Virus record (IMG/VR): IMGVR_UViG_3300035208_006730
DNA: 64,000 nucleotides
Source: a virus
Taxonomy: Duplodnaviria > Caudoviricetes
Direction: 5' to 3' (one strand)
Part shown: in pieces, positions 1 through 64,000 of the stretch
Layout: the number at the start of each line of letters is the position of its first letter
How positions within the stretch are numbered: the stretch's first letter is position 1
Notes under the pieces: model-generated
What the model saw: only the letters and a program-made list of their open reading frames with translations
The model's database searches: none
What the model was told of the DNA's origin: nothing
Position numbers and translations under genes: made by a program

Positions 1-713
1 ATAATAACGTCTGCGACCCCAGGAACCGACAATGCCGCTAAACGTATTGCGGTTTTATTTGCTTGTTCTGACTCTGTAACTGCTTGAGAAAGTCTATATC
101 GATAGTTAGTATCACTCTCAACGTCAGAGCCAGTTACAATCTCTGCTCTATTGGATACCTTTAAGGTTTGATTTAGGGAGTCGGTATAGTCAGTAAAATT
201 ATGATAAACAAGTTGATTTGCTCCAATGTTGCCAGCAGCTCCAATCGTAGAAGCCTGAACAGCAACATACACTTCAGACAAAGAGCTATTGAGAAGAGTG
301 TCATATAGAACTTTGTAGATTGTTCCAGTACTATTTCGCCCAGAACTAACGATGGTATTTCTTTTTAGAAGAATCGATGCTCCACCGTTTATCGCGCCAA
401 AAGTTCCAGAATCTACAAAGAAACGAACGTTAAAAGATCTTGCAGTGACTAAAGCTACTTGACGATCATATCTTGTTTTTCCTAGCAGCTCTCCAATAAA
501 ATCTAGATATTGTCCTGTTGCTCCTGAAAGAAACGCTTGAACAATATTAACGTCGAGTTTAGTGTACATTCTACCAAGTTTATTAGAGACTGATTCAGAA
601 AGCGTTCTCAATTTAGAGCCTGGAGAAGACCTAGTAAGACCTGTACCGGTAGTCATTTCTGACAGAATTTCTGAAAGAATCTGTCCATCTCTAGGAACAA
701 GAAGAACTGCCAT
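1..713 (-). CDS. Baseplate J-like wedge protein (3' end runs off the window)
   Basis: Not in the ORF track; hand-translated from ATG at 713: MAVLLVPRDGQ...ATGQYLDFIGELLG...GSDVESDTNYRYRL...ALSVPGVADV, motifs typical of Baseplate_J; follows a gp25-like gene. Confidence 0.85.
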   Translation of the reverse strand, partial: MAVLLVPRDGQILSEILSEMTTGTGLTRSSPGSKLRTLSESVSNKLGRMYTKLDVNIVQAFLSGATGQYLDFIGELLGKTRYDRQVALVTARSFNVRFFVDSGTFGAINGGASILLKRNTIVSSGRNSTGTIYKVLYDTLLNSSLSEVYVAVQASTIGAAGNIGANQLVYHNFTDYTDSLNQTLKVSNRAEIVTGSDVESDTNYRYRLSQAVTESEQANKTAIRLAALSVPGVADVI

Positions 714-716
714 AGA

Positions 717-1199
717 TTACCTCATCACTGGTACAAGGTTCGTAGATTTATCTTTTTCAACGTAGACAATACCACCTGAGACTAGATTGAATGTAAATTT
801 AATTTCAAGAGGTTGACCAGCTTCAAGAGAATTGTATTGGGTCGCAGCGGCATTAATCTGAATAATAATCATTATTGCGTCAAAACGAATTGGAACTACG
901 CGGACCTTGATGTCATTCGCAGCAACAATATTCGCTAGAACAAGAGAAGTTCGAATTTTGTCTGAAATCTCTTTGCCAGTTTCTCTTGTATTGGGCTTAC
1001 CAATAAATTCTTTCAAATCTCCAGCAAAGGTATAATGGAGTTCGTAGTCACCTGAAAGGGACATTAGGAGATTAAGAATTTCTGCTTCTTCTGACTCAAT
1101 AGCATCCTCATCTGTAGAAGCGAGATCTCCAGTAGAATCCTTAAGGAAATCTCCTCGAACAGACCAAGAAAAATCTATTGAATCGTAATTAGTTGCCAC
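717..1199 (-). CDS. gp25/GpW-like baseplate wedge (sheath initiator)
   Basis: 160 aa; GDLA...GDYELHYTFAGDLKEFIGKPN pattern; directly upstream of baseplate J. Confidence 0.7.
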   Translation of the reverse strand: MATNYDSIDFSWSVRGDFLKDSTGDLASTDEDAIESEEAEILNLLMSLSGDYELHYTFAGDLKEFIGKPNTRETGKEISDKIRTSLVLANIVAANDIKVRVVPIRFDAIMIIIQINAAATQYNSLEAGQPLEIKFTFNLVSGGIVYVEKDKSTNLVPVMR

Positions 1200-1779
1200 T
1201 TATCCATTCCGCCTTTTTTGCTTTGAAATTGTGCGTTATATTTATAAGAAGATCGTTGATTGATACGCCAAAGTTATAACCACCAAACTCTACATCAGTT
1301 AAAACAAGTCTTAAAGATTTGTTGGCTACATTTGCAAATTTTAGTTCAAGTGTACCATTCGGTAAGGTCTTCGGAGCTTCGTCGGTAAAAATATCGATTA
1401 AACTTCCTTTACAAGATTCATCTCTTTCTACTGCAAAATTAATACCCTGTGCTTCAGCATGACGTTCTCCATTAATAAGAACAATACAATCAATAGCGTT
1501 AAAAGGTTCATACTTTGAAGCAACAAGATCTCTTTCTTCTAGTTCTTTTTGAATCTTTATGTGTTCTTGGATCGTATCCCAAAACTCTTTTTTTATTGCC
1601 ATCTTCAAACGATCTCGAATTTCTTTGTCAACAAGTTCTTTTGATTCCTTTTGAGTTTTTACGTATTCTGGAATCCTCTCTACTAATTCTCCACCTAATG
1701 TCTTGATGTCCATTTCTCTCTTCTTGTGGTTTTGGATTTCATTTTCTGCGAGTACTTTGTTGAATTCATTAGTGTCCAT
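1189..1779 (-). CDS. Hypothetical protein with a degenerate tail-tube-like C-terminal half
   Basis: FNAIDCIVLINGERHAEAQGINFAVER and LELKFAN..LVLTDVEFGGYNFGVSINDL align by eye with the tube protein at 22019-22705; charged helical N-terminus. Confidence 0.5.
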   Translation of the reverse strand: MDTNEFNKVLAENEIQNHKKREMDIKTLGGELVERIPEYVKTQKESKELVDKEIRDRLKMAIKKEFWDTIQEHIKIQKELEERDLVASKYEPFNAIDCIVLINGERHAEAQGINFAVERDESCKGSLIDIFTDEAPKTLPNGTLELKFANVANKSLRLVLTDVEFGGYNFGVSINDLLINITHNFKAKKAEWISGN

Positions 1780-1789
1780 TTCTCTCTCC

Positions 1790-2134
1790 TTATTTGGGTA
1801 TTAAAGCCATACCAATTTGCACTGCACCTAGCAATTGCATAATCATTCCAAGAGGTGGAATGGGAAGGTGCAGCGGAATTGGAGTCATTATTGTTTTAGG
1901 GATCATGTTTGGAATTTCATTCATTGGGGTAAATAGCGCGCCAGTTTTTCTGCCCTCGCCCATACTTGCAACTGAGAAGTTTCCTCGAACAGTAATTCCG
2001 TTCATACCAACAATAATAAAGTTTTTTTCATTACCATTGATGTTAATGTGATCTTCGTGCACGTCAATGTGCGCAGAAGCGTCTTTATTGATTCGCCAAA
2101 TCTGAGGTTTTCTAGTCTCTTCTTGTTCGGCCAT
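1790..2134 (-). CDS. Putative baseplate spike-associated protein
   Basis: 114 aa; short beta-repeat-like N-terminus (HIDVHEDHININGNEKNFIIVG), Pro-rich hydrophobic C-terminus; position in baseplate cluster. Confidence 0.35.
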   Translation of the reverse strand: MAEQEETRKPQIWRINKDASAHIDVHEDHININGNEKNFIIVGMNGITVRGNFSVASMGEGRKTGALFTPMNEIPNMIPKTIMTPIPLHLPIPPLGMIMQLLGAVQIGMALIPK

Positions 2135-2569
2135 TTACATGCCTCCAGAAAAGATTTGAGCTACACCCGTTTCGCCTGATGTATCTGACTTTTCTTGTTT
2201 CAAATAGTTTCCAAATGTTGCGTTAACTCTGCCAATTACTTCGCAAAAAACACTTCGTGGACTTGCGGGATTTCCCGTATAGGTTACCTTAACTGGCATA
2301 CCTTTTTGAAGAGGACCAAAGTTATGGATAATAAAATCTAATTCCTGAAGTACTGGTATTCCTTTTCCCTTTTTAGTATCGCCACACATCTTTTGTCCAT
2401 TTCGATCTTGTAACTCTACGATAACTGTATTGTTTTCCGTAACTTCAAGAATCATCCCAAGTTCAATGTGAACCATTTCATCGGCAGGACGGATAGCTTC
2501 TCGTTGGCTTTGCTGGGAAACACGTTCAAAATTATTTCCGGCCAAACCTGATATCCCACCTTGATTCAT
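2135..2569 (-). CDS. Putative gpV/gp5-like OB-fold baseplate spike protein
   Basis: 144 aa; ELGMILEVTENNTVIVEL...PLQKGMPVKVTY pattern; directly after the hub gene; GGAGG RBS. Confidence 0.5.
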   Translation of the reverse strand: MNQGGISGLAGNNFERVSQQSQREAIRPADEMVHIELGMILEVTENNTVIVELQDRNGQKMCGDTKKGKGIPVLQELDFIIHNFGPLQKGMPVKVTYTGNPASPRSVFCEVIGRVNATFGNYLKQEKSDTSGETGVAQIFSGGM

Positions 2570-2588
2570 TTATTTTTCCTCCAAACCA

Positions 2589-2617
2589 ATTATATCGATT
2601 AGAGAATCTCTTGGGAA
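2589..2617 (-). promoter_or_regulatory. Candidate internal promoter TTCCCA-N17-TATAAT
   Basis: Perfect -10 in a short intergenic gap; same layout recurs at 21990-22018. Confidence 0.4.
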
Positions 2618-2618
2618 G

Positions 2619-5600
2619 CTATTTTAAAATTGGACCCGTATATCCTTGATTTCTATCATTCAAAAGATATCCACCAAAATCTCCCTTGATCCAATTCCAG
2701 TTCTCAGGAGAATATTCGTATGCAGCATTATCAAGAGCTTTAGAAAGACCAGAAGCTCCTTCAGAAATAAACTTGAGACCATCCCAAAGCATCCCACCTT
2801 GAGTGTACTTAGAGGTTAATCCGTGAATAAGAGGTTTATCTTTATAAATCAGTGGATCAATTCTAAACGGATGTGCGTACTGAGAAGATGCAACAATTTT
2901 TCTCATTAACCATTTTAATGGTCCTCCTAAAACGATGTCTAATGCTTTCAAGGGACCTGCAACTGCAGTCTTACCAACAGTACCAGTAGCATTAATTAAA
3001 CCCTCGCCCTCTTTAACAAGTGCTCTAGCTCGAGTAACTTGATCCTTTAGCCAGTCACCAGGCATATATTCAGCTACAACTCTTCCCATCAATTCGTCAG
3101 TTGAGATAGTAGCGTTCTGATTAATGTGGATTACTGCATTAGGAGTAATCTCTGAGATGAATCCATTAACCTCATTAAATTTATGGATCACAGATTCTAC
3201 TTCTATTGGTCCATACATGTTGGTGTGATCATCGGCTATAAAGACTATATCGAAAGGTTTTATGGCAGGATTACCGATAATAACTATTGATCCTTGATAG
3301 GATTTTTTCAAAAGCCTCCAAAGAAGTCCGATAGCGTACCTTTTCGCCTGAGACTTTCCGATACAATTAGGGTAGGTCATAAACAATTCTCTGGTATCTT
3401 CATCGGAAATGTCTTCATCGGCTTTCATCGTTAGAATTGCGGGTTCTCGAGAAACAAGTCTTCCAAACTCTAGATCTTTGGTTTGTTCATCACGTAGCCA
3501 TGTTGTATCTGAATACTGAACTGCAACGGCATTAAAGACGCCCTTGGTTCTTGAAGAAATATTGTTAGCTATAATGTCGTATTTGTCTGTGATTAGATAG
3601 TAGTTTCTAAATGGTTTAACGATATCCATCTCTTCAGCTAGCGTGTTTTTAAGAGTAGTAAAGAAGGCGACCTTATCGACCTTTTGGAATTCTGGATCTT
3701 GCAAAGATTTGGTTAATCCTTCTATTTCCGAATTAGACATTGTAGTATTGCGCGATAGAATTGATTTTAACTTCTCTTCTGTAAGATCATCTGTTGGATT
3801 GCCACTTTTAATATCGTCGACAAGTCCCGCCAAGTCTTTCGCAAAGTTAGCTTCATTGGGATTAGGGTCTCTTGAATAATAAAGTTGATTTGGCATTCCA
3901 AAATACATTGTCATTCTAGCGCCCCAGGAAGCGGTGTACGGAACTGCTTGAGCGATGAATCCTGGATGACGAATACACATCTCTTGGAATACGTCCCAAA
4001 TGGTAGTACGAAATAGTTTATAAGGATCAGATGACTTGAACATTGAAATACAAGTTGATCCACCTGGGGCGAAAATATTTAAATCCTCAGGTTTTTCTGT
4101 GAATTGGAATTTTTGGGTAAGAGTGTCATAAAAATCTCCCATACCCTTTTGACCTGGTTCCCAGCGTCCAAAGTGAACGAGTTCTGGCTCATTCATTAGT
4201 TCATGGAGCAAGGGTCCAGTATCTCCAGTCTTTGTAAAAAAACCACCATAATTAACTGAGTCCTCAATCCCCTTCATTCTTGTTATTAGTTCAGTACCAT
4301 AACTTTGAGCAACAATATTTAGTAGATCATCTGATTCTGAAAATTGCACCTCTGTAATAACGCCGTGAAAATTATTGTTTAAAAATAAAGGATTATTGGA
4401 ATATCCAAGACACAGTTTTACATGTATCCCTGGCTTAACAACAAGAGATATTAACGGATTTTCTTTCTTAGAGTCAACATCTCGAGCTTTCGTTTTTCCC
4501 TCGTTTTGAGCAATTGGATTATCGAATGGTTGGAGTTTACCTGTCTCAGTATTCATTACATTCTGAAACTTTCTATTAGATAGAATTCCAGAGATATTTG
4601 TCAGTTCAAGAACTATGATATCGGCTGCAACGTTCTGATTCATAACGTGCGTAATATCTTTAACTGAAGCGTAACTAAAGAAGTCATCAAAACCATATTC
4701 TCTACGCTCACCATAATCTGACTCGATGAAGTAGAGCTTGAACGTTGGCCATGCTTTCGCAAGACCTCTACAAAATCCTTTATTCATATTTCTGGTATGT
4801 TGACGGATTAAGCGAGGAACAAGTCCTGTTGTTTCTGGAGAATTGACTGAAGTTAGTTTGTCGCAGATTCGGACGTTACCCAGAATCTCTAATGGGGATT
4901 GATGCGCTCCATCCTTTAGGATCATAAAGTGAAGATGAACTCCAGTTGAAATTCCAGAACTTCCCATGATAGCAATTGGCTCTCCACCTCGAACAAACGG
5001 TTGGATACCCCTTGCAAGTGAAGCTTTCCAATTGTCGAGATAATACCCGTCATCTTTAAGGTGGGAGTAACTCGATGTCCATCCATTACCATGATCAATC
5101 TTAATATATCCAACGGGAATTTTTATTCCTTGATCTCGACGACGAAGAACTTCTGCAGCGGAATAAGTCTCTCCAATATTACAAGCTACAATTTTTCCTG
5201 GAGCAGCTGCTTCAATCACAGTCTCAAGTCCACTACTCCCAATATCGATACCGTCATGTTCCCAGTTTTCTTTCCTCGCTTTGTCTAACTGACGTTGAGC
5301 ATCAGCTTCGGAGATAATTCCTTGTTGTGTTTTTTGAGATAGCGCTGCAATCTTTTGTTCAATAAATGGATTTGGACGTGACCCATATGGAGACGTAATA
5401 TTGTGATTCTCGAAAGCATACACAGCAGGAACTGGCCAACACCATTGCTGTGGACCAGTTTCCATTGAACTTTCAGTTCCAAAGGTTTCTCCAGCTAAAT
5501 AGATTTGACCGTCTTCGAGAAGAGCTTTACCTCCTAGAATGTGTTTGATTCTTTTGCTTTCATCTTTGAGTCGATCTGGGAGTTTCTGTTTTCCGCCAGA

Positions 5601-8543
5601 ACGTCCAGAACAGTTCCAATACTGAGATAAAGGGCTACCATCTTTAGTTTTGGTGAAATCGAGAACTGATGTTTCGGGAAGATAATCGTCATTGCCTTGT
5701 GAAGACGTAAATACATCACTGATAATAGTTCCTTCTGGAAATTCATCAGGAACACAAAGCTTAGCCTGTTCTTCAATTGCTTGTTTTATTCCAGATGCTC
5801 CTTCTGGAATCTTGGGTTCTTTCCCCTGTTCTTTTAGTTTTTGTTTTGCAGCCTCAATATCTCCCGCGTCTGCAACTTCATTTGAACTGTTTACATCTCC
5901 AGATGTCCAACGATAGATCTCTCTTGTCCAGTCCTTTTTCTGCGTTTTAAACTTCTTTTGACGTTGGGCATTTTCGTTACTAAGTTTATCTAGTAATGTG
6001 TCATGCGCTGTTTTGTATTCTTCGAGATGAGTTTTTACGACACTTTTTATTTCTTCAATTTTTGTTTCATCAAGTTTGGTTCCATCTGATATTTCATTGA
6101 TTAGGTAGAATGATGGATCGATTAACGATTGTGGAGATATGCCCGCAGTTAAAAAGGAACCTTTATTCCAAGAATTGAAGAGGATGTCATCAAATTTTTT
6201 ATTACCATAATCTCCAAGAAGAGATAAAACCTCTTTCATTGGAAAATCAGGATAGGCACACGAAGTTCCCGACTGTTTAGACTTTTCGTACTCTTGGCGA
6301 AGAACATCAGAGAACAATGGATCTCGAAGAATTCCATCGGCAACGGCGTTATCGATAATCTCTTTGAGACGTTTTTCATAAACAGTGAATGACTCTTTAA
6401 TTATCGAAGTCTTATTTGCTCCAGCAAAACGAGAAATGTCGTTCAGTTCACTAAGAAATGAAGCTCCCAATTGCTTTAAAACCCCTGCCTCAGAATTCTT
6501 TATCCCCTGAAGTTCTTGTTGTCTAGCATTGGCGGTATCAAGACGAGTTTTATTGTCCGCTTCTTTTCCTGCTTCTGCTAATTGAGAATAGTCTTGAAGC
6601 TCTTGATAGATACTATCGAGCTCTTGGCTTTTGTTCCGAATCTGGTTTTCTAGATCTGCTCTTCTGTCAGGAGTCGCGTTCTGTAGTTGAGATTTTAACT
6701 GACTTAAATCATTCTTTACGGCATCTTGTCTTTGCGAAAGAGAATAGGCTTTTGCGTCTTTTTCTTGATTAACTACAGACAGAGTTTTAGGTTGAACGAT
6801 ACCTTGAGATATTCTGGAGTCCCAAAGATCTTTTCTAACCTTTTCTATGCCTGGCCATTCGGAAACATTTGTTCCCATTATTTCAGATAAAGAAGTTTTG
6901 TCATACAATCCACCTGGATACCAAAGAACAGAATGGAGATAGGTTGAAAGTTCTGTCATTAAGACAGAGACTTCTGACATCACTTTAAACTGAACGGCAT
7001 TTCCTCTAGACTCCATCTCTGCTTTCGAAAGAACTGGACTATACAGAACGGATGTAATACCATAATTTGATGCAGCATATAAGGTTCCCTGTCCCTCAAG
7101 ATAGATAGGGATAAGAGAACGATGAGAAATAGTTTTGCCTAAAGGTAACCCAACAATGGATTGAATTAGTTTTGTTGCAATTTTTTTGCTACGTTCCCAG
7201 TCGCTTGTTGCAAACTCTCTTCCGAATTTTTGTTCTAAATCTTCGTACCGATTAGAAGACACTAGAAGGTTAATCGCAAATGTATCTATTTGTCCTGGTA
7301 TTGTATTCAGGGTAAATTGTTCGACAATAGTCTCATCAACTCCGCAGAGATTAATGATGTCGTTTCCTATCATTAAGGATCTAATACCAGCAGGAATGTC
7401 CTTGAATTCAATCTCCTGCCGTTCTATCGCAGTGTACATCTGATGGATTTTTGCGCTCGCTTCTTGTCCATTTCCTATCATTTGAATTTGTACGGCAACA
7501 TCTGCACTTCCAATATGCTGATAGGTTGCGTACTGTTGTCCAATAAGAGGAATAGTTGCAAGGCGATGAGAGAATGAAATGTCTAGTCCAGTTGTTGTAA
7601 TAGAGTTCGCTTTTGTTGATAGTCGGGTAATGCGCGAGAAAAGAGGTTTTCCATGATAGATCATCTCTTTTCCATTCAGATTCACAGGTTCCCATTCCAA
7701 ACCTTTATAGGTCACAGTTCTATTTTTCTCGTCCTTCATCACAACATCAGAAAATACATCGAAATACATTGAGGTAGTAAAACCAAGAAGTTGATTAACC
7801 GATGTGATTTGTTCTGAGGTGAGAACGGAAATGCGCTTTGAAGTCTCACTTGCCCCTAATTTAAGTAACTCACTTTTAGCTTTCGAATCTGCATCTGACT
7901 TTATTTGCTTAAACTTTTCAACAGTTTCTTGTGGCGATAAAACGTTTCCTTGTTCGTTTTCTATCACAGGAGCAAGAAATTCACGAAAAGCAAAAGTAAT
8001 GTTGTCTGAAAGTTCTCCCTGAATGGCCCTGTATTTGCCTCGATTAATTTCAGCTTCAGTTAGGATATTCCAGGCTAAAGAATTTTGGGGAAGGTTCGTA
8101 CTTTTACGACCAAAGACTTCTACTCGATACTGCCAAATATCTGTGTATGGCTTAAAGTTGAACCAAACAAAATCGAAGAGAACTTTAATGACGTTAACGT
8201 CAGTATCATTCTTTCTAATATTGATGTGCTTGCACGCGAGAATTATTGGGTCTGTCGTATCGCCATGATAGATAGTATTCCGAATTAACTGATTTTCAAC
8301 GTAGCAAAACGGGACAACTCTGAGTTGTGCGACTATTCTTCGGAGTTTTTCCCAGCCTTCTTGGTCAACAAAACTTGCTTCAACTCTCACCGATAAAATT
8401 GTATGTCCGCTTTTTATTTTAACTGAGTTTCTAGTCCTCAGAGTGTACCATTCATGGTTAAAGGCTTGTTCTGAAATGCCTATTGCCTGAGGCGGGACTG
8501 AAAACCCGACATCATTTAAGACAAAACTACCGGAATCTTCCAT
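2619..8543 (-). CDS. Giant baseplate hub/tail protein with internal M23 peptidoglycan endopeptidase
   Basis: 1974 aa; M23 motifs ITSPYGSR, HDGIDIG, IDHGNGWTSSYSHL, GSSGISTGVHLHF (~4900-5400); hub-like C-terminal segments (LCLGYSNNP..FHGVITEV; GSIVIIGNPAIKPFDIV). Confidence 0.8.
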   Translation of the reverse strand: MEDSGSFVLNDVGFSVPPQAIGISEQAFNHEWYTLRTRNSVKIKSGHTILSVRVEASFVDQEGWEKLRRIVAQLRVVPFCYVENQLIRNTIYHGDTTDPIILACKHINIRKNDTDVNVIKVLFDFVWFNFKPYTDIWQYRVEVFGRKSTNLPQNSLAWNILTEAEINRGKYRAIQGELSDNITFAFREFLAPVIENEQGNVLSPQETVEKFKQIKSDADSKAKSELLKLGASETSKRISVLTSEQITSVNQLLGFTTSMYFDVFSDVVMKDEKNRTVTYKGLEWEPVNLNGKEMIYHGKPLFSRITRLSTKANSITTTGLDISFSHRLATIPLIGQQYATYQHIGSADVAVQIQMIGNGQEASAKIHQMYTAIERQEIEFKDIPAGIRSLMIGNDIINLCGVDETIVEQFTLNTIPGQIDTFAINLLVSSNRYEDLEQKFGREFATSDWERSKKIATKLIQSIVGLPLGKTISHRSLIPIYLEGQGTLYAASNYGITSVLYSPVLSKAEMESRGNAVQFKVMSEVSVLMTELSTYLHSVLWYPGGLYDKTSLSEIMGTNVSEWPGIEKVRKDLWDSRISQGIVQPKTLSVVNQEKDAKAYSLSQRQDAVKNDLSQLKSQLQNATPDRRADLENQIRNKSQELDSIYQELQDYSQLAEAGKEADNKTRLDTANARQQELQGIKNSEAGVLKQLGASFLSELNDISRFAGANKTSIIKESFTVYEKRLKEIIDNAVADGILRDPLFSDVLRQEYEKSKQSGTSCAYPDFPMKEVLSLLGDYGNKKFDDILFNSWNKGSFLTAGISPQSLIDPSFYLINEISDGTKLDETKIEEIKSVVKTHLEEYKTAHDTLLDKLSNENAQRQKKFKTQKKDWTREIYRWTSGDVNSSNEVADAGDIEAAKQKLKEQGKEPKIPEGASGIKQAIEEQAKLCVPDEFPEGTIISDVFTSSQGNDDYLPETSVLDFTKTKDGSPLSQYWNCSGRSGGKQKLPDRLKDESKRIKHILGGKALLEDGQIYLAGETFGTESSMETGPQQWCWPVPAVYAFENHNITSPYGSRPNPFIEQKIAALSQKTQQGIISEADAQRQLDKARKENWEHDGIDIGSSGLETVIEAAAPGKIVACNIGETYSAAEVLRRRDQGIKIPVGYIKIDHGNGWTSSYSHLKDDGYYLDNWKASLARGIQPFVRGGEPIAIMGSSGISTGVHLHFMILKDGAHQSPLEILGNVRICDKLTSVNSPETTGLVPRLIRQHTRNMNKGFCRGLAKAWPTFKLYFIESDYGERREYGFDDFFSYASVKDITHVMNQNVAADIIVLELTNISGILSNRKFQNVMNTETGKLQPFDNPIAQNEGKTKARDVDSKKENPLISLVVKPGIHVKLCLGYSNNPLFLNNNFHGVITEVQFSESDDLLNIVAQSYGTELITRMKGIEDSVNYGGFFTKTGDTGPLLHELMNEPELVHFGRWEPGQKGMGDFYDTLTQKFQFTEKPEDLNIFAPGGSTCISMFKSSDPYKLFRTTIWDVFQEMCIRHPGFIAQAVPYTASWGARMTMYFGMPNQLYYSRDPNPNEANFAKDLAGLVDDIKSGNPTDDLTEEKLKSILSRNTTMSNSEIEGLTKSLQDPEFQKVDKVAFFTTLKNTLAEEMDIVKPFRNYYLITDKYDIIANNISSRTKGVFNAVAVQYSDTTWLRDEQTKDLEFGRLVSREPAILTMKADEDISDEDTRELFMTYPNCIGKSQAKRYAIGLLWRLLKKSYQGSIVIIGNPAIKPFDIVFIADDHTNMYGPIEVESVIHKFNEVNGFISEITPNAVIHINQNATISTDELMGRVVAEYMPGDWLKDQVTRARALVKEGEGLINATGTVGKTAVAGPLKALDIVLGGPLKWLMRKIVASSQYAHPFRIDPLIYKDKPLIHGLTSKYTQGGMLWDGLKFISEGASGLSKALDNAAYEYSPENWNWIKGDFGGYLLNDRNQGYTGPILK

Positions 8544-8551
8544 GATGACCT

Positions 8552-11500
8552 CTAGAAAAGTTTATTAAGTATGGTGTCCATATTGAGAGTCGATAGGTTA
8601 TCTCTCACGGTTATTGTTGAGTTATTCACGTTTCCCACTATCATCTTCATTGCGCCTGCAAGTCCAGCTGGATCGTTATCACTATCTTTTGTGTACAATC
8701 GAGCATTTACATTATACCCTCTATTTGATCCTATCATGGCTGTTGGTGACATCAAATGAGAAGGAGCCGAAGGACTACCTAAAGATGAAGTAGAAGTTTC
8801 TGTATCTCCCTGCCGAAGAGAAGCTTCGCTAGTATGGCGAACTGGTTTCGAATAGAGAGATGCGGCATCACCTGAAGAGCGCATTCCAACTAGACTTTGA
8901 GGTGTATTTGCCATAGCCGCAAGACCAAGAGCAATGCCAGCTCCAATCGCTATTGGTTTTGCGTATTTTAATGCTCGTTTACCGTCAGCTATTGAAATAT
9001 TACTCGCCGCCATTTCTAAGCGAGAGAGCATGCCCATTGTTCCCTCGCCCTCTGTCATTCTTGCCATAGACTTTACGTAGTCTTTTATGCCTGCAGCTGA
9101 TGGAGAGATTTTGGATTTGCCAGCCATTTTTCTAAATTCTTCAAGGCGACCAGAACTTTTGAAAGAGTCCCGAGAACCCGCTATTGTCCTTGCCGTTTCT
9201 TCAAGATTAATTCCAGAAACAGAAGAGCCCATATCGACGCCTAACCTTGATTTCGCTTCTCTTGCGAATCTTTCTGACACTGGCATATCTTGACCAAGAG
9301 CAGCTTCAATGTCTGAACCAAAATTTTTACCTAATAATCCTCTAAAATTTTCAGCTATTTCAGAAGACGTACCAGAAGAGATCGCTCTTTTAGTCGCTTC
9401 AAGACTTTGGCGCAGTTGGTCGGTTTTTCCAACTATGTCACCTGCGGCCATATGCTTGGCAGAAATGGGGAGTTGTTCCATTAACTCGAGCATTGAAAGT
9501 GCTGTAGACTTGTTAGCATTTCCAGAAGCAGATACGGAAGCCTTAGCTTCGCTCAATACTGTAGACAATTGTCCAATAAAACTTTTTGTTGCCTCATCTT
9601 TTCTAAGGGCAACTTTCGTTAAATCTGCAAGGGTAAACTGATTCATTTCAGCTACTGCAGATTGGGCCTTTGGCTTAATTGTTTGTACTCGAATTGCGTG
9701 CTCGAGGTAGGCACGAAGACTTGTAGCGTCCCAATACTTCGACGCTTGTTCTGCAGTCTGTCCCTTCAGCAGCATCAGACCCGCAAAGTCACCATCGAAG
9801 TCTGCAGCCATGCCTGTAACTGCAGAAATATTGATTCCATCTATTTTAATTTCTGGCATGACCATTACGGCTTCTTTTGTATTGGTCGCAAGACGATGGA
9901 TATTAACTGGAACAGTTGAGTAGGGACCAATGTTAGGATGTCTCCAAGCTACTCCAGAAACAGTTCCTTTTGTCTTCCACTGCTCCTTTAGTTCGGCCAA
10001 TTCCTCAGGAGAACCTTCCATTTCAGCGGACATCTTGTTAAACCAAAAATCAGAAATTCCCACTCCAAATGGATCTTGAATTGTTTCATCCCCAATTTTT
10101 GATGCCAGTTGAAGAAAGCGACTTCCAGTTATTTTTTGATTTGGATTAATTCTTCCACGATAAAATCCGCCAACACCCTTTCCAAAAGGTGCCTGTTCAG
10201 CCTGAATGTTTTGTGCAGCTTCCCAGTATTGTTTTTCGAAAGCTTCAGAGGTGATATCACCTGACTCTAATCCAGAAAGCCCTCTAGCTAAATTTTGATA
10301 GGTTCTATAGAGCTTTCCTCTAAAACCTCCCTGCATTTTTATCGCATCAATATCTGGTACGTAAATATTCTTTGCTCCAGTAATCCAACCCCCACCGCCC
10401 TCAACAAATTCAGCAAAAGCTTTCGAACTAAAATTCGAACTAGCTTCAAATCGACGATCACCTCTTCCTGGCATACCACCAGCAAAAGAAGAAAGAGACT
10501 TTAATAGCTCTTTAGATACAACGTTTTGTTCTCCTGGACCTGATAGGCGCGATGAAAATTCCGAAACAAGTTCTTCGCCTAATGGTCCAAGGTGTCCCTG
10601 TCCAAGCATTTCAATTGTTCTTGGCTCTATAGTCGCTCTGCGGTTGTATCCAAATCGCTCACTTCTCGGACCACCGTGAGTTGCCCAAATAACGCCTTTC
10701 GCTGTACCAGTTTCAAAAGCTCTAGTTTCTCTTTGAGTAAGCGGATTATCAAGATACTTCCCAACATCTTCTTTGTAGTTTTGACCCAACACAGTTGGAA
10801 CTGCACCAAATACTTCTCCTAATTCCTGTTTAGTCAGACCCTCTGAACGAGCGGTTTTAACTAATTCAGCAACTGTTTGAGCGTGGATATATCTACCTTG
10901 ATTCTGTTCGGTAATAGTTTTTGTTAAAGAGTTAAAGTAGTTCCTTGGGTCATTAATTCCAGAACTCATTCCTCGCTTTTTTCTTGCTTCAATGGCTTCC
11001 CAGAGTCGAGTTGCCATCTGTTGGTAATGTAGATGTGGCCCCTTTTTTAATGCATCTATGTCTGCAATTGCCTGTACTCCCTTACCTGCAAGTCCAATAA
11101 TTTTTGATCCCTCATCGAAAACCATACTCCCCTTTAGTCCAAAGATCTTTTCTTGGGCTCTCAAGGGTAACTCTTCTTCTGTCTGTAGGATGATGTTGGA
11201 ATCTTGAATCGTCTGCCCAAGAATTTTTAGATTGCGTCCTGCAGTAATTGGATTTCCCATTGGATCGTTTCCAATAAATTCCCCTTTACCAACAGACATT
11301 GTCCCAGAGGTATCAAGTCCTTTAATCACATTTGTCGCAAGACTTTCTAGTCTCATTTCAGCTTCTCGATATCCCTTACCGTAGGCCTTCATTTGTTTGG
11401 CGACAATTATTTCTCCATCTCCCATGAGCCGTCCAAATGTCTGCTGTCTCTGCATAAATGCTGTTCGCATAAAGAAAGCGTTTGAACTGCCAAGAAGATC

Positions 11501-12889
11501 TCCTGAGGGACCATAAACTCCAAACATATTCAAATGAGATTCCGGCAAAGACCACAGATACTTATTCTGAATGGCATCAAGGTTCTTTCCAAGAGAAGGT
11601 TCCCATGCGCGCATACCAAAACGTTTTACGGCTTGACCAGGAGCTCGAGCTTCAGGAACACTTTCTGCTCCCATATAAAGTTGACGTACATCGTATGTAG
11701 CTAAAGCTCCTCTAGTTTTTGATGTTCCAGAAATACCTCCAGAAAAATACTTGGAACCAAGACCTCCCTCAATCTCTGGAATTGAAGCAGCTTCAGTCGC
11801 CCGCACAGGCTTTCCGTCTAGACTGGAAAATAAAGTCGTTTGAGAACGGATATTGACATAACCTCGTAACTGAGAAGAATAACTTTCAGGTGAAGTCAGA
11901 GGGATATTTGTTAGACGTTCTCTGACTTCTCGAGTCAATTGTTTTCCGATTCCTCTTTTTTCTCTTCCAGACAGTTCGTTCAACCTGCCATAATAACTCC
12001 CTTTGAATCTTTCTATAATGTATTGTTCTGGCAAAAGGTCCTGAGCTACAACGGTTCCAGTACCAGGGTCAATAACGGAAAATTTACTCGCAATGTATCG
12101 AGACGAAAGGTCCTTACCAAGAACTACAGAACCACCTGAAGAGATTGGAACATTAAACGAAACACCACGATCTGCGAAGGTAAATCGATAAGAGCCATGA
12201 CCCGTTGCAGCAAGATCGGATCTTGTTTGATGAAAGATACGAAAATCCTTATTCTTTTCTAAAAATTCTTTAGCGTATCCCTGAATAGCTGAAGGCAGAC
12301 GGTTGTACGCCTGAGGATTAATTAACTGGGATTTAATACTATTTGGAGATCTAACGCCTTGTGTGGCGAGCATTTCTTGGGCCATATTAACTGCGAATTG
12401 ATGTGGATTTTCTATTGGAGTATTCGCAATATCTGAAAGAACTTTACTATAGGTCCTTGAAAATATAGGTTTATTTCTTGAGAACGACTTAATAAATTGA
12501 TTGCGGATACCAAGAGGTAGCATCTTAAGTTTGTCTCTAAATAAATTCTCCATAGAGCCAATAGGATTTTCAAATTGACTTGGATCTAGTTCTCCTCGAA
12601 AATTTTCAGGTATATTATCCAATGCTTTTTGCCATGCCCAAAGAATACTTTCGGCAGATCCAGAAAGAGCTCTGGTTGCAAAATTTGAAACTTTATCTCC
12701 CATCAGCGGACCAGCAGAAGGGATAGTTCCTGGATAACGACCCATATTCGCTAATGAATCAAGAACATTAGATTTCGGATTCATTCTTGTTATTATATTT
12801 TGACCCGCGATTACTCCTCCAATTACCACAGGAGAAAGCATCGCAAGATCCATAAAGCCTAGACCATTAGTTCCATTATTATCTGCCAT
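8552..12889 (-). CDS. Single-chain two-barrel (DPBB) DNA-dependent RNA polymerase, probably virion-packaged
   Basis: 1445 aa; beta-like MRTAFM..GDGEIIV (D491) and EKIFGLKG (K581/K586); beta'-like GKGVGGFYRG..KITGSRFL, WRHP (R983) and AADFDGD (D1030-D1034); sits inside the tail gene cluster. Confidence 0.8.
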   Translation of the reverse strand: MADNNGTNGLGFMDLAMLSPVVIGGVIAGQNIITRMNPKSNVLDSLANMGRYPGTIPSAGPLMGDKVSNFATRALSGSAESILWAWQKALDNIPENFRGELDPSQFENPIGSMENLFRDKLKMLPLGIRNQFIKSFSRNKPIFSRTYSKVLSDIANTPIENPHQFAVNMAQEMLATQGVRSPNSIKSQLINPQAYNRLPSAIQGYAKEFLEKNKDFRIFHQTRSDLAATGHGSYRFTFADRGVSFNVPISSGGSVVLGKDLSSRYIASKFSVIDPGTGTVVAQDLLPEQYIIERFKGSYYGRLNELSGREKRGIGKQLTREVRERLTNIPLTSPESYSSQLRGYVNIRSQTTLFSSLDGKPVRATEAASIPEIEGGLGSKYFSGGISGTSKTRGALATYDVRQLYMGAESVPEARAPGQAVKRFGMRAWEPSLGKNLDAIQNKYLWSLPESHLNMFGVYGPSGDLLGSSNAFFMRTAFMQRQQTFGRLMGDGEIIVAKQMKAYGKGYREAEMRLESLATNVIKGLDTSGTMSVGKGEFIGNDPMGNPITAGRNLKILGQTIQDSNIILQTEEELPLRAQEKIFGLKGSMVFDEGSKIIGLAGKGVQAIADIDALKKGPHLHYQQMATRLWEAIEARKKRGMSSGINDPRNYFNSLTKTITEQNQGRYIHAQTVAELVKTARSEGLTKQELGEVFGAVPTVLGQNYKEDVGKYLDNPLTQRETRAFETGTAKGVIWATHGGPRSERFGYNRRATIEPRTIEMLGQGHLGPLGEELVSEFSSRLSGPGEQNVVSKELLKSLSSFAGGMPGRGDRRFEASSNFSSKAFAEFVEGGGGWITGAKNIYVPDIDAIKMQGGFRGKLYRTYQNLARGLSGLESGDITSEAFEKQYWEAAQNIQAEQAPFGKGVGGFYRGRINPNQKITGSRFLQLASKIGDETIQDPFGVGISDFWFNKMSAEMEGSPEELAELKEQWKTKGTVSGVAWRHPNIGPYSTVPVNIHRLATNTKEAVMVMPEIKIDGINISAVTGMAADFDGDFAGLMLLKGQTAEQASKYWDATSLRAYLEHAIRVQTIKPKAQSAVAEMNQFTLADLTKVALRKDEATKSFIGQLSTVLSEAKASVSASGNANKSTALSMLELMEQLPISAKHMAAGDIVGKTDQLRQSLEATKRAISSGTSSEIAENFRGLLGKNFGSDIEAALGQDMPVSERFAREAKSRLGVDMGSSVSGINLEETARTIAGSRDSFKSSGRLEEFRKMAGKSKISPSAAGIKDYVKSMARMTEGEGTMGMLSRLEMAASNISIADGKRALKYAKPIAIGAGIALGLAAMANTPQSLVGMRSSGDAASLYSKPVRHTSEASLRQGDTETSTSSLGSPSAPSHLMSPTAMIGSNRGYNVNARLYTKDSDNDPAGLAGAMKMIVGNVNNSTITVRDNLSTLNMDTILNKLF

Positions 12890-15800
12890 TGAAAGCGTCC
12901 CTTAATCCATCTCTTACGTCATCAAATCTATCCACTTCTAATTCTACACTGGATGAGTTCATTCCTAATAGGGAAAGTTGCTGAGTCATTGTAAAATTTC
13001 CCTGAAGATTATCTCTCTCCATCAAAGAATTCATCTGATCTCTAATCTCTCCTTCTGAATACTGTTGTCCAATCTCTTGAACGCTTTGATTATTTACCCA
13101 AGGCTTGTATCTTGATGCCATTTCTCTATCTGGCCAAAGATTAAAATCATGAAATTCTAATCCCTGTTTTTGCACGTATTTCAGCTTCAAATCATCAAGA
13201 TCAGCCTGTGGATGGAAGCCTACCCAGTCAGGCCCAGGCATCGATTTCTCTTTCAATTGCTTTGGAACTAAGTAGGTTCTACGATACCAATCCGCATAAC
13301 TCTCTCCAGTAACTCTGGAACCGTAATACTCCTGACGAAGTTCGTCATTTACTGGAAATCCAGCAGATGTGGCCAAAGATTCAATTTCAGCTCCAGCAAT
13401 TAAAGCGTCCTCATTGTCTGTTTTCTTTGCCGCTTCAGAAAATCTTCGTTGCCATTGAGCGATGTAAATTGGACGCATTTGTTCGGGAACCATCTGAAGA
13501 ATCTTTTCTCGAGCTTCAGGAGAAGTCTCCATTCTAAATGCGTCAAAATAAGACCTTTCTCTGGCTGGTATTGCGGCCATCAAGTCCTTGAAATTCATAG
13601 TGTATGGATTAATACCAGTTAATGTTTGCTTACTTGATTTAACGTATTCATCGGCCAAATCAAGATCGCCTGCTTCAAATGCTCGAGTTGCTAACGTTCT
13701 GAACTTAGCGTATTTTAGCGCATCGAATTGTTCGTCAATCTCTCTTTGTTCTTGAATCCGATCAGGGATTCCATTCCATCCAAAGGCATGAGCCGTAGAA
13801 GAAGCAAATGGGGAAAGAAAGTTTTGAATAGGTTTATTCCAAAATTTGTTGGAAGTACCATAAATCATATCTTTTTCATAATCTTCAATAGCTGTGCGCG
13901 CATGCACGAACTTTGCAAATGGAGCCATTGGAGTTAACTGTTCAAGAGAAGTCTCTGCTCCATGGCTAATCCATTCCCAATAGCCACCAAATAGAGATCC
14001 AATAATACCTCTATCTTTTTTACCTGAAGCGTTTTCCTTATTAATCTCGGATAATACTTTTGATTCTAATGAGTTGCCAGTTTCAAATGGTTCAAGAACT
14101 TCGTACTCTGAAAAACTTTTTTTCTCTTTCTTTGCTTTTATTTGTTCGATAGTTCTGTTAAAAAGTTCCTCTTCGTAGTCCGTCCAATTTCCAGATGACC
14201 GCTGCATTCTAATGCCAGCTGCAGCTGCTTTGTATTTGGAAGAATATGGGGCTACATCGGCAAGAATTTTCCAGATATGAATGAGAGGATAATCTTCTGG
14301 ATCTAGACCAGCAAGCTCTGGATAACGTTGTTCGTAGCCAAGACCAGGGAGACGCACTTCCCCGAGATCAATCTTTGCGAATGGATCACCAGAACGAAAG
14401 TCTTCCGATAGATCTCCTGTATCAGGCATCCATTGTGGCATCTGGTTTCTAATAGGATTGTATGTCTGAATGCTTTTTCTTTTACTTGGATAAAGACGCC
14501 GATACCATTCGCTTAATCCTAAGGCGCCTCCAAATCCCTCTTCCCAGAAAGATTTTCTGGCACTAGTAATTTCTCCTGCAGCTTCCAATTGGCGTTGATC
14601 TGCAAAGAAATCTGGAGAACCAGTTAACTCTTCCTTGAGTGAAGAAAATAAGAATCCAGGAAGACCTACCATCTCACTATTATGGACTAGACAATCTTCT
14701 GCATAATAAATATGAGTATTTTCTACTTCAAGATCGTAAAGATCTATTGATTCCATATAAATATCTTTAATATTAGTTATTTTTTTGAAGATGAAATAAT
14801 AATTATTGTCTTCTTTTATGAAGTTTCTAGTAGTATTTGTTTCGCCTACAGCAATTGGACGCGATAATTTAAAACCAGATTTACCTAATTGTCTTAATTT
14901 TTGAATATTTGTTCTAAAAAGTCCAAGTCCATAATTTTTATATTTTTTTACTTGTCCATTTTTTTTGATTGTGGAGTAACCAGATGTATTTGAAACCAAT
15001 ATACCCAATTGATTAAAAATATAGGTTAATTGTTTCTGCAGAGTTAAACTAGATTGATTACATTCTAATTCCTTTTCTCGAATATGGAAATCGCCATCTA
15101 TAAAACCATTAATTAAACCAAGAAGAAACTCTCTATTCGAAGATAATAGAGATGCATGGATTATTTTATGGCTTGGTAATCCGATCAAAGTTCTGAATAA
15201 TTGACTTATGGCCGTACTGCATATACTTGTCTCTACTCCGTTCCCTATAATTCCATCTTTTTCCTTTCTCCACCATGTAGTTGTCCCATTATAATTAAAT
15301 AACGTTTTCATTGATTCGAATAACTTTTTATAATGAGTTTCAGTTTCAGAGATTTCTGCAGCATAACTAATTTGGGTGTTACTTGGAGACCCTTCCGCTA
15401 AAGTATATCCGCATAACCAACCTAAATCCCAAGTAAGTTCGAGCCTAATTGGAAGACTTCCTGCGTTCTTATCTAAATAGTCGCATTCATAATTATTATT
15501 TGGTCGTTTTACTAAAGTTCCCTTATTGTTTAAATATTCACAACCCTTTCTTAGAAAAGACTTTTTAATTCTTCTATAAATGGTATTTCCTTGGATTCCA
15601 AAATTATTCATATCCAAAATATCAGGTAAATATAGGAATTTTTTTTCGTTAATTATCTTTGGAATTATTTCTACTAGAAAATCGCCCTTATCCAGATTCT
15701 TAACGGAAAGCCATTCAGGTTTGTAATTTAAGTAATGAGGATGAATACATCTTTTACAGTGATCTCCATCATGACTTCCATGAAGACTGCAATTATAGTC

Positions 15801-18800
15801 CTTTGCGCTACAATATTTAGTTTTTAGCGCAAAAACTTTATGATTTTCTGTTACCTTTAACTTTTGGTAAGTATTAGTAAGAGATATTTCCTTTAGGACA
15901 TCTTTCTGGATATTTTTTCTTTTAAATACTTTGGTTACTTTTTCGAAAGAACTGTGTCCCCATACAAACTCCTTTTCAACTATATTCCTTATTTCTTTGT
16001 ATGAACTATCTGCCATACGAATCCGCGTATCTTCAGTAAAACACATACGATACATCTGTTCATTAATCGTTTGACTAAGAGAGTAGGGAGATATAGCTTC
16101 GCCTTCTGGAATTTGGCCTAATTCTTCTGAAAATGTTTGTCCATATCCAAGAGGGTTAGATAACTGTTGTCCATTTTGCATCCATTCAGAGGTATGCATT
16201 TTCATTTCAGGTTTAATTACTTGCCCAATAGTAGCTCCAAGTAGAGGACCAATCAAAGGGACCTCAGAAAATGCGGGACTTGAATTATGGACAATACATG
16301 TCGTTAAAAACGATTGTTCTTTTTCTACTGTGATATCAAAAACATCTCCTTCATATGGTATTTCCTTAATTTGTCTAACCGGAATATAGAAGTTGTCATT
16401 ATAAATAAGTCCCTTTCTATCTCCAGTGGTTTTAATGCATTTAACTTCTTCTTCGAATAAAGAAAAGTTTTCAAAGCCGAATCCAGTTATGCTTAAGTAG
16501 TAATGAACATTTTTCGGAATTTCACGTCCATTAATAAGAGCTTTTTTCCAGTTCTTTTTAGGAACTGCCTTAGTGAATGATACGGGAATACCAATACTTA
16601 AAAGAAGTAATCTTAACTGATTTGTTAGATAAGATGAAGCAGATGTAAATGTGATTTCATTTTTCTTTTTTGTAGAGCCATCTCCTCGAATTAATCCCTT
16701 AGCAAAAGCCTGTTTCAATCTTACTGGCCAACTTAAATAGTCTAGAGAAAATCCCTTTTGAGGAGCATGTTTTTTTTCAAAAAGACCATCTAAGATTTCA
16801 CTTAAAATTCTAGAATACACTCTTAATTGAACACCGTTCTCACTTTTCTGACTAACACTTGTATTTGCTTGAAATTTCTTCATAACTATTTTCTGTATAT
16901 CGGCGATATATGTAGGTATCTCATTTGAATTAAAAGCAAATCCAACTTGATCTTTGCTCGTAAAACCTTCTGCTAAGAATAAGCCGAACAAATATGCCAT
17001 ATCTTCGTCTATTTCTAGGTATCTATCTAGAAATTTTTTATAGCCGTTTCTTTTTCTTAAATCCCATAAAAGAGAATATTTAACTAAAAATGTCTTACTA
17101 GCATCTTTTATTGAAAGATTTGAGTAAAAAGCATCTACTACATTTTGAGTCGCTCTTCTATCGTAAATAATCTTATCTTTTATATAGGCACGTCCTGTTA
17201 ATATAGCTAAATCTATAATTGGATTTTTTTCTAAAGAAGTAATTTTTCTTGCTGGCACAACAACAAAATCATGTCTTTTAATGTCTTTTGCTGGAATCCA
17301 TTCAAGACATCCTGACTTTATCGCTTTTATTTTTTCTCTATTTCTATCTCCTCTTTTTTGATAAGTTAAATGGTTTTTTAGACATAAAATTTTATGTTGA
17401 GGAGTTACTAAAAGTTTTCTGTTATCGGCGGCTATTGTAATTTCTATGAGCTTTCCTTCTGTACATTTTCTGCTTGTTTTTTCGATAACAGTTGTCCACT
17501 CATTATCTCTATTTAAAACCTGATCGCCCCTTTGAATATGAGATATGTTTTTAAAACCTTCAATTGTATAAACTGGCGTATCAGGATGAAAACACATTGG
17601 GTATGGCCGATCCCAGTAATGAAATTTTTCTATATCGTAAGTAAAATTCTCTTTCCATGTTTTGGTAAACTCGGAAATATTGTCTGCGCCTTCTCCCCAT
17701 ATTTGTTTATCTCTTGCTCTCCAAACCATTCTTGGAAACCAGTGAGGAGCGTAATAAGCTTCATTAGAACCTTCCCACTTGGAGTTGCCCATCTCCCAAA
17801 AAGCGCCCTTACCTACAGGAACTTCTTCTTCTCCTGAGTAGATTCTACGGAGTTTATCGGGACGATCTGATGGAATAAGGGCTCCTGGGATAAAGGGAGA
17901 AACAATGGCTGCACCAATGAAAGCCCCAAGACCAATAGCTAATTTTTTAGGAGTGAGATTTTTAAAGATACCGCCACGCGAAATTAAATTTTTGCCTAAT
18001 TTTCCAAACCAAGATCCTCCAAACTCACCAACTGTTTCCATTGCGGCAGCTCTAGCTGCCTCGAGATTCATTCCTGCTCTTTGATTCTTAAAAGTTTGAT
18101 AGACCCGTTCGCCGTAGGTGCTAACGGAACCAACTATCCATCCAGCTAGAGGGAATCCGGCAAGTGCTGAAAGATTTGTGCTTCCAGGAGCTGCTTCTTC
18201 TTGCCATTCTCGATATCGGTGAAGCCCCATAGTTTCTGCAGTAGAAGAAATGGAAAGATTTCCTTGAGCCCAAAGAGAGGCAATACCTGTCGTAATACCT
18301 TCATTAAAAACTGTCTTATCGAAAAGTAGATTGTTTCTTACTAATCGATCTGCTTCAGAATAGAGAAGATAGCCAAGAGGCGCTACAGCTCCCCATTTGA
18401 GAGATAGCCGACCAAGAGTAGAAAGAGCTCCACCAGGTTTAACTCCCAACCCATACTTAAAAAATTCTTTACCAAATGGGAGCCTTTTCCCTAAACTTTC
18501 TAAATATTTATATCCTCTGCCAATTACTGGAAGATCAGAAGGCATTTGAAGAAGACGGTTGTATCGTTCAACTAATTCTGAAGCAATACCACTAACTTGT
18601 CGTTTCGCAGCTTGAAGTTTAGAGTGTCCACCGATAACCTGAACCCCGAAACTGGGATGGAGTTGTTCTTCTCCTGAACGGGAAAAGACTTCTGTTAATT
18701 TGGCTCCTTCCCAATTCGTCCCGTAATCATCTACTCCCAAGGCTCTTGCATATCCGGCTGAGTAGTGAGACGATGTTTTGAAAATATCTGTAGCCGTTGT

Positions 18801-19250
18801 GTTGAGAACTACCGATGCATGCTCTAGAGCTATATCCTGGGAGCTGCCCCAAAATAATTTATTTCCAGAAAAAGACAAGCCAGTTGAACCTATCTTCTCA
18901 GGTTTACTGCCGATGAGTTTCGAGAGATAGGTTAATTGTTCAGGGTTATTACTTAGAAACTCTGGACTAATGAATATTGGACTTTTCGCTTCAGATGTAA
19001 ATTGACTAAAGAAATTCGATAATTGAAACGTTCGGAGAAACCCACCAGGTGAATACTCTTCTGCAGTCCGAATGGCTCCTACGAACCGGTCATATCCCAG
19101 TGAGTTACCAAGTTTGGCTTTGCCGAGTAAATGGAGTCCAGTTACTCCACCACCAATAAGGGCCGTATTTGTTAGAAGATTAGATTGAGACGGAAGCTGA
19201 TCTTCGTCTGACCAAAGAGGTTGAGGGACAAAATCTAAAAATGTCGCCAT
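12879..19250 (-). CDS. Tape-measure-position virion protein with two inteins (~1231 aa spliced)
   Basis: Follows the tube and chaperone genes; several Gly/Ala-rich hydrophobic helices in the N-terminal 470 aa; two C...HN-S inteins. Confidence 0.6.
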   Translation of the reverse strand: MATFLDFVPQPLWSDEDQLPSQSNLLTNTALIGGGVTGLHLLGKAKLGNSLGYDRFVGAIRTAEEYSPGGFLRTFQLSNFFSQFTSEAKSPIFISPEFLSNNPEQLTYLSKLIGSKPEKIGSTGLSFSGNKLFWGSSQDIALEHASVVLNTTATDIFKTSSHYSAGYARALGVDDYGTNWEGAKLTEVFSRSGEEQLHPSFGVQVIGGHSKLQAAKRQVSGIASELVERYNRLLQMPSDLPVIGRGYKYLESLGKRLPFGKEFFKYGLGVKPGGALSTLGRLSLKWGAVAPLGYLLYSEADRLVRNNLLFDKTVFNEGITTGIASLWAQGNLSISSTAETMGLHRYREWQEEAAPGSTNLSALAGFPLAGWIVGSVSTYGERVYQTFKNQRAGMNLEAARAAAMETVGEFGGSWFGKLGKNLISRGGIFKNLTPKKLAIGLGAFIGAAIVSPFIPGALIPSDRPDKLRRIYSGEEEVPVGKGAFWEMGNSKWEGSNEAYYAPHWFPRMVWRARDKQIWGEGADNISEFTKTWKENFTYDIEKFHYWDRPYPMCFHPDTPVYTIEGFKNISHIQRGDQVLNRDNEWTTVIEKTSRKCTEGKLIEITIAADNRKLLVTPQHKILCLKNHLTYQKRGDRNREKIKAIKSGCLEWIPAKDIKRHDFVVVPARKITSLEKNPIIDLAILTGRAYIKDKIIYDRRATQNVVDAFYSNLSIKDASKTFLVKYSLLWDLRKRNGYKKFLDRYLEIDEDMAYLFGLFLAEGFTSKDQVGFAFNSNEIPTYIADIQKIVMKKFQANTSVSQKSENGVQLRVYSRILSEILDGLFEKKHAPQKGFSLDYLSWPVRLKQAFAKGLIRGDGSTKKKNEITFTSASSYLTNQLRLLLLSIGIPVSFTKAVPKKNWKKALINGREIPKNVHYYLSITGFGFENFSLFEEEVKCIKTTGDRKGLIYNDNFYIPVRQIKEIPYEGDVFDITVEKEQSFLTTCIVHNSSPAFSEVPLIGPLLGATIGQVIKPEMKMHTSEWMQNGQQLSNPLGYGQTFSEELGQIPEGEAISPYSLSQTINEQMYRMCFTEDTRIRMADSSYKEIRNIVEKEFVWGHSSFEKVTKVFKRKNIQKDVLKEISLTNTYQKLKVTENHKVFALKTKYCSAKDYNCSLHGSHDGDHCKRCIHPHYLNYKPEWLSVKNLDKGDFLVEIIPKIINEKKFLYLPDILDMNNFGIQGNTIYRRIKKSFLRKGCEYLNNKGTLVKRPNNNYECDYLDKNAGSLPIRLELTWDLGWLCGYTLAEGSPSNTQISYAAEISETETHYKKLFESMKTLFNYNGTTTWWRKEKDGIIGNGVETSICSTAISQLFRTLIGLPSHKIIHASLLSSNREFLLGLINGFIDGDFHIREKELECNQSSLTLQKQLTYIFNQLGILVSNTSGYSTIKKNGQVKKYKNYGLGLFRTNIQKLRQLGKSGFKLSRPIAVGETNTTRNFIKEDNNYYFIFKKITNIKDIYMESIDLYDLEVENTHIYYAEDCLVHNSEMVGLPGFLFSSLKEELTGSPDFFADQRQLEAAGEITSARKSFWEEGFGGALGLSEWYRRLYPSKRKSIQTYNPIRNQMPQWMPDTGDLSEDFRSGDPFAKIDLGEVRLPGLGYEQRYPELAGLDPEDYPLIHIWKILADVAPYSSKYKAAAAGIRMQRSSGNWTDYEEELFNRTIEQIKAKKEKKSFSEYEVLEPFETGNSLESKVLSEINKENASGKKDRGIIGSLFGGYWEWISHGAETSLEQLTPMAPFAKFVHARTAIEDYEKDMIYGTSNKFWNKPIQNFLSPFASSTAHAFGWNGIPDRIQEQREIDEQFDALKYAKFRTLATRAFEAGDLDLADEYVKSSKQTLTGINPYTMNFKDLMAAIPARERSYFDAFRMETSPEAREKILQMVPEQMRPIYIAQWQRRFSEAAKKTDNEDALIAGAEIESLATSAGFPVNDELRQEYYGSRVTGESYADWYRRTYLVPKQLKEKSMPGPDWVGFHPQADLDDLKLKYVQKQGLEFHDFNLWPDREMASRYKPWVNNQSVQEIGQQYSEGEIRDQMNSLMERDNLQGNFTMTQQLSLLGMNSSSVELEVDRFDDVRDGLRDAFNGR
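14679..16043 (-). mobile_element. Intein with LAGLIDADG endonuclease (455 aa)
   Basis: YRM|CFTEDTRI...LYDLEVENTHIYYAEDCLVHN|SEM; WLCGYTLAEG and GLINGFIDGD motifs. Confidence 0.92.
16284..17594 (-). mobile_element. Intein with LAGLIDADG endonuclease (437 aa)
   Basis: PYPM|CFHPDTPV...VTPQHKI...VFDITVEKEQSFLTTCIVHN|SSP; YLFGLFLAEG and FAKGLIRGDG motifs. Confidence 0.92.
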
Positions 19251-19257
19251 TCACTCG

Positions 19258-20196
19258 TTACCTCTTTTTTGGTTTCTTTTGTCCTTTCAAAAACTTCTGC
19301 TCTATTATAGCATTATTCTTTGATTCTTTGCGCTGCTGAGCTAGTAGTGTCTTTTGAAAGTTTTTCTCGTTTTCAACTTTTCTTGTCTCTGCATCTTTGA
19401 TTCGATTATCAAATTGATCTTTGAAATCTTGTGGCGTAATCTTGCCTTTTTCCTTTTGAATGTCTAAGTATTTTCCAAAGATCTGTTGAGCTTCCTTTAT
19501 CATCTGCTGCCTCAGTCTGTCGTTCTCGCCTTCAGTTTCTTCTCTTGGCAATCCTTCTGATAACTTTCCAGTTTCTTCTTGTGTGACAACGAATTCATTA
19601 GATTGTTGTGGAGCATGTTGTCTCTCGTACTCTTCTTTAAGCTTTTCTGGTGCAATTTTCTGCTTAGCGGGAATATTTTTGCCGGGAATAACCAAATTAA
19701 TAGGCGATTTCATTATCCCAGCTTCTATCAATTTCTTTTCGGCCAAAGCCAATCTTCGCAGAAATACATCAATGCTCATTCCGTAAACATCTTCGGGCTT
19801 GTATGCGGGGAACGCCTGCAGAATAGTAATAACTAATTGTTCCCAAATTGAAGTGTCGACGAATGCGCGATGTGCTGCAAGAACTTCGTTAAAAATATTT
19901 ACATCACCAATAATAGAATGGTCTAAAATCGCAGAAGAAACCGTACTAACAGATCCAGCCCTACCATCATCGATATTCTTAACGAGATATTCATCTGTTA
20001 CACATTTGGTGTAAATTTTGTCTTCAGTATCTAATGTTGGTATCTCGCCAGTTATGAGAGAAAAGTCGTCTTGAGCTAGCTCGAGATATTCCCCTATAGT
20101 TAATTTACGCCAAGGGATAACCGTTTCATCAGGAAATACGGAGATATGGTCGGCCTTTTTATGTATACTCTTTAGTTTTTTTAATTCTTCGTTCAC
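19258..20196 (-). CDS. Putative tail assembly chaperone
   Basis: 312 aa between the tube genes and the tape-measure-position gene; WRKLTIGEY-type N-terminus. Confidence 0.5.
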   Translation of the reverse strand: MNEELKKLKSIHKKADHISVFPDETVIPWRKLTIGEYLELAQDDFSLITGEIPTLDTEDKIYTKCVTDEYLVKNIDDGRAGSVSTVSSAILDHSIIGDVNIFNEVLAAHRAFVDTSIWEQLVITILQAFPAYKPEDVYGMSIDVFLRRLALAEKKLIEAGIMKSPINLVIPGKNIPAKQKIAPEKLKEEYERQHAPQQSNEFVVTQEETGKLSEGLPREETEGENDRLRQQMIKEAQQIFGKYLDIQKEKGKITPQDFKDQFDNRIKDAETRKVENEKNFQKTLLAQQRKESKNNAIIEQKFLKGQKKPKKR

Positions 20197-20969
20197 ACAA
20201 TGTTCCTTGCAAAGAATGGGTACTCTTCCAAAATGGGTCTTCCATCAGGATTAAGTACCATTCTTGGCCCAAGTAAATGTACGTTTAAAATCTTTATGAT
20301 CGTATGATTCGCAAAGTTATTTGTAAAATCACCGAAAGAGATAAAAATATCGAATCCATTAATCCGATGATCATCTACTCGGCGAAGACCAAGACTTGCG
20401 TCTGTTCCTAATGCTGGATCTCTCCAGATTTCGTTTTCGAATTTCTCATACTTGTCTTCAGCTTTATCGTTTCCGCCTCTTAATCGTCCCTCTTGACCAA
20501 TGCTTGCAAAATTTCCAGTAGAATTGAATCTCTGCCCCTCAGCATAAGAAGCATAACTTTGGTCCAAAATTTGCTCAATATTTCTTTGGGTAAAAATGGA
20601 ACCATCCAAGGGAAGATTATTTCCGGCCAACGACTTGCGGTAGGGATCATTGCTTTCAGTACCAGAAGAAAAGAATGGATTAGCTTTACCTTCCATTTCT
20701 TTTAGATGATTAAGGATGAGGAAGAGATAGCCGGATTCCTTGAAGTTGAGAGTGAATGTCCCACGAACGAACAATGGACCTCGAGCTACTGCATCAAAAA
20801 GTTGAGACGCATAACCGAATATTGGAGTTTTCGCCTGTTGTGCTTCAAAATGAAAAGAGTTTATTTCATCAACCCAAACGTCGCCAAAGTAGACAGAAGC
20901 CTGTGATCCTGAAAAATATTCAGAGTCCATAATGTTGGGAGATTGTTGAGAATTTGTATATTTATCCAT
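20193..20969 (-). CDS. Tail tube-like protein (tube initiator paralog)
   Basis: YFSGSQASVYFGDVWVDEINSFHF..QAKTPIFGY..RGPLFVRGTFTLNF..FDIFISF parallels the tube protein. Confidence 0.7.
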   Translation of the reverse strand: MDKYTNSQQSPNIMDSEYFSGSQASVYFGDVWVDEINSFHFEAQQAKTPIFGYASQLFDAVARGPLFVRGTFTLNFKESGYLFLILNHLKEMEGKANPFFSSGTESNDPYRKSLAGNNLPLDGSIFTQRNIEQILDQSYASYAEGQRFNSTGNFASIGQEGRLRGGNDKAEDKYEKFENEIWRDPALGTDASLGLRRVDDHRINGFDIFISFGDFTNNFANHTIIKILNVHLLGPRMVLNPDGRPILEEYPFFARNIV

Positions 20970-21960
20970 AAGGATTCCTCTTTAGTCCAAGTCTATACTG
21001 ATAGTCAAGATACTGTCCATGATTCTTTGTTAGGAGAGTAGATCCGCTTTCTGGAAGCAGAACAGCTTCACTCATCTTTCCCCTACTCACTCTGTCCCAA
21101 TTTACGCTTCCTCTTCGTAGCATTGGATCGTAATCTTGAGCGATGAAGGAACAAGTATTTTCTGAAAAAATGTCCTGAATTGACATTACCTGACCATCAT
21201 CCACAAATTCAACTCCATAGATGCCCATCTCAGAAATTGAACCATACTCATTTGAAAATCTAATAGTAATCGTCATTGGAGGAAGTTGGTCGATCAAGGG
21301 AACAGTACCAATCTGTTCATGAATCCAGGTATTAGCTGGAAACGCAAGGAATGGAGCTAACGCATGTTCGTCAAAAGAAGTAAAAACTATTGTGCCTGCG
21401 ACCGTGCGCGGACCTTTTGAAGTTCCTTTAGAATGACAAAATCCTAGTGCACGAACTGCGTACTTTTCTCTAAAAACTTGCACAGAAAGAGATTGAGCTG
21501 TTGCCAGAGGAATAAGGGCAAACTTGCGACTAAGATCTTTTTTTCTTTCATCCCACTGAAGAGTTGCTGCTGTTATTTGGTCTCGAAGAACGGCATATCT
21601 ATTGGTGAGAGAGATTCTATTTTTATCTGTGGACGAAACGATCTGTTCTCCTAGGGAAGTCCATTCGGTATTCAGTTCATCAAGATTTCTTTGAGCTTCT
21701 TCTACGTAAAATTCAAGGGCTTTCGTATTTCTAACTGTAGCTAGAATTTCAATATCGGCCCCAGAATAAGAACTTCCTAAAAAGTTTACTGTTCCGTTTC
21801 CTGAAGATTCTGGATTATTGCTCCCTTTTCTTACAATGTTCGAAGCTGATGAACTTGAATACTCGTTTGTTGGGACACTTTTTGAGCCTCGCCCAGCAAA
21901 ATCAAGTAATTGTTGTTCTGCGTAGGTTGGCGCGGGATTTCTAGGAGTTGATGCACCCAT
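20962..21960 (-). CDS. Tail tube-like protein with coiled-coil insertion
   Basis: SYSGADI..REKYAVRALG..KGPRTVAGTIVFTSFDEHAL..DQLPPMTITIRFSNEYG..IYGVEF, clearly paralogous to 22019-22705. Confidence 0.75.
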   Translation of the reverse strand: MGASTPRNPAPTYAEQQLLDFAGRGSKSVPTNEYSSSSASNIVRKGSNNPESSGNGTVNFLGSSYSGADIEILATVRNTKALEFYVEEAQRNLDELNTEWTSLGEQIVSSTDKNRISLTNRYAVLRDQITAATLQWDERKKDLSRKFALIPLATAQSLSVQVFREKYAVRALGFCHSKGTSKGPRTVAGTIVFTSFDEHALAPFLAFPANTWIHEQIGTVPLIDQLPPMTITIRFSNEYGSISEMGIYGVEFVDDGQVMSIQDIFSENTCSFIAQDYDPMLRRGSVNWDRVSRGKMSEAVLLPESGSTLLTKNHGQYLDYQYRLGLKRNPYG

Positions 21961-21989
21961 TTCAACCTCGAGGAAAAAGTTCCTGACTA

Positions 21990-22018
21990 ATTATACTGAA
22001 TTTTAGTGAACTTAGGAA
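21990..22018 (-). promoter_or_regulatory. Candidate internal promoter TTCCTA-N17-TATAAT
   Basis: Perfect -10 in the gap after the tube gene; same layout as 2589-2617. Confidence 0.4.
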
Positions 22019-22705
22019 TTAGGTCGAAGGATTGATATTGAGCTCGCCGATACGGCTAGGTAAATTGGTCCATGGCATAACGGCTTTTGCGACGTAGGTC
22101 GACTGCTGAGCGCTTTGAATATCGTCAACAGAAGTGCCAAAGCCTTCATTAAGAATTTCGCATCCGTAGATTCTCATGACAGCTGAAGCGCCATATTCAT
22201 TCGCAGCGGCCAACGTAATGTCGAATGGAAGAATTTGGTCTGCATACCAAGGAAGAGCAGCTTGCTGATCCGAACCAACATCAGAAAGGGGAGATTCTTG
22301 TTCTTGGACAGTTGCCCCAATAGTACGGCCTGATGGAGCACTAAGAGTTTGGGTAGTGTCAGAGATTTGACCAAGGTTCTGACTGAAAGCAGGACGAAGG
22401 TCATCCATATCGGCCATAAATTTGGGTAACGTACCAGCAGTTGCAGGAGACGCCAAGAAGCCAAGAGCTCCAAGCATAGCATGGCGATCAAACATGATGA
22501 AAATTAATGTGCCAGCAATACCGCGTTTACCTCTAGAGAAAGACCGAGGATCAGCTGATCCCATCGTATAGATTGGGGCTTTTTCTCTAGTGATAGAGTA
22601 GGAAATTGCCTGAAGTTCTCCAATGATAACATTGTTGAAGACCGCTTTAATATCTACTCCAGAAAAACTGTTGTATGCCCCGGTGAAAATTGTACCTTGA
22701 GCCAT
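22019..22705 (-). CDS. Major tail tube protein
   Basis: 228 aa immediately after the sheath; SFSGVDI..LQAISYSITREKAPIYTMGS..RGKRGIAGTLIF; strong AGGAGG RBS. Confidence 0.8.
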   Translation of the reverse strand: MAQGTIFTGAYNSFSGVDIKAVFNNVIIGELQAISYSITREKAPIYTMGSADPRSFSRGKRGIAGTLIFIMFDRHAMLGALGFLASPATAGTLPKFMADMDDLRPAFSQNLGQISDTTQTLSAPSGRTIGATVQEQESPLSDVGSDQQAALPWYADQILPFDITLAAANEYGASAVMRIYGCEILNEGFGTSVDDIQSAQQSTYVAKAVMPWTNLPSRIGELNINPST

Positions 22706-22717
22706 TGCTTCCTCCTA

Positions 22718-24649
22718 TTAAACGGCCGCTAGGGCGACAATAACTGTTAATTGACGTAGCTCGAATTGAGGCACAAGGGTAAGTTCAAGCACCGCTTGTC
22801 CATTGACTTTTTGGGCCGGAGTTGCTGAAAGTTTTTTATTGTATCGGCTGAGATACTGTCCCTTAACTCTCAATGAAAGTGCCTCATCAAGTTTGGTTTC
22901 AAGAGCTTGCATTTTTACTTTTGAAAGAACTTCGCCGAGGAAAGGTTCCGCAACTGCTCGACAATCGTCCACAACGTCTTTGACGATACGAACAGTCGTG
23001 AGTCTGCGATAATCACTTGACGGACGCGCAGCCGTAGGAGCATCTGAAACCACTGTACCCTTTGGCTTGGTGTGGAAAGTAACATATCCGAGACCAGCCA
23101 AGAGATCAAGTTTAGGAGTTGACACCCTGTAAGGCAAACGGACGCTTGGAACCACTTTGTTCATCGGCGAACTATTCGAAGGCAACGAACTAACAAAACC
23201 GAGATAAGTCGGAGCGAGAGTTGCGACATAAGAGGTTGACTTAGAAATATTGCGCAACGAAGAGAAAGTTGGAACCACACTGATGTAAGCGCCGATATCG
23301 ATCAGTCTATCGTTGTCATCTTTGAGTTGAGTTCCATCAAGAAACCCAGAATCAGTCGCATAGAAACCGCCGAAAAGTAGACCATCAATACCGTCTACGG
23401 CCATTCCTGGACGACCCGAAGAAGCAACGTCCGACAAACGTCCGGCCATAAACTTGTTACCCATAAGCCCAGTACCATTTTCGGTAATGAGATTGGTGCC
23501 GTCTTCTTGCAATTCATAGGTAGGAAGAGTCCCGACCCAAATAGAAACATCTTTGGGCGAATAACTTGATGGAGGACGAACGCCGATTGAACCAATGCAA
23601 TCAATGACATTACTTGAATGATTGTAGCAGAAGTTGGCGAGTTCATACGCAAAGTTAACTTCGTGAAAGTCACTACCGGTTAACAGTCCGGAAGCAGTGG
23701 TGTGAGTTCCATCAGCTGAACCGTCTGAAGGAAAGATTTGAGCGCCATTGTCTGAAGTGAATGTAGCATCCACATCGGCGTTAGGGCTCGACGGGAACCA
23801 CCACCAAAACTTGTATTCGCCTTCATACTCTTCAACATACACTTTGGCAAGAGCATCGTCTGTAGCGCCTTCAGTCGGATAGGCCTCTGAGGGATCGAGT
23901 GCGACGTGAGGAATGTAGGCGTCAAAGATAGAAGCCATTTCAGCAGCAGTATGATCCATGACATTTGCGTCATCAAGATAAACGTTCATTGGCAAAACGT
24001 AATCTATTCTTTGATCTTCAAGAGTCTGATAGGCAATGTAAAGCTCTTCCCAAAGTTTCATTCTTGAAAGGTTCACGCCATCAGTCCCATTAACGATCAC
24101 AACAGCAGCGTCATCAAGATCGGCATCTTCCATCACTCTTGGACTCGCAAAAGTGCCAATGGAATCGCCAGCACCAATTACGGCTTCACCTGAAACCATA
24201 AAGTGGCCAAGATCGACAGCGTCAGAAGTCGAAACGGGATTGTTGTCATAAACCAAAGAATTGTCTGAAATTCTCCAAATGCGAAGACGAGTTGTAGTGT
24301 CGTCATACACCATGGAGTAAGAAGAGCCAATCGAATCGTCTTTCAGAATAGACTCGACCGTAATTGCGCCACCAATATTAGAGACGCTGAAAGATGTAGC
24401 TCCAATACGATAGAGACGCGAATTCTTAGCGCCCATCAGAGTCGCTTCAACGAGTCCGCGAATTAGGGTGCCTGTTTTCCCATATGCGGCCACTGCGTCT
24501 TTCACCGAGCGTACTTGATAGAACGTTTCTGAAGCACCCTTGCTTGCTGTGCCGATGACTAGAAATGCAGGGTCATTATTAACGATGACCTCTGACAAGC
24601 CTCCATCATTACGTTCCTCAAATATACCAGGCAGATTTACATATGCCAT
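22718..24649 (-). CDS. Contractile tail sheath protein
   Basis: 643 aa; N-terminal LPGIFEER..LVIGTASKG; C-terminal YRRLTTVRIV..FLGE..LVPQFELRQLTVIV, typical sheath termini. Confidence 0.9.
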   Translation of the reverse strand: MAYVNLPGIFEERNDGGLSEVIVNNDPAFLVIGTASKGASETFYQVRSVKDAVAAYGKTGTLIRGLVEATLMGAKNSRLYRIGATSFSVSNIGGAITVESILKDDSIGSSYSMVYDDTTTRLRIWRISDNSLVYDNNPVSTSDAVDLGHFMVSGEAVIGAGDSIGTFASPRVMEDADLDDAAVVIVNGTDGVNLSRMKLWEELYIAYQTLEDQRIDYVLPMNVYLDDANVMDHTAAEMASIFDAYIPHVALDPSEAYPTEGATDDALAKVYVEEYEGEYKFWWWFPSSPNADVDATFTSDNGAQIFPSDGSADGTHTTASGLLTGSDFHEVNFAYELANFCYNHSSNVIDCIGSIGVRPPSSYSPKDVSIWVGTLPTYELQEDGTNLITENGTGLMGNKFMAGRLSDVASSGRPGMAVDGIDGLLFGGFYATDSGFLDGTQLKDDNDRLIDIGAYISVVPTFSSLRNISKSTSYVATLAPTYLGFVSSLPSNSSPMNKVVPSVRLPYRVSTPKLDLLAGLGYVTFHTKPKGTVVSDAPTAARPSSDYRRLTTVRIVKDVVDDCRAVAEPFLGEVLSKVKMQALETKLDEALSLRVKGQYLSRYNKKLSATPAQKVNGQAVLELTLVPQFELRQLTVIVALAAV

Positions 24650-24661
24650 TAGATTCTCCTC

Positions 24662-25390
24662 CTATGCTTTTTGGATACCAAGTTGGATGACTAGTTCAGT
24701 CATCGTTTTCGTACTAACCGTTTGAAGCTTTTCCGTTCTCACAAAATAGTCAACTGGCCGACCATAAATTTTATTATCGTTTACGGTCAACACAATCTCG
24801 CCCTTGCTACCCCAATAGATTACGCGATTTATCCCCTGAGACGTGAACCACCATGCGTAATTGTCCATCACATTTTCGAGCCACAACATCCTGTCGAAAG
24901 CTTGCCAACTTACTTTCGCCCAACAGATGAGACGGACTATGTGGTCAAAATGTTTTCCAAGGATAGCTAGTCGATATCCAGGAGCATTAGGATCTTCGAT
25001 TTCTTCACGGAGGATAGGGCGTAGATTTCTAACCTCCTGTTTCATCGGTGATCCTTGATCGAATCCGCCTGGATCTCTTTCGACTACTGCGAACGTAATA
25101 CGCTCCAATTCAGTCGTTGAATTCGGAGCTTCATAACTAAAATTAACTAATTGTCGAGCCTTTTCTCTAGTTTGAGCATTCTCTATTGCCTGTTTAACAA
25201 GTAAAGAAAACTCTCGAATATCTTTTGCGGCTGTAGGCGTTTGCATTCTGCGATCATCTTGATTCGCATCCAGTCTACTTGTCGCCACATTGGAATTGGC
25301 AATATTAGTAATAAGTGAAGAATACAGTTTTTCAACAGTAATTCTCGCATTTGTTTCGAGAAGGTCTGCTGAAAAAGGAGCTTCTTGCAC
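24662..25390 (-). CDS. Putative tail terminator / neck protein
   Basis: 242 aa directly upstream of the sheath; assigned by position. Confidence 0.5.
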   Translation of the reverse strand: MQEAPFSADLLETNARITVEKLYSSLITNIANSNVATSRLDANQDDRRMQTPTAAKDIREFSLLVKQAIENAQTREKARQLVNFSYEAPNSTTELERITFAVVERDPGGFDQGSPMKQEVRNLRPILREEIEDPNAPGYRLAILGKHFDHIVRLICWAKVSWQAFDRMLWLENVMDNYAWWFTSQGINRVIYWGSKGEIVLTVNDNKIYGRPVDYFVRTEKLQTVSTKTMTELVIQLGIQKA

Positions 25391-25391
25391 T

Positions 25392-25991
25392 TTATCCCCT
25401 CGACGTTAAAGGTAACATCTTATCCTGATAAGCAAGCACTTTCCAATACTCGAGTCGTCCGTCATCCAGTCGCAGGTCATTCAGTGTCCCAAATCTGTAG
25501 ATTGACCTACGTTGATACGGAAGTATTGGTAATCCTTCCTTATCTAAAACCAATTCTATCAGCTTATCATCAAGTGTCAAATCTTCTGAATAGGCAATAT
25601 AAAAGATTTTTATAGGAATATTAAGGGTTCCTGGCTTCGTAAGTGATTCGTTGAGACTTTTTGCACTATCGTATCCTGGCTCCCAACGGTAAAAGTCAAT
25701 GAGAGTTTCATCCCATAGATTACCTTCACCACTACAATAAGGACAGGGCGTTGTCTTATCAGGTTCTCCTGAGGCTGAATCGTTACAACTGCATTTAATT
25801 AACTTTCCTAAGGAATCTCTTCTCATCGTCCGAATAACGCCATTTTGACGTTTCTTTTCTTCAGAGAAAAGGCCTTGCAAAGTATTGATTAATTCATTCC
25901 TAATGCTAATTTCACTAGAAACTGACGAATAGATATCTAATGGATTATTTTTAGACGATTTTGAGTAAAGATTGTCAAGATAGGTCTTCAT
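25392..25991 (-). CDS. Putative head-closure (neck) protein with zinc-finger motif
   Basis: 199 aa; CSC..PCPYCSGEG; position between adaptor and terminator. Confidence 0.55.
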   Translation of the reverse strand: MKTYLDNLYSKSSKNNPLDIYSSVSSEISIRNELINTLQGLFSEEKKRQNGVIRTMRRDSLGKLIKCSCNDSASGEPDKTTPCPYCSGEGNLWDETLIDFYRWEPGYDSAKSLNESLTKPGTLNIPIKIFYIAYSEDLTLDDKLIELVLDKEGLPILPYQRRSIYRFGTLNDLRLDDGRLEYWKVLAYQDKMLPLTSRG

Positions 25992-26978
25992 TTACCACCT
26001 ACTTTTAAATCCAGTTAACCAACGTCGATGACCAGCTTCTTTTCTTTTAGAATTGGCCACTGGAATACGGCGCGAAGTATTAGATTCTTCATCTAAAGCT
26101 TTCCATAATCGAGCAATGATTGGACGGTCTGGATCATGTTCTCCTTTGATAACATTTCTGGGAGTTTGTGTTTTTTGACCACCGGTATTAACCTGAATCT
26201 CCCATTTTTGAAGACATGCTGCTACACGATCCAAAAGAGCATCAACGGCTCTATCATTGTAAGTTACAGAAAAGTCGCCTAAAGACTTAGATTTTGTAGT
26301 TTGAAGTCCAGGCCCATTCAATGCAAGATTTGCGGCGGCGCGACATGTCGCCCATTCTCTGCGCGCATGCTCGTAAAATGCCGAATTAAGATGTCTCGCA
26401 AAAGTAATCGCATCTGCCTCGAGACTTGCTTCGAGGATAGAAAGATAGATTGCGTTACTTGGAACTCCCCTAATTGCACTTCCTACCTCAATTCTAACCT
26501 TCATTTCATCTGTGTAAATTGGCGAGATTTCAGTTAAAAATGAAAACTGATACTCATCTTCAAGGCTTGTCCCGTCTGTAGCTAGAATTCCAGAATTAAC
26601 AATAACATCAACCCAATTATTGAGATTAATTTGTCCTGGTAAACTTTCCCATATTCCGCTTGCAGAAACTTCAAAAGAAAAAATTCCAGAAAGAGTCTGA
26701 CCATTCAGTTTGCCAACCCAAACATCAATCCAATCTCCATCTGGACCGTCTTCTGGAGGGGTAAAATCGGCTTCAAAAATTCCTTCTTCCCAATAAGTTG
26801 GAACTAGGGTATCAACGGCATTGGATGAGTCTGCAAGGAATGCATCAAGATCTTCTCCAGTCAAAGAGGTTGGTTCAAATATGTAAGTGAGAACTCCACT
26901 CGCTTGAGCTGGATCATTGAGGTCATCAAGCATCTTTGCTCGAAGAACTATTTCGTTCCCTGCACGGACACCTCTCAT
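25992..26978 (-). CDS. Putative head-tail adaptor with N-terminal Ig-like domain
   Basis: Start reassigned to ATG 26978 (GGAGGT RBS); KSKSLGDFSVTY adaptor-type motif. Confidence 0.55.
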   Translation of the reverse strand: MRGVRAGNEIVLRAKMLDDLNDPAQASGVLTYIFEPTSLTGEDLDAFLADSSNAVDTLVPTYWEEGIFEADFTPPEDGPDGDWIDVWVGKLNGQTLSGIFSFEVSASGIWESLPGQINLNNWVDVIVNSGILATDGTSLEDEYQFSFLTEISPIYTDEMKVRIEVGSAIRGVPSNAIYLSILEASLEADAITFARHLNSAFYEHARREWATCRAAANLALNGPGLQTTKSKSLGDFSVTYNDRAVDALLDRVAACLQKWEIQVNTGGQKTQTPRNVIKGEHDPDRPIIARLWKALDEESNTSRRIPVANSKRKEAGHRRWLTGFKSRW

Positions 26979-26991
26979 TTTAGACCTCCAG

Positions 26992-27159
26992 TTATGCTGC
27001 CCACTTAATTGCACCATATCTTGCACCGAGATCAAGTATCTGAAAGTTGCCATTTATCCAGTTTACAGTTTGAGTTGTTCCGGTAGGCACCATTGTTGCG
27101 GGAATTGTATGGCTAATTTGTTTTGAAAATATTAATGATTGAGCGAATTTACGAGTCAT
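26992..27159 (-). CDS. 55-aa peptide resembling a fragment of a phage fibre domain
   Basis: Not in the ORF track; AGGA RBS; MTRKFAQSLIF..TQTVNWINGNFQILDLGARYGAIKWAA; fills the gap between neighbours. Confidence 0.5.
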   Translation of the reverse strand: MTRKFAQSLIFSKQISHTIPATMVPTGTTQTVNWINGNFQILDLGARYGAIKWAA

Positions 27160-27168
27160 TGTATTTTC

Positions 27169-28743
27169 CTAGGTAAGTCTCTTGAGTTCTGAACCAGCAG
27201 ATCCCTCAACCGTACTTCCTGCGTTAGCGAAATCACCGGCCCAAGTATAGTCAACAGCATCAACGTTACAATTTGTTGTTCCGCCCATACCTGAGGGGGC
27301 ATTAAGGGCCAAAAAGCCACCGCTAGAAATTCGAGCACCAAAGGTATTTCCAGAACAATTTAGAAATGTTCCAGAACCGCCTACTTGACAGAAAGCTCCA
27401 ACATTAGAAATAACGGCGTAAGCATCTGTGCATTTAAAGTGATTAAACATATGGATTTGAGCTAGACCGCCCTCGAAACATCCTAACTGAAGAGCAACTC
27501 CAGTCCCAGATGTAACTGCTCTAAAGTTGTAACTTCCGAGTTTCAGATAAGAACCAGCGATAGAAATTCCATACTTAGAGTTGTTTCCGGTCGTATCATA
27601 AATTGTCAATTTACTAATATCAGCTATTCCGCCGCCGATTAATTTAATTGCAGCTGAAGCTCCACCTCCCGAATTTGCTTTGATAAAACAACCTCGAGAG
27701 TATAGATAACAACTATCGTCTGTATGGATTACATTGGCGCCTGCGCCCTCGCTTGAAGGAACAAAGCAACATTCATAAAGCTTAATTGGATTCGAAACAA
27801 CTTGACCATAGGACATGAAAAAGTTTGTATCTGCAGCAAGATATCCAATGCAGTTTTTAAACTCTAGAGCTCCATTGCCGGTTCCAGTATTCGATTCAGC
27901 AAATCCAAGACCATCTTTACCGAACTGGATGTTTCTGAATTCAATGTCGGCATTTAATCCAGCTTTGCCTCGAGCAACTTCAATCCCATACCATTGATAT
28001 TCTCCTGAGGCGAAGGCGGCAATGCCAATTGCTTTTGGTTCAACAATTGTGAATCTCATAGCAAGACCAGAAGCAGAGAAATATTCAGCTGGAACCTCCA
28101 GTGTTGTTGAAGTATTAGAACAAATTGGAATCTTGTAACCAGTGTAGAATCCACTAGTCACGTCCATTAATTTACCTTGAAATTCGTTTGTTACCCAGTC
28201 GCTTCCAGTACTTCTAACGAAATAGTCGAGCCCAGAAGTAGTTCCAGCTTGTTCAGGCTCTAGTTCCGTATTGTTGCGCCCGACAAAATAGATTCGCCCA
28301 TTCTGAAGAAACGCATCGTTCATATTTCCAGAAGGAACCGTATTGGCCACTATGGAACTATCTACTGTATAAAAGCTCTTATTGATTGCAAGCCATGCTG
28401 TCTCGAGATATGTTCCATCATTCCCGACGTTGCCTTCAACTCCAGGATGTTCTCCATCTTCTAGGTTGACAATGACGTACGGCCCAATTCCGTTTGGCAG
28501 AATATCTAAAGCATATTGAGCCCTTTTTAATGGGCCACCCAAAGCATCGTATTCTGTTTGATTTGTAACTAGGGTCCCACTTGGAGGAATTATTCCCGTT
28601 GCATCGTCTACTGACATTACAATATTTGTAGTAGTTCTTAATACGGAGAACTCTCTAACTGCTGCTTCGTCCACACCTGAAGGATCAACTCCTAAAATAG
28701 CGTGGTCGGTGATATGGTCAACTAGTCTTTTGCCTATAGACAT
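27169..28743 (-). CDS. Putative fibre/spike protein with beta-helix-like C-terminus
   Basis: Start reassigned to MSIGKR (AAGGAG RBS); GPLKRAQYALDILP..IVNLEDGEH motif followed by Gly/Asn/Cys-rich short beta repeats. Confidence 0.55.
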   Translation of the reverse strand: MSIGKRLVDHITDHAILGVDPSGVDEAAVREFSVLRTTTNIVMSVDDATGIIPPSGTLVTNQTEYDALGGPLKRAQYALDILPNGIGPYVIVNLEDGEHPGVEGNVGNDGTYLETAWLAINKSFYTVDSSIVANTVPSGNMNDAFLQNGRIYFVGRNNTELEPEQAGTTSGLDYFVRSTGSDWVTNEFQGKLMDVTSGFYTGYKIPICSNTSTTLEVPAEYFSASGLAMRFTIVEPKAIGIAAFASGEYQWYGIEVARGKAGLNADIEFRNIQFGKDGLGFAESNTGTGNGALEFKNCIGYLAADTNFFMSYGQVVSNPIKLYECCFVPSSEGAGANVIHTDDSCYLYSRGCFIKANSGGGASAAIKLIGGGIADISKLTIYDTTGNNSKYGISIAGSYLKLGSYNFRAVTSGTGVALQLGCFEGGLAQIHMFNHFKCTDAYAVISNVGAFCQVGGSGTFLNCSGNTFGARISSGGFLALNAPSGMGGTTNCNVDAVDYTWAGDFANAGSTVEGSAGSELKRLT

Positions 28744-28753
28744 TGATATCTCC

Positions 28754-29155
28754 TTAAACAGTCGTTCCAATGATAGGAAGATCTGCCATATTCACCGTGA
28801 TAGAGCCCAAGGTTGCATTAATTAGCCAAGTTGCAGTTAGATAACTCCCGGAGTTTTCAGTAAAACTTGTAAAATCTCCAATCATTTGGATTTCTGCAAC
28901 GACCCTAGAAGCTCCAGTATCTAAGCTAAAAATTTTCGGACTAACTTCCCTAGAGTTCTGAAGTAAACGACCAGTTACGGTAGATTCTCCTCCGATAATG
29001 GGAGTCATAGCAGGAAGAGCCGAAAATTCGTAGGTAACCTCATCTATTCGAAGAACGTCACCAGCGGCATTTTTGTAGATTCTATTTAGAGAGCCAACAC
29101 CAACCTTATCTGGACGATAGGTGCAAGGAATAAAGAAGCGATACATGTCGACCAT
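28754..29155 (-). CDS. Hypothetical virion protein
   Basis: 133 aa; AGGAG RBS; within the structural cluster. Confidence 0.5.
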   Translation of the reverse strand: MVDMYRFFIPCTYRPDKVGVGSLNRIYKNAAGDVLRIDEVTYEFSALPAMTPIIGGESTVTGRLLQNSREVSPKIFSLDTGASRVVAEIQMIGDFTSFTENSGSYLTATWLINATLGSITVNMADLPIIGTTV

Positions 29156-29164
29156 TTTGAACTC

Positions 29165-30181
29165 CTACAAAAGGATTTTAAGTGTTTTTCCAGTAACAAC
29201 AAGACGTTTTGACAGTTCTCCATTCGCCGTTACATCTGCAGCTGGATGCGAAGTGGCACTATTTGCGATAATAGTAACACTATCGTCTGTAACGGATGAA
29301 GAATCAATGTCTTTATTGAATTCTATTGTGATCTCTAGATTCTCTGGATCGACTTGAGCTTCTCTATTTTCTGGAGATGTTTTTTCTACATGAAATGGCT
29401 CGTCTGATTTTTCCCAAAGAGCAGAAAGAATACTTGTGCTTGTTGTTGAAGGTAAAGCAATAATTGTTCCAGTTCCTGTTTCAAACGTCCAGGTTAGATG
29501 ACCTTCATAAACAGTTCCCTCAGTTAAGGTGGCAGAATACAAATCGTCGACTTCAAATTCTCCATCTTCAAATTTTACTGAGACCCCATCTTTGAGGAGA
29601 ACTTCGCCTCTCCTTGTTGAAAGAACTGGACCATGAAGAGTAAATGGATCTGAATCCATATACCAAGTAAACTTAGCGATACCAGCTACTCCTGAGGTAG
29701 TTGCGCGAAGATTTATTGTATCTGACGTACCTTCCCAAGTCCCATTAAAGGTTAGTTCGCCATTTCCAACGTTTCCTACACCAGGAGCTCCAGTCACAAT
29801 TGAATTTGCAGGAACATCAAATAGATGAGCAGTATATTCGGTAGAAGCCTTCAGTGGTTGACTGGGAGTAAAAGTTAAAATTGTACTATTTATCCCAGAA
29901 ACTACGGTGATTTCTCCTGCTACTATTCCATGATATCCGGCAGACTCGAGGAAATCTGGCATTTGACCGAGATGCTCGCCCCAAATATTTTGGGGAAGTT
30001 CAACGTGAGAATCTGGCCCTATTACAACATCATAATCAGGTCCTTCCAGGCAGAAAGACTTTTTTAGATACTCCTCGTCCATCACAAGAGAAAACTCTAC
30101 AGTAATAGTAGAACGTAATGGGACGCTAAGAGCCCCAGAGGGAGGAGAATAGTCAGAGATGATGTCGATGAGATTGGCCAT
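29165..30181 (-). CDS. Ig-like (Big_5/SbsA-type) domain virion protein
   Basis: SPPSGALSVPLRSTITVEFS..LTFTPSQPLKASTEYT and a second TSPENREAQV..ITIEFNKDIDSSSV repeat. Confidence 0.7.
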   Translation of the reverse strand: MANLIDIISDYSPPSGALSVPLRSTITVEFSLVMDEEYLKKSFCLEGPDYDVVIGPDSHVELPQNIWGEHLGQMPDFLESAGYHGIVAGEITVVSGINSTILTFTPSQPLKASTEYTAHLFDVPANSIVTGAPGVGNVGNGELTFNGTWEGTSDTINLRATTSGVAGIAKFTWYMDSDPFTLHGPVLSTRRGEVLLKDGVSVKFEDGEFEVDDLYSATLTEGTVYEGHLTWTFETGTGTIIALPSTTSTSILSALWEKSDEPFHVEKTSPENREAQVDPENLEITIEFNKDIDSSSVTDDSVTIIANSATSHPAADVTANGELSKRLVVTGKTLKILL

Positions 30182-30182
30182 T

Positions 30183-30797
30183 TTATTCCTCGGAAATTAC
30201 TCCATTCGGATCCAATGTTTCGTACATCTCTTCGCAGGTTATGTCCGCTAAACCTTTATCGCCAGAGGCTTTCATTTCTTGATTTACTTTACCGCTAATG
30301 GTTGCGAAATTGGCAGAATTAATTGCATCTATCTTACCGTTTAGATAAGAAATAACTGCTTTTCTCTTTGAGCCAATACGTTCCAATTTCCTCATCTCTT
30401 CTAAAAGAAATACAGTAGAAATTTCATCAATATTTTGCTTTACAACTTCTACTTTGTTGCGAAGTTTCGCTACCAATTCAGCACGTTGATCGTCTTTAAT
30501 CTTTTGCCTTTTCTCTAAAACTTGGCCCTTTAACTGTTCTTTCTTTTCTTCGATAATTTTTTGAATAGGATTCAACGGAGCTTTGACTTCTGGTAACGCT
30601 GTTTTGAGAAGGGGATGATCGGGTAAAGGTTCGGACCCGCTTAATCTTCTAGAGTCAATTGATTTCTTTACAATGAGATATTCGTCAAGTGGCATATTAA
30701 TTGGATCTATCGATTGCTCTGGTGTAATACCATTCAAATAAACCCTTGATTTGAAAAGAATCATCATGTCTTTTGTGTTTGTGAGTCTAATCTTCAT
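30183..30797 (-). CDS. Hypothetical protein downstream of the capsid gene
   Basis: 204 aa; AAGGAG RBS; LERIGSKRKAVISYL helical motif. Confidence 0.55.
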   Translation of the reverse strand: MKIRLTNTKDMMILFKSRVYLNGITPEQSIDPINMPLDEYLIVKKSIDSRRLSGSEPLPDHPLLKTALPEVKAPLNPIQKIIEEKKEQLKGQVLEKRQKIKDDQRAELVAKLRNKVEVVKQNIDEISTVFLLEEMRKLERIGSKRKAVISYLNGKIDAINSANFATISGKVNQEMKASGDKGLADITCEEMYETLDPNGVISEE

Positions 30798-30820
30798 TAT
30801 TTTCTCCTTAGCGTGGATAG

Positions 30821-30847
30821 AACTGGAGGAAGTTATTTCCTCCAGTT
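30821..30847 (-). terminator. Stem-loop after the major capsid gene
   Basis: Perfect 11-bp inverted repeat aactggaggaa-N5-ttcctccagtt; U-tract is weak. Confidence 0.55.
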
Positions 30848-30874
30848 TAGTTTAGCATATTTGGGGAATTGAAA

Positions 30875-32134
30875 CTAGACTACAGCGGTAGTGGCAGAAA
30901 GAGTAGCGAGATTTGAGCCTGACACATCAATGGTAGCTTGAGCAGGTAGCACGAGTTCATTCGCTGTAACCTTGACGTTTTTAGCGACTACAGTCTGGAG
31001 ACCATCATGCAACTGGAACATCGAGTAACGTTCTCTGAGTTTGATTTTGGTCATGTCGTTTTTCGGATCAGTCCACTCTTCTGTGGTCACTTCTTCGTCA
31101 ACGACAAGAGCGCCAAGTTCATTCGCATCGCACAAAATCACGTCAGTGAGCATGTTGTCGACATCGAAACGCACGAACGGCGAAACGACCATTCGGAATG
31201 GGAAACCAAAATAACTTGGAATAGAAGGTGCCGAATTCATTTGCGGATTGTACTCAGTCAGCGCGCTAGGCGTTAACGAAGCAGAATTGCCGCCAGGAAT
31301 AATGGCTTGACCTGCTGTTCCACCGATGCCACCTTGAATGGCACTTTGCCATGCTTGTTGATTGACATTGCCCTGCCATCCCTGGAAGAACGAGCCGCCA
31401 CCAGAGGCAAGAGCGAAAGCGCGCATGATGGGATCTTTAATGAAGGCGACCCACATTAAAGGATGGACGATCATGCAGTTGGGCACAAAGCCCTGCGTCA
31501 TCAGAATGGCGAACATATCAAAAATGTCATCCATAATCATGGAGCCGTTACCAGTGCCGTTCAAAGCCCGACCAGTAGTAGGACCCTTGATTGACGAGGT
31601 AGGATTGGTGTTGTCGAAAGCAACAGTACCAGCATTGAGGATCATGTTGGCAACTTTCACTTCTTTCCAACGTGCTAGAGCTCTACCAGCAGCACGGAGC
31701 ATCAAACCGATGAGGTCGAATTGAGAATACCTAATCATCTCTTCGCTGACTTTGACGGCCAAACCTGATTTACCAATCGTGCAGGTCTTGCTTCCGCTTG
31801 CCGTGTCGATTGATTGCTCCTTGTATTCTCCGCTTTCACCGATATCCGAAGCTTCAAAGGCACCAATCGCTCCGTAGGTGATCGTTTGACCAACTGAATA
31901 GTTGATACGAGTCAAGAGAGGAGTGAGGGTAAGAATAGGTTCGATAGCTTCACGAACAATATTCGTAATCACTTTGGGGAGAAGGGTACTCGCATTGTGC
32001 ATCGAGATTGCATCCTGAATGGTCCAGGGAGCGCTCTTCGGATGTTCACTATCAATGCCCTTATTCCGCCAAAGCTTTTCAATCTTTTGCACATCTTCGA
32101 TAGTGGCGAGATTTTTCTTGTCAGTTGTTTCCAT
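30875..32134 (-). CDS. Major capsid protein (HK97 fold)
   Basis: 419 aa; LLPKVITNIVREAIEP..IGESGEYKE..KSGLAVKVSEEMIRYSQFD..KLRERY; follows protease and decoration genes. Confidence 0.88.
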   Translation of the reverse strand: METTDKKNLATIEDVQKIEKLWRNKGIDSEHPKSAPWTIQDAISMHNASTLLPKVITNIVREAIEPILTLTPLLTRINYSVGQTITYGAIGAFEASDIGESGEYKEQSIDTASGSKTCTIGKSGLAVKVSEEMIRYSQFDLIGLMLRAAGRALARWKEVKVANMILNAGTVAFDNTNPTSSIKGPTTGRALNGTGNGSMIMDDIFDMFAILMTQGFVPNCMIVHPLMWVAFIKDPIMRAFALASGGGSFFQGWQGNVNQQAWQSAIQGGIGGTAGQAIIPGGNSASLTPSALTEYNPQMNSAPSIPSYFGFPFRMVVSPFVRFDVDNMLTDVILCDANELGALVVDEEVTTEEWTDPKNDMTKIKLRERYSMFQLHDGLQTVVAKNVKVTANELVLPAQATIDVSGSNLATLSATTAVV

Positions 32135-32157
32135 TTAAGGTTCCTCCTGTTACTTTC

Positions 32158-33375
32158 TTAGCGAGAGATAAGGTTGATTGTTACGAGAAGATTTGCTCCA
32201 CCAGCATAATGGAGTTTAGCAGGCACGCCACCGTTGGCTGTACCGGCCATTTGATCCATTTGGCCAGCATACCCTGGAAGAGCACCAGTTCCAGTAGTGC
32301 CGAGCGAACCAAACGCAGTTTTCACCTTATCAAGGCCGCCTTGAGGAGTCGTCTTAATTTGGGTGACTTGACCGCAGATAACATCGAATCCCTCAGTTGA
32401 AGGATCTGCAACGCAGTAGTTCGAGTCGGTATTGAACTTCACTAAATCACCAGGTTTCAAATTGCCCACTGCGCAAACGAACTTCGAAACTTCACTGCCC
32501 GAAGGAGCAATGGCTGTGGTGTAAGCATAATAGGTAACAGTGACAGTAGTCAAAGCTTCAGTTGAGTAAACCGAGATTACGCCAGTTTTGTAGTTGATGT
32601 GCCAGTCGCCAGCCGCTTTAACGTCGGCAACAAGGGTTTTTTGACGAACAAACTTGGCCGCATGAAGATTGCCACCATCTTCAAAACTGATTGGAGTACG
32701 AATGGTATTTTTGGCCACAGGAAGTCTTACAACTGCAGTGGCTGCATACACACTGGTAGCACCAACTTGTGCGAAGGTCAAAGCCTCATCAACGGCATCA
32801 TTGGGCACGAGCGGAACTTCTAGAACGTAGTCAAAAGTGACTTCGCCAGCATGTTGTGGATTGTAGTTCTGGAACTTGTATCCGAGAGGATTGATGCCGT
32901 TATCGTACGCGCCCGCATTGCCTGACCATTGGAGGTAAGGATACGAAGCAACACCGATAAACTTTTTGAAATCAGCAGCGCCTTCATCGGAATCACCCAT
33001 GAAGTCGTGTTTGCTACCATCGATTGAGGCGATGGTGTACGAAGTGACTGACGCACAAGCTTCGCCAGTTGTAATATCAATAGTGCCAGCATCAATGTCG
33101 TTTTGGGTGTAGGCAACCGAAGCGCCAGACACAGTGTAGCCCGCAGGAATCAGATCGCCATAATTATCTAGGGCAACTCCCTTTCCAGGCATTAAAACGA
33201 CCCAATCTTCTGAGTTCAAGTTCTTCATTTTGAATTGAACGGGAAGCCAAGCTGCAACTTTATATCCGCCAGCCGAGCCCATTCCTTCATGTGAAAACGG
33301 ATCGGGAATCATGTTCCCGACATGGTCGAATGGTTTGTACGCAGATGTTTGTTGACCAATTGCGTTGGTAGTCAT
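32158..33375 (-). CDS. Putative capsid decoration/cement protein
   Basis: 405 aa between scaffold and capsid; GNLKPGDLVKFNTDSNY motif; GGAGG RBS. Confidence 0.6.
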   Translation of the reverse strand: MTTNAIGQQTSAYKPFDHVGNMIPDPFSHEGMGSAGGYKVAAWLPVQFKMKNLNSEDWVVLMPGKGVALDNYGDLIPAGYTVSGASVAYTQNDIDAGTIDITTGEACASVTSYTIASIDGSKHDFMGDSDEGAADFKKFIGVASYPYLQWSGNAGAYDNGINPLGYKFQNYNPQHAGEVTFDYVLEVPLVPNDAVDEALTFAQVGATSVYAATAVVRLPVAKNTIRTPISFEDGGNLHAAKFVRQKTLVADVKAAGDWHINYKTGVISVYSTEALTTVTVTYYAYTTAIAPSGSEVSKFVCAVGNLKPGDLVKFNTDSNYCVADPSTEGFDVICGQVTQIKTTPQGGLDKVKTAFGSLGTTGTGALPGYAGQMDQMAGTANGGVPAKLHYAGGANLLVTINLISR

Positions 33376-33389
33376 AAATTAATCCTCCT

Positions 33390-35366
33390 CTAAACCTTGT
33401 TTTGGGGAAGACGACCTTCCCTTGTGAGTGAATCCAATTGAGCCTTCATCCATTTACTTGCAGCTTCTACGCCATGAGAAAATTGGTATTGAAGACAAAG
33501 AGCTTCGAGTTTTTCAAGTTCGTCTTTTGTTAACATATCAGGCTCCTTATCCTTTACCACTGGACCCACTCCGGTTGTACAGGGGTTGGCGACCTGATTA
33601 CCATCTGGGTTCCTCGACATTCCATCATTGAGTTTATCACAGATTTTTTGGATGTCTAATACCTTCACACAGTTACCGATTTCACTGTCTATTACTTCAT
33701 TTGTCATTTCGGAAATGTCTTTTTCAAGGCAGACCTTCTTGTCCGCAAGGCTCTTAAGTACGCGAAGACATTCGGCTTTTGCGTTTTTAACTGCAAGTTT
33801 GTCTTGAATGGCTTGAGTCTGTATCCCCTGGAAATCTTTGAAAACAGCATCATATTTCACTTGGAGTACGGCGAAATTTTCTTTATTTTTTCCAAGTTCA
33901 TCCTCGAGACGAGCAACTTCACCGAGAAGAGCCTTGTTGTCGTTGGCTAAATCTGCAGGAGCAGAGCAAGAACAATCAGGAACAAGGGTCTTCAAGTGTT
34001 CGGAAAGAGCGACCAGTTGGTCTTTAGTAAGATCTACGGGAAGAACTTTTGAGGGATCGAAAGCGTCTTCTTTCTTGCTAGTGCAACCAAGAGCTTTGCC
34101 CTTACGTTCTACGCATGCAAGAATTGCAGTCTTATCTCCTGTGCCTTTATAGCGACCAATGAGTCTTTTTGCAGCAGTGTAGTGCGCGCAATCTGGAACT
34201 GGGAAAGATCTATTTGGACCACAGAATGAAGATGAGGCCATCTTTTTACGTGATTCAGCTGAGAGTTTCTTATCTTCAGCTATTTCGACTTTCTCTTCTC
34301 CATCACAATCTTTCATCATGTAGGCGTACAACATCTCTTCCTCATCTGCAGTAATTTCGCCACCTTCAAAAATTTTCACAAGAATTTGATCTTCTTTTGA
34401 AATTTCAGGAACTGGTGTAGCAGCGGGAGGAGCTGGTGGAGTCACAGTATCTGTAGTCGGAATAGTAGCAGCCGCTGTAGTAGCGGTTTGATCCATGGGT
34501 TGTTCAGGCATTTTGTTCTCCTTAGAATCCATCAGGATAACTCCAACCTGATAGGATTTTTTGTTAGTAAATGGTAACGTCTTTTCTTGACCATTAAGTG
34601 TCATTTGCATTACGATAGAGCCTTCATCAGCAGGATCTCCAACTATTGAATATTCTCTATAGGTTAGTTTCCCGCAAATGATGAAAGCTGGAAGTCCATC
34701 GTAATTTTCACCTGGTTGATGTTCACACTGATCATTTTTGATCCAGTCTTGTTTACAAATAGAACAGATTGCCTGATCGGTTGTTGCGCCGACAGAACCT
34801 GTAAGATAGCGACCATCAAGGAATTTTTGAATTGCATCTTCGTTTGTTATGTGAAGATCTATTTCGGCGAAACCTAGACCAGAATATTCCTCGTTATCAA
34901 GGATTTTATTAATAGAAAATGCGCGGATTAATTCCCACTCATCAACAAGACTCATCCCACCAGAAACAAACTCGTCAATAACTTCAGGAGATAACGTAAT
35001 AATCCCACTATTTTTAATCGATGACGAATTAGAAAGAAGACTCTTGATGGAATGGGACGTGTCAACATACTGAGAAGAGATAATCCGACCCAACGGATCT
35101 CCGTAAGTGTCGTGATTTAGGTGTACTGCTTTTGGATATGGTTTCACGAAAGTTCTAACGCCAGCAGACATTTGGTCTGGCAAATACATTCTGTTATTTA
35201 TGATTTTCCCAGAATGAGTTGCCGCCATTTTAACAACAAAACCGTGTTGATTTATATTTGCTGCCGATTGATTAGGTTGCTGATATAAAAAATCTTTAAT
35301 AGTTTTTACTGACTTAACGTCGAATGTGACCGTATCACTAAATTTTAGGAAATTTTTCTTTGCCAC
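33390..35366 (-). CDS. Prohead protease fused to scaffold
   Basis: ATHSGKIINNRMY..LNHD..GRI..RYLTGSVG..CSIC..CEH..EYSIVGDPAD protease region, Pro/Thr linker, C-terminal coiled coil. Confidence 0.8.
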   Translation of the reverse strand: MAKKNFLKFSDTVTFDVKSVKTIKDFLYQQPNQSAANINQHGFVVKMAATHSGKIINNRMYLPDQMSAGVRTFVKPYPKAVHLNHDTYGDPLGRIISSQYVDTSHSIKSLLSNSSSIKNSGIITLSPEVIDEFVSGGMSLVDEWELIRAFSINKILDNEEYSGLGFAEIDLHITNEDAIQKFLDGRYLTGSVGATTDQAICSICKQDWIKNDQCEHQPGENYDGLPAFIICGKLTYREYSIVGDPADEGSIVMQMTLNGQEKTLPFTNKKSYQVGVILMDSKENKMPEQPMDQTATTAAATIPTTDTVTPPAPPAATPVPEISKEDQILVKIFEGGEITADEEEMLYAYMMKDCDGEEKVEIAEDKKLSAESRKKMASSSFCGPNRSFPVPDCAHYTAAKRLIGRYKGTGDKTAILACVERKGKALGCTSKKEDAFDPSKVLPVDLTKDQLVALSEHLKTLVPDCSCSAPADLANDNKALLGEVARLEDELGKNKENFAVLQVKYDAVFKDFQGIQTQAIQDKLAVKNAKAECLRVLKSLADKKVCLEKDISEMTNEVIDSEIGNCVKVLDIQKICDKLNDGMSRNPDGNQVANPCTTGVGPVVKDKEPDMLTKDELEKLEALCLQYQFSHGVEAASKWMKAQLDSLTREGRLPQNKV

Positions 35367-38300
35367 GACTCTCTCCTTGACGTAACTTGCTGTCAGGCCA
35401 CACCATTTTTATAACACAATTACAGTTAGGATGGAACGGTGGGCATTCATCAAGATCGTAATGAGGTAGCGACTTATCGCCATGTTTTGGAAACGGAAGA
35501 CTAGAAAAAACTATTTCTTTTCTGTTATGCTCTAAACATATAGAGCAATGACTATCGTGAGATTGCTCTCTAATAGCAACATAAATTTTACTTGGTCTAA
35601 CCTTTAATGGATTCGGATCTGGATCATTGGGATTATCAGGGTCTTCTTCTCTTTCTCTCCTTGGCTTTAAAGAATAACAGCCATCCAAATTCCCAAGAAT
35701 AAAAGAGCTTCTAAGTTCCGTTGTATCAATATAGTTTGCTCGATAGCGAAGCGAGTCAAAAACAGTTTTCGCAACATTTGCTATTTCCCCTTGGCTGACT
35801 GAAAGGCTTTGTCCTTTAGTTATAAACACTTTTAATTGATGAAGAAGGTCTTCAGTTAGTCTATCAACTACACCTTCTACGTTTGGACGAAAAATTGTAG
35901 CTTTTCTAATTGAAGAGAATTCTGGAGCAAAGGATGTATCTCCAGATCTACGGCCGTCAAGATTCATGAATCCATTGATATATTCAGAAATACACCTAGT
36001 GAGCAATTCTTCTTTTGTTGGATTGAGGATAGCGCGAATTTTCGCCTTTAACCAATCAGTGTCAGTCTGACCATTTTGAATAGCGGAAACTACCATGTCC
36101 TCAGCAGCATCAAATCTATTTCTCATTATTCCAGGGATAGGTCCAATACTATCTTTGAAGTCTTTAGCTGGAATTGATTTACCTGATGTACCCTTAGGCT
36201 TTGATTGAATCTTGAGTTTTACCGCTTTTTCTTTAGCCGTACGTTCTTCTTGGGCTGCCTCTTCTTCGGCCTGTTTCTCAATCTCAAAGTCCTTCTCGCC
36301 AACCTCGAGAGAACGATTATCGGCTGCAGCTCGGGCAAATGCTGATGAAGCTCTCTTTGTTGCAGAGATAAGAGCCTTTGGCTCGTCAAAGAGTTTCCAG
36401 GCAGTATTGTAAAATTCGGGATACTTGTCCTCTAACCACTCATCAGAAGCCGCTTCTTCTCCAGTTGGAACCCTAATCGGCTTGTACCCTAGTTTAGCTC
36501 TCAATTCTGACCAGGTAATCGCGTTTTTCAAAAAGATATCCACATAGTGATTATCTTGTCGAATTTGTGTATCAATATCTATTTCGAAGAACTTAAATGA
36601 AACAATATTGTCAGAATCGAATATATTTATGTCATGGAAATCTGCTTCTAGGAGCAGCTCTCGAATTATCAAAGAATTGAATAGTTCTTCAACTGCTAGC
36701 TGCATGTCTTTTACGCAATCAATTAAGTTCTGCGACATTGCTTGAGCAGTCGATCTATTACTTGTATTTCCCTGTATTGTGACCTTGCCATTACGTCGGG
36801 TTACAAATAAATGGTTTGGAACATTATAACAGTAGATCGTTCCTTCATAATGCTCCTTAGAAACAAAAGACGAATTTAAAATTCTGGCGTGATATTTTTT
36901 ACTTACTAGTCCTGAAATGAACACTCTGTTAATTATGCGGCCCCAACTTTTTTCATTTTGAACGGTCTCTTTTACTTTTGCAGACAAACCTAAAGAGAGA
37001 GCTAAGACTTGAACATCATTGGCTAATGAGACAGAAGTCGTATAATAAGTTTTATTTGTTGCTCCCTTTTTCTTGCTAATAGTTCCATCTCCCATAATTA
37101 AAGCGTTAAATAGAGCCAAACGTTGCTCAAAATTCCAAGACCAAATAATTTCTGGTAGAAATTTCTCTTTAGCTAATCCGGGACACGAAATTTCTAAAAA
37201 CTTATATAGGGCTTTTGAATAAATCTTTATTCCTGACTGATTTTGTCTTCCAATTCCATTACATTTTATTAACGAAAATGACAAACCACATCTTTCAGCA
37301 CATTGACAAATCTTATCTAAAATTTCTCCCTTATTTTGTGAAATTACTACTCGATAAACTCCTCTATCGCCATTACTTTTATCCAAACAACCTTCGGAAA
37401 TATAATATCCAAGAAGTTCCGCGAAATCTACAAGCTTACATGAAATGTCTTTTGCTCTACCTGTAACCTTTGCATATGACGGCAAAAAGATATCTTCTTC
37501 GTTTTTATTATCAATGGGAGCTGAATCCATCATATAATATTCATTAAATTTTTCATTAAAAAGTTCCCAAGCCTGAACTTTTCTCCAATTCAAGTTATTT
37601 TTATTTCTTGGAGCTACCCACATCTCGTGGTGTGGAGTAACCTTTACGTCTATATGTTTGCCTTTCCAACAAATCATATCTCCAGAATAAAATCCTTCAT
37701 ATTTATAGTTAGCAAAATTAAATTCCATCTTAGACGTTTCGGGGTTAAATGTTGCGATTTTTTCGTTTAAGTGGTTTATTTCCCAATGTTTTTTCCAACC
37801 ATTTTCGGTTAGTGTCTCTGTTTCCGAATCGTAACAGTCGCCTTCTCCAAAGTCTATCGCGCTCATAGACAATCCAGCAAATAGACGCTTTTTAAAATGC
37901 TCGAGATAAGGTTGAGCTTGAAGAGCTTTTCCTTCTGCACCAAGAAGTTTAATCTCGTGATTTTCGGGAGTAACAATTCCTCCCTCAGAAGGCATCCGAG
38001 AAATTCTTCTCTCAGCTATATCAACTTCGCTTTCTCCTCTTTCGGTAATCCCAGCTGGCTTATCTTTATTGCCGACTTGGTAATGAAATAGAGGGAAAAG
38101 GTGTTGATAGATTAAAAGCTCAATATTCTCTTCAATTCGACGAAGAGCTCTAATATCGTCAAGAACTGGAGTCCAGGTTGGAGTTCCAAAAATGAAACCA
38201 TCTTTTCTATTGTAATGAAGATGAACTATGTCTTCTGGAGAGAAATCTTTTTTAAAATTTTCAGTTAAAAAGTGCTGCCAAATTGTAACTCTTTTACCTT

Positions 38301-38814
38301 TTTCATCCAGATCATACTTAATTGTCTCAGGAGGTATTGGAAAATAAGCAGCTACAGGTTCAAGTTGTTTTCCACTAGGAAGTCGTCTAACCTTACCGCC
38401 TGAAGCTTTGGTCACTCTTGTTTTAGCGAGAAAGGCATTAGACTTTCGAACTATCCCAGAAGCAATCGAACGAACCAAATTTCCGATAGAGGATTCTCCA
38501 TCAGAAGCTATTTCCATTTGTTTGAAGCGGTTTTCTATATACTCTACTGTTTTAGGATTATTGCCCTTAAAGAAATAGCCGTTTTTTAAAAATAGTCCAA
38601 CCTTCTTAATGAAGGATTGCATAAGATAGGACTCGGTGTCCTCCGCTCTTCCAGCCTCTCCAAGTTCGTATTCTGGTTCTCTGAGTACTCCACGTACACC
38701 TTGTGTATACAGGGCTGCATAAAAAGTAGAGGGATTTCTAAGTGGAGTCTTAATAAACTTCGGTTCAAAGGGAACCTTTTCTTGACCGGGAGAGATGCTT
38801 TTTGCGTCTGCCAC
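35338..38814 (-). CDS. Portal protein with intein and C-terminal MuF/SPP1 gp7-like head morphogenesis domain
   Basis: Portal motifs FSPEDIVHLHY..FGTP and ITWSELRAKLGYKP; C-terminal CSIC..PPFHPNCNC. Confidence 0.85.
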   Translation of the reverse strand: MADAKSISPGQEKVPFEPKFIKTPLRNPSTFYAALYTQGVRGVLREPEYELGEAGRAEDTESYLMQSFIKKVGLFLKNGYFFKGNNPKTVEYIENRFKQMEIASDGESSIGNLVRSIASGIVRKSNAFLAKTRVTKASGGKVRRLPSGKQLEPVAAYFPIPPETIKYDLDEKGKRVTIWQHFLTENFKKDFSPEDIVHLHYNRKDGFIFGTPTWTPVLDDIRALRRIEENIELLIYQHLFPLFHYQVGNKDKPAGITERGESEVDIAERRISRMPSEGGIVTPENHEIKLLGAEGKALQAQPYLEHFKKRLFAGLSMSAIDFGEGDCYDSETETLTENGWKKHWEINHLNEKIATFNPETSKMEFNFANYKYEGFYSGDMICWKGKHIDVKVTPHHEMWVAPRNKNNLNWRKVQAWELFNEKFNEYYMMDSAPIDNKNEEDIFLPSYAKVTGRAKDISCKLVDFAELLGYYISEGCLDKSNGDRGVYRVVISQNKGEILDKICQCAERCGLSFSLIKCNGIGRQNQSGIKIYSKALYKFLEISCPGLAKEKFLPEIIWSWNFEQRLALFNALIMGDGTISKKKGATNKTYYTTSVSLANDVQVLALSLGLSAKVKETVQNEKSWGRIINRVFISGLVSKKYHARILNSSFVSKEHYEGTIYCYNVPNHLFVTRRNGKVTIQGNTSNRSTAQAMSQNLIDCVKDMQLAVEELFNSLIIRELLLEADFHDINIFDSDNIVSFKFFEIDIDTQIRQDNHYVDIFLKNAITWSELRAKLGYKPIRVPTGEEAASDEWLEDKYPEFYNTAWKLFDEPKALISATKRASSAFARAAADNRSLEVGEKDFEIEKQAEEEAAQEERTAKEKAVKLKIQSKPKGTSGKSIPAKDFKDSIGPIPGIMRNRFDAAEDMVVSAIQNGQTDTDWLKAKIRAILNPTKEELLTRCISEYINGFMNLDGRRSGDTSFAPEFSSIRKATIFRPNVEGVVDRLTEDLLHQLKVFITKGQSLSVSQGEIANVAKTVFDSLRYRANYIDTTELRSSFILGNLDGCYSLKPRREREEDPDNPNDPDPNPLKVRPSKIYVAIREQSHDSHCSICLEHNRKEIVFSSLPFPKHGDKSLPHYDLDECPPFHPNCNCVIKMVWPDSKLRQGESRGKEKFPKI
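36766..37836 (-). mobile_element. Intein with LAGLIDADG endonuclease (357 aa) in the portal
   Basis: GEGD|CYDSETETL..VTPHHEM..IYCYNVPNHLFVTRRNGKVTIQGN|TSN; ELLGYYISEG and FNALIMGDG. Confidence 0.92.
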
Positions 38815-38823
38815 TTATATTTC

Positions 38824-40602
38824 CTATTCTCCAGAGATCCAGTCATTAATCTGTTCGATGCCTATTATACCTGTGTTATTAAATTGACACCCAAATACAA
38901 TTCTACTAGGAGTGACCAAAGTGTCAACTATTCCAGCTAAATATGGATCGATTACTGGGTCGCCAGTCGAAAGCGTTGTTGCTGAAGATGGTACTGCTGG
39001 CCGCTGACCTCCTGGAACTGTCTCGTAATTCAACGGAGGAGTAATTAGCGGTGCAAGTATATCTCGAATTGGATCTATCTGTTCGTCTGGTTCGTCGATG
39101 TGAACTTCACCGTCTGGACCAGTCCATACTTTCCATCCCTTATCCTGAGCGTATTTGTTCGCCATATTGCTTTCTACGATTCTTTTTAAATCTTCTTTAT
39201 CGCAGTTTGGTGAACCTTTCATTGCGTTAATAATTGTAGCGATAGCGGCGATCAAACGGATAAGAGCTAGCTTCTGAGCTTGAGCTCGACCAGTACTCTT
39301 GGAGTATCCAACACAATATTCTTCAACTAGTTTCATGAACTCGCCTACAGCTGTATTGGCAAGTTGCTGGAATCTAGTGGCAGATTGCTGAAGAAAACTG
39401 GCTATGTCATTAGTGAAAGACTGCAGCATTCCTCCAAATCTTCGACCCCAATCAGCATTATCTTTCATTAACTTCGCTGACTTATCTACTCCAGCATTAA
39501 ACGCTTTTCTTCCGCCACCAGTTTCATCTAAAGACTTTGTTTTCCATCCAGCATCTGTCGGATGAGATGGAGTAGAAGCATTGATCGAACCAAGATGATA
39601 TTTATTGGTATCAAACGTCTTTAACTGTTCGTCTGTTGGAATCTCTCCATTCTTTTTGGGGTCTCGGTAGAACATCTGCATGGGCGCGGGGCCACGAAGT
39701 CTAAAGTCTGGGAGTTTAAATGATGACCAATCTAGCTTTCTTGAGAAATTGATTATTGCGTTGATGATGCATTGGATTGGTTTCAATATCAGGTTCATAA
39801 ACTGAATCAGAAGATTTACAAATTCCTGTAATATCGGCATTATCAAGGGGGCAACAAATGACAAAACTAGATCAATCAACATCCCATCAAGAACGATTGA
39901 AATGTCCTGTAGAAGAGCTGAAAGAGCAGCAAGCATTGTGAAAAGATCTGGAAAACATACCCAGTTCAACATAAATTCGATGAAAGCACATGGATCAATG
40001 TATTGCCCAATACCTTTGAGCATGTTTATCATTTCATTGATTTGAGCTATAGTTTCCCGCCAAAACTTTTCGAACGCTTCTCTAACGCTATCAAATGGAT
40101 TGGTTAAAAGACCTTTTGCGTCTTTACCCCATCGAGCAAATTCTTCGCCGATACTACGAAAGTCACAAGGAATGCAATCTTTAAACATCTTTCGACGGAA
40201 AGCTTCACCCATTTCTTTAGAAGAGGTGTTATCTTGAGAACCTGAGTCTGACTGTTGTTTGCTCTCGTCCTTTTCAAAAAGACTGCCAATTGCTCCTGGG
40301 ATGGGGAGTAGCGCAGATGCGATTTTCATCGGAACTTTGAAAACATCGGCCGCGCCCGAGCGTCCTTCATCAATTAGGCTTTCTAACTCTTTACTCTGCT
40401 CCTTCAGGTCATTGGAAAAGGCTTGAAGACGTTTACCTGTAGCTAAATCGGTAAATCTTTTCGAAGCTTTGTACATAGAACCTGTATTCGCAAGTTGTGG
40501 AACAAACATTGCGTACACAGATCTCTCGTCTGTAGAGAATGCACAACCATGCTCAAAAGCTCGAATGATCGTAAAACAGTCTGCAAAATCTGCGGTTGCC
40601 AT
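38824..40602 (-). CDS. Hypothetical protein with long hydrophobic helices and Cys motifs
   Basis: 592 aa; CIPC; hydrophobic stretch at ~aa 205-285; between terminase and portal. Confidence 0.55.
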   Translation of the reverse strand: MATADFADCFTIIRAFEHGCAFSTDERSVYAMFVPQLANTGSMYKASKRFTDLATGKRLQAFSNDLKEQSKELESLIDEGRSGAADVFKVPMKIASALLPIPGAIGSLFEKDESKQQSDSGSQDNTSSKEMGEAFRRKMFKDCIPCDFRSIGEEFARWGKDAKGLLTNPFDSVREAFEKFWRETIAQINEMINMLKGIGQYIDPCAFIEFMLNWVCFPDLFTMLAALSALLQDISIVLDGMLIDLVLSFVAPLIMPILQEFVNLLIQFMNLILKPIQCIINAIINFSRKLDWSSFKLPDFRLRGPAPMQMFYRDPKKNGEIPTDEQLKTFDTNKYHLGSINASTPSHPTDAGWKTKSLDETGGGRKAFNAGVDKSAKLMKDNADWGRRFGGMLQSFTNDIASFLQQSATRFQQLANTAVGEFMKLVEEYCVGYSKSTGRAQAQKLALIRLIAAIATIINAMKGSPNCDKEDLKRIVESNMANKYAQDKGWKVWTGPDGEVHIDEPDEQIDPIRDILAPLITPPLNYETVPGGQRPAVPSSATTLSTGDPVIDPYLAGIVDTLVTPSRIVFGCQFNNTGIIGIEQINDWISGE

Positions 40603-41324
40603 TAGGCGGCTCCCCCAAACTGTTCAGTCATATCTGAATTCAAATCAGTTAGTTGCTGTTTGGCTTGAGCACCACTGTTTGGAGTACAAATTTCTTCTGG
40701 AATCAGTTGATTTAGAGGAGGCGGAATAATACTCCGAATAACCTTTAGGAGAAACATTTTCCACAACATATTCATTAACATACAAAGGAGCATATCCTGA
40801 AACTCTTCGATATCAATTGGCTCAATCACTTGGCCCTGTTTGGTTAACTCTGGTCTATTTAATCCAGCCTTAGCACTATCTGAGAGCGCTTGAATCGGAA
40901 TATCTTCTGGATTAGCTCTCATTCGCTGGATTTCGTCTTGATCTGGAATTAACGTTTCAGCAACATCATTGCCTCTTTGAGATAAACCTTCACGACATTC
41001 TTTGTATTGGCGATAGGTTATTCTTGGTTTATCGATCTTGAAGCGACGACGAAGAGCATCTATGACATGTTTGTCTCGAATTGGATCTAGGTCAATGTAA
41101 AAACTGTCACATTCTATGTCAACCTTAGCTTGAACTGCTTCAGCTAAGATACGTCCAGCTTGAGCTAGATTGTCTATAATTTTAAATTTGTCGTCTTCTT
41201 TTTGGGGAGATAGTCTTTCAGGTAGCCCTTCAGGAGGTGGGCCGTCAAATTTTGGTTCTATGTATCTAATCTTAGGACGATAATTTAATATACCCTGATC
41301 TTCTTTGTCTATCTTTTTTGTCAT
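40602..41324 (-). CDS. Hypothetical protein
   Basis: 240 aa; overlapping stop/start with both neighbours; hydrophobic C-terminal helix. Confidence 0.55.
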   Translation of the reverse strand: MTKKIDKEDQGILNYRPKIRYIEPKFDGPPPEGLPERLSPQKEDDKFKIIDNLAQAGRILAEAVQAKVDIECDSFYIDLDPIRDKHVIDALRRRFKIDKPRITYRQYKECREGLSQRGNDVAETLIPDQDEIQRMRANPEDIPIQALSDSAKAGLNRPELTKQGQVIEPIDIEEFQDMLLCMLMNMLWKMFLLKVIRSIIPPPLNQLIPEEICTPNSGAQAKQQLTDLNSDMTEQFGGAA

Positions 41325-41770
41325 TAGACATCGCTTTCGGTCGCGGAAACCTTAAATCGTACGGTCTTTAGCCGTTGAACTGGGATAGATGCTGGAATTT
41401 CGATTCGAATCCAAACTGGTAACCAAGTATTGGTGTCAGTAAGATCTGAAAGATCTATTTCCCCTGGGGAACCTGGGATAGCGTAGTTAATTGTTGACCA
41501 TTCGTCTGATGTTGGTTGTGTATCGCCCGCGAAAAGTTTGAAAGAAAATCCATCATCTCCACCAACAAAATCGATCTCCAAAGTGTCAAATTGCTCGATT
41601 GACATAGATATATCTTCGTAAACGTGCAAACTGTCATCGTTTCTTACGAAAATTTTTACTTCATGGATACCACCAATTCGGCCATCGAAGTTATGTAAAA
41701 ATGCGTTAGTGAATGTACCAGAACTATATGGGGTACTGTCGCCCTGATTTTCGTAGAGCTGAATTGACAT
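41324..41770 (-). CDS. Hypothetical beta-rich virion protein
   Basis: 148 aa; coupled to the terminase stop; PVWIRIEIP motif. Confidence 0.5.
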   Translation of the reverse strand: MSIQLYENQGDSTPYSSGTFTNAFLHNFDGRIGGIHEVKIFVRNDDSLHVYEDISMSIEQFDTLEIDFVGGDDGFSFKLFAGDTQPTSDEWSTINYAIPGSPGEIDLSDLTDTNTWLPVWIRIEIPASIPVQRLKTVRFKVSATESDV

Positions 41771-44700
41771 TAGATATTACTCCTCTGCGGTCGATAGGTC
41801 CTGGACCTAATGATAGCATTGCCAGATTCCTTTGTCACTCCAAAGTATTTTCGCATGTTAACTACGCGACTATTTTCTGCAACGTGAGCAGCTGGAATGA
41901 TGGTTTTGGGTCTAGTAAAAAGATCCGTTCTTTGTTCTGGCTTTTTGATTTCTTTAGATTTTTCTTCTGAAACAACAAATCCCATTTTCGCAAGAGGAAC
42001 GTCATCTGTACGAACCTCGCTGCCAGCAGAAAGATTGATTCCTTTAGTAAATCTAACATCTGTGACTGGAACTGGCTTGCCAAGGCCACTAAACTCAAGA
42101 GCAAAAGCTACAAGCCCCAGCATTACCGCGTCTAACTCATGATCTCCACTCTCACCTGGCTTATAGACCGCTTTACCAGAAGGAGCCACATGATCAATGA
42201 CATAGCCTTGCAATTGAGAACTAAGCTGTTCGTCTTCTTCTGGATAACGGAAAAGTCCATTCTCAATGTACCGAACAGCATTTTCGACCATAAAGTTCTT
42301 AGCTGGTTCTTTTTTCTTTTCTCGAGTGAAAAGATCTCTGATCTCAACTGTTGAGCCAGAGTCATAAAAGAATGTACATCGAAGGAATGCATCTGGATGA
42401 TTCGGCCCGCGTTGTTCATCTGCAAGGGCATCGTATCCCCATTTATGTAACATCTCTTCTTGTGTTGCTCCAAATCCTTTATCTGCATAAATCGCTTTTG
42501 GCTTCCAGATTCGATTAAGCCGAGCAATCTCTTCGCACGCTTTGTGCTGAGTATATCCGACCTGCTGTACGCAACAAAAGTCTACAAGATAAATGTACTT
42601 ATTAGATGGATTTTCTCCAAGAACTACAATATTTACACCATTCTTAATATCATTCCAGTCGCAACCAATAATATAACGCCATCCAGTAGTTGGGACAAAA
42701 TCTCCATATTTATAGTTACTTTTGGCGATAGAGATGTATTGATTTTGGAAAACCCCGCCCTCCATTTCCCCAAATTCCGAAAGAACTTCGTGTATATAGC
42801 CTATTCTGGTTAAACGTTTTTTATAGAACAAATCAAGTTTTTCATTCCACAGGGGATTTTCCGTAGATGGAAGATGGAACTCTTTAATTGTGTCGTCAAA
42901 ACACATCTTGTAAAAACTCTCTCGTTTGCCCGTAGGAGTAGAGCTGGCCCAAGTTTGGGCATCTGGAGAGTTTGTAATAATCGACATCGCAGCATCCATG
43001 TCGTCTTCATTCAGCATGTCTGATTCGTCAAAAACTAGAAGATTAGCGTGCTGACCACGGGCTGCTGCTGCACCATTATTAGATTTGCTTCCCGCAGTGA
43101 ATCCGATAACGCTCGACTTGTTTGCTAGTTCAAGTGTATATTGGGGAGCCTTCACTGAACGGACAATGGAGTTGCGAAGTTTTTCAGAGCTAAGGATTAA
43201 ATCATTTAAACGTTTAAATACAAGATCAATTTGCGATTGAAATGGAGCAATAAGAACTATCGCAAAACCTTCATCCTCTGGACAGTCCGGTCTCATGAAA
43301 AGAAGATAAAGCATTGCGATTACAAGAGCTTCCGTATTATGTGTAATAATATTGTTTGCAATGAAATTATGCGTATCTGGAACAGTTAAATCCCATGTCA
43401 TTTTATTACCAACATGGATAACAGATCTTACGCGAATAAAAGCTATGTCACCATCTTCATAAACTTCTGTTTTCGGAGAAGCCTTCATTTGAAGAGACAT
43501 TCTATAAACAGCTTCTACTGCTTGATCTTTACCTAATATCCCAATTTTATTTCGAAAGTTTTTTATAGATTCCTTTCTAGAGATACAGATTTGACGCGCA
43601 TATAGTTTGCCCTCTTTGCACTTTACTGTCTTGAATCTAACGTCAGCGTAAATGCAAAATCTAGCCAATAGGGCGATTATTTGGCTAGCTAGCCTTTCTG
43701 AAACTGTACAGTAACCAATTTGAATTTGACCCCTTTTAGAAATAGAAGCCCAACCATCACACCCAAATAAACATCGTAATAATTCAATCGTATTTTCATC
43801 ATCTAGGGTCATGAACTCATCGGGAATATACTTTTTATGCGAGTTAAGGCCATAAATACCTATTGTCTTTAACCATTCCTTAAGTGGATGTAATTTACCA
43901 ACACCTTCTCCTAAAATATGGTAATCGCAATTAGTCTTATCTGATTCATATTGGTATAGTGTACAGTTATAGTTTTTTAATGCAGTCTCAAAACGAGAGA
44001 GTATTTGTTCATTCGTATTAGAAAATCTGCAATTATTGGAGGTTAGATTTCCATCCGCAATCATACATCCAAGAATTGTCATTTGGTAATTTGGAACATG
44101 TTTCGTTAAGCTCAGGTTTAAGTTCTTTGGGACAGCTACATAGCAGTCATTAGTTAAATCTTGAGCTTCTAACCACTTATCTTCTAAAATTACATGTCTT
44201 AATCCAGTAGTTGCTTTACCCTGTTTTTGTCTGACCAAAAATGGATGATGCTCAGTAGCCTCTATTTCCCTACCATCCATTAAAGTAATACGCATTACTG
44301 GTTTAATTCCATTACAAGCACGAAGAGCAGGGTTAACTACAGTAAAATAATTCCTATCTAGAGATACTACTAAATCTCCATCCTGAACTTCTTCTATTGG
44401 ACGTTGACTACCATCTGCCATCTGAATCAACGTACCAGAGACTAAACATTTTCCAAGCTGTCTTCCTAGTCGGTATACCTTTTGTTTGGCTGAGCAATTA
44501 TGAACTACCAAACCATTAGCTATAAAATTATGTCGCGTATCTACTTCAATATCGTAAACAATTTCTTGGCCCGCATATTCTATATTGACGATTTTGGTGC
44601 GTGTCAGACAAGAAAGACCGCCATGCCGACGCCAATGCGTACGCATCGCCAAATTATCAATTGCTTTTCTACTCTCTAATTCCTTCCCATACACTAGACC

Positions 44701-46032
44701 ACAGAAATTAAAAAATTGTTCCTGATCGGCAATACGCTCTATTCTAAGAGAAACTCCCTTAGCATCAATATCTTTTTTATCTTTATAAATATGGCTCGCA
44801 TATATCCCAATTTTTTTTAATAAATACCTAAATAAAAGTAAAAAATTTCTATTACCATTTGATAAATTCAAATGCGTAATTCCAAAGCCGCCCTCGGCCC
44901 CTTCGTAGGTATAAATACAACCATCGCCAGACCAACAGCGATTAATAAAAGCGCCCAAGGCAATAGCGGAAAAATGAAACGCATATTGTAAAATACTGAT
45001 TTCTCGTGTTATCTTGTCATAACAACCAATCGATCTCAGAAAAACCAGTAAAGGTGAATCGCGATTAGAGAAAGCTACACTCCAAAACCTATGATGAGTA
45101 ACTCCATCTTTGCTGATACGCTCAGGATGAAATCTAATTTCACTGTCTTTAAGTCCAAAAACTTTATCCGCTAACATAACAAATTCATCGACATATTCTT
45201 TGCGGATATTACTAAATTCAACTACGTGTTTTTCCCCAATTTTACCAGAGTTGCAAACATATCCGTCAGTTACGATATAGCCTAAAAGTTTAGCTAAATC
45301 CTGATCATTATTGTCCCCAAAAATAGCGAACTGATTGAGCGTATAAACCTTATCGCCAATTGAAAGTCCATCTTCAAGCGTTTTATAAACTCGCTTAAAA
45401 GATTTACAATCGAACATCTCATTAAGAGCCCCATCTTTGTACCAACTCAGAATAGGATGATTTGCCGTTACTTTAAGTGTGTCGCCATTTTCTAATGTAA
45501 CCCTCCAAAGGTCTCTCACTCCATTTTGAAATTTCCGCAATACGGCATAACTTCGTTGTGTTTGTTTTCTCCCCTCGTTATAAGTTACAACTTTATCTCC
45601 CACCTCTACATCACGAATCTTCTTGATCGTACCATCGGCCATAAAAATATCTGTATCGCCATGCAAACATCTCAACAGTGTAGCTTGATAGGGTCGATGA
45701 TATCTTGAATGACCAAGAATACTTTCTCCTGGATGTCTTGCAATCCATTTTTGGTATTCTTTTGGATTTTTACGTTTCCAAACTTCACCGTCTGGATCTA
45801 GGCAATGCCAGTCCAAATAGTCTGCGGCCCAAATGACAGGGTCAAAGAAAGCTTCAATTTCTCTTTTAGTTAGTTCTGGATTATCTCTGATTAGTTCTGG
45901 CGTTGCATACTCTTTTGGAATACCGTCACATTCTATTTTAAATTGAAGTCTGCCGCTTGTGGCTCCAAATTTTTTCTTGTACGCCTTAACGCAAGATATA
46001 CATTCGTGAGAACATTCGTTGAGATTCAGCAT
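41770..46032 (-). CDS. terL: Terminase large subunit with two inteins (~658 aa spliced)
   Basis: Spliced sequence restores RPYQ..GRQLGK|TE (Walker A), ARGQHANLLVFDE (Walker B), SSTPTG, and nuclease motifs IIGCDWN, IYADKGFG, DHELDA. Confidence 0.93.
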   Translation of the reverse strand: MLNLNECSHECISCVKAYKKKFGATSGRLQFKIECDGIPKEYATPELIRDNPELTKREIEAFFDPVIWAADYLDWHCLDPDGEVWKRKNPKEYQKWIARHPGESILGHSRYHRPYQATLLRCLHGDTDIFMADGTIKKIRDVEVGDKVVTYNEGRKQTQRSYAVLRKFQNGVRDLWRVTLENGDTLKVTANHPILSWYKDGALNEMFDCKSFKRVYKTLEDGLSIGDKVYTLNQFAIFGDNNDQDLAKLLGYIVTDGYVCNSGKIGEKHVVEFSNIRKEYVDEFVMLADKVFGLKDSEIRFHPERISKDGVTHHRFWSVAFSNRDSPLLVFLRSIGCYDKITREISILQYAFHFSAIALGAFINRCWSGDGCIYTYEGAEGGFGITHLNLSNGNRNFLLLFRYLLKKIGIYASHIYKDKKDIDAKGVSLRIERIADQEQFFNFCGLVYGKELESRKAIDNLAMRTHWRRHGGLSCLTRTKIVNIEYAGQEIVYDIEVDTRHNFIANGLVVHNCSAKQKVYRLGRQLGKCLVSGTLIQMADGSQRPIEEVQDGDLVVSLDRNYFTVVNPALRACNGIKPVMRITLMDGREIEATEHHPFLVRQKQGKATTGLRHVILEDKWLEAQDLTNDCYVAVPKNLNLSLTKHVPNYQMTILGCMIADGNLTSNNCRFSNTNEQILSRFETALKNYNCTLYQYESDKTNCDYHILGEGVGKLHPLKEWLKTIGIYGLNSHKKYIPDEFMTLDDENTIELLRCLFGCDGWASISKRGQIQIGYCTVSERLASQIIALLARFCIYADVRFKTVKCKEGKLYARQICISRKESIKNFRNKIGILGKDQAVEAVYRMSLQMKASPKTEVYEDGDIAFIRVRSVIHVGNKMTWDLTVPDTHNFIANNIITHNTEALVIAMLYLLFMRPDCPEDEGFAIVLIAPFQSQIDLVFKRLNDLILSSEKLRNSIVRSVKAPQYTLELANKSSVIGFTAGSKSNNGAAAARGQHANLLVFDESDMLNEDDMDAAMSIITNSPDAQTWASSTPTGKRESFYKMCFDDTIKEFHLPSTENPLWNEKLDLFYKKRLTRIGYIHEVLSEFGEMEGGVFQNQYISIAKSNYKYGDFVPTTGWRYIIGCDWNDIKNGVNIVVLGENPSNKYIYLVDFCCVQQVGYTQHKACEEIARLNRIWKPKAIYADKGFGATQEEMLHKWGYDALADEQRGPNHPDAFLRCTFFYDSGSTVEIRDLFTREKKKEPAKNFMVENAVRYIENGLFRYPEEDEQLSSQLQGYVIDHVAPSGKAVYKPGESGDHELDAVMLGLVAFALEFSGLGKPVPVTDVRFTKGINLSAGSEVRTDDVPLAKMGFVVSEEKSKEIKKPEQRTDLFTRPKTIIPAAHVAENSRVVNMRKYFGVTKESGNAIIRSRTYRPQRSNI
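43336..44448 (-). mobile_element. Intein with LAGLIDADG endonuclease (371 aa) in the terminase Walker A
   Basis: GRQLGK|CLVSGTLI..ATEHHPF..TWDLTVPDTHNFIANNIITHN|TEA. Confidence 0.95.
44497..45669 (-). mobile_element. Intein with LAGLIDADG endonuclease (391 aa) in the terminase
   Basis: LLR|CLHGDTDI..VTANHPI..VYDIEVDTRHNFIANGLVVHN|CSA. Confidence 0.95.
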
Positions 46033-46034
46033 CT

Positions 46035-46640
46035 TTAGATCTTTCTAATATGGGGCGCATTAAATTTTTCCCAAATATCGGAAGCGTCAAATGGTGCCGT
46101 GTTGTCCATATTCATTCCAAGAGCACTAAGGCCAGAATTAATTTGAGCTCTATTTTTCATTAGGCCCTCTTCTCGACCAATTTGATATCGTCTCGTAGGC
46201 CAATCCGTTCTCTGTCTAATGGATGGAGGATTATTAAAATGTCTTCTCATTTGTTGTGGTGTTTCGCTTTTAATTATCCTGCTTTTGTACGGATTATTTT
46301 CCCTTTGAAATCCATACTGTCCTCCATTATCCCATTCTGAACGATTTCCTTTTTTGAAATTGCCTCTCTTAAAAAAATCCTTCAAAGTATCGTCTAAAGA
46401 GCTTGCTGGAGCACTTTCAACCGTTTTTCCAACAGAACTGCCCATTAAGCCACGAATATCATTTCTAATTGCTCCGACAAAAGCACTACCCTTTGAACTT
46501 CTAATGAATCTAGCCGACTGCCCAGCTAAAGCTCCAAAAGCAGCACCAATCAAAACTCCAGTACCCAATCCAGTGTCTTCAGAAACACCAGAATAGAGAG
46601 CTCCAATAGCTCCACCAATTCCTGCGCCGATTAGAGACAT
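46035..46640 (-). CDS. Glycine-zipper protein
   Basis: 201 aa; GAGIGGAIGALYSGVSEDTGLGTGVLIGAAFG N-terminus, basic C-terminus. Confidence 0.6.
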   Translation of the reverse strand: MSLIGAGIGGAIGALYSGVSEDTGLGTGVLIGAAFGALAGQSARFIRSSKGSAFVGAIRNDIRGLMGSSVGKTVESAPASSLDDTLKDFFKRGNFKKGNRSEWDNGGQYGFQRENNPYKSRIIKSETPQQMRRHFNNPPSIRQRTDWPTRRYQIGREEGLMKNRAQINSGLSALGMNMDNTAPFDASDIWEKFNAPHIRKI

Positions 46641-47104
46641 TACATCCTCCCTGAACGCCTAATGGCTCCAAATCTATTTGCCTGTTTTCCTGCCCAAGAA
46701 GCAGCTAGACCCGAAATTCTAGTAAGAGGTTCGTTGGCACGGATACCAGAAGAATTCCCAAAGTCTACGGCAAAGTTTCTAACCGAATTCATCATAGAAA
46801 GTCCCATAGAACCTACAGAAAATCTCGAGCCACTCAAAAAGGCAGCACCAATATTTTGATTACGCCCCATAACTCGACCTGCTATAGCTCCAGCTCCAAT
46901 ACGACCGGCAGAAAACATCCCACCCATCATTGCTCCCTGAAGAGCTCCACCAATCATTGTATTATTATCAGAAAATGCTCCATAAGCAGCACCCACGCCT
47001 GCGCCCGAGAGAAGATTTCGACCTAATCGAGTTGAAGTTCCCATACTCCCAAGGTAATTCGCAGCCGCACCAAACCACTTGCTTATTACTGGCATCGGTA
47101 ACAT
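46640..47104 (-). CDS. Glycine-zipper protein
   Basis: 154 aa; GAGVGAAYGAFSDNNTMIGGALQGAMMGG. Confidence 0.6.
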   Translation of the reverse strand: MLPMPVISKWFGAAANYLGSMGTSTRLGRNLLSGAGVGAAYGAFSDNNTMIGGALQGAMMGGMFSAGRIGAGAIAGRVMGRNQNIGAAFLSGSRFSVGSMGLSMMNSVRNFAVDFGNSSGIRANEPLTRISGLAASWAGKQANRFGAIRRSGRM

Positions 47105-47112
47105 TTATTCTC

Positions 47113-47916
47113 CTATCTCATCATTGGAGTGTGCATGAGCATAGCTTCGTTGCCCATTGCAGCTCGACCATTAATAAAACCTCTCTGAATAGCCATCAGA
47201 GACCTCTGTCTCAAAGTAGCAGCATTCCCAAACTGATCTTCAATCGGACTGCAGAATTCTAACTCTCTCAATCCTCGAGTCTTCTTCTGACCATACTCAA
47301 GAGCTTTGTAGGTTCCGTAGGCTGCAGCACCAATGGCAGCTGCAGGCAAAACAGCAGACGATAAGCCACCAAGACCCATCGAAGCAGCTATTGCTTCGCC
47401 AGCCCCTTGAGCTCCCCACATTACTGCACTCTTTCCAAGACTTTTGGCTGCACCCCAAACGCCACCTTCTTTAAACCCCTGATAGACCTCGAACGCGGTA
47501 AATCCTACCGGTAGCGCACCTTTGGCTACAGTGCCCGCTAAACTCTTAATACCGCCCTTAGCAGCCGTTCTAAACGTACCAACTGGACCAAACTTTGAAG
47601 CTCCTTCAACCCCAGAAGCTACTTGTTTAGCGCGCTCACCTTCCCAACCCAAGAAACTCATACCACCAACACCTTCATTCTTCATCCAACCGACAGATTG
47701 AAGCGCTCCGTACTTAGCTCCTCGAGCCATACCAGAGTTCCAACCCCCTCGAAGAAGACGCGATCCTCTCATGTACTCTGAACCTGAAGACCGTTTGGGG
47801 GCGATGGTACTAATTCCCATACCCATTCCAATATTCGCCCCAATGTCAGAGAAAAACCCTCCTCCAACACCAGTCTCAGGAGCCATATCGTTCATTGAAT
47901 AGCCGCTTAATCCCAT
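47113..47916 (-). CDS. Gly/Ala-rich putative virion (ejection) protein
   Basis: 267 aa; Gly-rich hydrophobic helices; C-terminal AATLRQRSLMAIQ..GNEAMLMH. Confidence 0.55.
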   Translation of the reverse strand: MGLSGYSMNDMAPETGVGGGFFSDIGANIGMGMGISTIAPKRSSGSEYMRGSRLLRGGWNSGMARGAKYGALQSVGWMKNEGVGGMSFLGWEGERAKQVASGVEGASKFGPVGTFRTAAKGGIKSLAGTVAKGALPVGFTAFEVYQGFKEGGVWGAAKSLGKSAVMWGAQGAGEAIAASMGLGGLSSAVLPAAAIGAAAYGTYKALEYGQKKTRGLRELEFCSPIEDQFGNAATLRQRSLMAIQRGFINGRAAMGNEAMLMHTPMMR

Positions 47917-48692
47917 TAGCCATGTCTCCTCTGATGGAGGCCATTTACTAACCCATTGGTACTATTTGCTAATTGAGAAAAACCAGCGACAGAAGAAGAG
48001 CCAGAGCTACCAGAAGAAGGCAGTTCACCATTACTTTGAAGTTCACTTTCCATTAAAGCTCTTTCGTCGTACGTTCTGACTAAAGAAGCTTGACTCATTG
48101 AAGAAGTTGTTTCGGGAATGGCCCCAACAGCAGAAAGAGCCGGACCTCCAAGAAGTGCAGCTCCAGAAACCGCAGCAGTAGCACCAAGGATGGCGTTTGG
48201 ATTATTTTTTGCCCAACGGCCTAACCCCTTAGCTCTATTATAGGCTCCAAGCGGAAGATTTGCGTTGCTCGCACGCCCGACAAGATTCTTTGCTCCAGAA
48301 GCTAATGAGTCAGCCCCTCTTCTCAAGAAAGAAGAGCCAAGTTTACCTGCCATTGTCAAACCCAATCCAGCAGTAGCTCCACCCAACATTCCTTGAGTAA
48401 TATCTGAAAATCTATTTTCTGAAGTAGTTCCAGGTCCGAAAGCTGCTTGATAGGCTCCACCAATACCTGCGCCCAACAATCCACGCTTAACAAAGCCCGC
48501 ATCTTTCCAGGCACCTATCCCCAAGTATTCTCTAGTGTTTTTAAGAAAAGATCCTTCAGCAAGTTTGCCTGAAAAACTACCTGCAGACCAATGGGCCAAT
48601 CCTCGGCTAGCACTGCCCACGGCTTGAGCGGCAGATCCAGCTGCACTGAGGCCTAATTTACCAAGTCCAAATAATTGAGTTCCAAGGGACAT
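47916..48692 (-). CDS. Glycine-zipper protein
   Basis: 258 aa; GLLGAGIGGAY..GMLGGATAGLG; GGAGG RBS preceded by TG-n-TATAAT. Confidence 0.6.
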   Translation of the reverse strand: MSLGTQLFGLGKLGLSAAGSAAQAVGSASRGLAHWSAGSFSGKLAEGSFLKNTREYLGIGAWKDAGFVKRGLLGAGIGGAYQAAFGPGTTSENRFSDITQGMLGGATAGLGLTMAGKLGSSFLRRGADSLASGAKNLVGRASNANLPLGAYNRAKGLGRWAKNNPNAILGATAAVSGAALLGGPALSAVGAIPETTSSMSQASLVRTYDERALMESELQSNGELPSSGSSGSSSVAGFSQLANSTNGLVNGLHQRRHG

Positions 48693-48715
48693 TTTCGTCC
48701 TCCAAGAAGATTATA

Positions 48716-51700
48716 TCACCATTTCTTTGTACGATTATTCACTTCAGTTAAATAAGGAACTCCCTGTTGTGCAGTTTGAACGCTAGAGAAAGCAGAATGA
48801 GAAGAACCTCCACCCTGAGCAGCATTAAACATCTGAGCTTGAGCGGAGCGCTGATTTGAGGCCATAAAATCGACCCGCTGAGTCGTTTCAGTTTTTACCG
48901 GAAAATTCCCAACTGGTTGCGTTTGTTCAACTGGTTTCTGGGTCCGTTCTTCTACTTGTATTGAAGCCTGAGAAAGTCTAGCCTGATTCGCCTTAATCCT
49001 TTCCATTGTCTGTCTTCTCCACATTAAAAATTCCGTAACATCATCTCCCATCCCCTCAATTCCCAATGGCGAAAGAAGATAGTTTTGTGGACGAGACATA
49101 ATGGCTCGCGTCCCAGAATCCATTTCGGCAAGATATGCTGCCCTAAAGGCGTCATCATGTTCTAGTTCGCCTTTACCTGTCGTTACAATACGTCTAACAC
49201 GTTCAGCTCCCTCTTCCATTAAATCTGTTTGTTCTGTAATAGCCCTCAAATTAGATGATTCTTTTTTAGAAAAGGCCACACCAAAGTCAATAAGCTTAAA
49301 TTTAACGTCATTTCCTTCTCTTTTGAAAACTATATTTGCCCTATTAATATCTGCATGCATTATGTCGCCTTTGGACATTTTTTTAAATGCATCTGCAGCC
49401 CAATCAGAAAGTTTTACAGTTTCTTCTTCAGATAAAACACTTTCTTCTACTAATTTGGCATCTTTAAACCTTTTTTCAAGGATACTGCTTCCAGCATTTT
49501 CCATCAATAATGCATCTTTCTGAAAACCGTAAACTTCTGGAACCATTTCTCCATATTCTTCTCGAGCTGCCTTAGTTAACCTAGCCTCACGTCCAAGATT
49601 TAGTTCGTTGTTTTTAGCTAAAATACGAGCGTCAATATTAAGGCCTTCAAGTTCCCTGCCTCGAAGCATCATTGTTCCAGCACTAAATCCTTGAATTTTT
49701 GCGCCAGCTAAATGGGGTAATTCGGTCTTCAGAACTGCCTTACCTTTGCCAGGAACCCAAGCGTTATAAGCTACACCTTGAGCTCCAGATCCCAATTTAT
49801 TTAAAACATAGGCTTCCGTTTCGCCAACGCTAACTTTTAGTTTTTCTCCGAGTCCCTCCTTAATCAAAGATTGCATTTCGCTTTCTGCAGCCTCTGGAGC
49901 TGCAGAAAGAATCTTACTGATACGTTCTTCTGGTAAAATTCTGGCCGCTTTATCGGCTAGAGTAGAAATAAATCCTGAACCAAATGGGGTCATTAGATGT
50001 CGAATCTTCGCAGACAGACCTACTTCAGACATGCCCTCAATTATATTAAAAGAAAACTTATCTCCCCAAGCCTGTTTGTCTGATTGCTTCTTATCTTTCC
50101 TCCACATTGACTTTCGAAGTTTTCTTCCCATCATTCGAGCTTTAATAAACTCTTCTTCGGTCAACTGTCGATCTTGATCTCCTAGGGAATAAAGAAAGGA
50201 TTGGTAGGCGCCCAAATTTAAATTTTCTGACAGTTTATCAATACTTGCAAACGTATTGTAGGTTATTGGCTGACCCATTTGCTGTTTTGCTTCAGCAATG
50301 GCCTGATATCTTGCCAAACCCCACATCCCAATGCCCTGCTCTCGTGCAGCAAGTTCAGCTTGGGCGGTATGCTTTCTTGTAACTAATTCTTCTGAAGCCT
50401 CACCGAATGGCAAAGCCGATACAGCTCCTCTTCGAATTAGTTCTACGTTTAGGTTGGTCTTGTCAGATACGACAGCCCCGAGGTAACGACCGTAGGTCAT
50501 TTGCGAAGGATCAATAATTACTGAAGCAGCTGGATTCTCTGCAAGGAGTTTTCGAAGCTCTGCGGTGGCCTCTTGCCCTCCAGGTTGTTCCTGGTTGATA
50601 CGTAGTTGGGAAAGAAGAGAACCTTCAGAGTGGCCTGCGGTCTCGGGCGCATCTATACCCGCGAGGCGAATAGAGATTTGTCCATATCCAAATTTAGCTT
50701 TTAACCAGTTTGCTATTCCAGAACGTCGAAGAACTAGAGTATCAGCGTCTTCCACATCCATAATAAACTGGTCAAGTATAATTCTCTTTAATTGTTTGCC
50801 TTTTTCGTTGAGAGCTTCTATTTCTGAGGCATTTGCGGCAATTAGATCAGAATCGAGAAGTTGGCCCATCTTTGCTTGGGTCTCAGCTTCTTCTTTCTGC
50901 AATTGGGCCTGAAGATTTCCTCTGATTGTTGGATCGTCCCAAATGTCGCGCCGAAATTCTCTAATCCTTGGGTCTATCAGTTGACCCATCAAAGCATCTG
51001 GAATTGGTTGTTTCGCAAACGGGATATTAGTATCATCTCCCGCAACAGCCCCTCCAGGAAGAGCTGGAACCTTTGTAATGTCCTCTAAATCTCCAACATC
51101 ATCCCCAGAGAATAGGGACAGAGGCTTCAACCAGGAAAGAAGACCAAGTCCACCAATAATCCCTGCAGCAATTTTAAATTTACGATTTGGGCTAACCTGA
51201 GTAATAGAACGAAGAGGTGCTCCAACAATCTCTCCAGCATTTCTTTTGGAGAATGGGAGTTCTTCCTGAATAGCTTTTTCTATTTGTTCCCAAGAAGTCT
51301 CAGTTTTTGCTGCTCGAGTCCTGAACTCATCCCAATTAATTGTCTCATTTCTTTCAGTAGCAGCTTTAGCGGCACTAATTAATCGGTTTTGTAGGGCCAG
51401 ATCATGCCACTGCTTAACAGAAATCTCCCCCTTTGAAGCATAGATCTTCGCAAGAGTCGCAACGTCAGAAGAGACTTCGTGAGCTTCAGCAGAAGTAATC
51501 CCAAACAGTTTAGCTGCAATTTCCTGGGTCCAACCAGCGACTTTCTTTCTATCGATCAGATCAACGACTTCAGAAACGTTTTTCCCTTGGGCAAATAGAC
51601 CTGCGGCCTCTTTTCCAAGCGGATACATTTGCTTAATTAGATCTGGATCGTATTTGGCCGCAAGTTCTTCTGGAGAAAGGTTCTTAGTCTCTTGATAGAT

Positions 51701-52171
51701 TGTGCTCGAGAGTTGAACGACAAATTCTTGAGCAAGATCTCTAATTGTAATCTTGTCGAGAACCTGATTAAACCGAGAAGTTAATCCATACTTTTGAGCT
51801 CTAGCGAGAATCATTGGAATATCAAAACCATTTACTCCCGGAGCAAGAATTGATCTTTCTCCGATATTCCAACCTGCTAGAACTGGATTCTCTGTCTGAG
51901 AAAATGCTTCAAGATCGTTCAGTAATTCAATTAGAAGTTCTTTTTCCTCAAGAAGTTTTCCTCCAGAAGCTAGCCGAGTCTTTTCTGCAAGGGGAATAAT
52001 CCTCTCGCGGGCGAATTTTGAGATGAACGATCCTTCTGCAGGGGTTGAGTACATTACCCTGACGGGACCACCAACAGATTGACCAACAGAGAGAATTGGA
52101 GAATTTGCGGTCAATCCTCCAGTTTCAATATCAATGAAACGTACATTCCCAAATTGATCAAAAGAAATCAT
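48716..52171 (-). CDS. Multidomain protein: DEDDh exonuclease + hydrophobic helix + SNase thermonuclease + protein-kinase-like domain
   Basis: IDIETGG/GWNIG..FDIP/AHEVSSD; IAAGIIGGLGLLSWL; DADT/RLAGIDAPE/YGRYL/LNVELIRRG/GIGMWG; LGSGAQG/AVLK/HADINRAN/LIDFG. Confidence 0.85.
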   Translation of the reverse strand: MISFDQFGNVRFIDIETGGLTANSPILSVGQSVGGPVRVMYSTPAEGSFISKFARERIIPLAEKTRLASGGKLLEEKELLIELLNDLEAFSQTENPVLAGWNIGERSILAPGVNGFDIPMILARAQKYGLTSRFNQVLDKITIRDLAQEFVVQLSSTIYQETKNLSPEELAAKYDPDLIKQMYPLGKEAAGLFAQGKNVSEVVDLIDRKKVAGWTQEIAAKLFGITSAEAHEVSSDVATLAKIYASKGEISVKQWHDLALQNRLISAAKAATERNETINWDEFRTRAAKTETSWEQIEKAIQEELPFSKRNAGEIVGAPLRSITQVSPNRKFKIAAGIIGGLGLLSWLKPLSLFSGDDVGDLEDITKVPALPGGAVAGDDTNIPFAKQPIPDALMGQLIDPRIREFRRDIWDDPTIRGNLQAQLQKEEAETQAKMGQLLDSDLIAANASEIEALNEKGKQLKRIILDQFIMDVEDADTLVLRRSGIANWLKAKFGYGQISIRLAGIDAPETAGHSEGSLLSQLRINQEQPGGQEATAELRKLLAENPAASVIIDPSQMTYGRYLGAVVSDKTNLNVELIRRGAVSALPFGEASEELVTRKHTAQAELAAREQGIGMWGLARYQAIAEAKQQMGQPITYNTFASIDKLSENLNLGAYQSFLYSLGDQDRQLTEEEFIKARMMGRKLRKSMWRKDKKQSDKQAWGDKFSFNIIEGMSEVGLSAKIRHLMTPFGSGFISTLADKAARILPEERISKILSAAPEAAESEMQSLIKEGLGEKLKVSVGETEAYVLNKLGSGAQGVAYNAWVPGKGKAVLKTELPHLAGAKIQGFSAGTMMLRGRELEGLNIDARILAKNNELNLGREARLTKAAREEYGEMVPEVYGFQKDALLMENAGSSILEKRFKDAKLVEESVLSEEETVKLSDWAADAFKKMSKGDIMHADINRANIVFKREGNDVKFKLIDFGVAFSKKESSNLRAITEQTDLMEEGAERVRRIVTTGKGELEHDDAFRAAYLAEMDSGTRAIMSRPQNYLLSPLGIEGMGDDVTEFLMWRRQTMERIKANQARLSQASIQVEERTQKPVEQTQPVGNFPVKTETTQRVDFMASNQRSAQAQMFNAAQGGGSSHSAFSSVQTAQQGVPYLTEVNNRTKKW

Positions 52172-52200
52172 TTGCCTTACTCTCTAAATCGCATCGAAAA

Positions 52201-52947
52201 TTACTCTCCAGAATTAAGGAGATCATCTGGGGTCAAAACATCCTTTGGAAGTTCTACCTGTTTAATCTGTTTTTCGATGATTTTAGCTCTTTTTTTCGAA
52301 TCGGTTATGGAGGTATCGCCCTTGTCCTTCTGTTTCAATGCAGCTTGCTTTTTATAGATTTCTTGGGGATCTCCAACCATTAATTTGATCAGTCTCTCTC
52401 TGCGAGCAGAGAGTTTCAACTTGGCTTCTAGGTAAGGAGTAATTTCGTAGACAGTAACGATCTGTCCTTTGAGATTTTGGGTAGTTTCGAGAATTAGATC
52501 TACGTTCTCTTTCATAGCCAAAGATTTATTAGTTCTCATTAAGAGAATCTCTATTTCAGCCAACTCGTTACAGTAGGCTACTTCTGCAGCATTAATTGGA
52601 TTTACATCAAATCTTTCCATGTAACGAAGAAAGAATTCTGAATAGAAACTAATTTCTGCTGGACAGGGTTGACCGATTGGGACTTTAGTAATTGGGAATG
52701 GACAGGTCTTTCTGTAGAAGCATTCTTCTTGACCAAGACATTCCATTGCCAGGAATGCTCCTGGGCCTGTAACGTACTTGGTCATCAATGCTCTAATTCG
52801 AAGCATTTCTTCATTTGTGTATTGGATTGGGTTTTTATCAGGATTGAATGATAGCGCCTCGAGAAATGCTTTTTTGGCGAATTGTTTCTTTCCATCAGCG
52901 TCTTGTTCTGCGGAATAGATTGCTAGTTCTTTCTCTATTAATGACAT
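52201..52947 (-). CDS. Putative terminase small subunit (Cys-rich N-terminal half)
   Basis: 248 aa; first gene of the morphogenesis region; C..C..CP..CP.E followed by helical ELAEIEILLMR..; mainly positional. Confidence 0.45.
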   Translation of the reverse strand: MSLIEKELAIYSAEQDADGKKQFAKKAFLEALSFNPDKNPIQYTNEEMLRIRALMTKYVTGPGAFLAMECLGQEECFYRKTCPFPITKVPIGQPCPAEISFYSEFFLRYMERFDVNPINAAEVAYCNELAEIEILLMRTNKSLAMKENVDLILETTQNLKGQIVTVYEITPYLEAKLKLSARRERLIKLMVGDPQEIYKKQAALKQKDKGDTSITDSKKRAKIIEKQIKQVELPKDVLTPDDLLNSGE

Positions 52948-53090
52948 CTTGTTACCTGCTACTTTCTAAGTGATTGATCACTATGAAATTCCTGCTTCAA
53001 CGAAGATAGTTTCGTATCTTTTGATACCAGAGCTTTCTTCTCGACAGGCTTGACTTCCCGAGTAGCCCTCGGTAGTTGTTTTAAGTTTAG
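52935..53090 (-). ncRNA. Putative TnpB omegaRNA (right-end RNA) with flanking guide
   Basis: tnpB 3' end reads ccgagggctactcgggaagtcaagcctgt..tcgttgaagcaggaa, like TnpB right-end RNAs; boundaries approximate. Confidence 0.55.
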
Positions 53091-54192
53091 GGCCGCATTA
53101 TGATCACGATCTAAAACTAAACCACATTTACAATTAAAAGTCCGGTCTGATAACTGTAGGTCTTTGATGTCGCCACAAGAAGAACAGGTTTTGCTACTTG
53201 GAAACCAACGATCAGCAACTTGCAAATCAGTTTTATAAATTACCGACTTATAAGTTGTTTGTCGTCTAAACTCTCCAAAAGCGGCATCACTTAGAGACCT
53301 TGCTAGGTAACGATTCTGTACCATGCTCTTCACATTTAGATCTTCAATAATTATCGTTTGGTTTTCACGACAAAGTCTTGTAGTCAATTTATGAAGAGAA
53401 TCCTGCCGGATATCTTTAATCTTGCAATGCAAACGAGCTAATCTATCAGCAGCTTTTTTGCGATTAGAAGATCCTTTTAGTTTTCTTGAATGTCTTCTAG
53501 AAAGCCTTTGTAAGCGCTTTAGATATTTACCTAAAGACTTGGGACCTTCTATTTTTTCATCAGTAGATAGAGTCGCTAGTGTAGTAATTCCAAGATCAAC
53601 GCCAATCTTTTCGTTGCCAATACGGTCTTTATGGTAGTCACCAACATTAACTTGAACGGCAAGCATCCAACGGTCAGCTACTCGGCTAACGGTAGCGCTC
53701 ATTACTTTGCCAGCGAACCTTAAGGTTTCTCGCATGCTAACCCAGCCAAGAACTGGAATCCTAACTTTCTTTTCGTCAAAAGAGATTTTATCGTTAGCAA
53801 TGTAGAAAGAGTCTCTTTGTCCCTTTTTATGAAATTTAGGATACCCGGTTTTCTTTTTAAAGAAAGAACTAAACGCTTTTTGTAAGTTAGCGAAGGGTTG
53901 TGCGGTACAGTCTCTATGGACATCGCAGGTCCATGGAAACTCTTGTTTACGAATAGAGTTGAAGATCTTTTTAAGAGTTGAACTCTTGGGCTTCTCGCCT
54001 AACTCGTAACGTTGTTTCCATTGGCCAAGAGCCCAATTGTAAGAGAATCTAGCAGTACCACAAGCTTTCACAAAATACTCTATCTGAGTTTTAGTTGGCA
54101 TAAGTCTTATTTTATGAGAAAGAATCATTTATTTCCGCCTGTTCATGTATATCACTATAGCACAACCACTTGTCAAAGGTCTAGAAGTACCT
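52953..54192 (-). mobile_element. Non-autonomous tnpB-only element (IS607/IS605-like)
   Basis: tnpB without tnpA; AGGTA (minus strand) at both junctions, 52953-52957 and 54188-54192; removing the element restores AGGAGG-N7-ATG for the downstream gene. Confidence 0.75.
52959..54128 (-). CDS. tnpB: RNA-guided nuclease TnpB
   Basis: 389 aa; HTH_OrfB N-terminus (HKIRLMPT..GTARFSYN), RuvC GVDLG, IEDL, DRDHNAA and CSSC/CKC zinc finger, all intact. Confidence 0.95.
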   Translation of the reverse strand: MILSHKIRLMPTKTQIEYFVKACGTARFSYNWALGQWKQRYELGEKPKSSTLKKIFNSIRKQEFPWTCDVHRDCTAQPFANLQKAFSSFFKKKTGYPKFHKKGQRDSFYIANDKISFDEKKVRIPVLGWVSMRETLRFAGKVMSATVSRVADRWMLAVQVNVGDYHKDRIGNEKIGVDLGITTLATLSTDEKIEGPKSLGKYLKRLQRLSRRHSRKLKGSSNRKKAADRLARLHCKIKDIRQDSLHKLTTRLCRENQTIIIEDLNVKSMVQNRYLARSLSDAAFGEFRRQTTYKSVIYKTDLQVADRWFPSSKTCSSCGDIKDLQLSDRTFNCKCGLVLDRDHNAALNLKQLPRATREVKPVEKKALVSKDTKLSSLKQEFHSDQSLRK

Positions 54193-54244
54193 CCTAGAGT
54201 AGTTTACCAAGGAAAAGTATTTTTAACTAATCTAAAAATAGTTC

Positions 54245-54274
54245 TTGACACGACAATTTTGTCACTGCTATATT
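54245..54274 (+). promoter_or_regulatory. Sigma70-type promoter TTGACA-N18-TATATT with extended -10
   Basis: Perfect -35, TG before the -10, at the strand switch; spacer contains the palindrome GACAATTTTGTC. Confidence 0.6.
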
Positions 54275-54344
54275 CTTAAGAGAGCTTTGAGTGAAGTATT
54301 GAACGAAAAGCGAACGACAGGATATGAAATTCAATCAATTTACT

Positions 54345-54369
54345 TTTCTCGGGCTGATGGCCCGAGAAA
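54345..54369. terminator. 10-bp stem-loop in the divergent intergenic region
   Basis: tttctcgggc-tgatg-gcccgagaaa. Confidence 0.4.
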
Positions 54370-54407
54370 TAAAACAATGTATTCCGAAATAACTACCTCA
54401 GGAGTAA

Positions 54408-54437
54408 TTGACTTCTAATTTACAAAGGAGTTAAACT
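54408..54437 (+). promoter_or_regulatory. Sigma70-type promoter TTGACT-N18-TAAACT
   Basis: Ends 19 nt before the first plus-strand start codon. Confidence 0.4.
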
Positions 54438-54456
54438 GTAGACAGGGAGAGAAGAA

Positions 54457-54669
54457 ATGAATTACAAGAAAAAGTCTACGATAGTTGAAGCCACAAGACA
54501 TCCAGAATATTTCGAAATCAAATTACCAGATGGAAGAGTAATCGATGGTAACCCAGGAGATTGGGAAGTAGTTGATCTCGAGGGTAATCATTTTGTAGTT
54601 GGACATGAAATCTTTTTAAGAAGATACGAACCATTTGACGAGGAAGGATGGAACGCTTTTACAAAATGA
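54457..54669 (+). CDS. PGDYG-like small phage protein
   Basis: YKKKSTIVEA..GNPGDWEVVDLEGNHF..IFLRRYEP. Confidence 0.6.
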   Translation: MNYKKKSTIVEATRHPEYFEIKLPDGRVIDGNPGDWEVVDLEGNHFVVGHEIFLRRYEPFDEEGWNAFTK

Positions 54670-54860
54670 GAGAAGTAGGAGAGAAGTATACATTCCTAAT
54701 AAAAAATTTCAGCGGCCCACTCTGGAAAGCCCTGAAATCCTATTCTAAAGAAGAAGGCCTTACCCTTAATAAACTAATAGAAAAAATCCTCAGGAGTCAT
54801 CTTGAAATGGAAGGTATCATCCCCCCAGGTTCTAAAATACTAGAGAAAGGAAAGAAATGA
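54666..54860 (+). CDS. Ribbon-helix-helix DNA-binding protein
   Basis: YTFLIKNFSGPLWKALKSYSKEEGLTLNKLIEKIL; start taken at the ATGA overlap. Confidence 0.65.
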   Translation: MREVGEKYTFLIKNFSGPLWKALKSYSKEEGLTLNKLIEKILRSHLEMEGIIPPGSKILEKGKK

Positions 54861-55267
54861 CAGGCGAACAAGTTATTGAACTTTGGAAACAACATCAAAA
54901 AGAAGAAAGAACAGAACGTAAAGGAAAAGAAAGTTCCGAAAGATACTGGAAACAATCTGGAGCTCTAACAATAATCCTACCAAGACAATCCGGCAAAACA
55001 ACAACTCTGATCCCAGCTCTAACAAGTTTTTTGGGACCCAATTGTATCGAAGTTACTCCAAGAATTAGATTTGAGAATAAAGATCATCCACTAATTTACG
55101 AAACTAAAATAGCTTCTCTTTTTGAATGGTGGGAAAGGCCATTTGATCCTGCAGATTTTCACTGCATTGTAGATGACTTTACATTTTGCAATCAAAAGTT
55201 TTTCGAAGGTAGATGGAAGTCTCTAACCCTATTTGGATCATTATCTGATATCAGGTTTGCACGATGA
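54857..55267 (+). CDS. Small P-loop protein with terminase-like Walker A
   Basis: 136 aa; IILPRQSGKTT and HCIVDD. Confidence 0.55.
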   Translation: MTGEQVIELWKQHQKEERTERKGKESSERYWKQSGALTIILPRQSGKTTTLIPALTSFLGPNCIEVTPRIRFENKDHPLIYETKIASLFEWWERPFDPADFHCIVDDFTFCNQKFFEGRWKSLTLFGSLSDIRFAR

Positions 55268-55464
55268 TTACTATCTCTAAAGATATGGAAGAATGCCTTG
55301 AAGCCTTTTGTAAGAAACATTCTCTCTCCCCCACAAGAGCTCTCAACCAAGCAATTAATGATTTTGTTTCTAGAGATATTGAATTCTCAATAGTAGGTGC
55401 ACCAGTTCTTGCAAGATTGTCCGCGAAAGAAATTAAAAAACTCCAGAAAGTCTGTTCTGAATAA
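55264..55464 (+). CDS. Ribbon-helix-helix DNA-binding protein
   Basis: MITISKDMEECLEAFCKKHSLSPTRALNQAINDF. Confidence 0.6.
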   Translation: MITISKDMEECLEAFCKKHSLSPTRALNQAINDFVSRDIEFSIVGAPVLARLSAKEIKKLQKVCSE

Positions 55465-55516
55465 TTCTTGCCTTTTATCATTTGGTCATGGTATCCTGAT
55501 AATCAGGAGGTGCTAA

Positions 55517-55669
55517 ATGAAACAAGGTGAAAGAAAAGAAGTCTGGATTTCCAAAGAACTCCACAAAAGAATCAAGATCAAAGCCGTAACGGAGGATGTA
55601 CGGATGGAAGATCTTGTAGCAAAAATCCTAACAGAAAAACTAGATGAAGAGGAAAAGAAGAATGACTGA
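55517..55669 (+). CDS. Ribbon-helix-helix DNA-binding protein (50 aa)
   Basis: Not in the ORF track; AGGAGGT RBS; KEVWISKELHKRIKIKAVTEDVRMEDLVAKIL. Confidence 0.7.
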   Translation: MKQGERKEVWISKELHKRIKIKAVTEDVRMEDLVAKILTEKLDEEEKKND

Positions 55670-56468
55670 AGAAATGGTAAGAATTGAAAACGTACAAATC
55701 GGAGATGATCAAATTGAAGCGATTAGGGACAAAAATGAGGGTTGGGTTGTAGTAAAAAGAATGTGTGAAGCATTGGGGGTCGATGCGAATGGACAGAAAC
55801 AGAGACTAGATAACAGTTCTTGGGCAACTACGTGCATTATCCACGCAGTTGGAAACGATGGAAAACAAAGAGAAATGTTCTGTCTATCGGTGAAAAGTGT
55901 TCCAATGTGGTTAGCAACTTTACAAACAAGTCGTCTCAATAAAACGATTCGTCCCAAAATAGAACAGTTTCAAAGAGAAGCTGCTGAAATTCTATTTAGA
56001 TGGGCAGAACAAAGACCTCCGGCAAAAATGCCCACTCATTTAGAAGCTCTAGAGGGTTGGACAGCTGAACTAAGACATTCTATTGCGTTGGAAGAAGAAA
56101 ATAAAAATCTGGCGGTAATTACCCAAAAACAAGAAGAACAATTAGCTCTTGAAGCTCCAAAAGTAAAGAATTACGAAAAGTTCCTTTCTACTGATGGAGA
56201 TTATTCTCTCCAAGCGGCAGCAGAAATTCTTAAATGGGGCAGACAAAGAATGATTAACACTCTTCTTAATAAGGTGTGGTTCAGAAATCCTAATGGAGAA
56301 ATTGTTCCTTACCAACAGTATATAGATAGAGATCTATTCAAAGTTAAATCTGGAACCTATTTCAATGAAGTAACAAGCAAAACTAATTCTTATGTTAAAA
56401 CTGTAGTAACCCCCAAAGGTCTTGAATTCCTTTCTAACCATTTAGAAACTTCAGAAGCCCTGAACTAA
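55662..56468 (+). CDS. Phage antirepressor (P22_AR N-terminal + KilAC/ANT C-terminal)
   Basis: VVVKRMCEALGVD..GNDGKQREMFCL..PMWL; APKV..PYQQYIDRDLF..TVVTPKG. Confidence 0.88.
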   Translation: MTEEMVRIENVQIGDDQIEAIRDKNEGWVVVKRMCEALGVDANGQKQRLDNSSWATTCIIHAVGNDGKQREMFCLSVKSVPMWLATLQTSRLNKTIRPKIEQFQREAAEILFRWAEQRPPAKMPTHLEALEGWTAELRHSIALEEENKNLAVITQKQEEQLALEAPKVKNYEKFLSTDGDYSLQAAAEILKWGRQRMINTLLNKVWFRNPNGEIVPYQQYIDRDLFKVKSGTYFNEVTSKTNSYVKTVVTPKGLEFLSNHLETSEALN

Positions 56469-56493
56469 CCCCTCCCCAATCTCCCCCCCCTCC

Positions 56494-56547
56494 AATTATT
56501 TTTCGAGAAAACTCTTTAATAACAGGTTTTAAGAATTATTTTTCGAG
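56494..56547. repeat. Two 14-bp direct repeats AATTATTTTTCGAG, 40 bp apart
   Basis: 56494-56507 and 56534-56547, just after a C-rich tract. Confidence 0.6.
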
Positions 56548-56641
56548 GATACTAGATAGTAAATAAGTCTATCCCTGCCCTTTCGTTTTGAGGGGCCGGG
56601 GTCGATAAACCGTGACAAAAATGTCACAAAGGAGAATGACC

Positions 56642-56902
56642 ATGTATGCCAAGGATATTAACCACATTAAGGAACGTTTATCAAGGATGCATGAGCGTGA
56701 CAGAGATTACTTCATGAACAAGATGAAACTGGTAGCAGAGAAGAAGGGATCGTATCTGTCTACTTGTAACAGTTGGATGGTAGTAGTAGTGCGTAACAAT
56801 GAGCGTATTGCCTCTGCCGTAGGGCATGGCAATCAATGGGATACGGTGCTGTCTGCAGGCATGACCTGCAAGGATAGTAGTGCAGTAATCATTACTGCAT
56901 GA
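56642..56902 (+). CDS. Hypothetical protein
   Basis: AAGGAG RBS 7 nt before ATG 56642. Confidence 0.55.
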   Translation: MYAKDINHIKERLSRMHERDRDYFMNKMKLVAEKKGSYLSTCNSWMVVVVRNNERIASAVGHGNQWDTVLSAGMTCKDSSAVIITA

Positions 56903-57017
56903 TTGTCCAACACATAACCTCTATTACTGTAATAAGGCAGTAGTAGAGAGTAAAGGGCTAAAGGCAGCCCATAATGCCTTCTCTTCTTACTGTACCTTAG
57001 GGTACAAGGAGTCTATC

Positions 57018-57968
57018 ATGACTACTATCACTAACGTTCGTGAAGCAAAACAAACCCTCATTAACATGGAAGCCCTTCTGCCCATGGCTCGCAAGCCTGA
57101 GCAAGCGTGTAGGCTCGTTGAAGAGCTCAGGGTTTCGATCAATGTGGCTGAGCAAGAGGCAGCAGATGTCTTGTTGCTCAAGCGTGCAGCTAAAGATGCG
57201 GCTGCATGGGCAGCTACCATTGATGAGAGCTACCTGGGTTCTCGTCCACGTCAGCAAGTGGGTAAGAATCGTGACTTGCTCATCGGGGCTATCGAGAAGT
57301 TAGTTTCTGTTGAACGGTCCCTCCTCGTCATCACTGACGAAGAAGGGAAAGAACTCGGCAAGAGAGGCCGAGTCGAAAAGGAACTGGTAGAGACTCGCAA
57401 GGCAGCGCGTGCTGCCCTTGATAAGCTCAACAGTGGACGTGAATATATGGGACTTTCACGTCTCTCTCCCGAAGAAGTGCGCACTCTTGTGGAGCTCGAG
57501 TATGAGCGCCAAGAAAAGGAGGAAGGTCAACGGGACGACGACAGCGTCATCTCATACGTCGCCGATCAGGGAGTCGGTGTTGAACATGGGCTCAATGCCG
57601 ACTCTTTGAGAGAAGACATTGGCGACGAGATCTCAAGGTCAGAGGCTATTGCGGAGTATTCATTGTACTCCGTTGATCCTAAGTGGTCTGAAAAGGCTAC
57701 TAAACGGATCCTCGATTGCATGGATCCAAACGGTTTGGGGCGTGCAACTCGCCCCATGTCGTTCAATGGCAAGTCTCTTGTTTGGAAAAACGGTATCGCC
57801 TTTTGGATGCCGTTAACCCATTATTCAGTGAAGCAGTCGTTAGTGTGGCTTCAAGGCCACAAAGGGAATGGGCGGCTCGGCATGTTGCGTGATCCTCGAT
57901 TCACGCAGGAACATCGTCAAGTATTGATGGAGTTCGTGAGTAACTCCTGGGAACATTTCAACAGTTAA
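57018..57968 (+). CDS. Hypothetical helical protein
   Basis: 316 aa; AAGGAG RBS; no recognised motif. Confidence 0.65.
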   Translation: MTTITNVREAKQTLINMEALLPMARKPEQACRLVEELRVSINVAEQEAADVLLLKRAAKDAAAWAATIDESYLGSRPRQQVGKNRDLLIGAIEKLVSVERSLLVITDEEGKELGKRGRVEKELVETRKAARAALDKLNSGREYMGLSRLSPEEVRTLVELEYERQEKEEGQRDDDSVISYVADQGVGVEHGLNADSLREDIGDEISRSEAIAEYSLYSVDPKWSEKATKRILDCMDPNGLGRATRPMSFNGKSLVWKNGIAFWMPLTHYSVKQSLVWLQGHKGNGRLGMLRDPRFTQEHRQVLMEFVSNSWEHFNS

Positions 57969-58035
57969 CTCTTTCGTCCTGGGCATTGACGATAAAAGGC
58001 CCTGTTTCTTTAACTTATTTGCCTAGGAGATTACA

Positions 58036-58233
58036 ATGAGAAAAACTAAGAATTTATTGGATTTGGCTCGTGAAATTGGGGATTCTAACTATTTCACCAT
58101 CTTCGACGAGAAAGGAGGGGGTGAAGCTATTTATCAAACTTTCGATCTTGCATTGGAGGTTCGCGCCTCCAAAAGGATCAAGTTCAACAAGGAGTTCTAC
58201 ATTTATCATGGTCCCAAAGACATGGTGGTGTAG
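58036..58233 (+). CDS. Hypothetical protein
   Basis: 65 aa; AGGAG RBS. Confidence 0.55.
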   Translation: MRKTKNLLDLAREIGDSNYFTIFDEKGGGEAIYQTFDLALEVRASKRIKFNKEFYIYHGPKDMVV

Positions 58234-58552
58234 TCGCTCCGCCGTTCGGTCTGCTGAGGGCTCCCGCCCTCATCATCCCTCTCTCACTCCCCCGATTCTC
58301 CATCGCTTCGCTCTGGAGAATCTCGAACACCCCCAACCTGGATGACGACAACTAGTCATCGCAGACCCAGAAACGAAGGGAGGAAGGGCTGTTGCCCTTC
58401 CTTTCCCTTCGTTTCGTTTTAGCTCTCGCTGCTTCGCAGCTTTCGCAAAAACAGTGCCAGGAGACAACAGGTTGCTTTCTCCTAATTTCTGCCCTGGCAC
58501 TTTCCCTCAATAATACTCGGAAATAGTTGAGTATTTCAGTATTAAAGAGGGT
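58234..58552. other. Highly structured non-coding element
   Basis: At least seven inverted repeats, including a closing helix ggtctgc/gcagacc around three hairpins and a ~20-bp hairpin at 58370-58415. Confidence 0.7.
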
Positions 58553-58597
58553 TTTGTGTTAACAATTTCGATTGCTCGAAAGAGCAGGGAGAATACA

Positions 58598-58888
58598 ATG
58601 CTTTACAGATCAGTGATAGCTCGGAACGAGGGATTCAGCACTATTAACGGTAATTATTCCTGCTCATGCTGCGAGGAAGATTCTGGCGTAGAGGCAGGTC
58701 AGGGCTGCCTCTGGGTGCTATGTCCTATTTGTAATGATAAAGGGATTCACTGTGAATCACAAAGAAATGGCAATGTAGCTGTGTGTGACAAAGAGCTTTC
58801 CGATTGGCTTTATGAAAATGATATTCAATTGGCGGATTTCGATCCGCGTGAGCATCGGGAACTCTTCGAAATCGAGGTTCAGAAATGA
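58598..58888 (+). CDS. Small Cys-rich (zinc-binding) protein
   Basis: CSCC..CPIC; GGGAG RBS before ATG 58598. Confidence 0.55.
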   Translation: MLYRSVIARNEGFSTINGNYSCSCCEEDSGVEAGQGCLWVLCPICNDKGIHCESQRNGNVAVCDKELSDWLYENDIQLADFDPREHRELFEIEVQK

Positions 58889-59059
58889 AGACTTTTATTT
58901 GTTCTTTGAATGGGGAGGGATATTGTTTCTATTTAAAGGGGAAAGTTCTTTTCTTTTCTCCTGTGGCAGTAGGGGGTAAGGAATATGCCGCCGAAAAAGC
59001 CGCCCCACACCTCCAACCATTGGTATTGAAAGCTCTTAACGTATTGAAAGGGGAATAAC

Positions 59060-59386
59060 ATGAACAAACATCTAAAGAGATACTTTCGTTGTCTCGGTCT
59101 TGAAGTCGGAGCAGCAGTTATTGCTCCTATTAGTTATCCTCTCGTCCAAGCTTATTCTTTTCGCTGTATGGCGAAAGATCTTGGAAATTCTCAAAAAGTG
59201 CAAAACATCTGTGAAGTCGTTGGGATGGTATCAGGAGCTCTATTCATCCCGTTCGCAGGTGTAAACCTTCTTGTTTCTCCTGTGTGGTGCGCGGTAAAAG
59301 TGGGAATAGCCGCAGTAAATGACAAAATTCCCAAAACTCTGCGCCAAACATCCAACGAAATAACAAACTTCATAATGGAAGAATAA
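59060..59386 (+). CDS. Putative membrane protein
   Basis: 108 aa with hydrophobic segments. Confidence 0.5.
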   Translation: MNKHLKRYFRCLGLEVGAAVIAPISYPLVQAYSFRCMAKDLGNSQKVQNICEVVGMVSGALFIPFAGVNLLVSPVWCAVKVGIAAVNDKIPKTLRQTSNEITNFIMEE

Positions 59387-59439
59387 CTTCAACTAGGGAC
59401 TCTACATCCCTTTTCGAAATTATTTGAAAGGATTAAAAA

Positions 59440-60045
59440 ATGAAATACCTCTACCTTCTCTTCCTCCTTGCAATTACATCTTTCTTAATCGGATGTTCTC
59501 CCGTTGCTACAGTATGGAACGCTACGAATTTGGTGAACGCGCCGAAGAATGTCACGTTCTACGGCCTTGACTTCCAAACCACTGGCTTCGATGATCGTCA
59601 TTTCTCCGTCGAGAAAATCGAACAATGCATGCCTCGATGGATGAAGAGTAGTGTCAAGAGGGTGGAAAACGAGTTCAACTTCGGTATTAGGGTCAACCTC
59701 ACTCGAGGAGTAATCAGGGTCGACCAAGAACAACTCTACTTTGAAGTGAGGGAAGAAGAGACACTCAGTAGAGAAAAACTTCGCGCCATAACCTCCCAAT
59801 ACATACACCCAGGAGAAGAGGGATTCGGTTACGTTATTCATATATCTTATATGACAAAGAATAAAGGAGTCTTGGGATATGGAATCCTATTCTCAAGAGA
59901 CACAGGTGAGATAATCGTAACTGCTGGAGAGATCTTCGAAGGTGACGGTCATTCACTCTATAGCTTCTATAATGATCCCTTGGAGAAAATATCCAAGAAA
60001 GTTACAAGAAGTATCGCCGTTCTATTCAATCCTCCCTCAGAATAG
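59440..60045 (+). CDS. Lipoprotein
   Basis: Signal peptide MKYLYLLFLLAITSF followed by LIGC lipobox. Confidence 0.7.
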   Translation: MKYLYLLFLLAITSFLIGCSPVATVWNATNLVNAPKNVTFYGLDFQTTGFDDRHFSVEKIEQCMPRWMKSSVKRVENEFNFGIRVNLTRGVIRVDQEQLYFEVREEETLSREKLRAITSQYIHPGEEGFGYVIHISYMTKNKGVLGYGILFSRDTGEIIVTAGEIFEGDGHSLYSFYNDPLEKISKKVTRSIAVLFNPPSE

Positions 60046-60095
60046 CCCTGTCACCAGCGTAGTTTTATATAACGTCTTAAATTCAGAGAGAAACA

Positions 60096-60641
60096 ATGCA
60101 AAGGCACACCAGTCCCAAACAAATCCCATGCTCAAGATGCGGAAAACTAACTTACATTCAAACGTGTCAAGATTGTAAAAAGATAATCAAAAAAGAAGAA
60201 CGACAACTTAAATTAACGAAAAAGAAATTTCTTCAGATTATGAAGAGAAGGATAAAACAACTTTCCCAAACCAACCCAAAAACCAAGCGCACTCCAAAAC
60301 TAACAAAATATAATTACATTAAACTTACATCTTTATCTCAAGATGAAAGGGAATTATTTAGTTGTATGTTCAGAAACGGCCAAATACCAGAGCACCGTCT
60401 TGTCTTGGCAAAATTCTTAAAACGACCTCTCTTAAAAAACGAAATCGTTCATCACATCAACGGAAATAAAAAAGATAACAGAATTGAAAACCTTCTGCTC
60501 TGTAGAGATTCGACAGAACATCTCTTCATTCATTTGAATAAAGGAGAGCTCGTTCAAAAACTCCTAAGTAGGATTTCATATCTCGAATCTCTTCTTCAAG
60601 AAAATAACATTGAAATAGCCGCTTTCAACCCCAACCTCTAG
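60096..60641 (+). CDS. HNH homing endonuclease
   Basis: EHRLVLAKFLKRPL..EIVHHINGNKKDNRIENL..EH; N-terminal CxxC..CxxC. Confidence 0.85.
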   Translation: MQRHTSPKQIPCSRCGKLTYIQTCQDCKKIIKKEERQLKLTKKKFLQIMKRRIKQLSQTNPKTKRTPKLTKYNYIKLTSLSQDERELFSCMFRNGQIPEHRLVLAKFLKRPLLKNEIVHHINGNKKDNRIENLLLCRDSTEHLFIHLNKGELVQKLLSRISYLESLLQENNIEIAAFNPNL

Positions 60642-60993
60642 TGCCACTAAGCAAACCAAAAATGCGGTTTGGTCTCCAGCCAGAGACACCTTGGTGGCCG
60701 AAACCTCCCAAAAACTCCCTAGTGCTAAAATTTAAACGCGCTACCCACCATAAATAGAGGACAAAAATGAACTGGAATGAAATATTCCTTGGCTTCCAAT
60801 TGATGACAGACCTTAAAACAGATGTATACAAACCCGAAGATCCAAATTCAGAAGATCCTTGGACCCCTCCTGAAGAATAGCAAGAAATGGAGGAAATTTC
60901 AATTAATTAACAGTGACTAATGCCTTCCTATTCCCCAGGAGAAAATAATCGTTTTTTTAGGCCCAAAACCCCCTCTAATCGAAGGATCTAAAA

Positions 60994-61269
60994 ATGAACA
61001 TTGTTCAAAAAACAGATTATCTAGAGATCCTGGATAACAAATTAGAAGTCTTTGCCTATCTAGATAGACTAACTATGGAACTTCACCTCAGAGAGAAGGA
61101 GATAGACCAACTCTCCTTACTCGGAATGCATCCTGAACGACTAATGATCAAGTCAGAAAACGACTTTATTCTCTTGATGCTAAACATTCAGGAGGCTTTA
61201 AATGGCCTCCCAATAACATTCGAACAACCTACAAAACTTCTGTTCTATCATCAGGAGAGAAAGGAATAA
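60994..61269 (+). CDS. Hypothetical protein
   Basis: 91 aa; AAGGA RBS. Confidence 0.5.
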   Translation: MNIVQKTDYLEILDNKLEVFAYLDRLTMELHLREKEIDQLSLLGMHPERLMIKSENDFILLMLNIQEALNGLPITFEQPTKLLFYHQERKE

Positions 61270-61585
61270 TCTGTCCCAGTTAGGAGACAGAAATGTTTGA
61301 GAGAAAAGAGGACAATAAGTAGAATGGAGTTGATTTGACGGGTTATTTAATGACAGGAAGATACCATTCTTTACCTGTTAATTCTTCCTCCTCCTCTCCT
61401 CTCTCTTTCTATCTCTTCTATTTATCTCTTTACTATCTTTGAAGAATACATTGAAAAGGGTATCAGGGTTTAACGTCTATAATTGCTCTTTTTGATCTAT
61501 TAGAGGAAAGAAAAGAGATTTCAATGGTTTATCTAAAGCTCTATTAAAGAGTTATTTTTGTTGAGAATTCTTCCATTTTTGGATC

Positions 61586-61885
61586 TTGGAGAATGGGCCG
61601 CGAAAAAATCTTTTAATTACCCACTCTTGGGTAGAAAGAATTCCAATGCCAATAACACTGCTAGATGTAGTCAAAGAATTCGTCAGCGAAACCTCTATCG
61701 ATTTGGTCAATTTCGATCTCCTTCATAAACACCTAGCACTCAACATTCTTCCAGACACCGAAGATACCTACACAATTCGTTTCACAGTCATCGACAAAAT
61801 CAACGACACACTTCAAAACTTCGAAAAACTCTCGGAAGCAGTTGAAGCTTTTGAAAACCTCCACACAACAAGGAGTATCAAATGA
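61586..61885 (+). CDS. Hypothetical protein (start uncertain)
   Basis: ORF coupled to the next gene by an ATGA overlap. Confidence 0.45.
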   Translation: MENGPRKNLLITHSWVERIPMPITLLDVVKEFVSETSIDLVNFDLLHKHLALNILPDTEDTYTIRFTVIDKINDTLQNFEKLSEAVEAFENLHTTRSIK

Positions 61886-62100
61886 AACGCCTAATCGAAG
61901 AATGCCCTTTCCTTTCCTCGTTCACCTTCTTGGATGAAAATTACTACGTCCTTCCGATGACAAAAGGGCAGAAAGATGCGATAAAAAGATCTGAAGTAAA
62001 AGTCGCATCACTCGACTCGGGAAAAGAAATGTCCATTCCGTTCGGAACGATGGTAACATCCCACTTCAACACTCCATGGGAAGAGATGAATCTCAAATGA
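61882..62100 (+). CDS. Hypothetical protein
   Basis: 72 aa; AAGGAG RBS. Confidence 0.55.
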   Translation: MKRLIEECPFLSSFTFLDENYYVLPMTKGQKDAIKRSEVKVASLDSGKEMSIPFGTMVTSHFNTPWEEMNLK

Positions 62101-62447
62101 TCAAAATCAAAAATCTCCGAAACTCTAAGCCTTCAGAACCTTGGGATGTCAAAGTCGACAGATCATCTATTCTTGGCAATCCATACCTAATGCTCAATGA
62201 GAGTGAAAGAGAATCAGTCTGTGCTAAATATGAAAAATGGTTCCTAGACATAGTTACAAGTGAAACTACAAACGAAAAAAGGAAGGAATTCAAAGCAGAA
62301 CTTCAACGGCTCCGAACGATCTACAAAAAATATGGCAAATTGAATCTATTCTGCTGGTGTGCGCCGAAAAAATGCCATGCAGAAACAATTCGTCAATGGG
62401 TAAATGGTAGCAGTTGCAACAACTCTTCTCGAACAGAAAGGAACTAA
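62097..62447 (+). CDS. DUF4326 family protein
   Basis: VDRSSILGNPY..LFCWCAPKKCHAETI. Confidence 0.85.
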   Translation: MIKIKNLRNSKPSEPWDVKVDRSSILGNPYLMLNESERESVCAKYEKWFLDIVTSETTNEKRKEFKAELQRLRTIYKKYGKLNLFCWCAPKKCHAETIRQWVNGSSCNNSSRTERN

Positions 62448-62448
62448 A

Positions 62449-62640
62449 ATGAAATACATCCCATTCATCCTTATCGCTGGTTGGATCATCCTTGCCCTTC
62501 TCACAATGGAAACTGGCAACGCAGTAATGTTCATCGACTCAGAAGGAAACTCCTGTTCCTGTCTTTATGAACAAGAACTTGTGCCATGCAAAGACCAATC
62601 AGAAATCGACTACGTTTATATCGAACAAAATCACTGCTAG
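62449..62640 (+). CDS. Small membrane/secreted protein
   Basis: N-terminal hydrophobic helix, four Cys. Confidence 0.5.
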   Translation: MKYIPFILIAGWIILALLTMETGNAVMFIDSEGNSCSCLYEQELVPCKDQSEIDYVYIEQNHC

Positions 62641-62649
62641 GAGAAACCA

Positions 62650-62814
62650 ATGGAAATCTACATTGTATTTGAAGTTTCCCAGTACGACACCGGTACAGAA
62701 ATCCACGGAGCGTTTATTTCCCTTGCATCAGCGGAAAAGAAGCGGAATGAAATTAAAGATGGTCTTCTAAACAACAACGACGTTCAGATTTGGCCCATCC
62801 AATTAGAGGAATAA
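62650..62814 (+). CDS. Small hypothetical phage protein (54 aa)
   Basis: Not in the ORF track; AGGAG RBS; MEIYIVFEV..EIHGAFISLASAEK. Confidence 0.6.
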   Translation: MEIYIVFEVSQYDTGTEIHGAFISLASAEKKRNEIKDGLLNNNDVQIWPIQLEE

Positions 62815-62815
62815 A

Positions 62816-63319
62816 ATGATCATCATGCTCACTGGTCACCGACCAGAAAAATTAGGAGGCTACAAACCAAACCCAATTCAAAACTGGGTAATTGAACAAC
62901 TCGACGCCCTCCTCAAAAGAGCCCTCCATTCAGATCCAAAAGTCGAAGTTATCTCAGGTATGGCTCTCGGCGCAGATCAATGGTGGGCAACTTGTGCAAT
63001 CCGTCAAGGTATCCCTGTCCACGCGTTTATTCCATTCGAAGGCTATTACTTGAAATGGCCAGAAACTTCCATGGAAACCTACAAACAGATCCTTTCTCAA
63101 TGCGTTGAAGTCAAAATCTGCTGTCCTCCTGGATACCAAGCAGAAAAAATGCAAATCCGTAATGAATTGATGGTCATGGCAGCTACTCATCATGTAGCAA
63201 TTTGGGATGGATCTTCTGGAGGAACGGCAAACGCAGTCAAATACATTAAACAACAAGGTCTGAAATACTACCGAATCAATCCCATCACCAAAACTCAAGG
63301 ATGGATCGATCAAAAATGA
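62816..63319 (+). CDS. YspA/DUF1273-like SLOG family protein
   Basis: TGHRP..ISGMALGADQW..RNELMV..WDGSSGGTANAV. Confidence 0.88.
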   Translation: MIIMLTGHRPEKLGGYKPNPIQNWVIEQLDALLKRALHSDPKVEVISGMALGADQWWATCAIRQGIPVHAFIPFEGYYLKWPETSMETYKQILSQCVEVKICCPPGYQAEKMQIRNELMVMAATHHVAIWDGSSGGTANAVKYIKQQGLKYYRINPITKTQGWIDQK

Positions 63320-63804
63320 AAACTATCATCTTCTCTCTTCTTCTTTCAGCTTGTTCTCCTTGTAATCTCCAGTCAGGTATCTGCATTCCAGAAGTAGATG
63401 AGGAGATGGTGGATTTCGAAGTTCAGTATTTAAGTTCTGTTTTTGATATTAATCTCTCTGATCTCCTGGAGAATGAAGGTGTTGAATTGGTTGTGGTTGG
63501 CGCGCCAGTAAAAGCAAATAAGTGGAACGCTGGCGGCGTCTACCACAAAGATGAACAAGTTATCATTATCCTCCACAGAGACGATCCCTTGAATCAGACT
63601 CCATGTACCACTTTTTGGGGTACTTTTGGACATGAATTGATTCATTTCGTCTCGATGAATGTCCTAGGCCAAACCTCAGAACAAAACGTTTCTCACGCCA
63701 TTCCAAGTCTGTTCTGGGGGTATCCAGAATCAGCATCTTGGACAGTTCAGGGAAACATGCAAAGAGCCACTAGGATTCAATGTGGCGAAGGAGATGAAGA
63801 ATGA
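63316..63804 (+). CDS. Lipoprotein with HExxH metallopeptidase motif
   Basis: MKTIIFSLLLSAC lipobox; GGVYH..TFGHELIHF. Confidence 0.7.
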   Translation: MKTIIFSLLLSACSPCNLQSGICIPEVDEEMVDFEVQYLSSVFDINLSDLLENEGVELVVVGAPVKANKWNAGGVYHKDEQVIIILHRDDPLNQTPCTTFWGTFGHELIHFVSMNVLGQTSEQNVSHAIPSLFWGYPESASWTVQGNMQRATRIQCGEGDEE

Positions 63805-64000
63805 TCCAAGAAATAATCAATCAATGGGAAGCAAACAAACATAAACTTTGTCACTACTTCACCAAAAATCATCCAGGAAGCTACGAAGAAATCGTTAAAA
63901 AAATCTTCGAACTCGTTATCGTTGGTTATGACGCCAAAAAAATCACAAAAATTGACGACGGCGATTACCAAGGAACTCAAATCTTCCTTATTCCCAAAGA
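63801..64000 (+). CDS. Hypothetical phage protein (runs off the window)
   Basis: MIQEIINQWEANK..IDDGDYQGTQIFLIP; AAGGAG RBS. Confidence 0.6.
   Translation, partial: MIQEIINQWEANKHKLCHYFTKNHPGSYEEIVKKIFELVIVGYDAKKITKIDDGDYQGTQIFLIPK

Follow-up and report, generated by a model that had tools for sequence, protein, structure and literature searches.

A very diverged, probably virion-borne RNA polymerase-like protein with two barrels in a single chain, from the tape-measure slot of a contractile-tailed phage

The virion two-barrel RNA polymerase of the Thermus phage P23-45 (gp96) is fused to the tape measure protein, and its authors propose that the enzyme acts at a pore in the envelope, transcribing the pre-early genes (PMC10770324). 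In the crAss-like phage phi14:2, gp66 is encoded in a block of giant genes, is delivered with the virion and transcribes the early genes (bioRxiv 10.1101/2020.03.07.982082). Conservation in orf146 of the Bacillus phage 0305phi8-36 is limited to the last 60 residues (Hardies et al. 2007). Its product gp146, annotated as a “hypothetical tape measure protein”, has been found in the virions of this phage by mass spectrometry.

The gene under study (P0001) belongs to an uncultured, large, contractile-tailed phage and lies among tail genes in the window, i.e. the whole stretch of 64,000 nucleotides that was analysed. The contractile-tail setting claimed in a preliminary description was borne out by a sheath gene at 22718-24649 (phrog_16991, E 4.9e-70), by tube-like genes and by a baseplate wedge gene at 3-713. 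P0001 and its two partners are as follows.

8552..12889, minus strand: P0001, whole gene, an open reading frame for 1445 aa; codes for a single-chain RNA polymerase-like protein with two barrels and fills the tape-measure slot of the tail module
12879..19250, minus strand: P0002, upstream partner, 2123 aa, with two LAGLIDADG inteins and an extein of ~1231 aa
2619..8543, minus strand: P0003, downstream partner, 1974 aa, a baseplate hub protein with an M23 peptidase domain (Pfam PF01551)

P0002 overlaps the start of P0001 by 11 nt and the hub gene lies 8 nt from P0001. P0002 is an ortholog of ME3_35 of Acinetobacter phage ME3 (vB_AbaM_ME3), whose record annotates that protein as homologous to a virion structural protein of 0305phi8-36 (gp145); the AF2 model of P0002 (pLDDT 81.7, pTM 0.78) matched no known fold. 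By tblastn P0003 matches ME3_37 and ORF147 of 0305phi8-36, both annotated as baseplate hub. The three genes form a conserved trio in a late operon, with P0001 in the middle (gp145-like virion protein, P0001, gp27-type hub with M23 lysin); the trio is present in 9/9 loci read out of 12 IMG/VR loci, in three further metagenome loci and in the cultured phages ME3 and 0305phi8-36. The upstream gene had been placed at the tape-measure position: P0002 is tape-measure-like by position only. It is P0001 itself that occupies the slot annotated tape measure (gp146) in 0305phi8-36. P0001 is therefore probably not, as had been claimed, a gene of its own that is ejected with the tape measure; lying in that slot, it is closer to the P23-45 arrangement than first assumed.

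Clustering at 50% identity divides the unannotated family of P0001 into at least 116 groups, nearly all of 1430-1590 aa; 68 of the 116 cluster representatives were recovered at E<=1e-30. None of the 32 members searched has a Pfam match, and P0001 matches nothing in PHROGs nor, by phmmer and hmmsearch, in the PDB. The family alignment does not match P23-45 gp96 by hhalign either (E 0.57). The suggestion of a distinct lineage therefore stands at the level of sequence. The features of P0001 are listed below.

12788..12862, minus strand: N-terminal Gly/Ala-rich hydrophobic segment, residues ~10-34 (Kyte-Doolittle maximum 1.9)
10640..12295, minus strand: beta/Rpb2-like half, residues ~199-750 (VIA-align and Foldseek matches)
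11411..11419, minus strand: [ED]-G-[EQ] motif, D491-G492-E493, in the beta-like barrel (homolog conservation)
11132..11149, minus strand: lysines K581 and K586 of the beta-like barrel, on adjacent predicted strands (model residues 402-413)
9329..10483, minus strand: beta'/Rpb1-like half, residues ~803-1187 (VIA-align; ESM Atlas beta' clusters)
10115..10183, minus strand: GKGxGG...GSRF block, residues 903-925 (G903, G907, R911, G912, G922 and S923 conserved)
9764..10123, minus strand: beta'-like double-psi beta-barrel, residues ~923-1042 (matches isolated DPBB domains)
9935..9943, minus strand: R983-H984-P985 motif, cf. beta' NRAP (homolog conservation)
9788..9802, minus strand: catalytic-type DFDGD, D1030/D1032/D1034 (homolog conservation)
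9527..9631, minus strand: 35-residue helix, residues 1087-1121, candidate bridge helix (DSSP helix, model 908-942)
9452..9490, minus strand: LEQxPISAKH block, residues 1134-1146, candidate trigger-loop equivalent at a helix-loop-helix tip
8906..8965, minus strand: C-terminal Gly/Ala-rich hydrophobic segment, residues 1309-1328 (position conservation)
8555..8767, minus strand: conserved C-terminal module, residues ~1375-1445, common to 0305phi8-36 gp146

The frame and all the motifs lie where the preliminary description had put them. Computed from the ORF, the exact codons are 11417-11419 for D491, 11147-11149 for K581, 11132-11134 for K586, 9935-9946 for WRHP and 9788-9802 for DFDGD. Residue conservation was scored over 56 homologs of 22-31% identity, a second set containing 32. 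The three aspartates of DxDxD (D1030, D1032, D1034) are invariant in both sets (56/56 and 32/32; family consensus GDxDAD), as are G492 and P985 in the 56 homologs. K581 is a lysine in 55/56 and K586 in 53/56, with arginine in the other three; at least 90% have R983 and H984. Conservation had also been expected of D491: this position varies, being acidic in 49/56 (E40, D9), and position 493 is E or Q in 40/56, so that the motif reads [ED]-G-[EQ]. Since these motifs are kept among homologs of such low identity, they are beyond chance. The GKGxGG...GSRF block, also conserved and 127 aa before DFDGD, is the counterpart of the beta' GKQGRFRQN...SGRSV region, for which the corresponding distance in E. 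coli beta' is ~124 aa. In the LEQxPISAKH block, E1138, I1142 and K1145 are invariant and H1146 is kept in at least 90%; this block may be the equivalent of the trigger loop.

The fold of residues 180-1200 was modelled with AF2 from the 56-sequence alignment, without templates (pLDDT 88.9, pTM 0.88). Foldseek against the PDB gave 51 matches at E<=1e-3, the 50 listed all being RNA polymerases; when the top 995 chains were rescored 981 had Z>=8, and all 50 entries listed are again RNA polymerases. With VIA-align, beta-type chains align on model residues 19-570 (Z 11-15) and beta'-type chains on 624-1008 (Z 8-10.6). For the beta-like half the Z values were 15.2 with AR9 nvRNAP (7s01_C), 13.2 with both phiKZ nvRNAP (7ogp_C) and E. 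coli beta (5uac_C), and 13 with Pol II Rpb2. For the beta'-like half they were 10.6 with human Pol I A190 (7ob9_A), 10.1 with Sulfolobus RpoA' (2pmz_A), 9.8 with Pol II Rpb1 and 8.3 with M. tuberculosis beta' (6edt_D). The beta'-like barrel also matches the isolated DPBB domain 7dbo_B (Z 7.5, 84/86 residues, rmsd 2.3) and CDC48-N (9uw1_A, Z 8.8). Both halves are covered by single-chain enzymes: QDE-1 (Z 12.3), RDR2 (10.7), phi14:2 gp66 (6.3) and the two P23-45-type polymerases of Thermus phages, P74 gp62 (11.2) and P23-45 gp96 (9.4). In the ESM Atlas a cluster of fused Rpb2_6+Rpb1_2 proteins matches best (TM 0.56, 685 residues). The structure search thus found what the preliminary description had foreseen, i.e. 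two double-psi beta-barrel modules in the order beta then beta', each strong match being an RNA polymerase. On the strength of this model we predict with high confidence that P0001 folds like the core of a cellular RNA polymerase, joined in one chain and with its catalytic residues intact. The beta-like half would supply two lysines and the [ED]-G-[EQ] loop. The beta'-like half would supply a Mg-binding DxDxD loop, the RHP motif, a bridge-helix-like long helix (the candidate 1087-1121, in the stretch aligned to beta'/Rpb1) and a trigger-loop-like hairpin.

This core is flanked by extensions of 200 aa (N-terminal) and 250 aa (C-terminal), with one hydrophobic segment each. The segments reported at both termini are indeed present, at positions kept in ~28/32 homologs, the C-terminal one lying, in most of the family, 127-137 aa before the end of the protein. 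P0001 ends in a module of ~60 aa that it has in common with the tape-measure-slot protein of 0305phi8-36-like myoviruses: by hhalign the family alignment matches the C-terminus of gp146 over P0001 residues 1382-1440 (probability 82.5%, E 9.8e-6). P0001, all 32 aligned relatives, ME3_36 and gp146 contain no Cys, while the phage proteome averages 1.38% and only 4 of its 54 genes of at least 250 aa are Cys-free.

The explanation that we consider likely is that P0001 is a very diverged single-chain two-barrel RNA polymerase, packaged in the virion, ejected through the tail, anchored in the membrane and transcribing the first phage genes. The phage would probably carry P0001 in its particle and inject it to begin its own transcription. 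The C-terminal module would integrate P0001 into the tail or virion; tail contraction would expel it, the periplasm being crossed without oxidisable cysteines; the hydrophobic segments would fix it at the inner membrane, where it would transcribe the first phage genes and possibly help to pull the genome in. We infer catalysis, packaging, ejection, membrane anchoring and template alike. Packaging, ejection, tethering and early transcription have gained circumstantial support from the conserved trio, the gp146-homologous C-terminal module and the Cys-free family. A folded globular core of 1000 aa is too big for the lumen of the tail tube, and so P0001 would have to be packaged unfolded or metastable, or else be placed in the head. 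Moreover gp146, the sole member of the slot with proteomic support, lacks DxDxD, so that the presence of P0001 in the virion is transferred from a non-catalytic, barely alignable relative.

The absence of DxDxD from the protein annotated tape measure in 0305phi8-36 also suggests that the essential role of the slot may be structural. P0001 could then be structural, a protein for tape measure or ejection with a core that derives from a polymerase but has ceased to transcribe genes. Its conserved acidic loop and lysines would have another role in nucleotidyl transfer or in gripping nucleic acid, e.g. in priming, in RNA-templated synthesis as in QDE-1 and RDR2, or in holding the leading DNA end. 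QDE-1 and RDR2, both users of RNA templates, rank among the best matches to the whole chain, and a search of the intergenic regions of the record (~83% complete; the early region may be missing) gave no repeated promoter-like motif. We nevertheless regard this alternative as unlikely: that DxDxD, RHP, the lysines and the bridge/trigger-like block have been kept in more than 100 diverged clusters argues that catalysis has been retained, and among phage proteins that have been characterised the nearest analogues, P23-45 gp96 and phi14:2 gp66, both act as DNA-dependent transcriptases (PMC10770324; bioRxiv 10.1101/2020.03.07.982082). A second primase is not obviously needed either, as the phage encodes its own DnaG-type primase-helicase, as well as a DnaE polymerase. 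The intergenic motif that was found is the ribosome-binding site GGAGG only.

Less probable still is an active two-barrel polymerase that is not packaged and works in the producing cell, e.g. on middle or late genes. Fold and catalytic motifs say nothing on the site of action. In the 159-kb record no canonical RNA polymerase domain, T7-like RNA polymerase, sigma-70 region 2 or paralog was found, so that the phage could well use a polymerase of its own for later genes; this result counts for the packaged reading too. But the tight packing of the genes and the maintenance of the trio in each locus read, in ME3 and in 0305phi8-36 speak against it, and the C-terminal module, with its homolog in a virion protein, the two conserved hydrophobic segments and the lack of Cys have no obvious role in a cytoplasmic enzyme. 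A polymerase expressed late would, besides, come too late for the early transcripts of that infection. That the likeness is a prediction artefact or chance motif match in an unrelated tail protein is very improbable: sequence-based methods do miss the polymerase and AlphaFold models can be over-confident, but this template-free model scores highly, RNA polymerases come up for both halves in the correct order with two independent aligners of structures and in three libraries, and the invariant residues are exactly those that RNA polymerases need.

A packaged polymerase, the reading that we prefer, can be set against the known systems. In 0305phi8-36 and ME3, gp146 and ME3_36 occupy the same slot of the trio (gp145/ME3_35-like, X, hub) as P0001. 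Like P0001, gp146 has the C-terminal module, zero Cys and a hydrophobic segment, 128 aa from the C-terminus, but it is 2537 aa long, without DxDxD or an alignable polymerase core. ME3_36 (BFVD entry A0A172Q021) also has zero Cys and a hydrophobic segment, 123 aa from the C-terminus, and carries REP...GGDHDQD with a spacing matching that of P0001. Its Foldseek matches to the P0001 model are 3e-7 and 2.6e-5, whereas in sequence it does not match the family significantly (E 0.017-0.15) and its annotation is only “hypothetical protein”. The literature searched does not describe gp146 or ME3_36 as a polymerase.

P23-45 gp96 (PDB 8H2M/8H2N; PMC10770324) is likewise a single-chain two-barrel enzyme with DFDGD in the tape-measure slot of a tail module, and both proteins are associated with hydrophobic or transmembrane segments and a metallopeptidase. 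It aligns to the model over 343 residues with 15% identity, the highest among the matches listed. P23-45 is however a siphovirus with a 5002-aa fusion, while the 1445-aa P0001 goes with a contractile tail, its M23 peptidase lies in the next gene (hub), a separate 1231-aa virion protein precedes it, and no second polymerase of the gp64 type was found in the incomplete record. The match to phi14:2 gp66 (PDB 6VR4), also single-chain and two-barrel, with a DFDxD loop, bridge helix and trigger loop, is weaker. In contrast to P0001, gp66 has 2180 aa, ~1600 of them in unique domains including one that blocks the cleft, and is packaged in the head of a podovirus-like virion; it is not encoded in a tape-measure slot.

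The best whole-chain matches, with the same two-barrel order in one chain, are QDE-1/RDR2 and the fused beta-beta' mini-RNAPs of phages and Chloroflexota (ESM Atlas, PF00562+PF00623, ~900-1000 aa; TM 0.56 over 685 residues, and 0.45/0.50). The mini-RNAP clusters score on Pfam RNA polymerase models and the P0001 family on none; these clusters have neither the terminal hydrophobic segments nor the tail-slot C-terminal module, and none was seen in a tail operon. The multisubunit virion and non-virion polymerases of the jumbo phages AR9 and phiKZ, which give the highest single-domain Z for the beta-like half, are phage enzymes independent of host subunits; they are recognisable by sequence, consist of four to five polypeptides and are packaged in the head, whereas P0001 is one chain encoded in a tail operon.

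The open reading frame at 8552..12889 (-) is open over its whole length and encodes a protein of 1445 aa, P0001, and the coordinates of the motifs that the preliminary description read in it are all exact. The window is part of a linear IMG/VR record of 158,879 bp (~83% complete according to CheckV). The contractile-tail setting that had been proposed for the gene is also correct: P0001 belongs to a run of co-oriented late genes that includes a sheath gene.

Late genes around P0001, in window coordinates
30875-32134: major capsid, in the late gene run
22718-24649: sheath (phrog_16991, E 4.9e-70)
20193-22705: three tube-like genes
12879-19250 (-): P0002, upstream partner, 2123 aa
8552..12889 (-): P0001, 1445 aa
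2619-8543 (-): P0003, downstream partner, 1974 aa, with an M23 peptidase
3-713: wedge gene, among the baseplate genes that come after P0003

The start of P0001 overlaps P0002 by 11 nt and its end is 8 nt from P0003. This trio is conserved in the nine loci read out of 12 IMG/VR loci, and in three further metagenome loci. It is composed of a protein of ~1270-1350 aa (more with inteins), a polymerase-like protein of 1416-1548 aa and an M23 protein of ~1970-2035 aa. The phages carrying the family are contractile-tailed, with genomes of 160-200 kb.

The structure of residues 180-1200 of P0001 was predicted with AlphaFold2 from an alignment of 56 family members (pLDDT 88.9, pTM 0.88; model numbering starts at residue 180). 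The predicted structure displays two double-psi beta-barrel modules, beta-like then beta'-like, as anticipated from the sequence. Foldseek found 51 matches in the PDB at E<=1e-3, and each of the 50 listed is a chain of an RNA polymerase, including Pol I A135, vaccinia Rpo132, bacterial beta, the AR9 and phiKZ nvRNAPs and QDE-1. VIA-align, which is independent of Foldseek, was run against 48,161 representative chains. Model residues 19-570 align with beta/Rpb2-type chains (AR9 7s00_C, Z 14.2; phiKZ 7ogp_C, Z 13.2; A135, Z 12.3) and residues 624-1008 with beta'/Rpb1-type chains (7ob9_A, Z 10.6; 2pmz_A, Z 10.1; 6edt_D, Z 8.3). Both halves are spanned by single-chain enzymes: QDE-1 (Z 12.3), P74 gp62 (Z 11.2), RDR2 (Z 10.7), P23-45 gp96 (Z 9.4 at 15% identity) and phi14:2 gp66 (Z 6.3). 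Isolated double-psi beta-barrels, among them 7dbo_B (84 of its 86 residues, Z 7.5, 2.3 Å), superpose on model residues 743-874, which hold the DFDGD motif. When the top 995 Foldseek chains were rescored, 981 reached Z>=8, with nothing but RNA polymerases among the 50 entries shown. The top match from the ESM Atlas, with TM 0.56 over 685 residues, is to a cluster of ~1000-aa proteins that have both PF00562 and PF00623. On the strength of this model, P0001 almost certainly has a polymerase fold.

Searched exhaustively with phmmer, 1.84 billion cluster representatives yielded 116 relatives of P0001, of which 102 reach E<=1e-10 and 68 reach E<=1e-30. Almost all are 1430-1590 aa long, and none carries a named annotation. 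No Pfam family matched the 32 relatives scanned, and no RNA polymerase family appeared even at E<=1, P0001 included. P0001 itself has no match in Pfam, in PHROGs or in the PDB (phmmer and profile hmmsearch), nor by tblastn in 50,697 phage records. A feature search of the ESM Atlas gave no usable match, and our literature search found no description of the family.

The 56 aligned members share 22-31% identity. The invariant positions are G492, K616, Q624, E755, R757, P985 and the three aspartates D1030, D1032 and D1034. The latter belong to DFDGD (residues 1030-1034), within the barrel segment; they are conserved in 56/56 members as well as in 32 homologs, and DxDxD stays invariant once more distant members are added. 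Position 581 is a lysine in 55/56 sequences; position 586 is a lysine in 53/56 and an arginine in the other three. These two residues lie in adjacent predicted strands. The conservation expected of the catalytic residues is found for DFDGD and the two lysines. For D491, put forward on the same grounds, only the acidic character holds: the position is acidic in 49/56 members, as D or E, and is not invariant, while the adjoining G492 is. Thus, as judged from this alignment, the motifs of the preliminary description coincide with the most constrained positions of the family. The order of the barrels in the model agrees with a single-chain two-barrel polymerase, and so do the neighbouring strands that bear the lysines and the location of DxDxD in the second barrel. 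Beyond this barrel the chain forms a helix of 35 residues (1087-1121), then a helix-loop-helix with the invariant K1145 and the conserved H1146 at its tip. From their order and secondary structure only, we infer that they may be the equivalents of the bridge helix and trigger loop.

The neighbours of P0001 place it in a known gene arrangement. In Acinetobacter phage vB_AbaM_ME3 (hereafter ME3) the counterpart trio is ME3_35 (1263 aa, virion structural), ME3_36 (1603 aa, hypothetical) and ME3_37 (hub). In Bacillus phage 0305phi8-36 it is gp145 (a virion structural protein according to mass spectrometry), gp146 (2537 aa) and gp147 (hub). The P0002 family matches ME3_35 with an hhalign probability of 100% (E 4e-101), so that P0002 is a virion protein; its ortholog ME3_35 is annotated as homologous to a virion structural protein of 0305phi8-36. 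The C-terminal part of P0003 matches ME3_37 and 0305phi8-36 ORF147, both annotated as baseplate hub. P0001 lies, like gp146, between a gp145-like virion protein and a gp27-type hub. Since these flanking genes match the ME3/0305phi8-36 trio, P0001 is the occupant of the gp146 slot.

This assignment corrects the tape-measure position given earlier to the upstream gene: P0002 is a virion protein orthologous to ME3_35, and the gp146 slot is held by P0001. The model of the P0002 family is compact and mostly helical (pLDDT 81.7, pTM 0.78) and resembles no known fold (best Foldseek E 0.25, best VIA Z 5.8), so that it speaks neither for a tape-measure role nor against one. The family is 40-70% identical across metagenomes, far better conserved than the polymerase, and is often invaded by inteins; P0002 has two LAGLIDADG inteins (residues 553-989 and 1070-1524) separated by 80 aa. 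Such strong conservation together with inteins suggests a role that is enzyme-like or under tight constraint of another kind. No similarity was found between the termini of P0001 and those of P0002.

The load of inteins and homing endonucleases is unusually high elsewhere in the record, at 35338-38814 and 41770-46032 (-) in the window and at C1:38838-43628, 54887-58612 and 6329-10189 (+) in full-record coordinates. A single LAGLIDADG intein interrupts the portal. There are two inteins in the large terminase and one each in the DnaE-type PolIII alpha and the DnaG primase-helicase; the ribonucleotide reductase has an HNH insertion. The record also encodes DnaE, a PHP domain protein, RecA, a primase-helicase and RNR.

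The gp146 protein is annotated as "hypothetical tape measure protein" and was found in virions by mass spectrometry. Its tape-measure role was assigned mainly from tail length, and conservation among orf146 homologs was confined to the last 60 residues (Hardies et al. 2007). P0001 residues 1382-1440 match the C-terminus of gp146 with an hhalign probability of 82.5% (E 9.8e-6), and 54.6% (E 1.2e-4) in another alignment. At the level of sequence profiles, the last ~60 residues of P0001 are thus homologous to the gp146 C-terminus. Unlike P0001, gp146 is devoid of DxDxD. In ME3_36, REP(1174)...GGDHDQD(1217) has the same spacing as RHP...DFDGD in P0001. ME3_36 is present in BFVD as A0A172Q021 (two chunks totalling 1603 aa), an entry that matches the P0001 model with Foldseek (3e-7 and 2.6e-5). 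At the sequence level, BLASTP does not match ME3_36 to gp146, and the HMM profile of the P0001 family finds nothing in the ME3 genome.

A second ME3 protein (798 aa, BFVD A0A172Q0S6; ME3 is KU935715) also resembles the model (Foldseek E 6.5e-10, TM 0.39/0.48), while PF00623 detects nothing in ME3. Because of this second match, ME3 may possess a tail-slot polymerase plus a separate smaller two-barrel polymerase, as P23-45 does. Other BFVD entries resemble the polymerase model: A0A8S5SD80 (Siphoviridae sp. ctnpt50, "Minor tail protein"; E 4e-14), A0A075BUT7 (Microcystis phage MaMV-DC; E 3e-4) and, weakly, A0A7J4 (Ma-LMM01; E 1e-3, probability 0.57). They are annotated as tail protein or uncharacterised, and cultured cyanophages are among their sources. 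By these structural matches, polymerases hidden in tail proteins may be more widespread than the P0001 family.

Two features of P0001 are circumstantial signs of a possible ejection through the tail. Gly/Ala-rich hydrophobic segments are found in P0001, ME3_36 and ~28/32 family members, one at residues ~8-35 and a second ~123-137 aa before the C-terminus; in gp146 the second is present, at 128 aa from the end, and the first is absent. In addition, P0001 contains no cysteine, and neither do ME3_36, gp146 or any of the 32 aligned relatives. About 20 would be expected in P0001, since on average 1.38% of the residues in the phage proteome are Cys. P0002 likewise has a cysteine-free extein (1231 aa), all of its 17 cysteines being within the two inteins, and six of the seven intein-free homologs examined have none either. 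Among the 54 genes of >=250 aa in the record only four lack cysteine, those of P0001, a tube-like protein, a 258-aa protein and a 1151-aa protein. The last one, at 48716-52171 (-) beside the packaging genes, has a staphylococcal-nuclease domain (PF00565, E 1e-13) and a protein-kinase-like domain, and is a candidate second ejected enzyme. In our view avoidance of cysteine would be expected of proteins that cross the oxidising periplasm unfolded; its absence across a family may be a usable signature of tail-ejected proteins.

No other RNA polymerase was found in the incomplete record. The PF00562 and PF00623 profiles are silent across the whole record (~83% complete), with positive controls in 14/14 genomes; in the same sequence no sigma-70 region 2 (PF04542) is detected, and the P0001 family profile retrieves P0001 alone, with no paralog. 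The PF00940 search was uninformative, as it had no match even in control genomes. A 675-aa ORF at C1:32770-34797 (+), i.e. L002:12770-14797, contains AADADGD and was considered as a non-virion polymerase. It was rejected: it contains 12 Cys and a Laminin_G_3/ConA-like region, hhalign does not match it to the P0001 family, and its AADADGD is a chance match. In 46 upstream regions, exact k-mer counts and one-mismatch k-mer enrichment picked out the GGAGG ribosome-binding site and no promoter-like repeat. The record may not include the early genes, because it is linear and ~83% complete and its sister contigs reach 185-205 kb.

It is quite likely that P0001 has retained catalysis. Its delivery with the virion and a role in early transcription are likely, and the conjunction of polymerase fold, retained catalysis and such delivery is still rather likely. 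A broader hypothesis seems improbable to us: in the 0305phi8-36/ME3-like phages, taken as an ancient and widespread lineage with large contractile-tailed members, the tape-measure-slot protein would itself be a membrane-anchoring RNA polymerase. After tail contraction this polymerase would be expelled unfolded and would regain its fold at the inner membrane, where two glycine-rich helices would keep it close to the pore through which the DNA enters. From that site it would initiate transcription of the pre-early genes, and its progress along the template would also draw the phage DNA into the cell. In the gp146-like relatives the polymerase core would have been lost and transcription moved to a separate YonO-like enzyme. 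Apart from this broader hypothesis, the reading of P0001 as a tail-slot polymerase can be tested at the bench because the slot is linked to a cultured, tractable phage, ME3, through gene 36 ("hypothetical protein").

If the broader hypothesis is true, tape-measure-linked polymerases would be a general, repeatedly used solution and not a curiosity of Thermus phages. The P0001 family already adds >100 diverged and fully unannotated clusters, which sequence searches of Pfam, PHROGs and the PDB all miss. Its existence suggests that in large myoviruses many of the proteins annotated "tape measure" or "minor tail protein" are unrecognised transcription enzymes. If the polymerase is part of the length-determining or ejected tail core, the question arises of how a 1000-residue globular enzyme is stored in, and passed via, the tail tube.

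To our knowledge, proof that virions deliver two-barrel RNA polymerases exists for few phage groups, namely the crAss-like phages, the P23-45-like Thermus phages, and phiKZ/AR9 with their multisubunit enzymes. P0001 is not a member of the canonical RpoB/RpoC families (PF00562, PF00623), being below the Pfam gathering threshold. With crAss-like gp66 it aligns by the core alone (6vr4_B, Z 6.3, 468 residues); it is 735 aa shorter, which leaves no room for the extra domains of gp66 such as the cleft-blocking domain. By function, the nearest characterised system is P23-45 gp96, for which a tape measure metastable in the tube and a polymerase at the envelope pore during DNA entry have been proposed (PMC10770324). 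The P0001 family profile has no sequence homology with gp96 residues 1-1200 (hhalign probability 0.1%, E 0.57). The gp96 polymerase is part of the tape measure protein; P0001 may be comparable in this, as it shares the C-terminal module of gp146 and occupies a slot annotated as tape measure in 0305phi8-36, mainly by length correlation. The detection of gp146 in virions lends indirect support to a P0001 that would likewise be carried in virions and act on pre-early genes. P0001 is set apart from the known kinds by its position outside Pfam RpoB/RpoC and by this lack of homology to gp96. Structurally, its core is similar to fused beta-beta' mini-polymerases, to QDE-1 and to the enzymes of jumbo phages; its descent is from the gp146/ME3_36 slot of 0305phi8-36-like myoviruses. 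We therefore regard P0001 as a candidate tail-linked virion two-barrel RNA polymerase of contractile-tailed phages, a tape-measure-slot protein of 1445 aa whose neighbour, the hub, carries the lysin.

Follow-up and report, generated by a model that had tools for sequence, protein, structure and literature searches.

A 1235-bp element, made up of an IS607-type left end, a tnpB gene and a guide-RNA scaffold, separates the Shine-Dalgarno (SD) sequence from the initiation codon of the first gene in this phage's leftward late operon. The IS607 sub-lineage to which it belongs lands in this position far above chance, and its right end imitates the motif that it displaces. We read the element as a tnpA-less IS607 derivative with (N)GGAG as its transposon/target-adjacent motif (TAM), which landed 3' of the late-operon SD and would now act by RNA-guided homing into, or exclusion of, the empty allele. 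To this reading we give a probability of about 0.78.

Position, boundaries and parts of the element

The window, that is, the whole stretch of DNA analysed, is 64,000 nucleotides long and belongs to a phage record of 158.9 kb, in which the element is single-copy. The insertion pattern given in a preliminary description of the window was borne out, and all the sequence statements made there hold on the minus strand. We set the boundaries independently of the repeat used in that description, by comparison with relatives. The features are:

52956..54190, minus strand: whole element, 1235 bp (left end, tnpB and guide-RNA scaffold), with boundaries from relatives
54191..54195, minus strand: left flank AGGAG, the original SD of the 248-aa gene and the putative TAM
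54129..54190, minus strand: left end, 62 nt, with the TCTAGAC..TTGACAAG block, a promoter-like site and a five-codon mini-ORF
52959..54128, minus strand: tnpB, 389 aa, predicted RNA-guided RuvC nuclease (Pfam, PHROG and PDB matches)
52956..53088, minus strand: guide-RNA (omegaRNA/reRNA) scaffold within the 3' end of tnpB, its last five bases AGCAG
52936..52955, minus strand: putative 20-nt guide template and target, GTAACAAGATGTCATTAATA, from the family rule by which DNA adjoining the right end on its 3' side serves as guide
52201..52947, minus strand: 248-aa gene with the split ribosome-binding site (RBS), first gene of the leftward operon (from the ORF list)

On the minus strand the left junction reads ...actctAGGAG/GTACTTCTAG..., the first element base being 54190, and the right junction reads ...GAAAGTAGCAG/GTAACAAG-ATG, where the element stops at 52956 and the ATG is at 52947. 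The junctions thus confirm that the element sits between SD and ATG. When the flanks are joined, AGGAG stands 8 nt before the 248-aa gene's ATG, as the consensus RBS that had been claimed for the restored site. This spacing is the usual RBS geometry in this phage, AGGAG standing 5-9 nt before the start in 12 of 44 long ORFs of the window. The joined site also has an in-frame TAA seven codons upstream of the ATG, showing that this ATG is the natural start of the gene.

Which bases were exchanged at the junctions? The repeat AGGTA noted earlier is indeed common to both junctions of this copy, but the family accounts for no more than the AG: in sister elements the junctions have nothing further in common, and the extra GTA is a 3-nt coincidence. 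As is usual for IS607, there is no target-site duplication. The earlier assignment of GG as the crossover dinucleotide does not hold for the AGCAG lineage. Right-end conservation among relatives stops exactly after ...AGCAG and gives way to divergence, so that the shared dinucleotide is AG, not GG. This sub-lineage therefore inserts after ...GGAG with an end in ...AGCAG, departing from the GG of IS607, which a sister class with the right end ...AACGG retains. Terminal inverted or direct repeats inside the element did not rise above chance.

The left-end block (TCTAG/TTAG ... TTGACAAG) is homologous to that of a tnpA-bearing sister (L115) and of others. The left end also holds a promoter-like site, TAGACC-18-TATAGT with TG, at 54183..54154; promoter-like sites in the region are no more numerous than in shuffled sequence, and this one is plausible. 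The mini-ORF ATG AAC AGG CGG AAA TAA (MNRRK*) is present as described, adjoining the tnpB ATG where tnpA would be. It was considered as a tnpA remnant and this was not kept, the ORF being too short for testing. No tnpA lies in the 62 nt between the left end and tnpB, and the whole phage record has no match to the serine recombinase/resolvase family (PF00239). Sister loci L097, L098, L106, L115 and L215 carry the IS607 serine-recombinase tnpA directly upstream, a further one (L010) retains a tnpA stub, and about 60% of the AGCAG-class relatives are also without tnpA yet intact. The absence of the TnpA serine recombinase here marks the element as a tnpA-less derivative and not an autonomous IS607.

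The TnpB protein has Pfam matches above cut-offs to PF01385, PF07282 and PF12323 (HTH_OrfB_IS605, OrfB_IS605 and Cas12f1-like TNB), and matches PHROG 506 (E 1e-111). Its RuvC triad D178, E262 and D342 aligns to the catalytic residues of ISDra2 TnpB (PDB 8BF8/8EXA, E 3.5e-51) and ISFba1 TnpB (8IAZ, E 7.6e-52). The triad is invariant among 28 relatives, as is the zinc finger (CxxC...CxC; C315, C318, C333, C335) of the TNB domain. Its best phage matches are IS607 TnpBs of Microcystis and Helicobacter phages; together with the tnpA genes of the sister loci these bear out the earlier label of a solo IS607-type TnpB element. The best TnpB identity elsewhere is 67% and no close copy of the element was found, and so there is no evidence of recent movement.

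The tnpB ORF ends at 52959, and the scaffold ends 3 nt past its stop codon. The scaffold matches our covariance model (R1) with 123.5 bits, ending at 52956, and in a 16-sequence alignment 16 of 19 scaffold pairs have compensatory changes. Its single-sequence fold has z = -2.1. Rfam RAGATH-18 is matched in part, at 52989..53048, with a score (27.2 bits, E 0.02) that stays under the gathering score; this core is embedded in a scaffold common to the tnpA-bearing relatives. Judged by sequence and covariation, the scaffold is a guide RNA of the RAGATH-18 (IS607) type. In the IS607 family the guide is the DNA directly 3' of the right end (PMC11061315; bioRxiv 10.1101/2023.11.20.567912), which agrees with the source proposed for it before; the predicted guide GTAACAAGATGTCATTAATA is nevertheless shifted by 1 nt, starting one base earlier. 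Its template takes in the spacer together with codons 1-4 of the 248-aa gene, and occurs only once in the window at up to 2 mismatches.

The gene behind the element had been called the first morphogenesis gene. It is a first gene, but is better described as that of the leftward late/packaging-structural operon, which continues to large terminase (TerL), portal and major capsid protein (MCP). Neither Pfam nor PHROG places the 248-aa product in a family, and the leads to small terminase or YonG are weak. Its homologs are limited to 46-47% identity (P0003, 46%), and the gene is probably essential. The tnpB stop precedes its ATG by 11 nt, as had been stated. The insertion had been thought to leave only CAGG before the gene; in fact element end and flank together make AGCAGGT, one mismatch from AGGAGGT and at the same spacing.

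Target motif and ribosome-binding sites among relatives

In every alignable relative the left-end block begins 5-7 nt after NGGAG. When the block was located without using GGAG, NGGAG preceded it in five of five alignable cases, and in six of six once L098 was added; it stands at the same offset from the block in L007, L010, L098, L115 and L215. TnpBs of RAGATH-18-type IS607 elements have a 5'-AGGAG TAM in 18/22 strains, and in ISFba1, which uses a 20-nt guide, every base of the AGGAG TAM is essential (PMC11061315). The idea that the TAM resembles an SD is upheld by these measurements on related IS607 TnpBs and by the NGGAG flanks of the relatives. By analogy, AGGAG/NGGAG would be the TAM of the present TnpB, a motif transferred from distantly related TnpBs (ISFba1 8IAZ, E 7.6e-52). 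Of the ISFba1 residues compared, N121 and N61 are kept as N112 and N57, whereas two of the TAM-contacting lysines, K80 and K83, align to D73 and A76.

The preliminary description had also proposed checking whether sister elements sit in RBSs. They do: an ATG lies 5-9 nt past the right end in 13 of 22 AGCAG-class sister elements, an ATG being counted when it opens an ORF of at least 50 codons. The same placement is found in 6 of 66 elements of the ...ACGG class and at 5.2% of random positions, and the proximity in the AGCAG class is beyond chance (Fisher p = 5e-6). Could this merely reflect compact genomes? In viral contigs alone the counts are 11/16 for the AGCAG class and 0/6 for the ACGG class, and genome compactness was rejected as the cause because of the latter figure. 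Insertion between SD and start codon is thus typical of the element's family, and the target motif AGGAG is the RBS sequence itself. A link between IS607 TAMs and insertion at RBSs is stated in no paper found by our literature search.

These observations raise the possibility, which we put at somewhat under even odds, that the AGCAG-ended IS607 lineage is specialised for RBSs, its right end both blinding TnpB and replacing the SD, with near-silent insertion and spread by homing. If so, every well-translated gene would be a landing site, the TAM being the SD core, and the guide would cover a start codon, a site hard for the target genome to mutate. The right-end AGCAG and the nearby tnpB stop would supply a substitute SD, leaving the insertion nearly silent, and copies without transposase would persist and spread by RNA-guided homing between co-infecting phages. 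In the present phage that spread would act at the head of a structural operon of more than 50 kb.

Proposed mechanism and alternative readings

The empty allele was sought in several ways. Twelve contigs encode an identical 248-aa protein, and the element is present in every one shown, with no empty allele among the twelve; in the independent contigs L003 and L004 it is 100% identical. An exact scan of viral contigs for the 22-nt uninterrupted joint gave 0 matches. Searching with the 248-aa protein revealed no closer phage relatives, nor did a megablast comparison of the region with 50,697 phage records. In one distant relative (L005) the homologous gene comes first after a divergent intergenic region; tnpB is absent there, and AGGAG precedes the ATG by 6 nt. 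We take this layout as ancestral; L005 is the sole relative without the element and, at 46% protein identity, is too diverged for a base-by-base test of the joint. Exact scans for GGAG plus right flank gave 0 matches for the empty sites of four sisters (L010, L007, L026 and L066), and looking up the downstream proteins of L010, L066 and L026 gave only occupied or truncated contexts. TnpB copy number is not the same in the Nodularia phages kac65v151 and kac68v161, which were considered as an empty-site pair, but the difference is a replacement of 2.87 kb versus 126 nt and not a clean insertion. The scaffolds of their TnpBs do not match the covariance model.

We propose the following mechanism. 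The lineage would recognise (N)GGAG as its transposon/target-adjacent motif, and since this motif is the SD core, insertion would have taken place immediately 3' of the SD and 8 nt short of the ATG. Transcription from the operon promoter or from the left end would read through tnpB; the scaffold would form from the last ~135-190 nt of the transcript, and the guide from the ~20 nt that follow (GTAACAAG-AUG-UCAUUAAUA). The TnpB-RNA complex may then cut a co-resident phage genome that carries the uninterrupted AGGAG+GTAACAAGATG..., the reconstructed site being ...CTCTAGGAG-GTAACAAGATG. Recombinational repair from the occupied genome would copy the element in, which amounts to homing, or else to exclusion of the empty allele. 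The occupied site would be immune because the element end AGCAG differs from the TAM at -3. In the occupied leader, AGCAG and the tnpB stop 11 nt before the ATG would give a one-mismatch SD at unchanged spacing plus translational coupling, so that the insertion could be tolerated at the head of a structural operon. Expression, cleavage, homing and the effect on translation are predictions.

Is the element still active? It might instead be a passenger, inserted once as an IS607 with TnpA supplied by a host copy, deprived of tnpA, fixed in the lineage and now inactive. The identical element in all 12 contigs with no empty allele, the lack of tnpA in the phage record and the lack of a close copy elsewhere would all fit this. 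We think it unlikely, as the full-length tnpB ORF has kept all its catalytic and zinc-binding residues and the scaffold's score is on a par with those of relatives that bear tnpA; an inactive passenger could look like this if its insertion were recent or drift had not yet struck. That about 60% of AGCAG-class relatives are intact without tnpA also speaks against decay, and suggests that TnpA is not needed for TnpB and its guide RNA to be kept. Still less probable is the view that no insertion took place, tnpB being an ordinary resident gene at the operon head and the AGGAG/AGGTA pattern coincidental. The empty site was not observed directly, as this view would have it, but the left-end block has homologs in complete IS607 copies and follows NGGAG at a fixed offset, the right end is conserved to the base before divergence sets in, relative L005 has no tnpB at the same place, and the flanks, once joined, make a standard RBS preceded by an in-frame stop. 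This view is disfavoured and scarcely tenable.

A regulatory role is the remaining alternative. TldRs are TnpB-derived, nuclease-dead repressors and are present in phages, so a TnpB-RNA complex or scaffold RNA co-opted to tune late-operon expression has precedent, although the RuvC triad of the present protein is intact, unlike that of the TldRs. The guide template does cover the spacer and start codon, and the 248-aa gene can be transcribed only through tnpB because the 11-nt gap has no room for a promoter. TnpB is known to process its own mRNA into guide RNA (PMC10278001); it might, for example, bind or process the polycistronic mRNA at the scaffold part and in that way control translation or mRNA stability. 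Against this, the same geometry recurs at many unrelated genes, which is explained by target choice and not by a function tied to one operon, and we regard co-option as very improbable. The homing or exclusion reading offers a concrete prediction, a 25-bp target consisting of AGGAG plus 20 nt.

Significance and comparison with known systems

The element accounts for an odd gene at the head of a phage structural operon, and bears on how transposase-less TnpB genes persist in phages and how such insertions avoid killing the gene behind them. For annotation, it means that a 'transposase' is a predicted guide-RNA nuclease and that the next gene has its real RBS 1.2 kb upstream.

The closest characterised systems are the ISFba1-type IS607 elements (Ren et al., Cell Res 2024, PMC11061315; PDB 8IAZ). 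These share with the present element the TnpB fold with its RuvC triad, a guide-RNA scaffold with a RAGATH-18 core and a guide supplied by the DNA that directly follows the right end; their 5'-AGGAG TAM equals the left flank here, and their TAM classes AGGAG and GAGGG mirror the right-end classes AGCAG and AACGG. The differences are that the protein similarity is distant (E 7.6e-52), that tnpA is absent here, that two of the TAM-contacting lysines are not conserved, and that the reRNA of ISFba1 is separate from the coding sequence whereas here the tnpB ORF runs through the whole scaffold, its stop falling 3 nt before the end. The ISFba1 paper makes no mention of ribosome-binding sites. As the AGGAG TAM is already published, the present case is of value as a clean and well-delimited example from a phage, not as a new principle.

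The IS607 IStron of Clostridium botulinum (TnpA_S/TnpB; Zedaveinyte et al., bioRxiv 10.1101/2023.11.20.567912) is likewise an element of the serine-recombinase family. It excises scarlessly, its TnpB TAM is the target motif of its transposase, and its TnpB cleaves the donor joint, thereby retaining the element; its scaffold end UCGG and TAM TGGG differ at -3, a self/non-self discrimination that prevents self-cleavage (10.1101/2023.11.20.567912). The pair AGCAG and AGGAG repeats this -3 difference. Its TAM is TGGG and its core GG, as against AGGAG and AG, and it carries a group I intron and tnpA in a bacterial chromosome whereas the present element is in a phage.

ISDra2 TnpB (IS200/IS605; PDB 8EXA/8BF8/8H1J) is also an RNA-guided RuvC nuclease (E 3.5e-51 to the present TnpB) with a scaffold that overlaps the tnpB 3' end, but ISDra2 differs in having a Y1 HUH TnpA, subterminal hairpins, a TTGAT TAM and a scaffold of another family.

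In behaviour, the element would resemble the free-standing homing endonuclease genes (seg, mob) of T-even phages, reviewed in PMC13565253. There too a nuclease gene is wedged between conserved phage genes and co-transcribed with its neighbours, and is expected to cut the allele without the gene in mixed infection and to be copied in by repair. The seg and mob enzymes recognise their target by protein alone, whereas recognition here would be by a 20-nt RNA guide and a 5-nt motif read by protein; and the present element, unlike seg and mob, has transposon ends in addition to its predicted homing.

The tnpB element and its setting

The preliminary description had placed a solo TnpB element in the ribosome-binding site (RBS) of a 248-aa gene, and this observation was confirmed. 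On the minus strand the left junction reads ...actctAGGAG|GTACTTCTAGACCTTTGACAAG..., with 62 nt then leading to the tnpB ATG at 54128; the ORF encodes 389 aa and stops with TAG at 52961-52959, and the right junction reads ...GAAAGTAGCAG|GTAACAAG-ATG. The element extends from 54190 to 52956 (1235 bp), and its predicted target-adjacent motif (TAM), AGGAG, occupies 54195-54191. The 11 nt separating the tnpB stop codon from the ATG of the 248-aa gene, a five-codon mini-ORF and the AGGTA common to both junctions were present in the sequence as reported earlier. The surrounding features are as follows.

54350-54372 (approximately), GC-rich hairpin CTCGGGC..GCCCGAG
54245-54274, plus, near-consensus sigma-70 promoter (TTGACA, 18 nt, TATATT, upstream TG; 11/12 matches) in the divergent intergenic region, pointed at the rightward genes
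52201-52947, minus, 248-aa gene, ATG at 52947
48716-52171, minus, 1151-aa protein directly after the 248-aa gene, staphylococcal-nuclease (SNase) domain PF00565 (E 1e-13)
41770-46032, minus, large terminase, 1420 aa, intein-sized
35338-38814, minus, portal, 1158 aa
30875-32134, minus, major head protein

The source is a 158.9-kb IMG/VR viral contig, estimated to be 83% complete, of which the window is one part. Since the long ORFs from 52947 down to the window start all lie on the minus strand and the genes upstream of 54457 run in the opposite direction, the 248-aa gene is the first in a leftward late operon, with tnpB wedged before it. The 1151-aa protein has, besides its SNase domain, a weak protein-kinase/ABC1/RIO-like region, and at the corresponding position the distant relative L005 encodes an SNase protein of 1356 aa. 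The terminase and portal are much longer than usual, and their mid-portions match PHROGs annotated as primase, helicase, recombinase or thymidylate synthase, a pattern typical of intein insertions.

The TnpB protein carries the family's three Pfam domains, matches the solved TnpBs of ISDra2 (E 3.5e-51) and ISFba1 (8IAZ, E 7.6e-52), and keeps D178, E262, D342 and the four zinc-finger cysteines, none of which varies among 28 relatives. Its closest matches in sequenced phages (about 40% identity) are IS607-element TnpBs of Microcystis and Helicobacter phages; among 5.8 billion proteins the nearest TnpBs are 67% identical. Our comparison set consisted of four of the latter, with their contexts, and 240 further loci drawn from collections of viral, metagenome and genome sequences. 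The element is present in the phage as a single copy, and a search of the phage for a serine recombinase found none. It is a tnpA-less member of the IS607/RAGATH-18 TnpB group. Two textbook IS607 features are missing, tnpA and the terminal GG, and the most apt description is as a derivative of an IS607 sub-lineage with AG ends. The earlier interpretation is supported with small corrections, one of which concerns GG as recombination dinucleotide, because the right end here is AGCAG.

The ends of the element and its guide-RNA scaffold

The block TCTAGACCTTTGACAAG in the left end recurs at the left ends of two complete IS607 copies with tnpA (L115 and L215), of two loci without tnpA (L007 and L010, the latter retaining a stub of the tnpA N-terminus) and, in a looser form, of L098. 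In this search, which did not require GGAG, NGGAG was found 5-7 nt before the block in each locus (AGGAG three times, GGGAG, CGGAG and TGGAG), indicating that the element starts directly after (N)GGAG.

IS607 TnpB guide RNAs have RAGATH-18 as their core (Ren et al. 2024, PMC11061315), and a partial match to this Rfam family (27 bits, below the gathering score) lies within the 3' end of tnpB. Alignment of 16 relatives revealed a conserved RNA in the last 145 nt with 19 predicted pairs, 16 of them with compensatory changes; the resulting covariance model gives a hit of 123.5 bits in the window, whose end falls exactly on 52956. The tnpB ORF of the window reads through this whole scaffold, its stop codon falling within GTAGCAG, whereas for ISFba1 the guide RNA is reported to lie apart from the coding sequence (PMC11061315). 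Relatives fall into two right-end classes, ...AGAAAG(T)AGCAG, which includes the window, and ...GAACGG, and in both the similarity goes no further. The two right-end classes parallel the two TAM classes measured for 23 IS607 TnpBs, namely AGGAG in 18/22 strains and GAGGG in 4/22 (Ren et al., PMC11061315).

The AGCAG right end differs from AGGAG solely at -3. The -3 position is what allows the Clostridium botulinum IS607 TnpB to distinguish its right end, UCGG, from the TAM, TGGG (10.1101/2023.11.20.567912), and cleavage by the ISFba1 TnpB is lost with any single change in AGGAG (PMC11061315). By this logic the occupied site should be immune to the element's own TnpB.

Insertion into ribosome-binding sites

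Joining the flanks gives ...CTCTAGGAG-GTAACAAG-ATG, the very string reconstructed in the preliminary description, in which 8 nt separate AGGAG from the ATG. An in-frame TAA seven codons upstream makes the ATG at 52947 the native start, and as AGGAG precedes the start by 5-9 nt in 12 of the 44 long ORFs of the window, a site so spaced is the phage's normal RBS. In L005, the only relative without the element, the homologous gene (46% protein identity) is also first behind a divergent intergenic region and has AGGAG 6 nt before its ATG; the divergence of L005 is too great for base-by-base comparison of the joint. All contigs carrying the identical neighbour gene also carry the element, at 100% identity, and neither these contigs nor an exact joint scan of viral contigs yielded an empty joint.

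The sequence before the 248-aa gene is now AGCAGGT, presumably formerly AGGAGGT, with spacing unchanged; the insertion was likely tolerated through this weakened Shine-Dalgarno (SD) sequence combined with translational coupling. With a gap this short after tnpB, RNA polymerase would have to cross tnpB to reach any of the late operon, having started at the operon's own promoter or in the element's left end, which has a TG-TATAGT extended -10-like site; the number of promoter-like sites in the region was not above shuffles.

Whether sister elements also sit in RBSs had been raised earlier, and they do. We scored right ends for an ATG 5-9 nt further on that starts an ORF of 50 codons or more. Such an ATG follows 13/22 AGCAG-class elements with enough downstream sequence but only 6/66 of the ACGG class (Fisher test, p = 5e-6); the background in the same loci is 5.2% for random positions and 8.8% for all AGCAG pentamers. 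Could this simply reflect the compactness of phage genomes? In viral contexts alone the figures are 11/16 versus 0/6, which rules this out. The rebuilt joints of L007, L010 and L115 each show an SD, 6-9 nt and then ATG, but L098 lies within an ORF, at TGGAG, so that the insertion rule is 'after GGAG'. RBSs are simply the sites that offer GGAG most readily and tolerate it best. We found no paper connecting an AGGAG TAM with SD sites.

AGCAG-ended (AGGAG-TAM) elements are the majority of close relatives in viral contigs (L007-L090); among bacterial-genome copies (L171-L250) they number only 2 of about 50, and the ...GAACGG class prevails. Since sampling is biased towards the query, these counts no more than hint at an enrichment of the SD-targeting class in phages.

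Predicted guide and mode of spread

Going by what is established for TnpBs of IS605 and IS607, the predicted guide is the 16-20 nt past the right end, GTAACAAGATGTCATTAATA (52955-52936), which is unique in the window. Guided in this way, TnpB would cleave sites at which AGGAG and the target are uninterrupted. In a phage without TnpA the sole predicted route of spread is cleavage of the empty alleles of co-infecting relatives, followed by recombinational repair that would copy the element.

One tnpA-less sister, L017, has the 10 nt AGTTAAAACA after ...atacGG at its presumed left junction (~1950-1990) and the same 10 nt at its right junction (3128-3147, ...gatagc AGTTAAAACA TGG). Serine-recombinase insertion is expected to leave 2 nt shared at the junctions, so L017 may have been captured by another route, e.g. 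repair or homing with microhomology. Two nearly identical Nodularia phages, kac65v151 and kac68v161 (99% identity), are distinguished by a 2.87-kb segment (L266:4861-7734 vs L265:4459-4586) comprising an IS607-like tnpA/tnpB pair, the tnpB with an internal TGA, and a 275-aa ORF. This difference was rejected as a clean insertion, being a replacement: the other phage has 126 unrelated nt in that place.

In T-even phages, free-standing homing endonuclease genes spread by cleavage and repair (review PMC13565253). The spread proposed here for the TnpB element resembles theirs.

Follow-up and report, generated by a model that had tools for sequence, protein, structure and literature searches.

The 364-nt gap at 58234-58597 is non-coding and holds a structure that is real and statistically strong. 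We tentatively propose that it is a composite start-stop punctuation module of the early, plus-strand arm of a phage genome, acting at two levels. It is best read as RNA-level terminators (H4 and H7, with H6 on the opposite strand) that are interleaved with DNA-type mini-hairpins on the template strand. New here is the apparent resemblance of one of these mini-hairpins, H5, to early promoter P3 of phage N4. The idea of a DNA-hairpin promoter, raised in a preliminary description of this DNA, is partly supported. Part of the cluster appears to be ordinary RNA-level termination, which was absent from that description.

Genome context of the gap

We analysed a window of 64,000 nt, corresponding to bases 92522-156521 of a 158,879-nt IMG/VR virus contig; coordinates are those of the window unless another contig is named. 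Longer assemblies of the same phage measure 182.5-185.8 kb. The phage carries a tail sheath gene and is predicted to be a large myovirus with a contractile tail. Its closest cultured relatives, Bacillus phage 0305phi8-36, Acinetobacter ME3 and a Moorella phage, are remote, with 27-40% identity over part of the sheath. Among the window ORFs that were scanned, the terminase and portal are both longer than usual, and we read their extra length as probable intein insertions. Overlong genes with internal HNH/intein-like segments were seen at G000 6329-10189, 38838-43628 and 54887-58612 and at window positions 35338-38814 and 41770-46032; they encode the ribonucleotide reductase, DNA polymerase, primase-helicase, portal and large terminase. 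The ribonucleotide reductase, the DNA polymerase and a 1241-aa fusion of a DnaG-type primase with a DnaB-type helicase are encoded elsewhere on the contig.

Genes run leftward from 1 to 54128, and a rightward arm of small genes, mostly orphans, starts at about 54.4 kb. The longer assemblies add at least another 20 kb to this arm beyond the contig end. Almost all genes called in these 20 kb encode fewer than 300 aa, the largest being a 483-aa orphan; two SSB genes and a dCMP deaminase gene are among them (L074 16935-17318 and L077 18145-18480 lie in this part of the arm). Several assemblies end near the same point past the IMG/VR contig, which suggests a repeat there.

Other features of the arm lie on both sides of the gap. 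A C-rich tract (56469-56493) after an antirepressor gene precedes a palindrome, GTGACA-N5-TGTCAC (56612-56628), that sits immediately 5' of the ribosome-binding site of the gene at 56642. Further along, a 316-nt gap contains the longest pure pyrimidine tract of the contig (29 nt, 61382-61410) and a good sigma-70-like promoter (61297-61325). Polypurine and polypyrimidine tracts as such are spread genome-wide, and we rejected them as a signal specific to the 364-nt gap. Genes for an HNH endonuclease, a DUF4326 protein and a SLOG/YpsA (DprA-like) protein are located at 60096-60641, 62076-62447 and 62816-63319, and the early regions of N4, RiverRider and Presley contain scattered genes with the same three annotations. 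We rejected the idea that an N4-like early module had been transferred, as relatives of the SLOG/YpsA and DUF4326 proteins of the arm occur across many phage groups and not specially in schitoviruses.

The gap lies between two plus-strand genes. Upstream, a 65-aa gene (58036-58233) ends with a TAG stop at 58231-3, as defined by ORF and gene calls; its product (P0005) is an orphan domain that is found as three repeats within one 4321-aa protein of a representative library. Downstream, a gene for a 96-aa CxxC protein (58598-58888) has the ribosome-binding site GGGAGA at 58587-92 and its ATG at 58598. At 51-57%, the GC content of the gap exceeds the genome value of about 40%, and the GC skew is locally reversed. 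Small ORFs in the gap (44-aa, 13-aa and 64-75-aa) had no family matches, and their make-up is explained by base composition. The 44-codon ORF (58392-58526, plus strand) starts with TTG, encodes two hydrophobic stretches and has a Shine-Dalgarno-like GGGAGG that is buried in the H4 stem. Its passage through H4-H7 is probably a base-composition effect.

Folding of the gap

Folding both strands with DNA and RNA parameters, as the preliminary description had proposed, revealed structure far beyond chance (z -7.7 to -9.2). The RNA fold had z-scores of -9.0 on the plus strand and -8.8 on the minus strand, the DNA fold of -7.7 and -9.2, and in neither case did any shuffle fold equally well. The six other gaps of the arm range from -0.21 to -0.33 kcal/mol per nt, compared with -0.415 for this one. 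When the whole 159 kb was folded in sliding 150-nt windows, the gap ranked among the two strongest-folded stretches of the contig, its sole match in folding strength lying about 1.4 kb upstream.

Strong folding is also a regional property of the arm. The 150-nt windows with the strongest excess folding gather at 56700-58550, coding parts included, and most of the strongly folded windows of this phage are in the small-gene arm, with two outliers elsewhere on the contig. A complete 188.7-kb relative that encodes the 1445-aa polymerase family discussed below (G006, IMGVR_UViG_3300021603_000001) has every window with z < -3 within its own small-gene arm (177200-185900). The strongly folded arms of both phages have a GC content of 0.5-0.6 versus 0.40-0.45 for the genomes.

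All 96 base pairs in 58234-58552 are Watson-Crick pairs, with no G.U on either strand and no A.C. The unpaired bases of the plus strand are 72% pyrimidine and 10% G, so the loops and mismatches of the minus strand are purine-rich. They comprise loops of GGGA, GAA (twice) and GGA (once), a tandem G.A in H2 and a GAAA/GAGA internal loop in H5. The RNA fold of the minus strand is lower by 15 kcal/mol than that of the plus strand. Hairpin by hairpin, the strands are nearly equal, differing by 0.4-2.1 kcal/mol, with the minus strand favoured in H1, H2 and H5 and the plus strand slightly favoured in H3, H4 and H8. The view that the element folds as minus-strand ssDNA is upheld in part: the heptamers described below, the lack of G.U pairs and the purine mismatches speak for it, but strand energies that differ by only 0.4-2 kcal/mol do not.

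Architecture of the hairpin cluster

The helices named in the preliminary description were all recovered at the same positions, as were its minus-strand loops, namely GCGAAGC at 58305-11 and 58431-37, GCGGAGC at 58236-42 and GGGA in H1. The cluster starts with H0 (58236-58242, minus strand), which consists of the heptamer GCGGAGC with a 2-bp stem only and no flanking inverted repeat. It is followed by domain J (58248-58367), a 120-nt four-way junction in which a perfect 7-bp helix (58248-54/58361-67) closes H1, H2 and H3, with linkers that are C-rich on the plus strand. Because this helix closes over 120 nt, the domain needs a long single strand, either RNA or ssDNA, and not local cruciforms. 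Within it, H1 (58255-72) has the loop TCCC on the plus and GGGA on the minus strand. H2 (58294-58322, minus strand) combines a 9-bp stem, a tandem G.A internal loop and a GC-GAA-GC tip, which read as a TC/TC internal loop and a GC-TTC-GC tip on the plus strand. H3 occupies 58341-60.

H4 (58370-58420, plus strand) is a 20-bp hairpin at 58370-415, followed by G and TTTT. Its stem of 12 + 8 bp with a 2-nt bulge is worth -35 to -36.5 kcal/mol, depending on the flanks, and should be long enough for RNase III. No T-run follows the stem on the minus strand. H5 (core 58428-40, element 58428-58446, minus strand) has a 5-bp stem and a 3-nt loop, C-GAA-G, on the template strand, inside an outer helix GTTTT/AAAAC (58416-52). 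On the plus strand it reads GCTGC-TTC-GCAGC, then TTTC, then G at 58445, with the loop centre at 58434. H6 (58453-501, with its U-tract 58447-58501, minus strand) contains a 9-bp closing stem and inner helices and ends in a minus-strand tail of G + UUUUU (58451-47). H7 (58504-551, with its tail to 58560, plus strand) is a 48-nt AT-rich hairpin closed by CCCTC/GAGGG and followed by TTTTGTGTT. To these we add H8 (about 58573-86, element 58572-58600, plus strand), GCTC-GAAA-GAGC with the loop GAAA, which abuts the GGGAGA ribosome-binding site and the ATG of the 96-aa gene. No two of the eight hairpins are alike in sequence.

Terminators and promoters

T-runs in the gap are strand-specific. H4 (G + TTTT) and H7 (TTTTGTGTT) are followed by one on the plus strand alone, and H6 (G + TTTTT) on the minus strand alone. 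The hairpins thus carry the U-tracts of intrinsic terminators, G + UUUU for H4 and UUUUGUGUU for H7 in the plus orientation and G + UUUUU for H6 in the minus orientation. H4 looks like a plus-strand intrinsic terminator, H7 like a plus-strand terminator or attenuator, and H6 like a terminator of the minus strand. Given these U-tracts, H5 lies between two opposed terminators.

We found no sigma-70-like promoter on the plus strand of the gap, which is therefore expected to be transcribed from upstream upon read-through of H4. The minus strand has weak promoter-like sites at 58539 and 58565, scoring 8-9/12. Counts of k-mers across the genome revealed no shared promoter word.

DNA-type mini-hairpins on the template strand

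Three GCGNAGC heptamers, all on the minus (template) strand, lie within 200 nt of the 364-nt gap (P = 3.6e-4 under a null model with the dinucleotide make-up of the gap itself). Both strands of the 158,879-nt contig contain 18 such heptamers, among which only the two GCGAAGC sites of the gap (58305 and 58431) cap an extended hairpin. No other GCGNAGC heptamer was found in 29.5 kb of the arm. As DNA, d(GCGAAGC) melts at 76.5 C, and the RNA of a related octamer, r(GCGAAAGC), at 39 C (PMC13037366). DNA mini-hairpins of this kind are far stabler than their RNA versions and are found at the G4 priming site, at ssiA and in N4 promoters (PMC13037366). The heptamer enrichment, this contrast in stability and the absence of G.U pairs favour a DNA-level constraint, which would act on the template strand in H0, H2 and H5. 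The DNA-type signature is real, and sharper than was visible in the preliminary description.

Comparison of H5 with the N4 early promoters

We took the N4 early promoters P1-P3 from NC_008720 and compared their non-template strands with H5. P1 reads GTTGC-TTC-GCAAC, then TTATGG; P2 reads AAGAAGC-TCC-GCTTCTT, then TTGG; and P3 reads AAGCTGC-TCC-GCAGCTT, then TTGG. The H5 counterpart, GCTGC-TTC-GCAGC, then TTTCGC, equals P3 at 16 of 18 positions from -17 to +1. The two mismatches are at the loop centre, where H5 has the base of P1, and at position -1. G 58445 lies exactly 11 nt from the loop centre, as does the N4 start G. From its sequence, H5 looks like a site built in the manner of an N4 early promoter.

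The determinants known from N4 lie on the template strand (PMC4496689). Hairpin extrusion depends on a C:G closing pair and on the 5' G and 3' A of the loop, and recognition by the virion RNA polymerase on a purine at -11, a G at each of -10 and -8, and a C at +1 (PMC4496689). H5 has every one of these determinants. All three heptamers, GCG(A/G)AGC, share the G-(A/G)-A loop, the C:G closing pair and the G at -8 of N4. Only H5 among them has the N4 stem of 5-7 bp with a 3-nt loop, as the tips of H2 and H0 have 2 bp. H5 also has the N4 arrangement at +1, where a template C (RNA G) lies past a non-template T-run, 11 nt away from the loop centre. H2 departs from the N4 pattern in its tandem-mismatch stem, the lack of a T-run and an A at +11, and H0 has T there, with A instead of C on the template strand.

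H5 scores 15 on a 17-point N4 consensus and is the only site on the contig that reaches 14 or more, the runner-up scoring 13. In the 20-kb extension beyond the contig, no site reached 13/17. Among 150 Markov-simulated genomes, 4.7% yielded one such N4-like site, and the match to N4 is by itself borderline. Among nine promoter-like hairpins of five schitoviruses including N4, eight have GG at +1/+2 together with T or A at -1; H5 misses this pattern, with G then C at +1/+2 and C at -1. Recurrence in several copies before early genes was not seen, H5 being a single site in 159 kb plus the 20-kb extension. Of the three heptamer sites, H5 alone follows the N4 stem, T-run and start rules, and H2 and H0 do not; the single site and the lack of a cognate polymerase count against an N4-type promoter.

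Candidate enzymes

No match to a T7/N4-like polymerase (PF00940, N4 gp16) was found in the 159-kb contig, and the polymerase survey covered about 179 kb of the 182.5-kb contig. The PHROG matches of the large virion proteins of 1974, 2123 and 1445 aa included no RNA-polymerase family: the 1974-aa protein matched lysin/peptidase families and the 2123-aa protein weakly matched families of unknown function, and the 1445-aa protein had no match. The other large ORFs that were scanned encode the terminase, portal, a nuclease-kinase fusion, the tail sheath, ribonucleotide reductase, DNA polymerase, primase-helicase and tail proteins.

We aligned the 1445-aa tail-region protein (8552-12889, minus strand) with seven homologues of 21-24% identity. 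All eight share an invariant A1028-D1030-D1032-D1034 (A-D-x-D-x-D) loop. The ADxDxD loop is the metal-binding signature of two-barrel RNA polymerases, and the protein is accordingly predicted to be a two-barrel virion RNA polymerase that is unrelated to the N4/T7 type. For P23-45 gp96, the sole studied two-barrel virion enzyme, mapped transcript starts and ChIP-seq led to the proposal that it uses a linear motif rich in AT (PMC10770324).

The 1445-aa family is present in 15 IMG/VR contigs of 36-189 kb. The motif GCTYCGCNNCTTT (heptamer, then stem and T-run) occurred in 0 of these 15 contigs. A looser pattern gave 30 matches versus 26 for the reversed control, so there is no enrichment. The suggestion that the element is a promoter for the 1445-aa polymerase was not borne out, considering that the motif does not recur, that the 15 family contigs lack it and that the two-barrel relative is proposed to use a linear motif.

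The G006 genome has other triloop hairpins, GCATCGC-CTT-GCGATGC and GGGATGC-TTC-GCATCCC (177128-177205; L041, L072). They are GC-rich with 7-bp stems and lie 30-90 nt 5' of the first gene of its small-gene arm, near the end of the terminal repeat. These hairpins are suggestive and share no motif with the gap. Heptamer clusters at 101 kb and 154 kb of G006 were discounted, as they are inside genes.

Searches for related elements

The element has no second copy in its own genome, and no relative was found to carry it. The 316-aa and 96-aa proteins of the arm have no homologues among 5.8 billion proteins, and variants in the protein clusters were only alternative start calls. Three other contigs, from three sequencing runs and among 12 with the 316-aa gene, are 100% identical across the gap. 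Because the aligned copies are identical and the neighbours of the gap are orphans, no covariation signal can be obtained. The single homologue of the 65-aa gene (48% identical) belongs to an unrelated phage contig; there, 8 nt separate it from the following gene, and no hairpin gap is present.

Exact-word scans with H4, H2 and H1 against viral and metagenome collections returned chance palindromes only, and blastn and tblastn against 50,697 phage records gave no match to the region. An Rfam search of the 64 kb had nothing at gathering score, the best hits being miRNA hairpin models (E 0.04). ARAGORN predicted no tRNA or tmRNA. No terminal inverted repeats or target duplication were seen around the element.

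Interpretation of the gap

In the proposed start-stop module, H4 and H7 would stop transcripts that arrive from the upstream genes, and H6 those from the opposite direction. After 3' trimming, the U-tract hairpins would protect the stopped transcripts. The H5 mini-hairpin would be extruded or exposed on underwound or single-stranded template DNA, where one of the two SSBs of the phage would perhaps hold it, and it would mark the start of RNA synthesis at G 58445. The resulting RNA could be a leader for the gene at 58598, or alternatively an RNA of about 110 nt that ends at H7, or a replication primer made by the DnaG-type primase. The enzyme that would read H5 is not an N4-type polymerase.

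In favour of this proposal are the strong fold of either strand (z about -9, among the two strongest-folded stretches of 159 kb), the 96 pairs without G.U or A.C, and the clustering of heptamers on the template strand only. The agreement of H5 with P3 and with the N4 template determinants, the strand-specific T-runs after H4, H7 and H6, the N4 precedent of a terminator before P2, the encoded primase-helicase and SSBs, and the lack of a plus-strand sigma-70-like promoter in the gap all point the same way, as do the DNA stability of the mini-hairpins and their presence at phage priming sites and N4 promoters (PMC13037366). Against it stand the single copy and the absence of a relative that carries the element. 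About 5% of genomes of this size would yield an N4-like match by chance, and here the G at +2 and the T/A at -1 are missing. The putative start is separated from the next gene by H6 and the terminator-like H7, no cognate polymerase was found, contigs with the two-barrel family show no motif enrichment, and the strand energies are nearly equal. Perfect palindromes can, in addition, be evolutionarily young and functionless.

A possible but somewhat doubtful alternative is that the gap is purely an RNA-level structured intercistronic spacer in the plus-sense early transcript. H4 and H7 would then terminate or attenuate, the hairpins would be barriers to RNase III or exonucleases, the spacer may release 3'-UTR-derived small RNAs with C-rich single-stranded seeds, and the template heptamers would arise incidentally from pyrimidine-rich loops. 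Since the genes on either side both read in the plus sense and the gap has no internal promoter, its transcription must be in this sense. The U-tracts after H4 and H7, the 20-bp H4 and the composition of the unpaired plus-strand bases (72% pyrimidine, 10% G) agree with such a spacer, as does the 7-bp closing helix, which needs a long folded single strand. RNA-level selection does not explain why 96 bp contain no G.U pair, nor why GCUUCGC and GCUCCGC, which are not special RNA loops, are present three times. The internal loops are U.C/C.U on the plus strand but G.A on the minus strand, and no Rfam family matched. C-rich UCCC-type seeds are known in Firmicute sRNAs (PMC2790875, PMC4132741). In the gap, TCCC was counted by hand five times versus about three expected from local composition, which is no real signal of a C-rich motif, and we rejected a C-rich-seed sRNA on this count and on the lack of a promoter.

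We consider it unlikely that the gap has no dedicated function and consists of recent palindromes, which arose through template switching or remain from a mobile or foreign segment, with a coincidental likeness to N4. It is an orphan element among orphan genes with deviating GC content (51-57% versus about 40%) and GC skew, its all-Watson-Crick stems are typical of young inverted repeats, and its N4 score is at the 5% chance level. However, neither terminal inverted repeats, a target duplication nor a second copy was found in the genome and collections scanned, and the eight hairpins all differ in sequence. Nested closing helices and ordered U-tracts are improbable by accident, and the sequence is identical in the three other aligned contigs from three sequencing runs.

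A narrower claim than the start-stop module, and one we hold to be distinctly unlikely, is that H5, perhaps with H2 and H0, provides template-DNA start signals for the two-barrel RNA polymerase or the DnaG-type primase. If true, short terminator-ended RNAs (58445 to about 58556) would prime replication or open the early arm, and DNA-hairpin promoters would have an origin separate from the N4 polymerase lineage.

Very unlikely, in our view, is an antisense ncRNA of the minus strand whose purine-rich loops (GNRA, GNA and tandem G.A) are RNA tertiary or protein-binding motifs, and which ends at H6 and its U5 run or continues through domain J. The GGGA, GAA and tandem GA of the minus strand do resemble functional-RNA loops, its RNA fold is the lower by 15 kcal/mol, H6 with UUUUU is terminator-like, and promoter-like sites exist at 58539 and 58565. 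Yet these sites score only 8-9/12, no terminator was found past domain J, and a transcript terminated at H6 would stop short of the heptamer hairpins. In z-score the minus strand does not surpass the plus strand, the hairpins lack G.U pairs, and there was no Rfam match. Finally, the possibility that H5 acts as a decoy RNA, mimicking host guide-RNA repeats through its GTTTTAG...CAAAAAC ends (58416-52, 37 nt), which presumably resemble type II CRISPR repeats, is close to negligible and was rejected, as a scan of 185,579 species genomes for array-shaped patterns found one unrelated 30-nt repeat array only and no matching array, and GTTTT is equally the U-tract of H4.

Comparison with known systems

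On the terminator side of the start-stop module, H4, H7 and, on the minus strand, H6 are like intrinsic terminators in being GC-closed hairpins followed by 4-7 U. They differ in that three occur within 190 nt and in both orientations, that the H4 stem is unusually long at 20 bp, and that five further hairpins of the gap have no U-tract. The PeSL cassettes of T4-type phages, reportedly described by Arbiol et al. in 2010, are said to be short and present many times per genome with a sigma-70 early promoter. Like them, the gap lies between small early genes in a large myovirus and combines a terminator hairpin with a putative start signal; unlike them, it is single, 320 nt long in its structured part and without a sigma-70 promoter.

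H5 shares with N4 P1-P3 a template hairpin with a 5-bp stem, a C-GAA-G triloop, the G at -8, a T-run and a G at 11 nt. As in N4, where a terminator lies immediately before P2, a terminator-like hairpin is located just upstream of H5. Unlike the three N4 sites, the site here is single and not near a known genome end, has GC instead of GG at +1/+2 and C at -1, and is separated from the next gene by 153 nt and two hairpins. The phage that carries it is a predicted myovirus without an N4/T7-type polymerase. To our knowledge, DNA-hairpin promoters come only from N4-like phages with a T7-like virion polymerase. A working example in a myovirus that injects a two-barrel polymerase would make the template mini-hairpin start more general on injected or replicating phage DNA, and would offer a handle on the promoters of two-barrel virion polymerases or on the origins of large phages. 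If the likeness is due to chance, the gap would be an ordinary case of dense terminators and stabilizing hairpins in an orphan region.

The complementary-strand origin of G4 and the ssiA and ssiB signals of RSF1010 likewise have about three hairpins over 120-140 nt (PMC13037366). These carry mini-hairpins of the GCGAAAGC/CCGAAGG type that resist SSB (PMC13037366). They act on ssDNA genomes or plasmid strands, whereas the genome here is double-stranded, and we saw neither an AT-rich unwinding element nor iterons at the gap. The gap does carry a hairpin cluster with mini-hairpins, and the phage encodes its own DnaG-type primase-helicase and SSBs.
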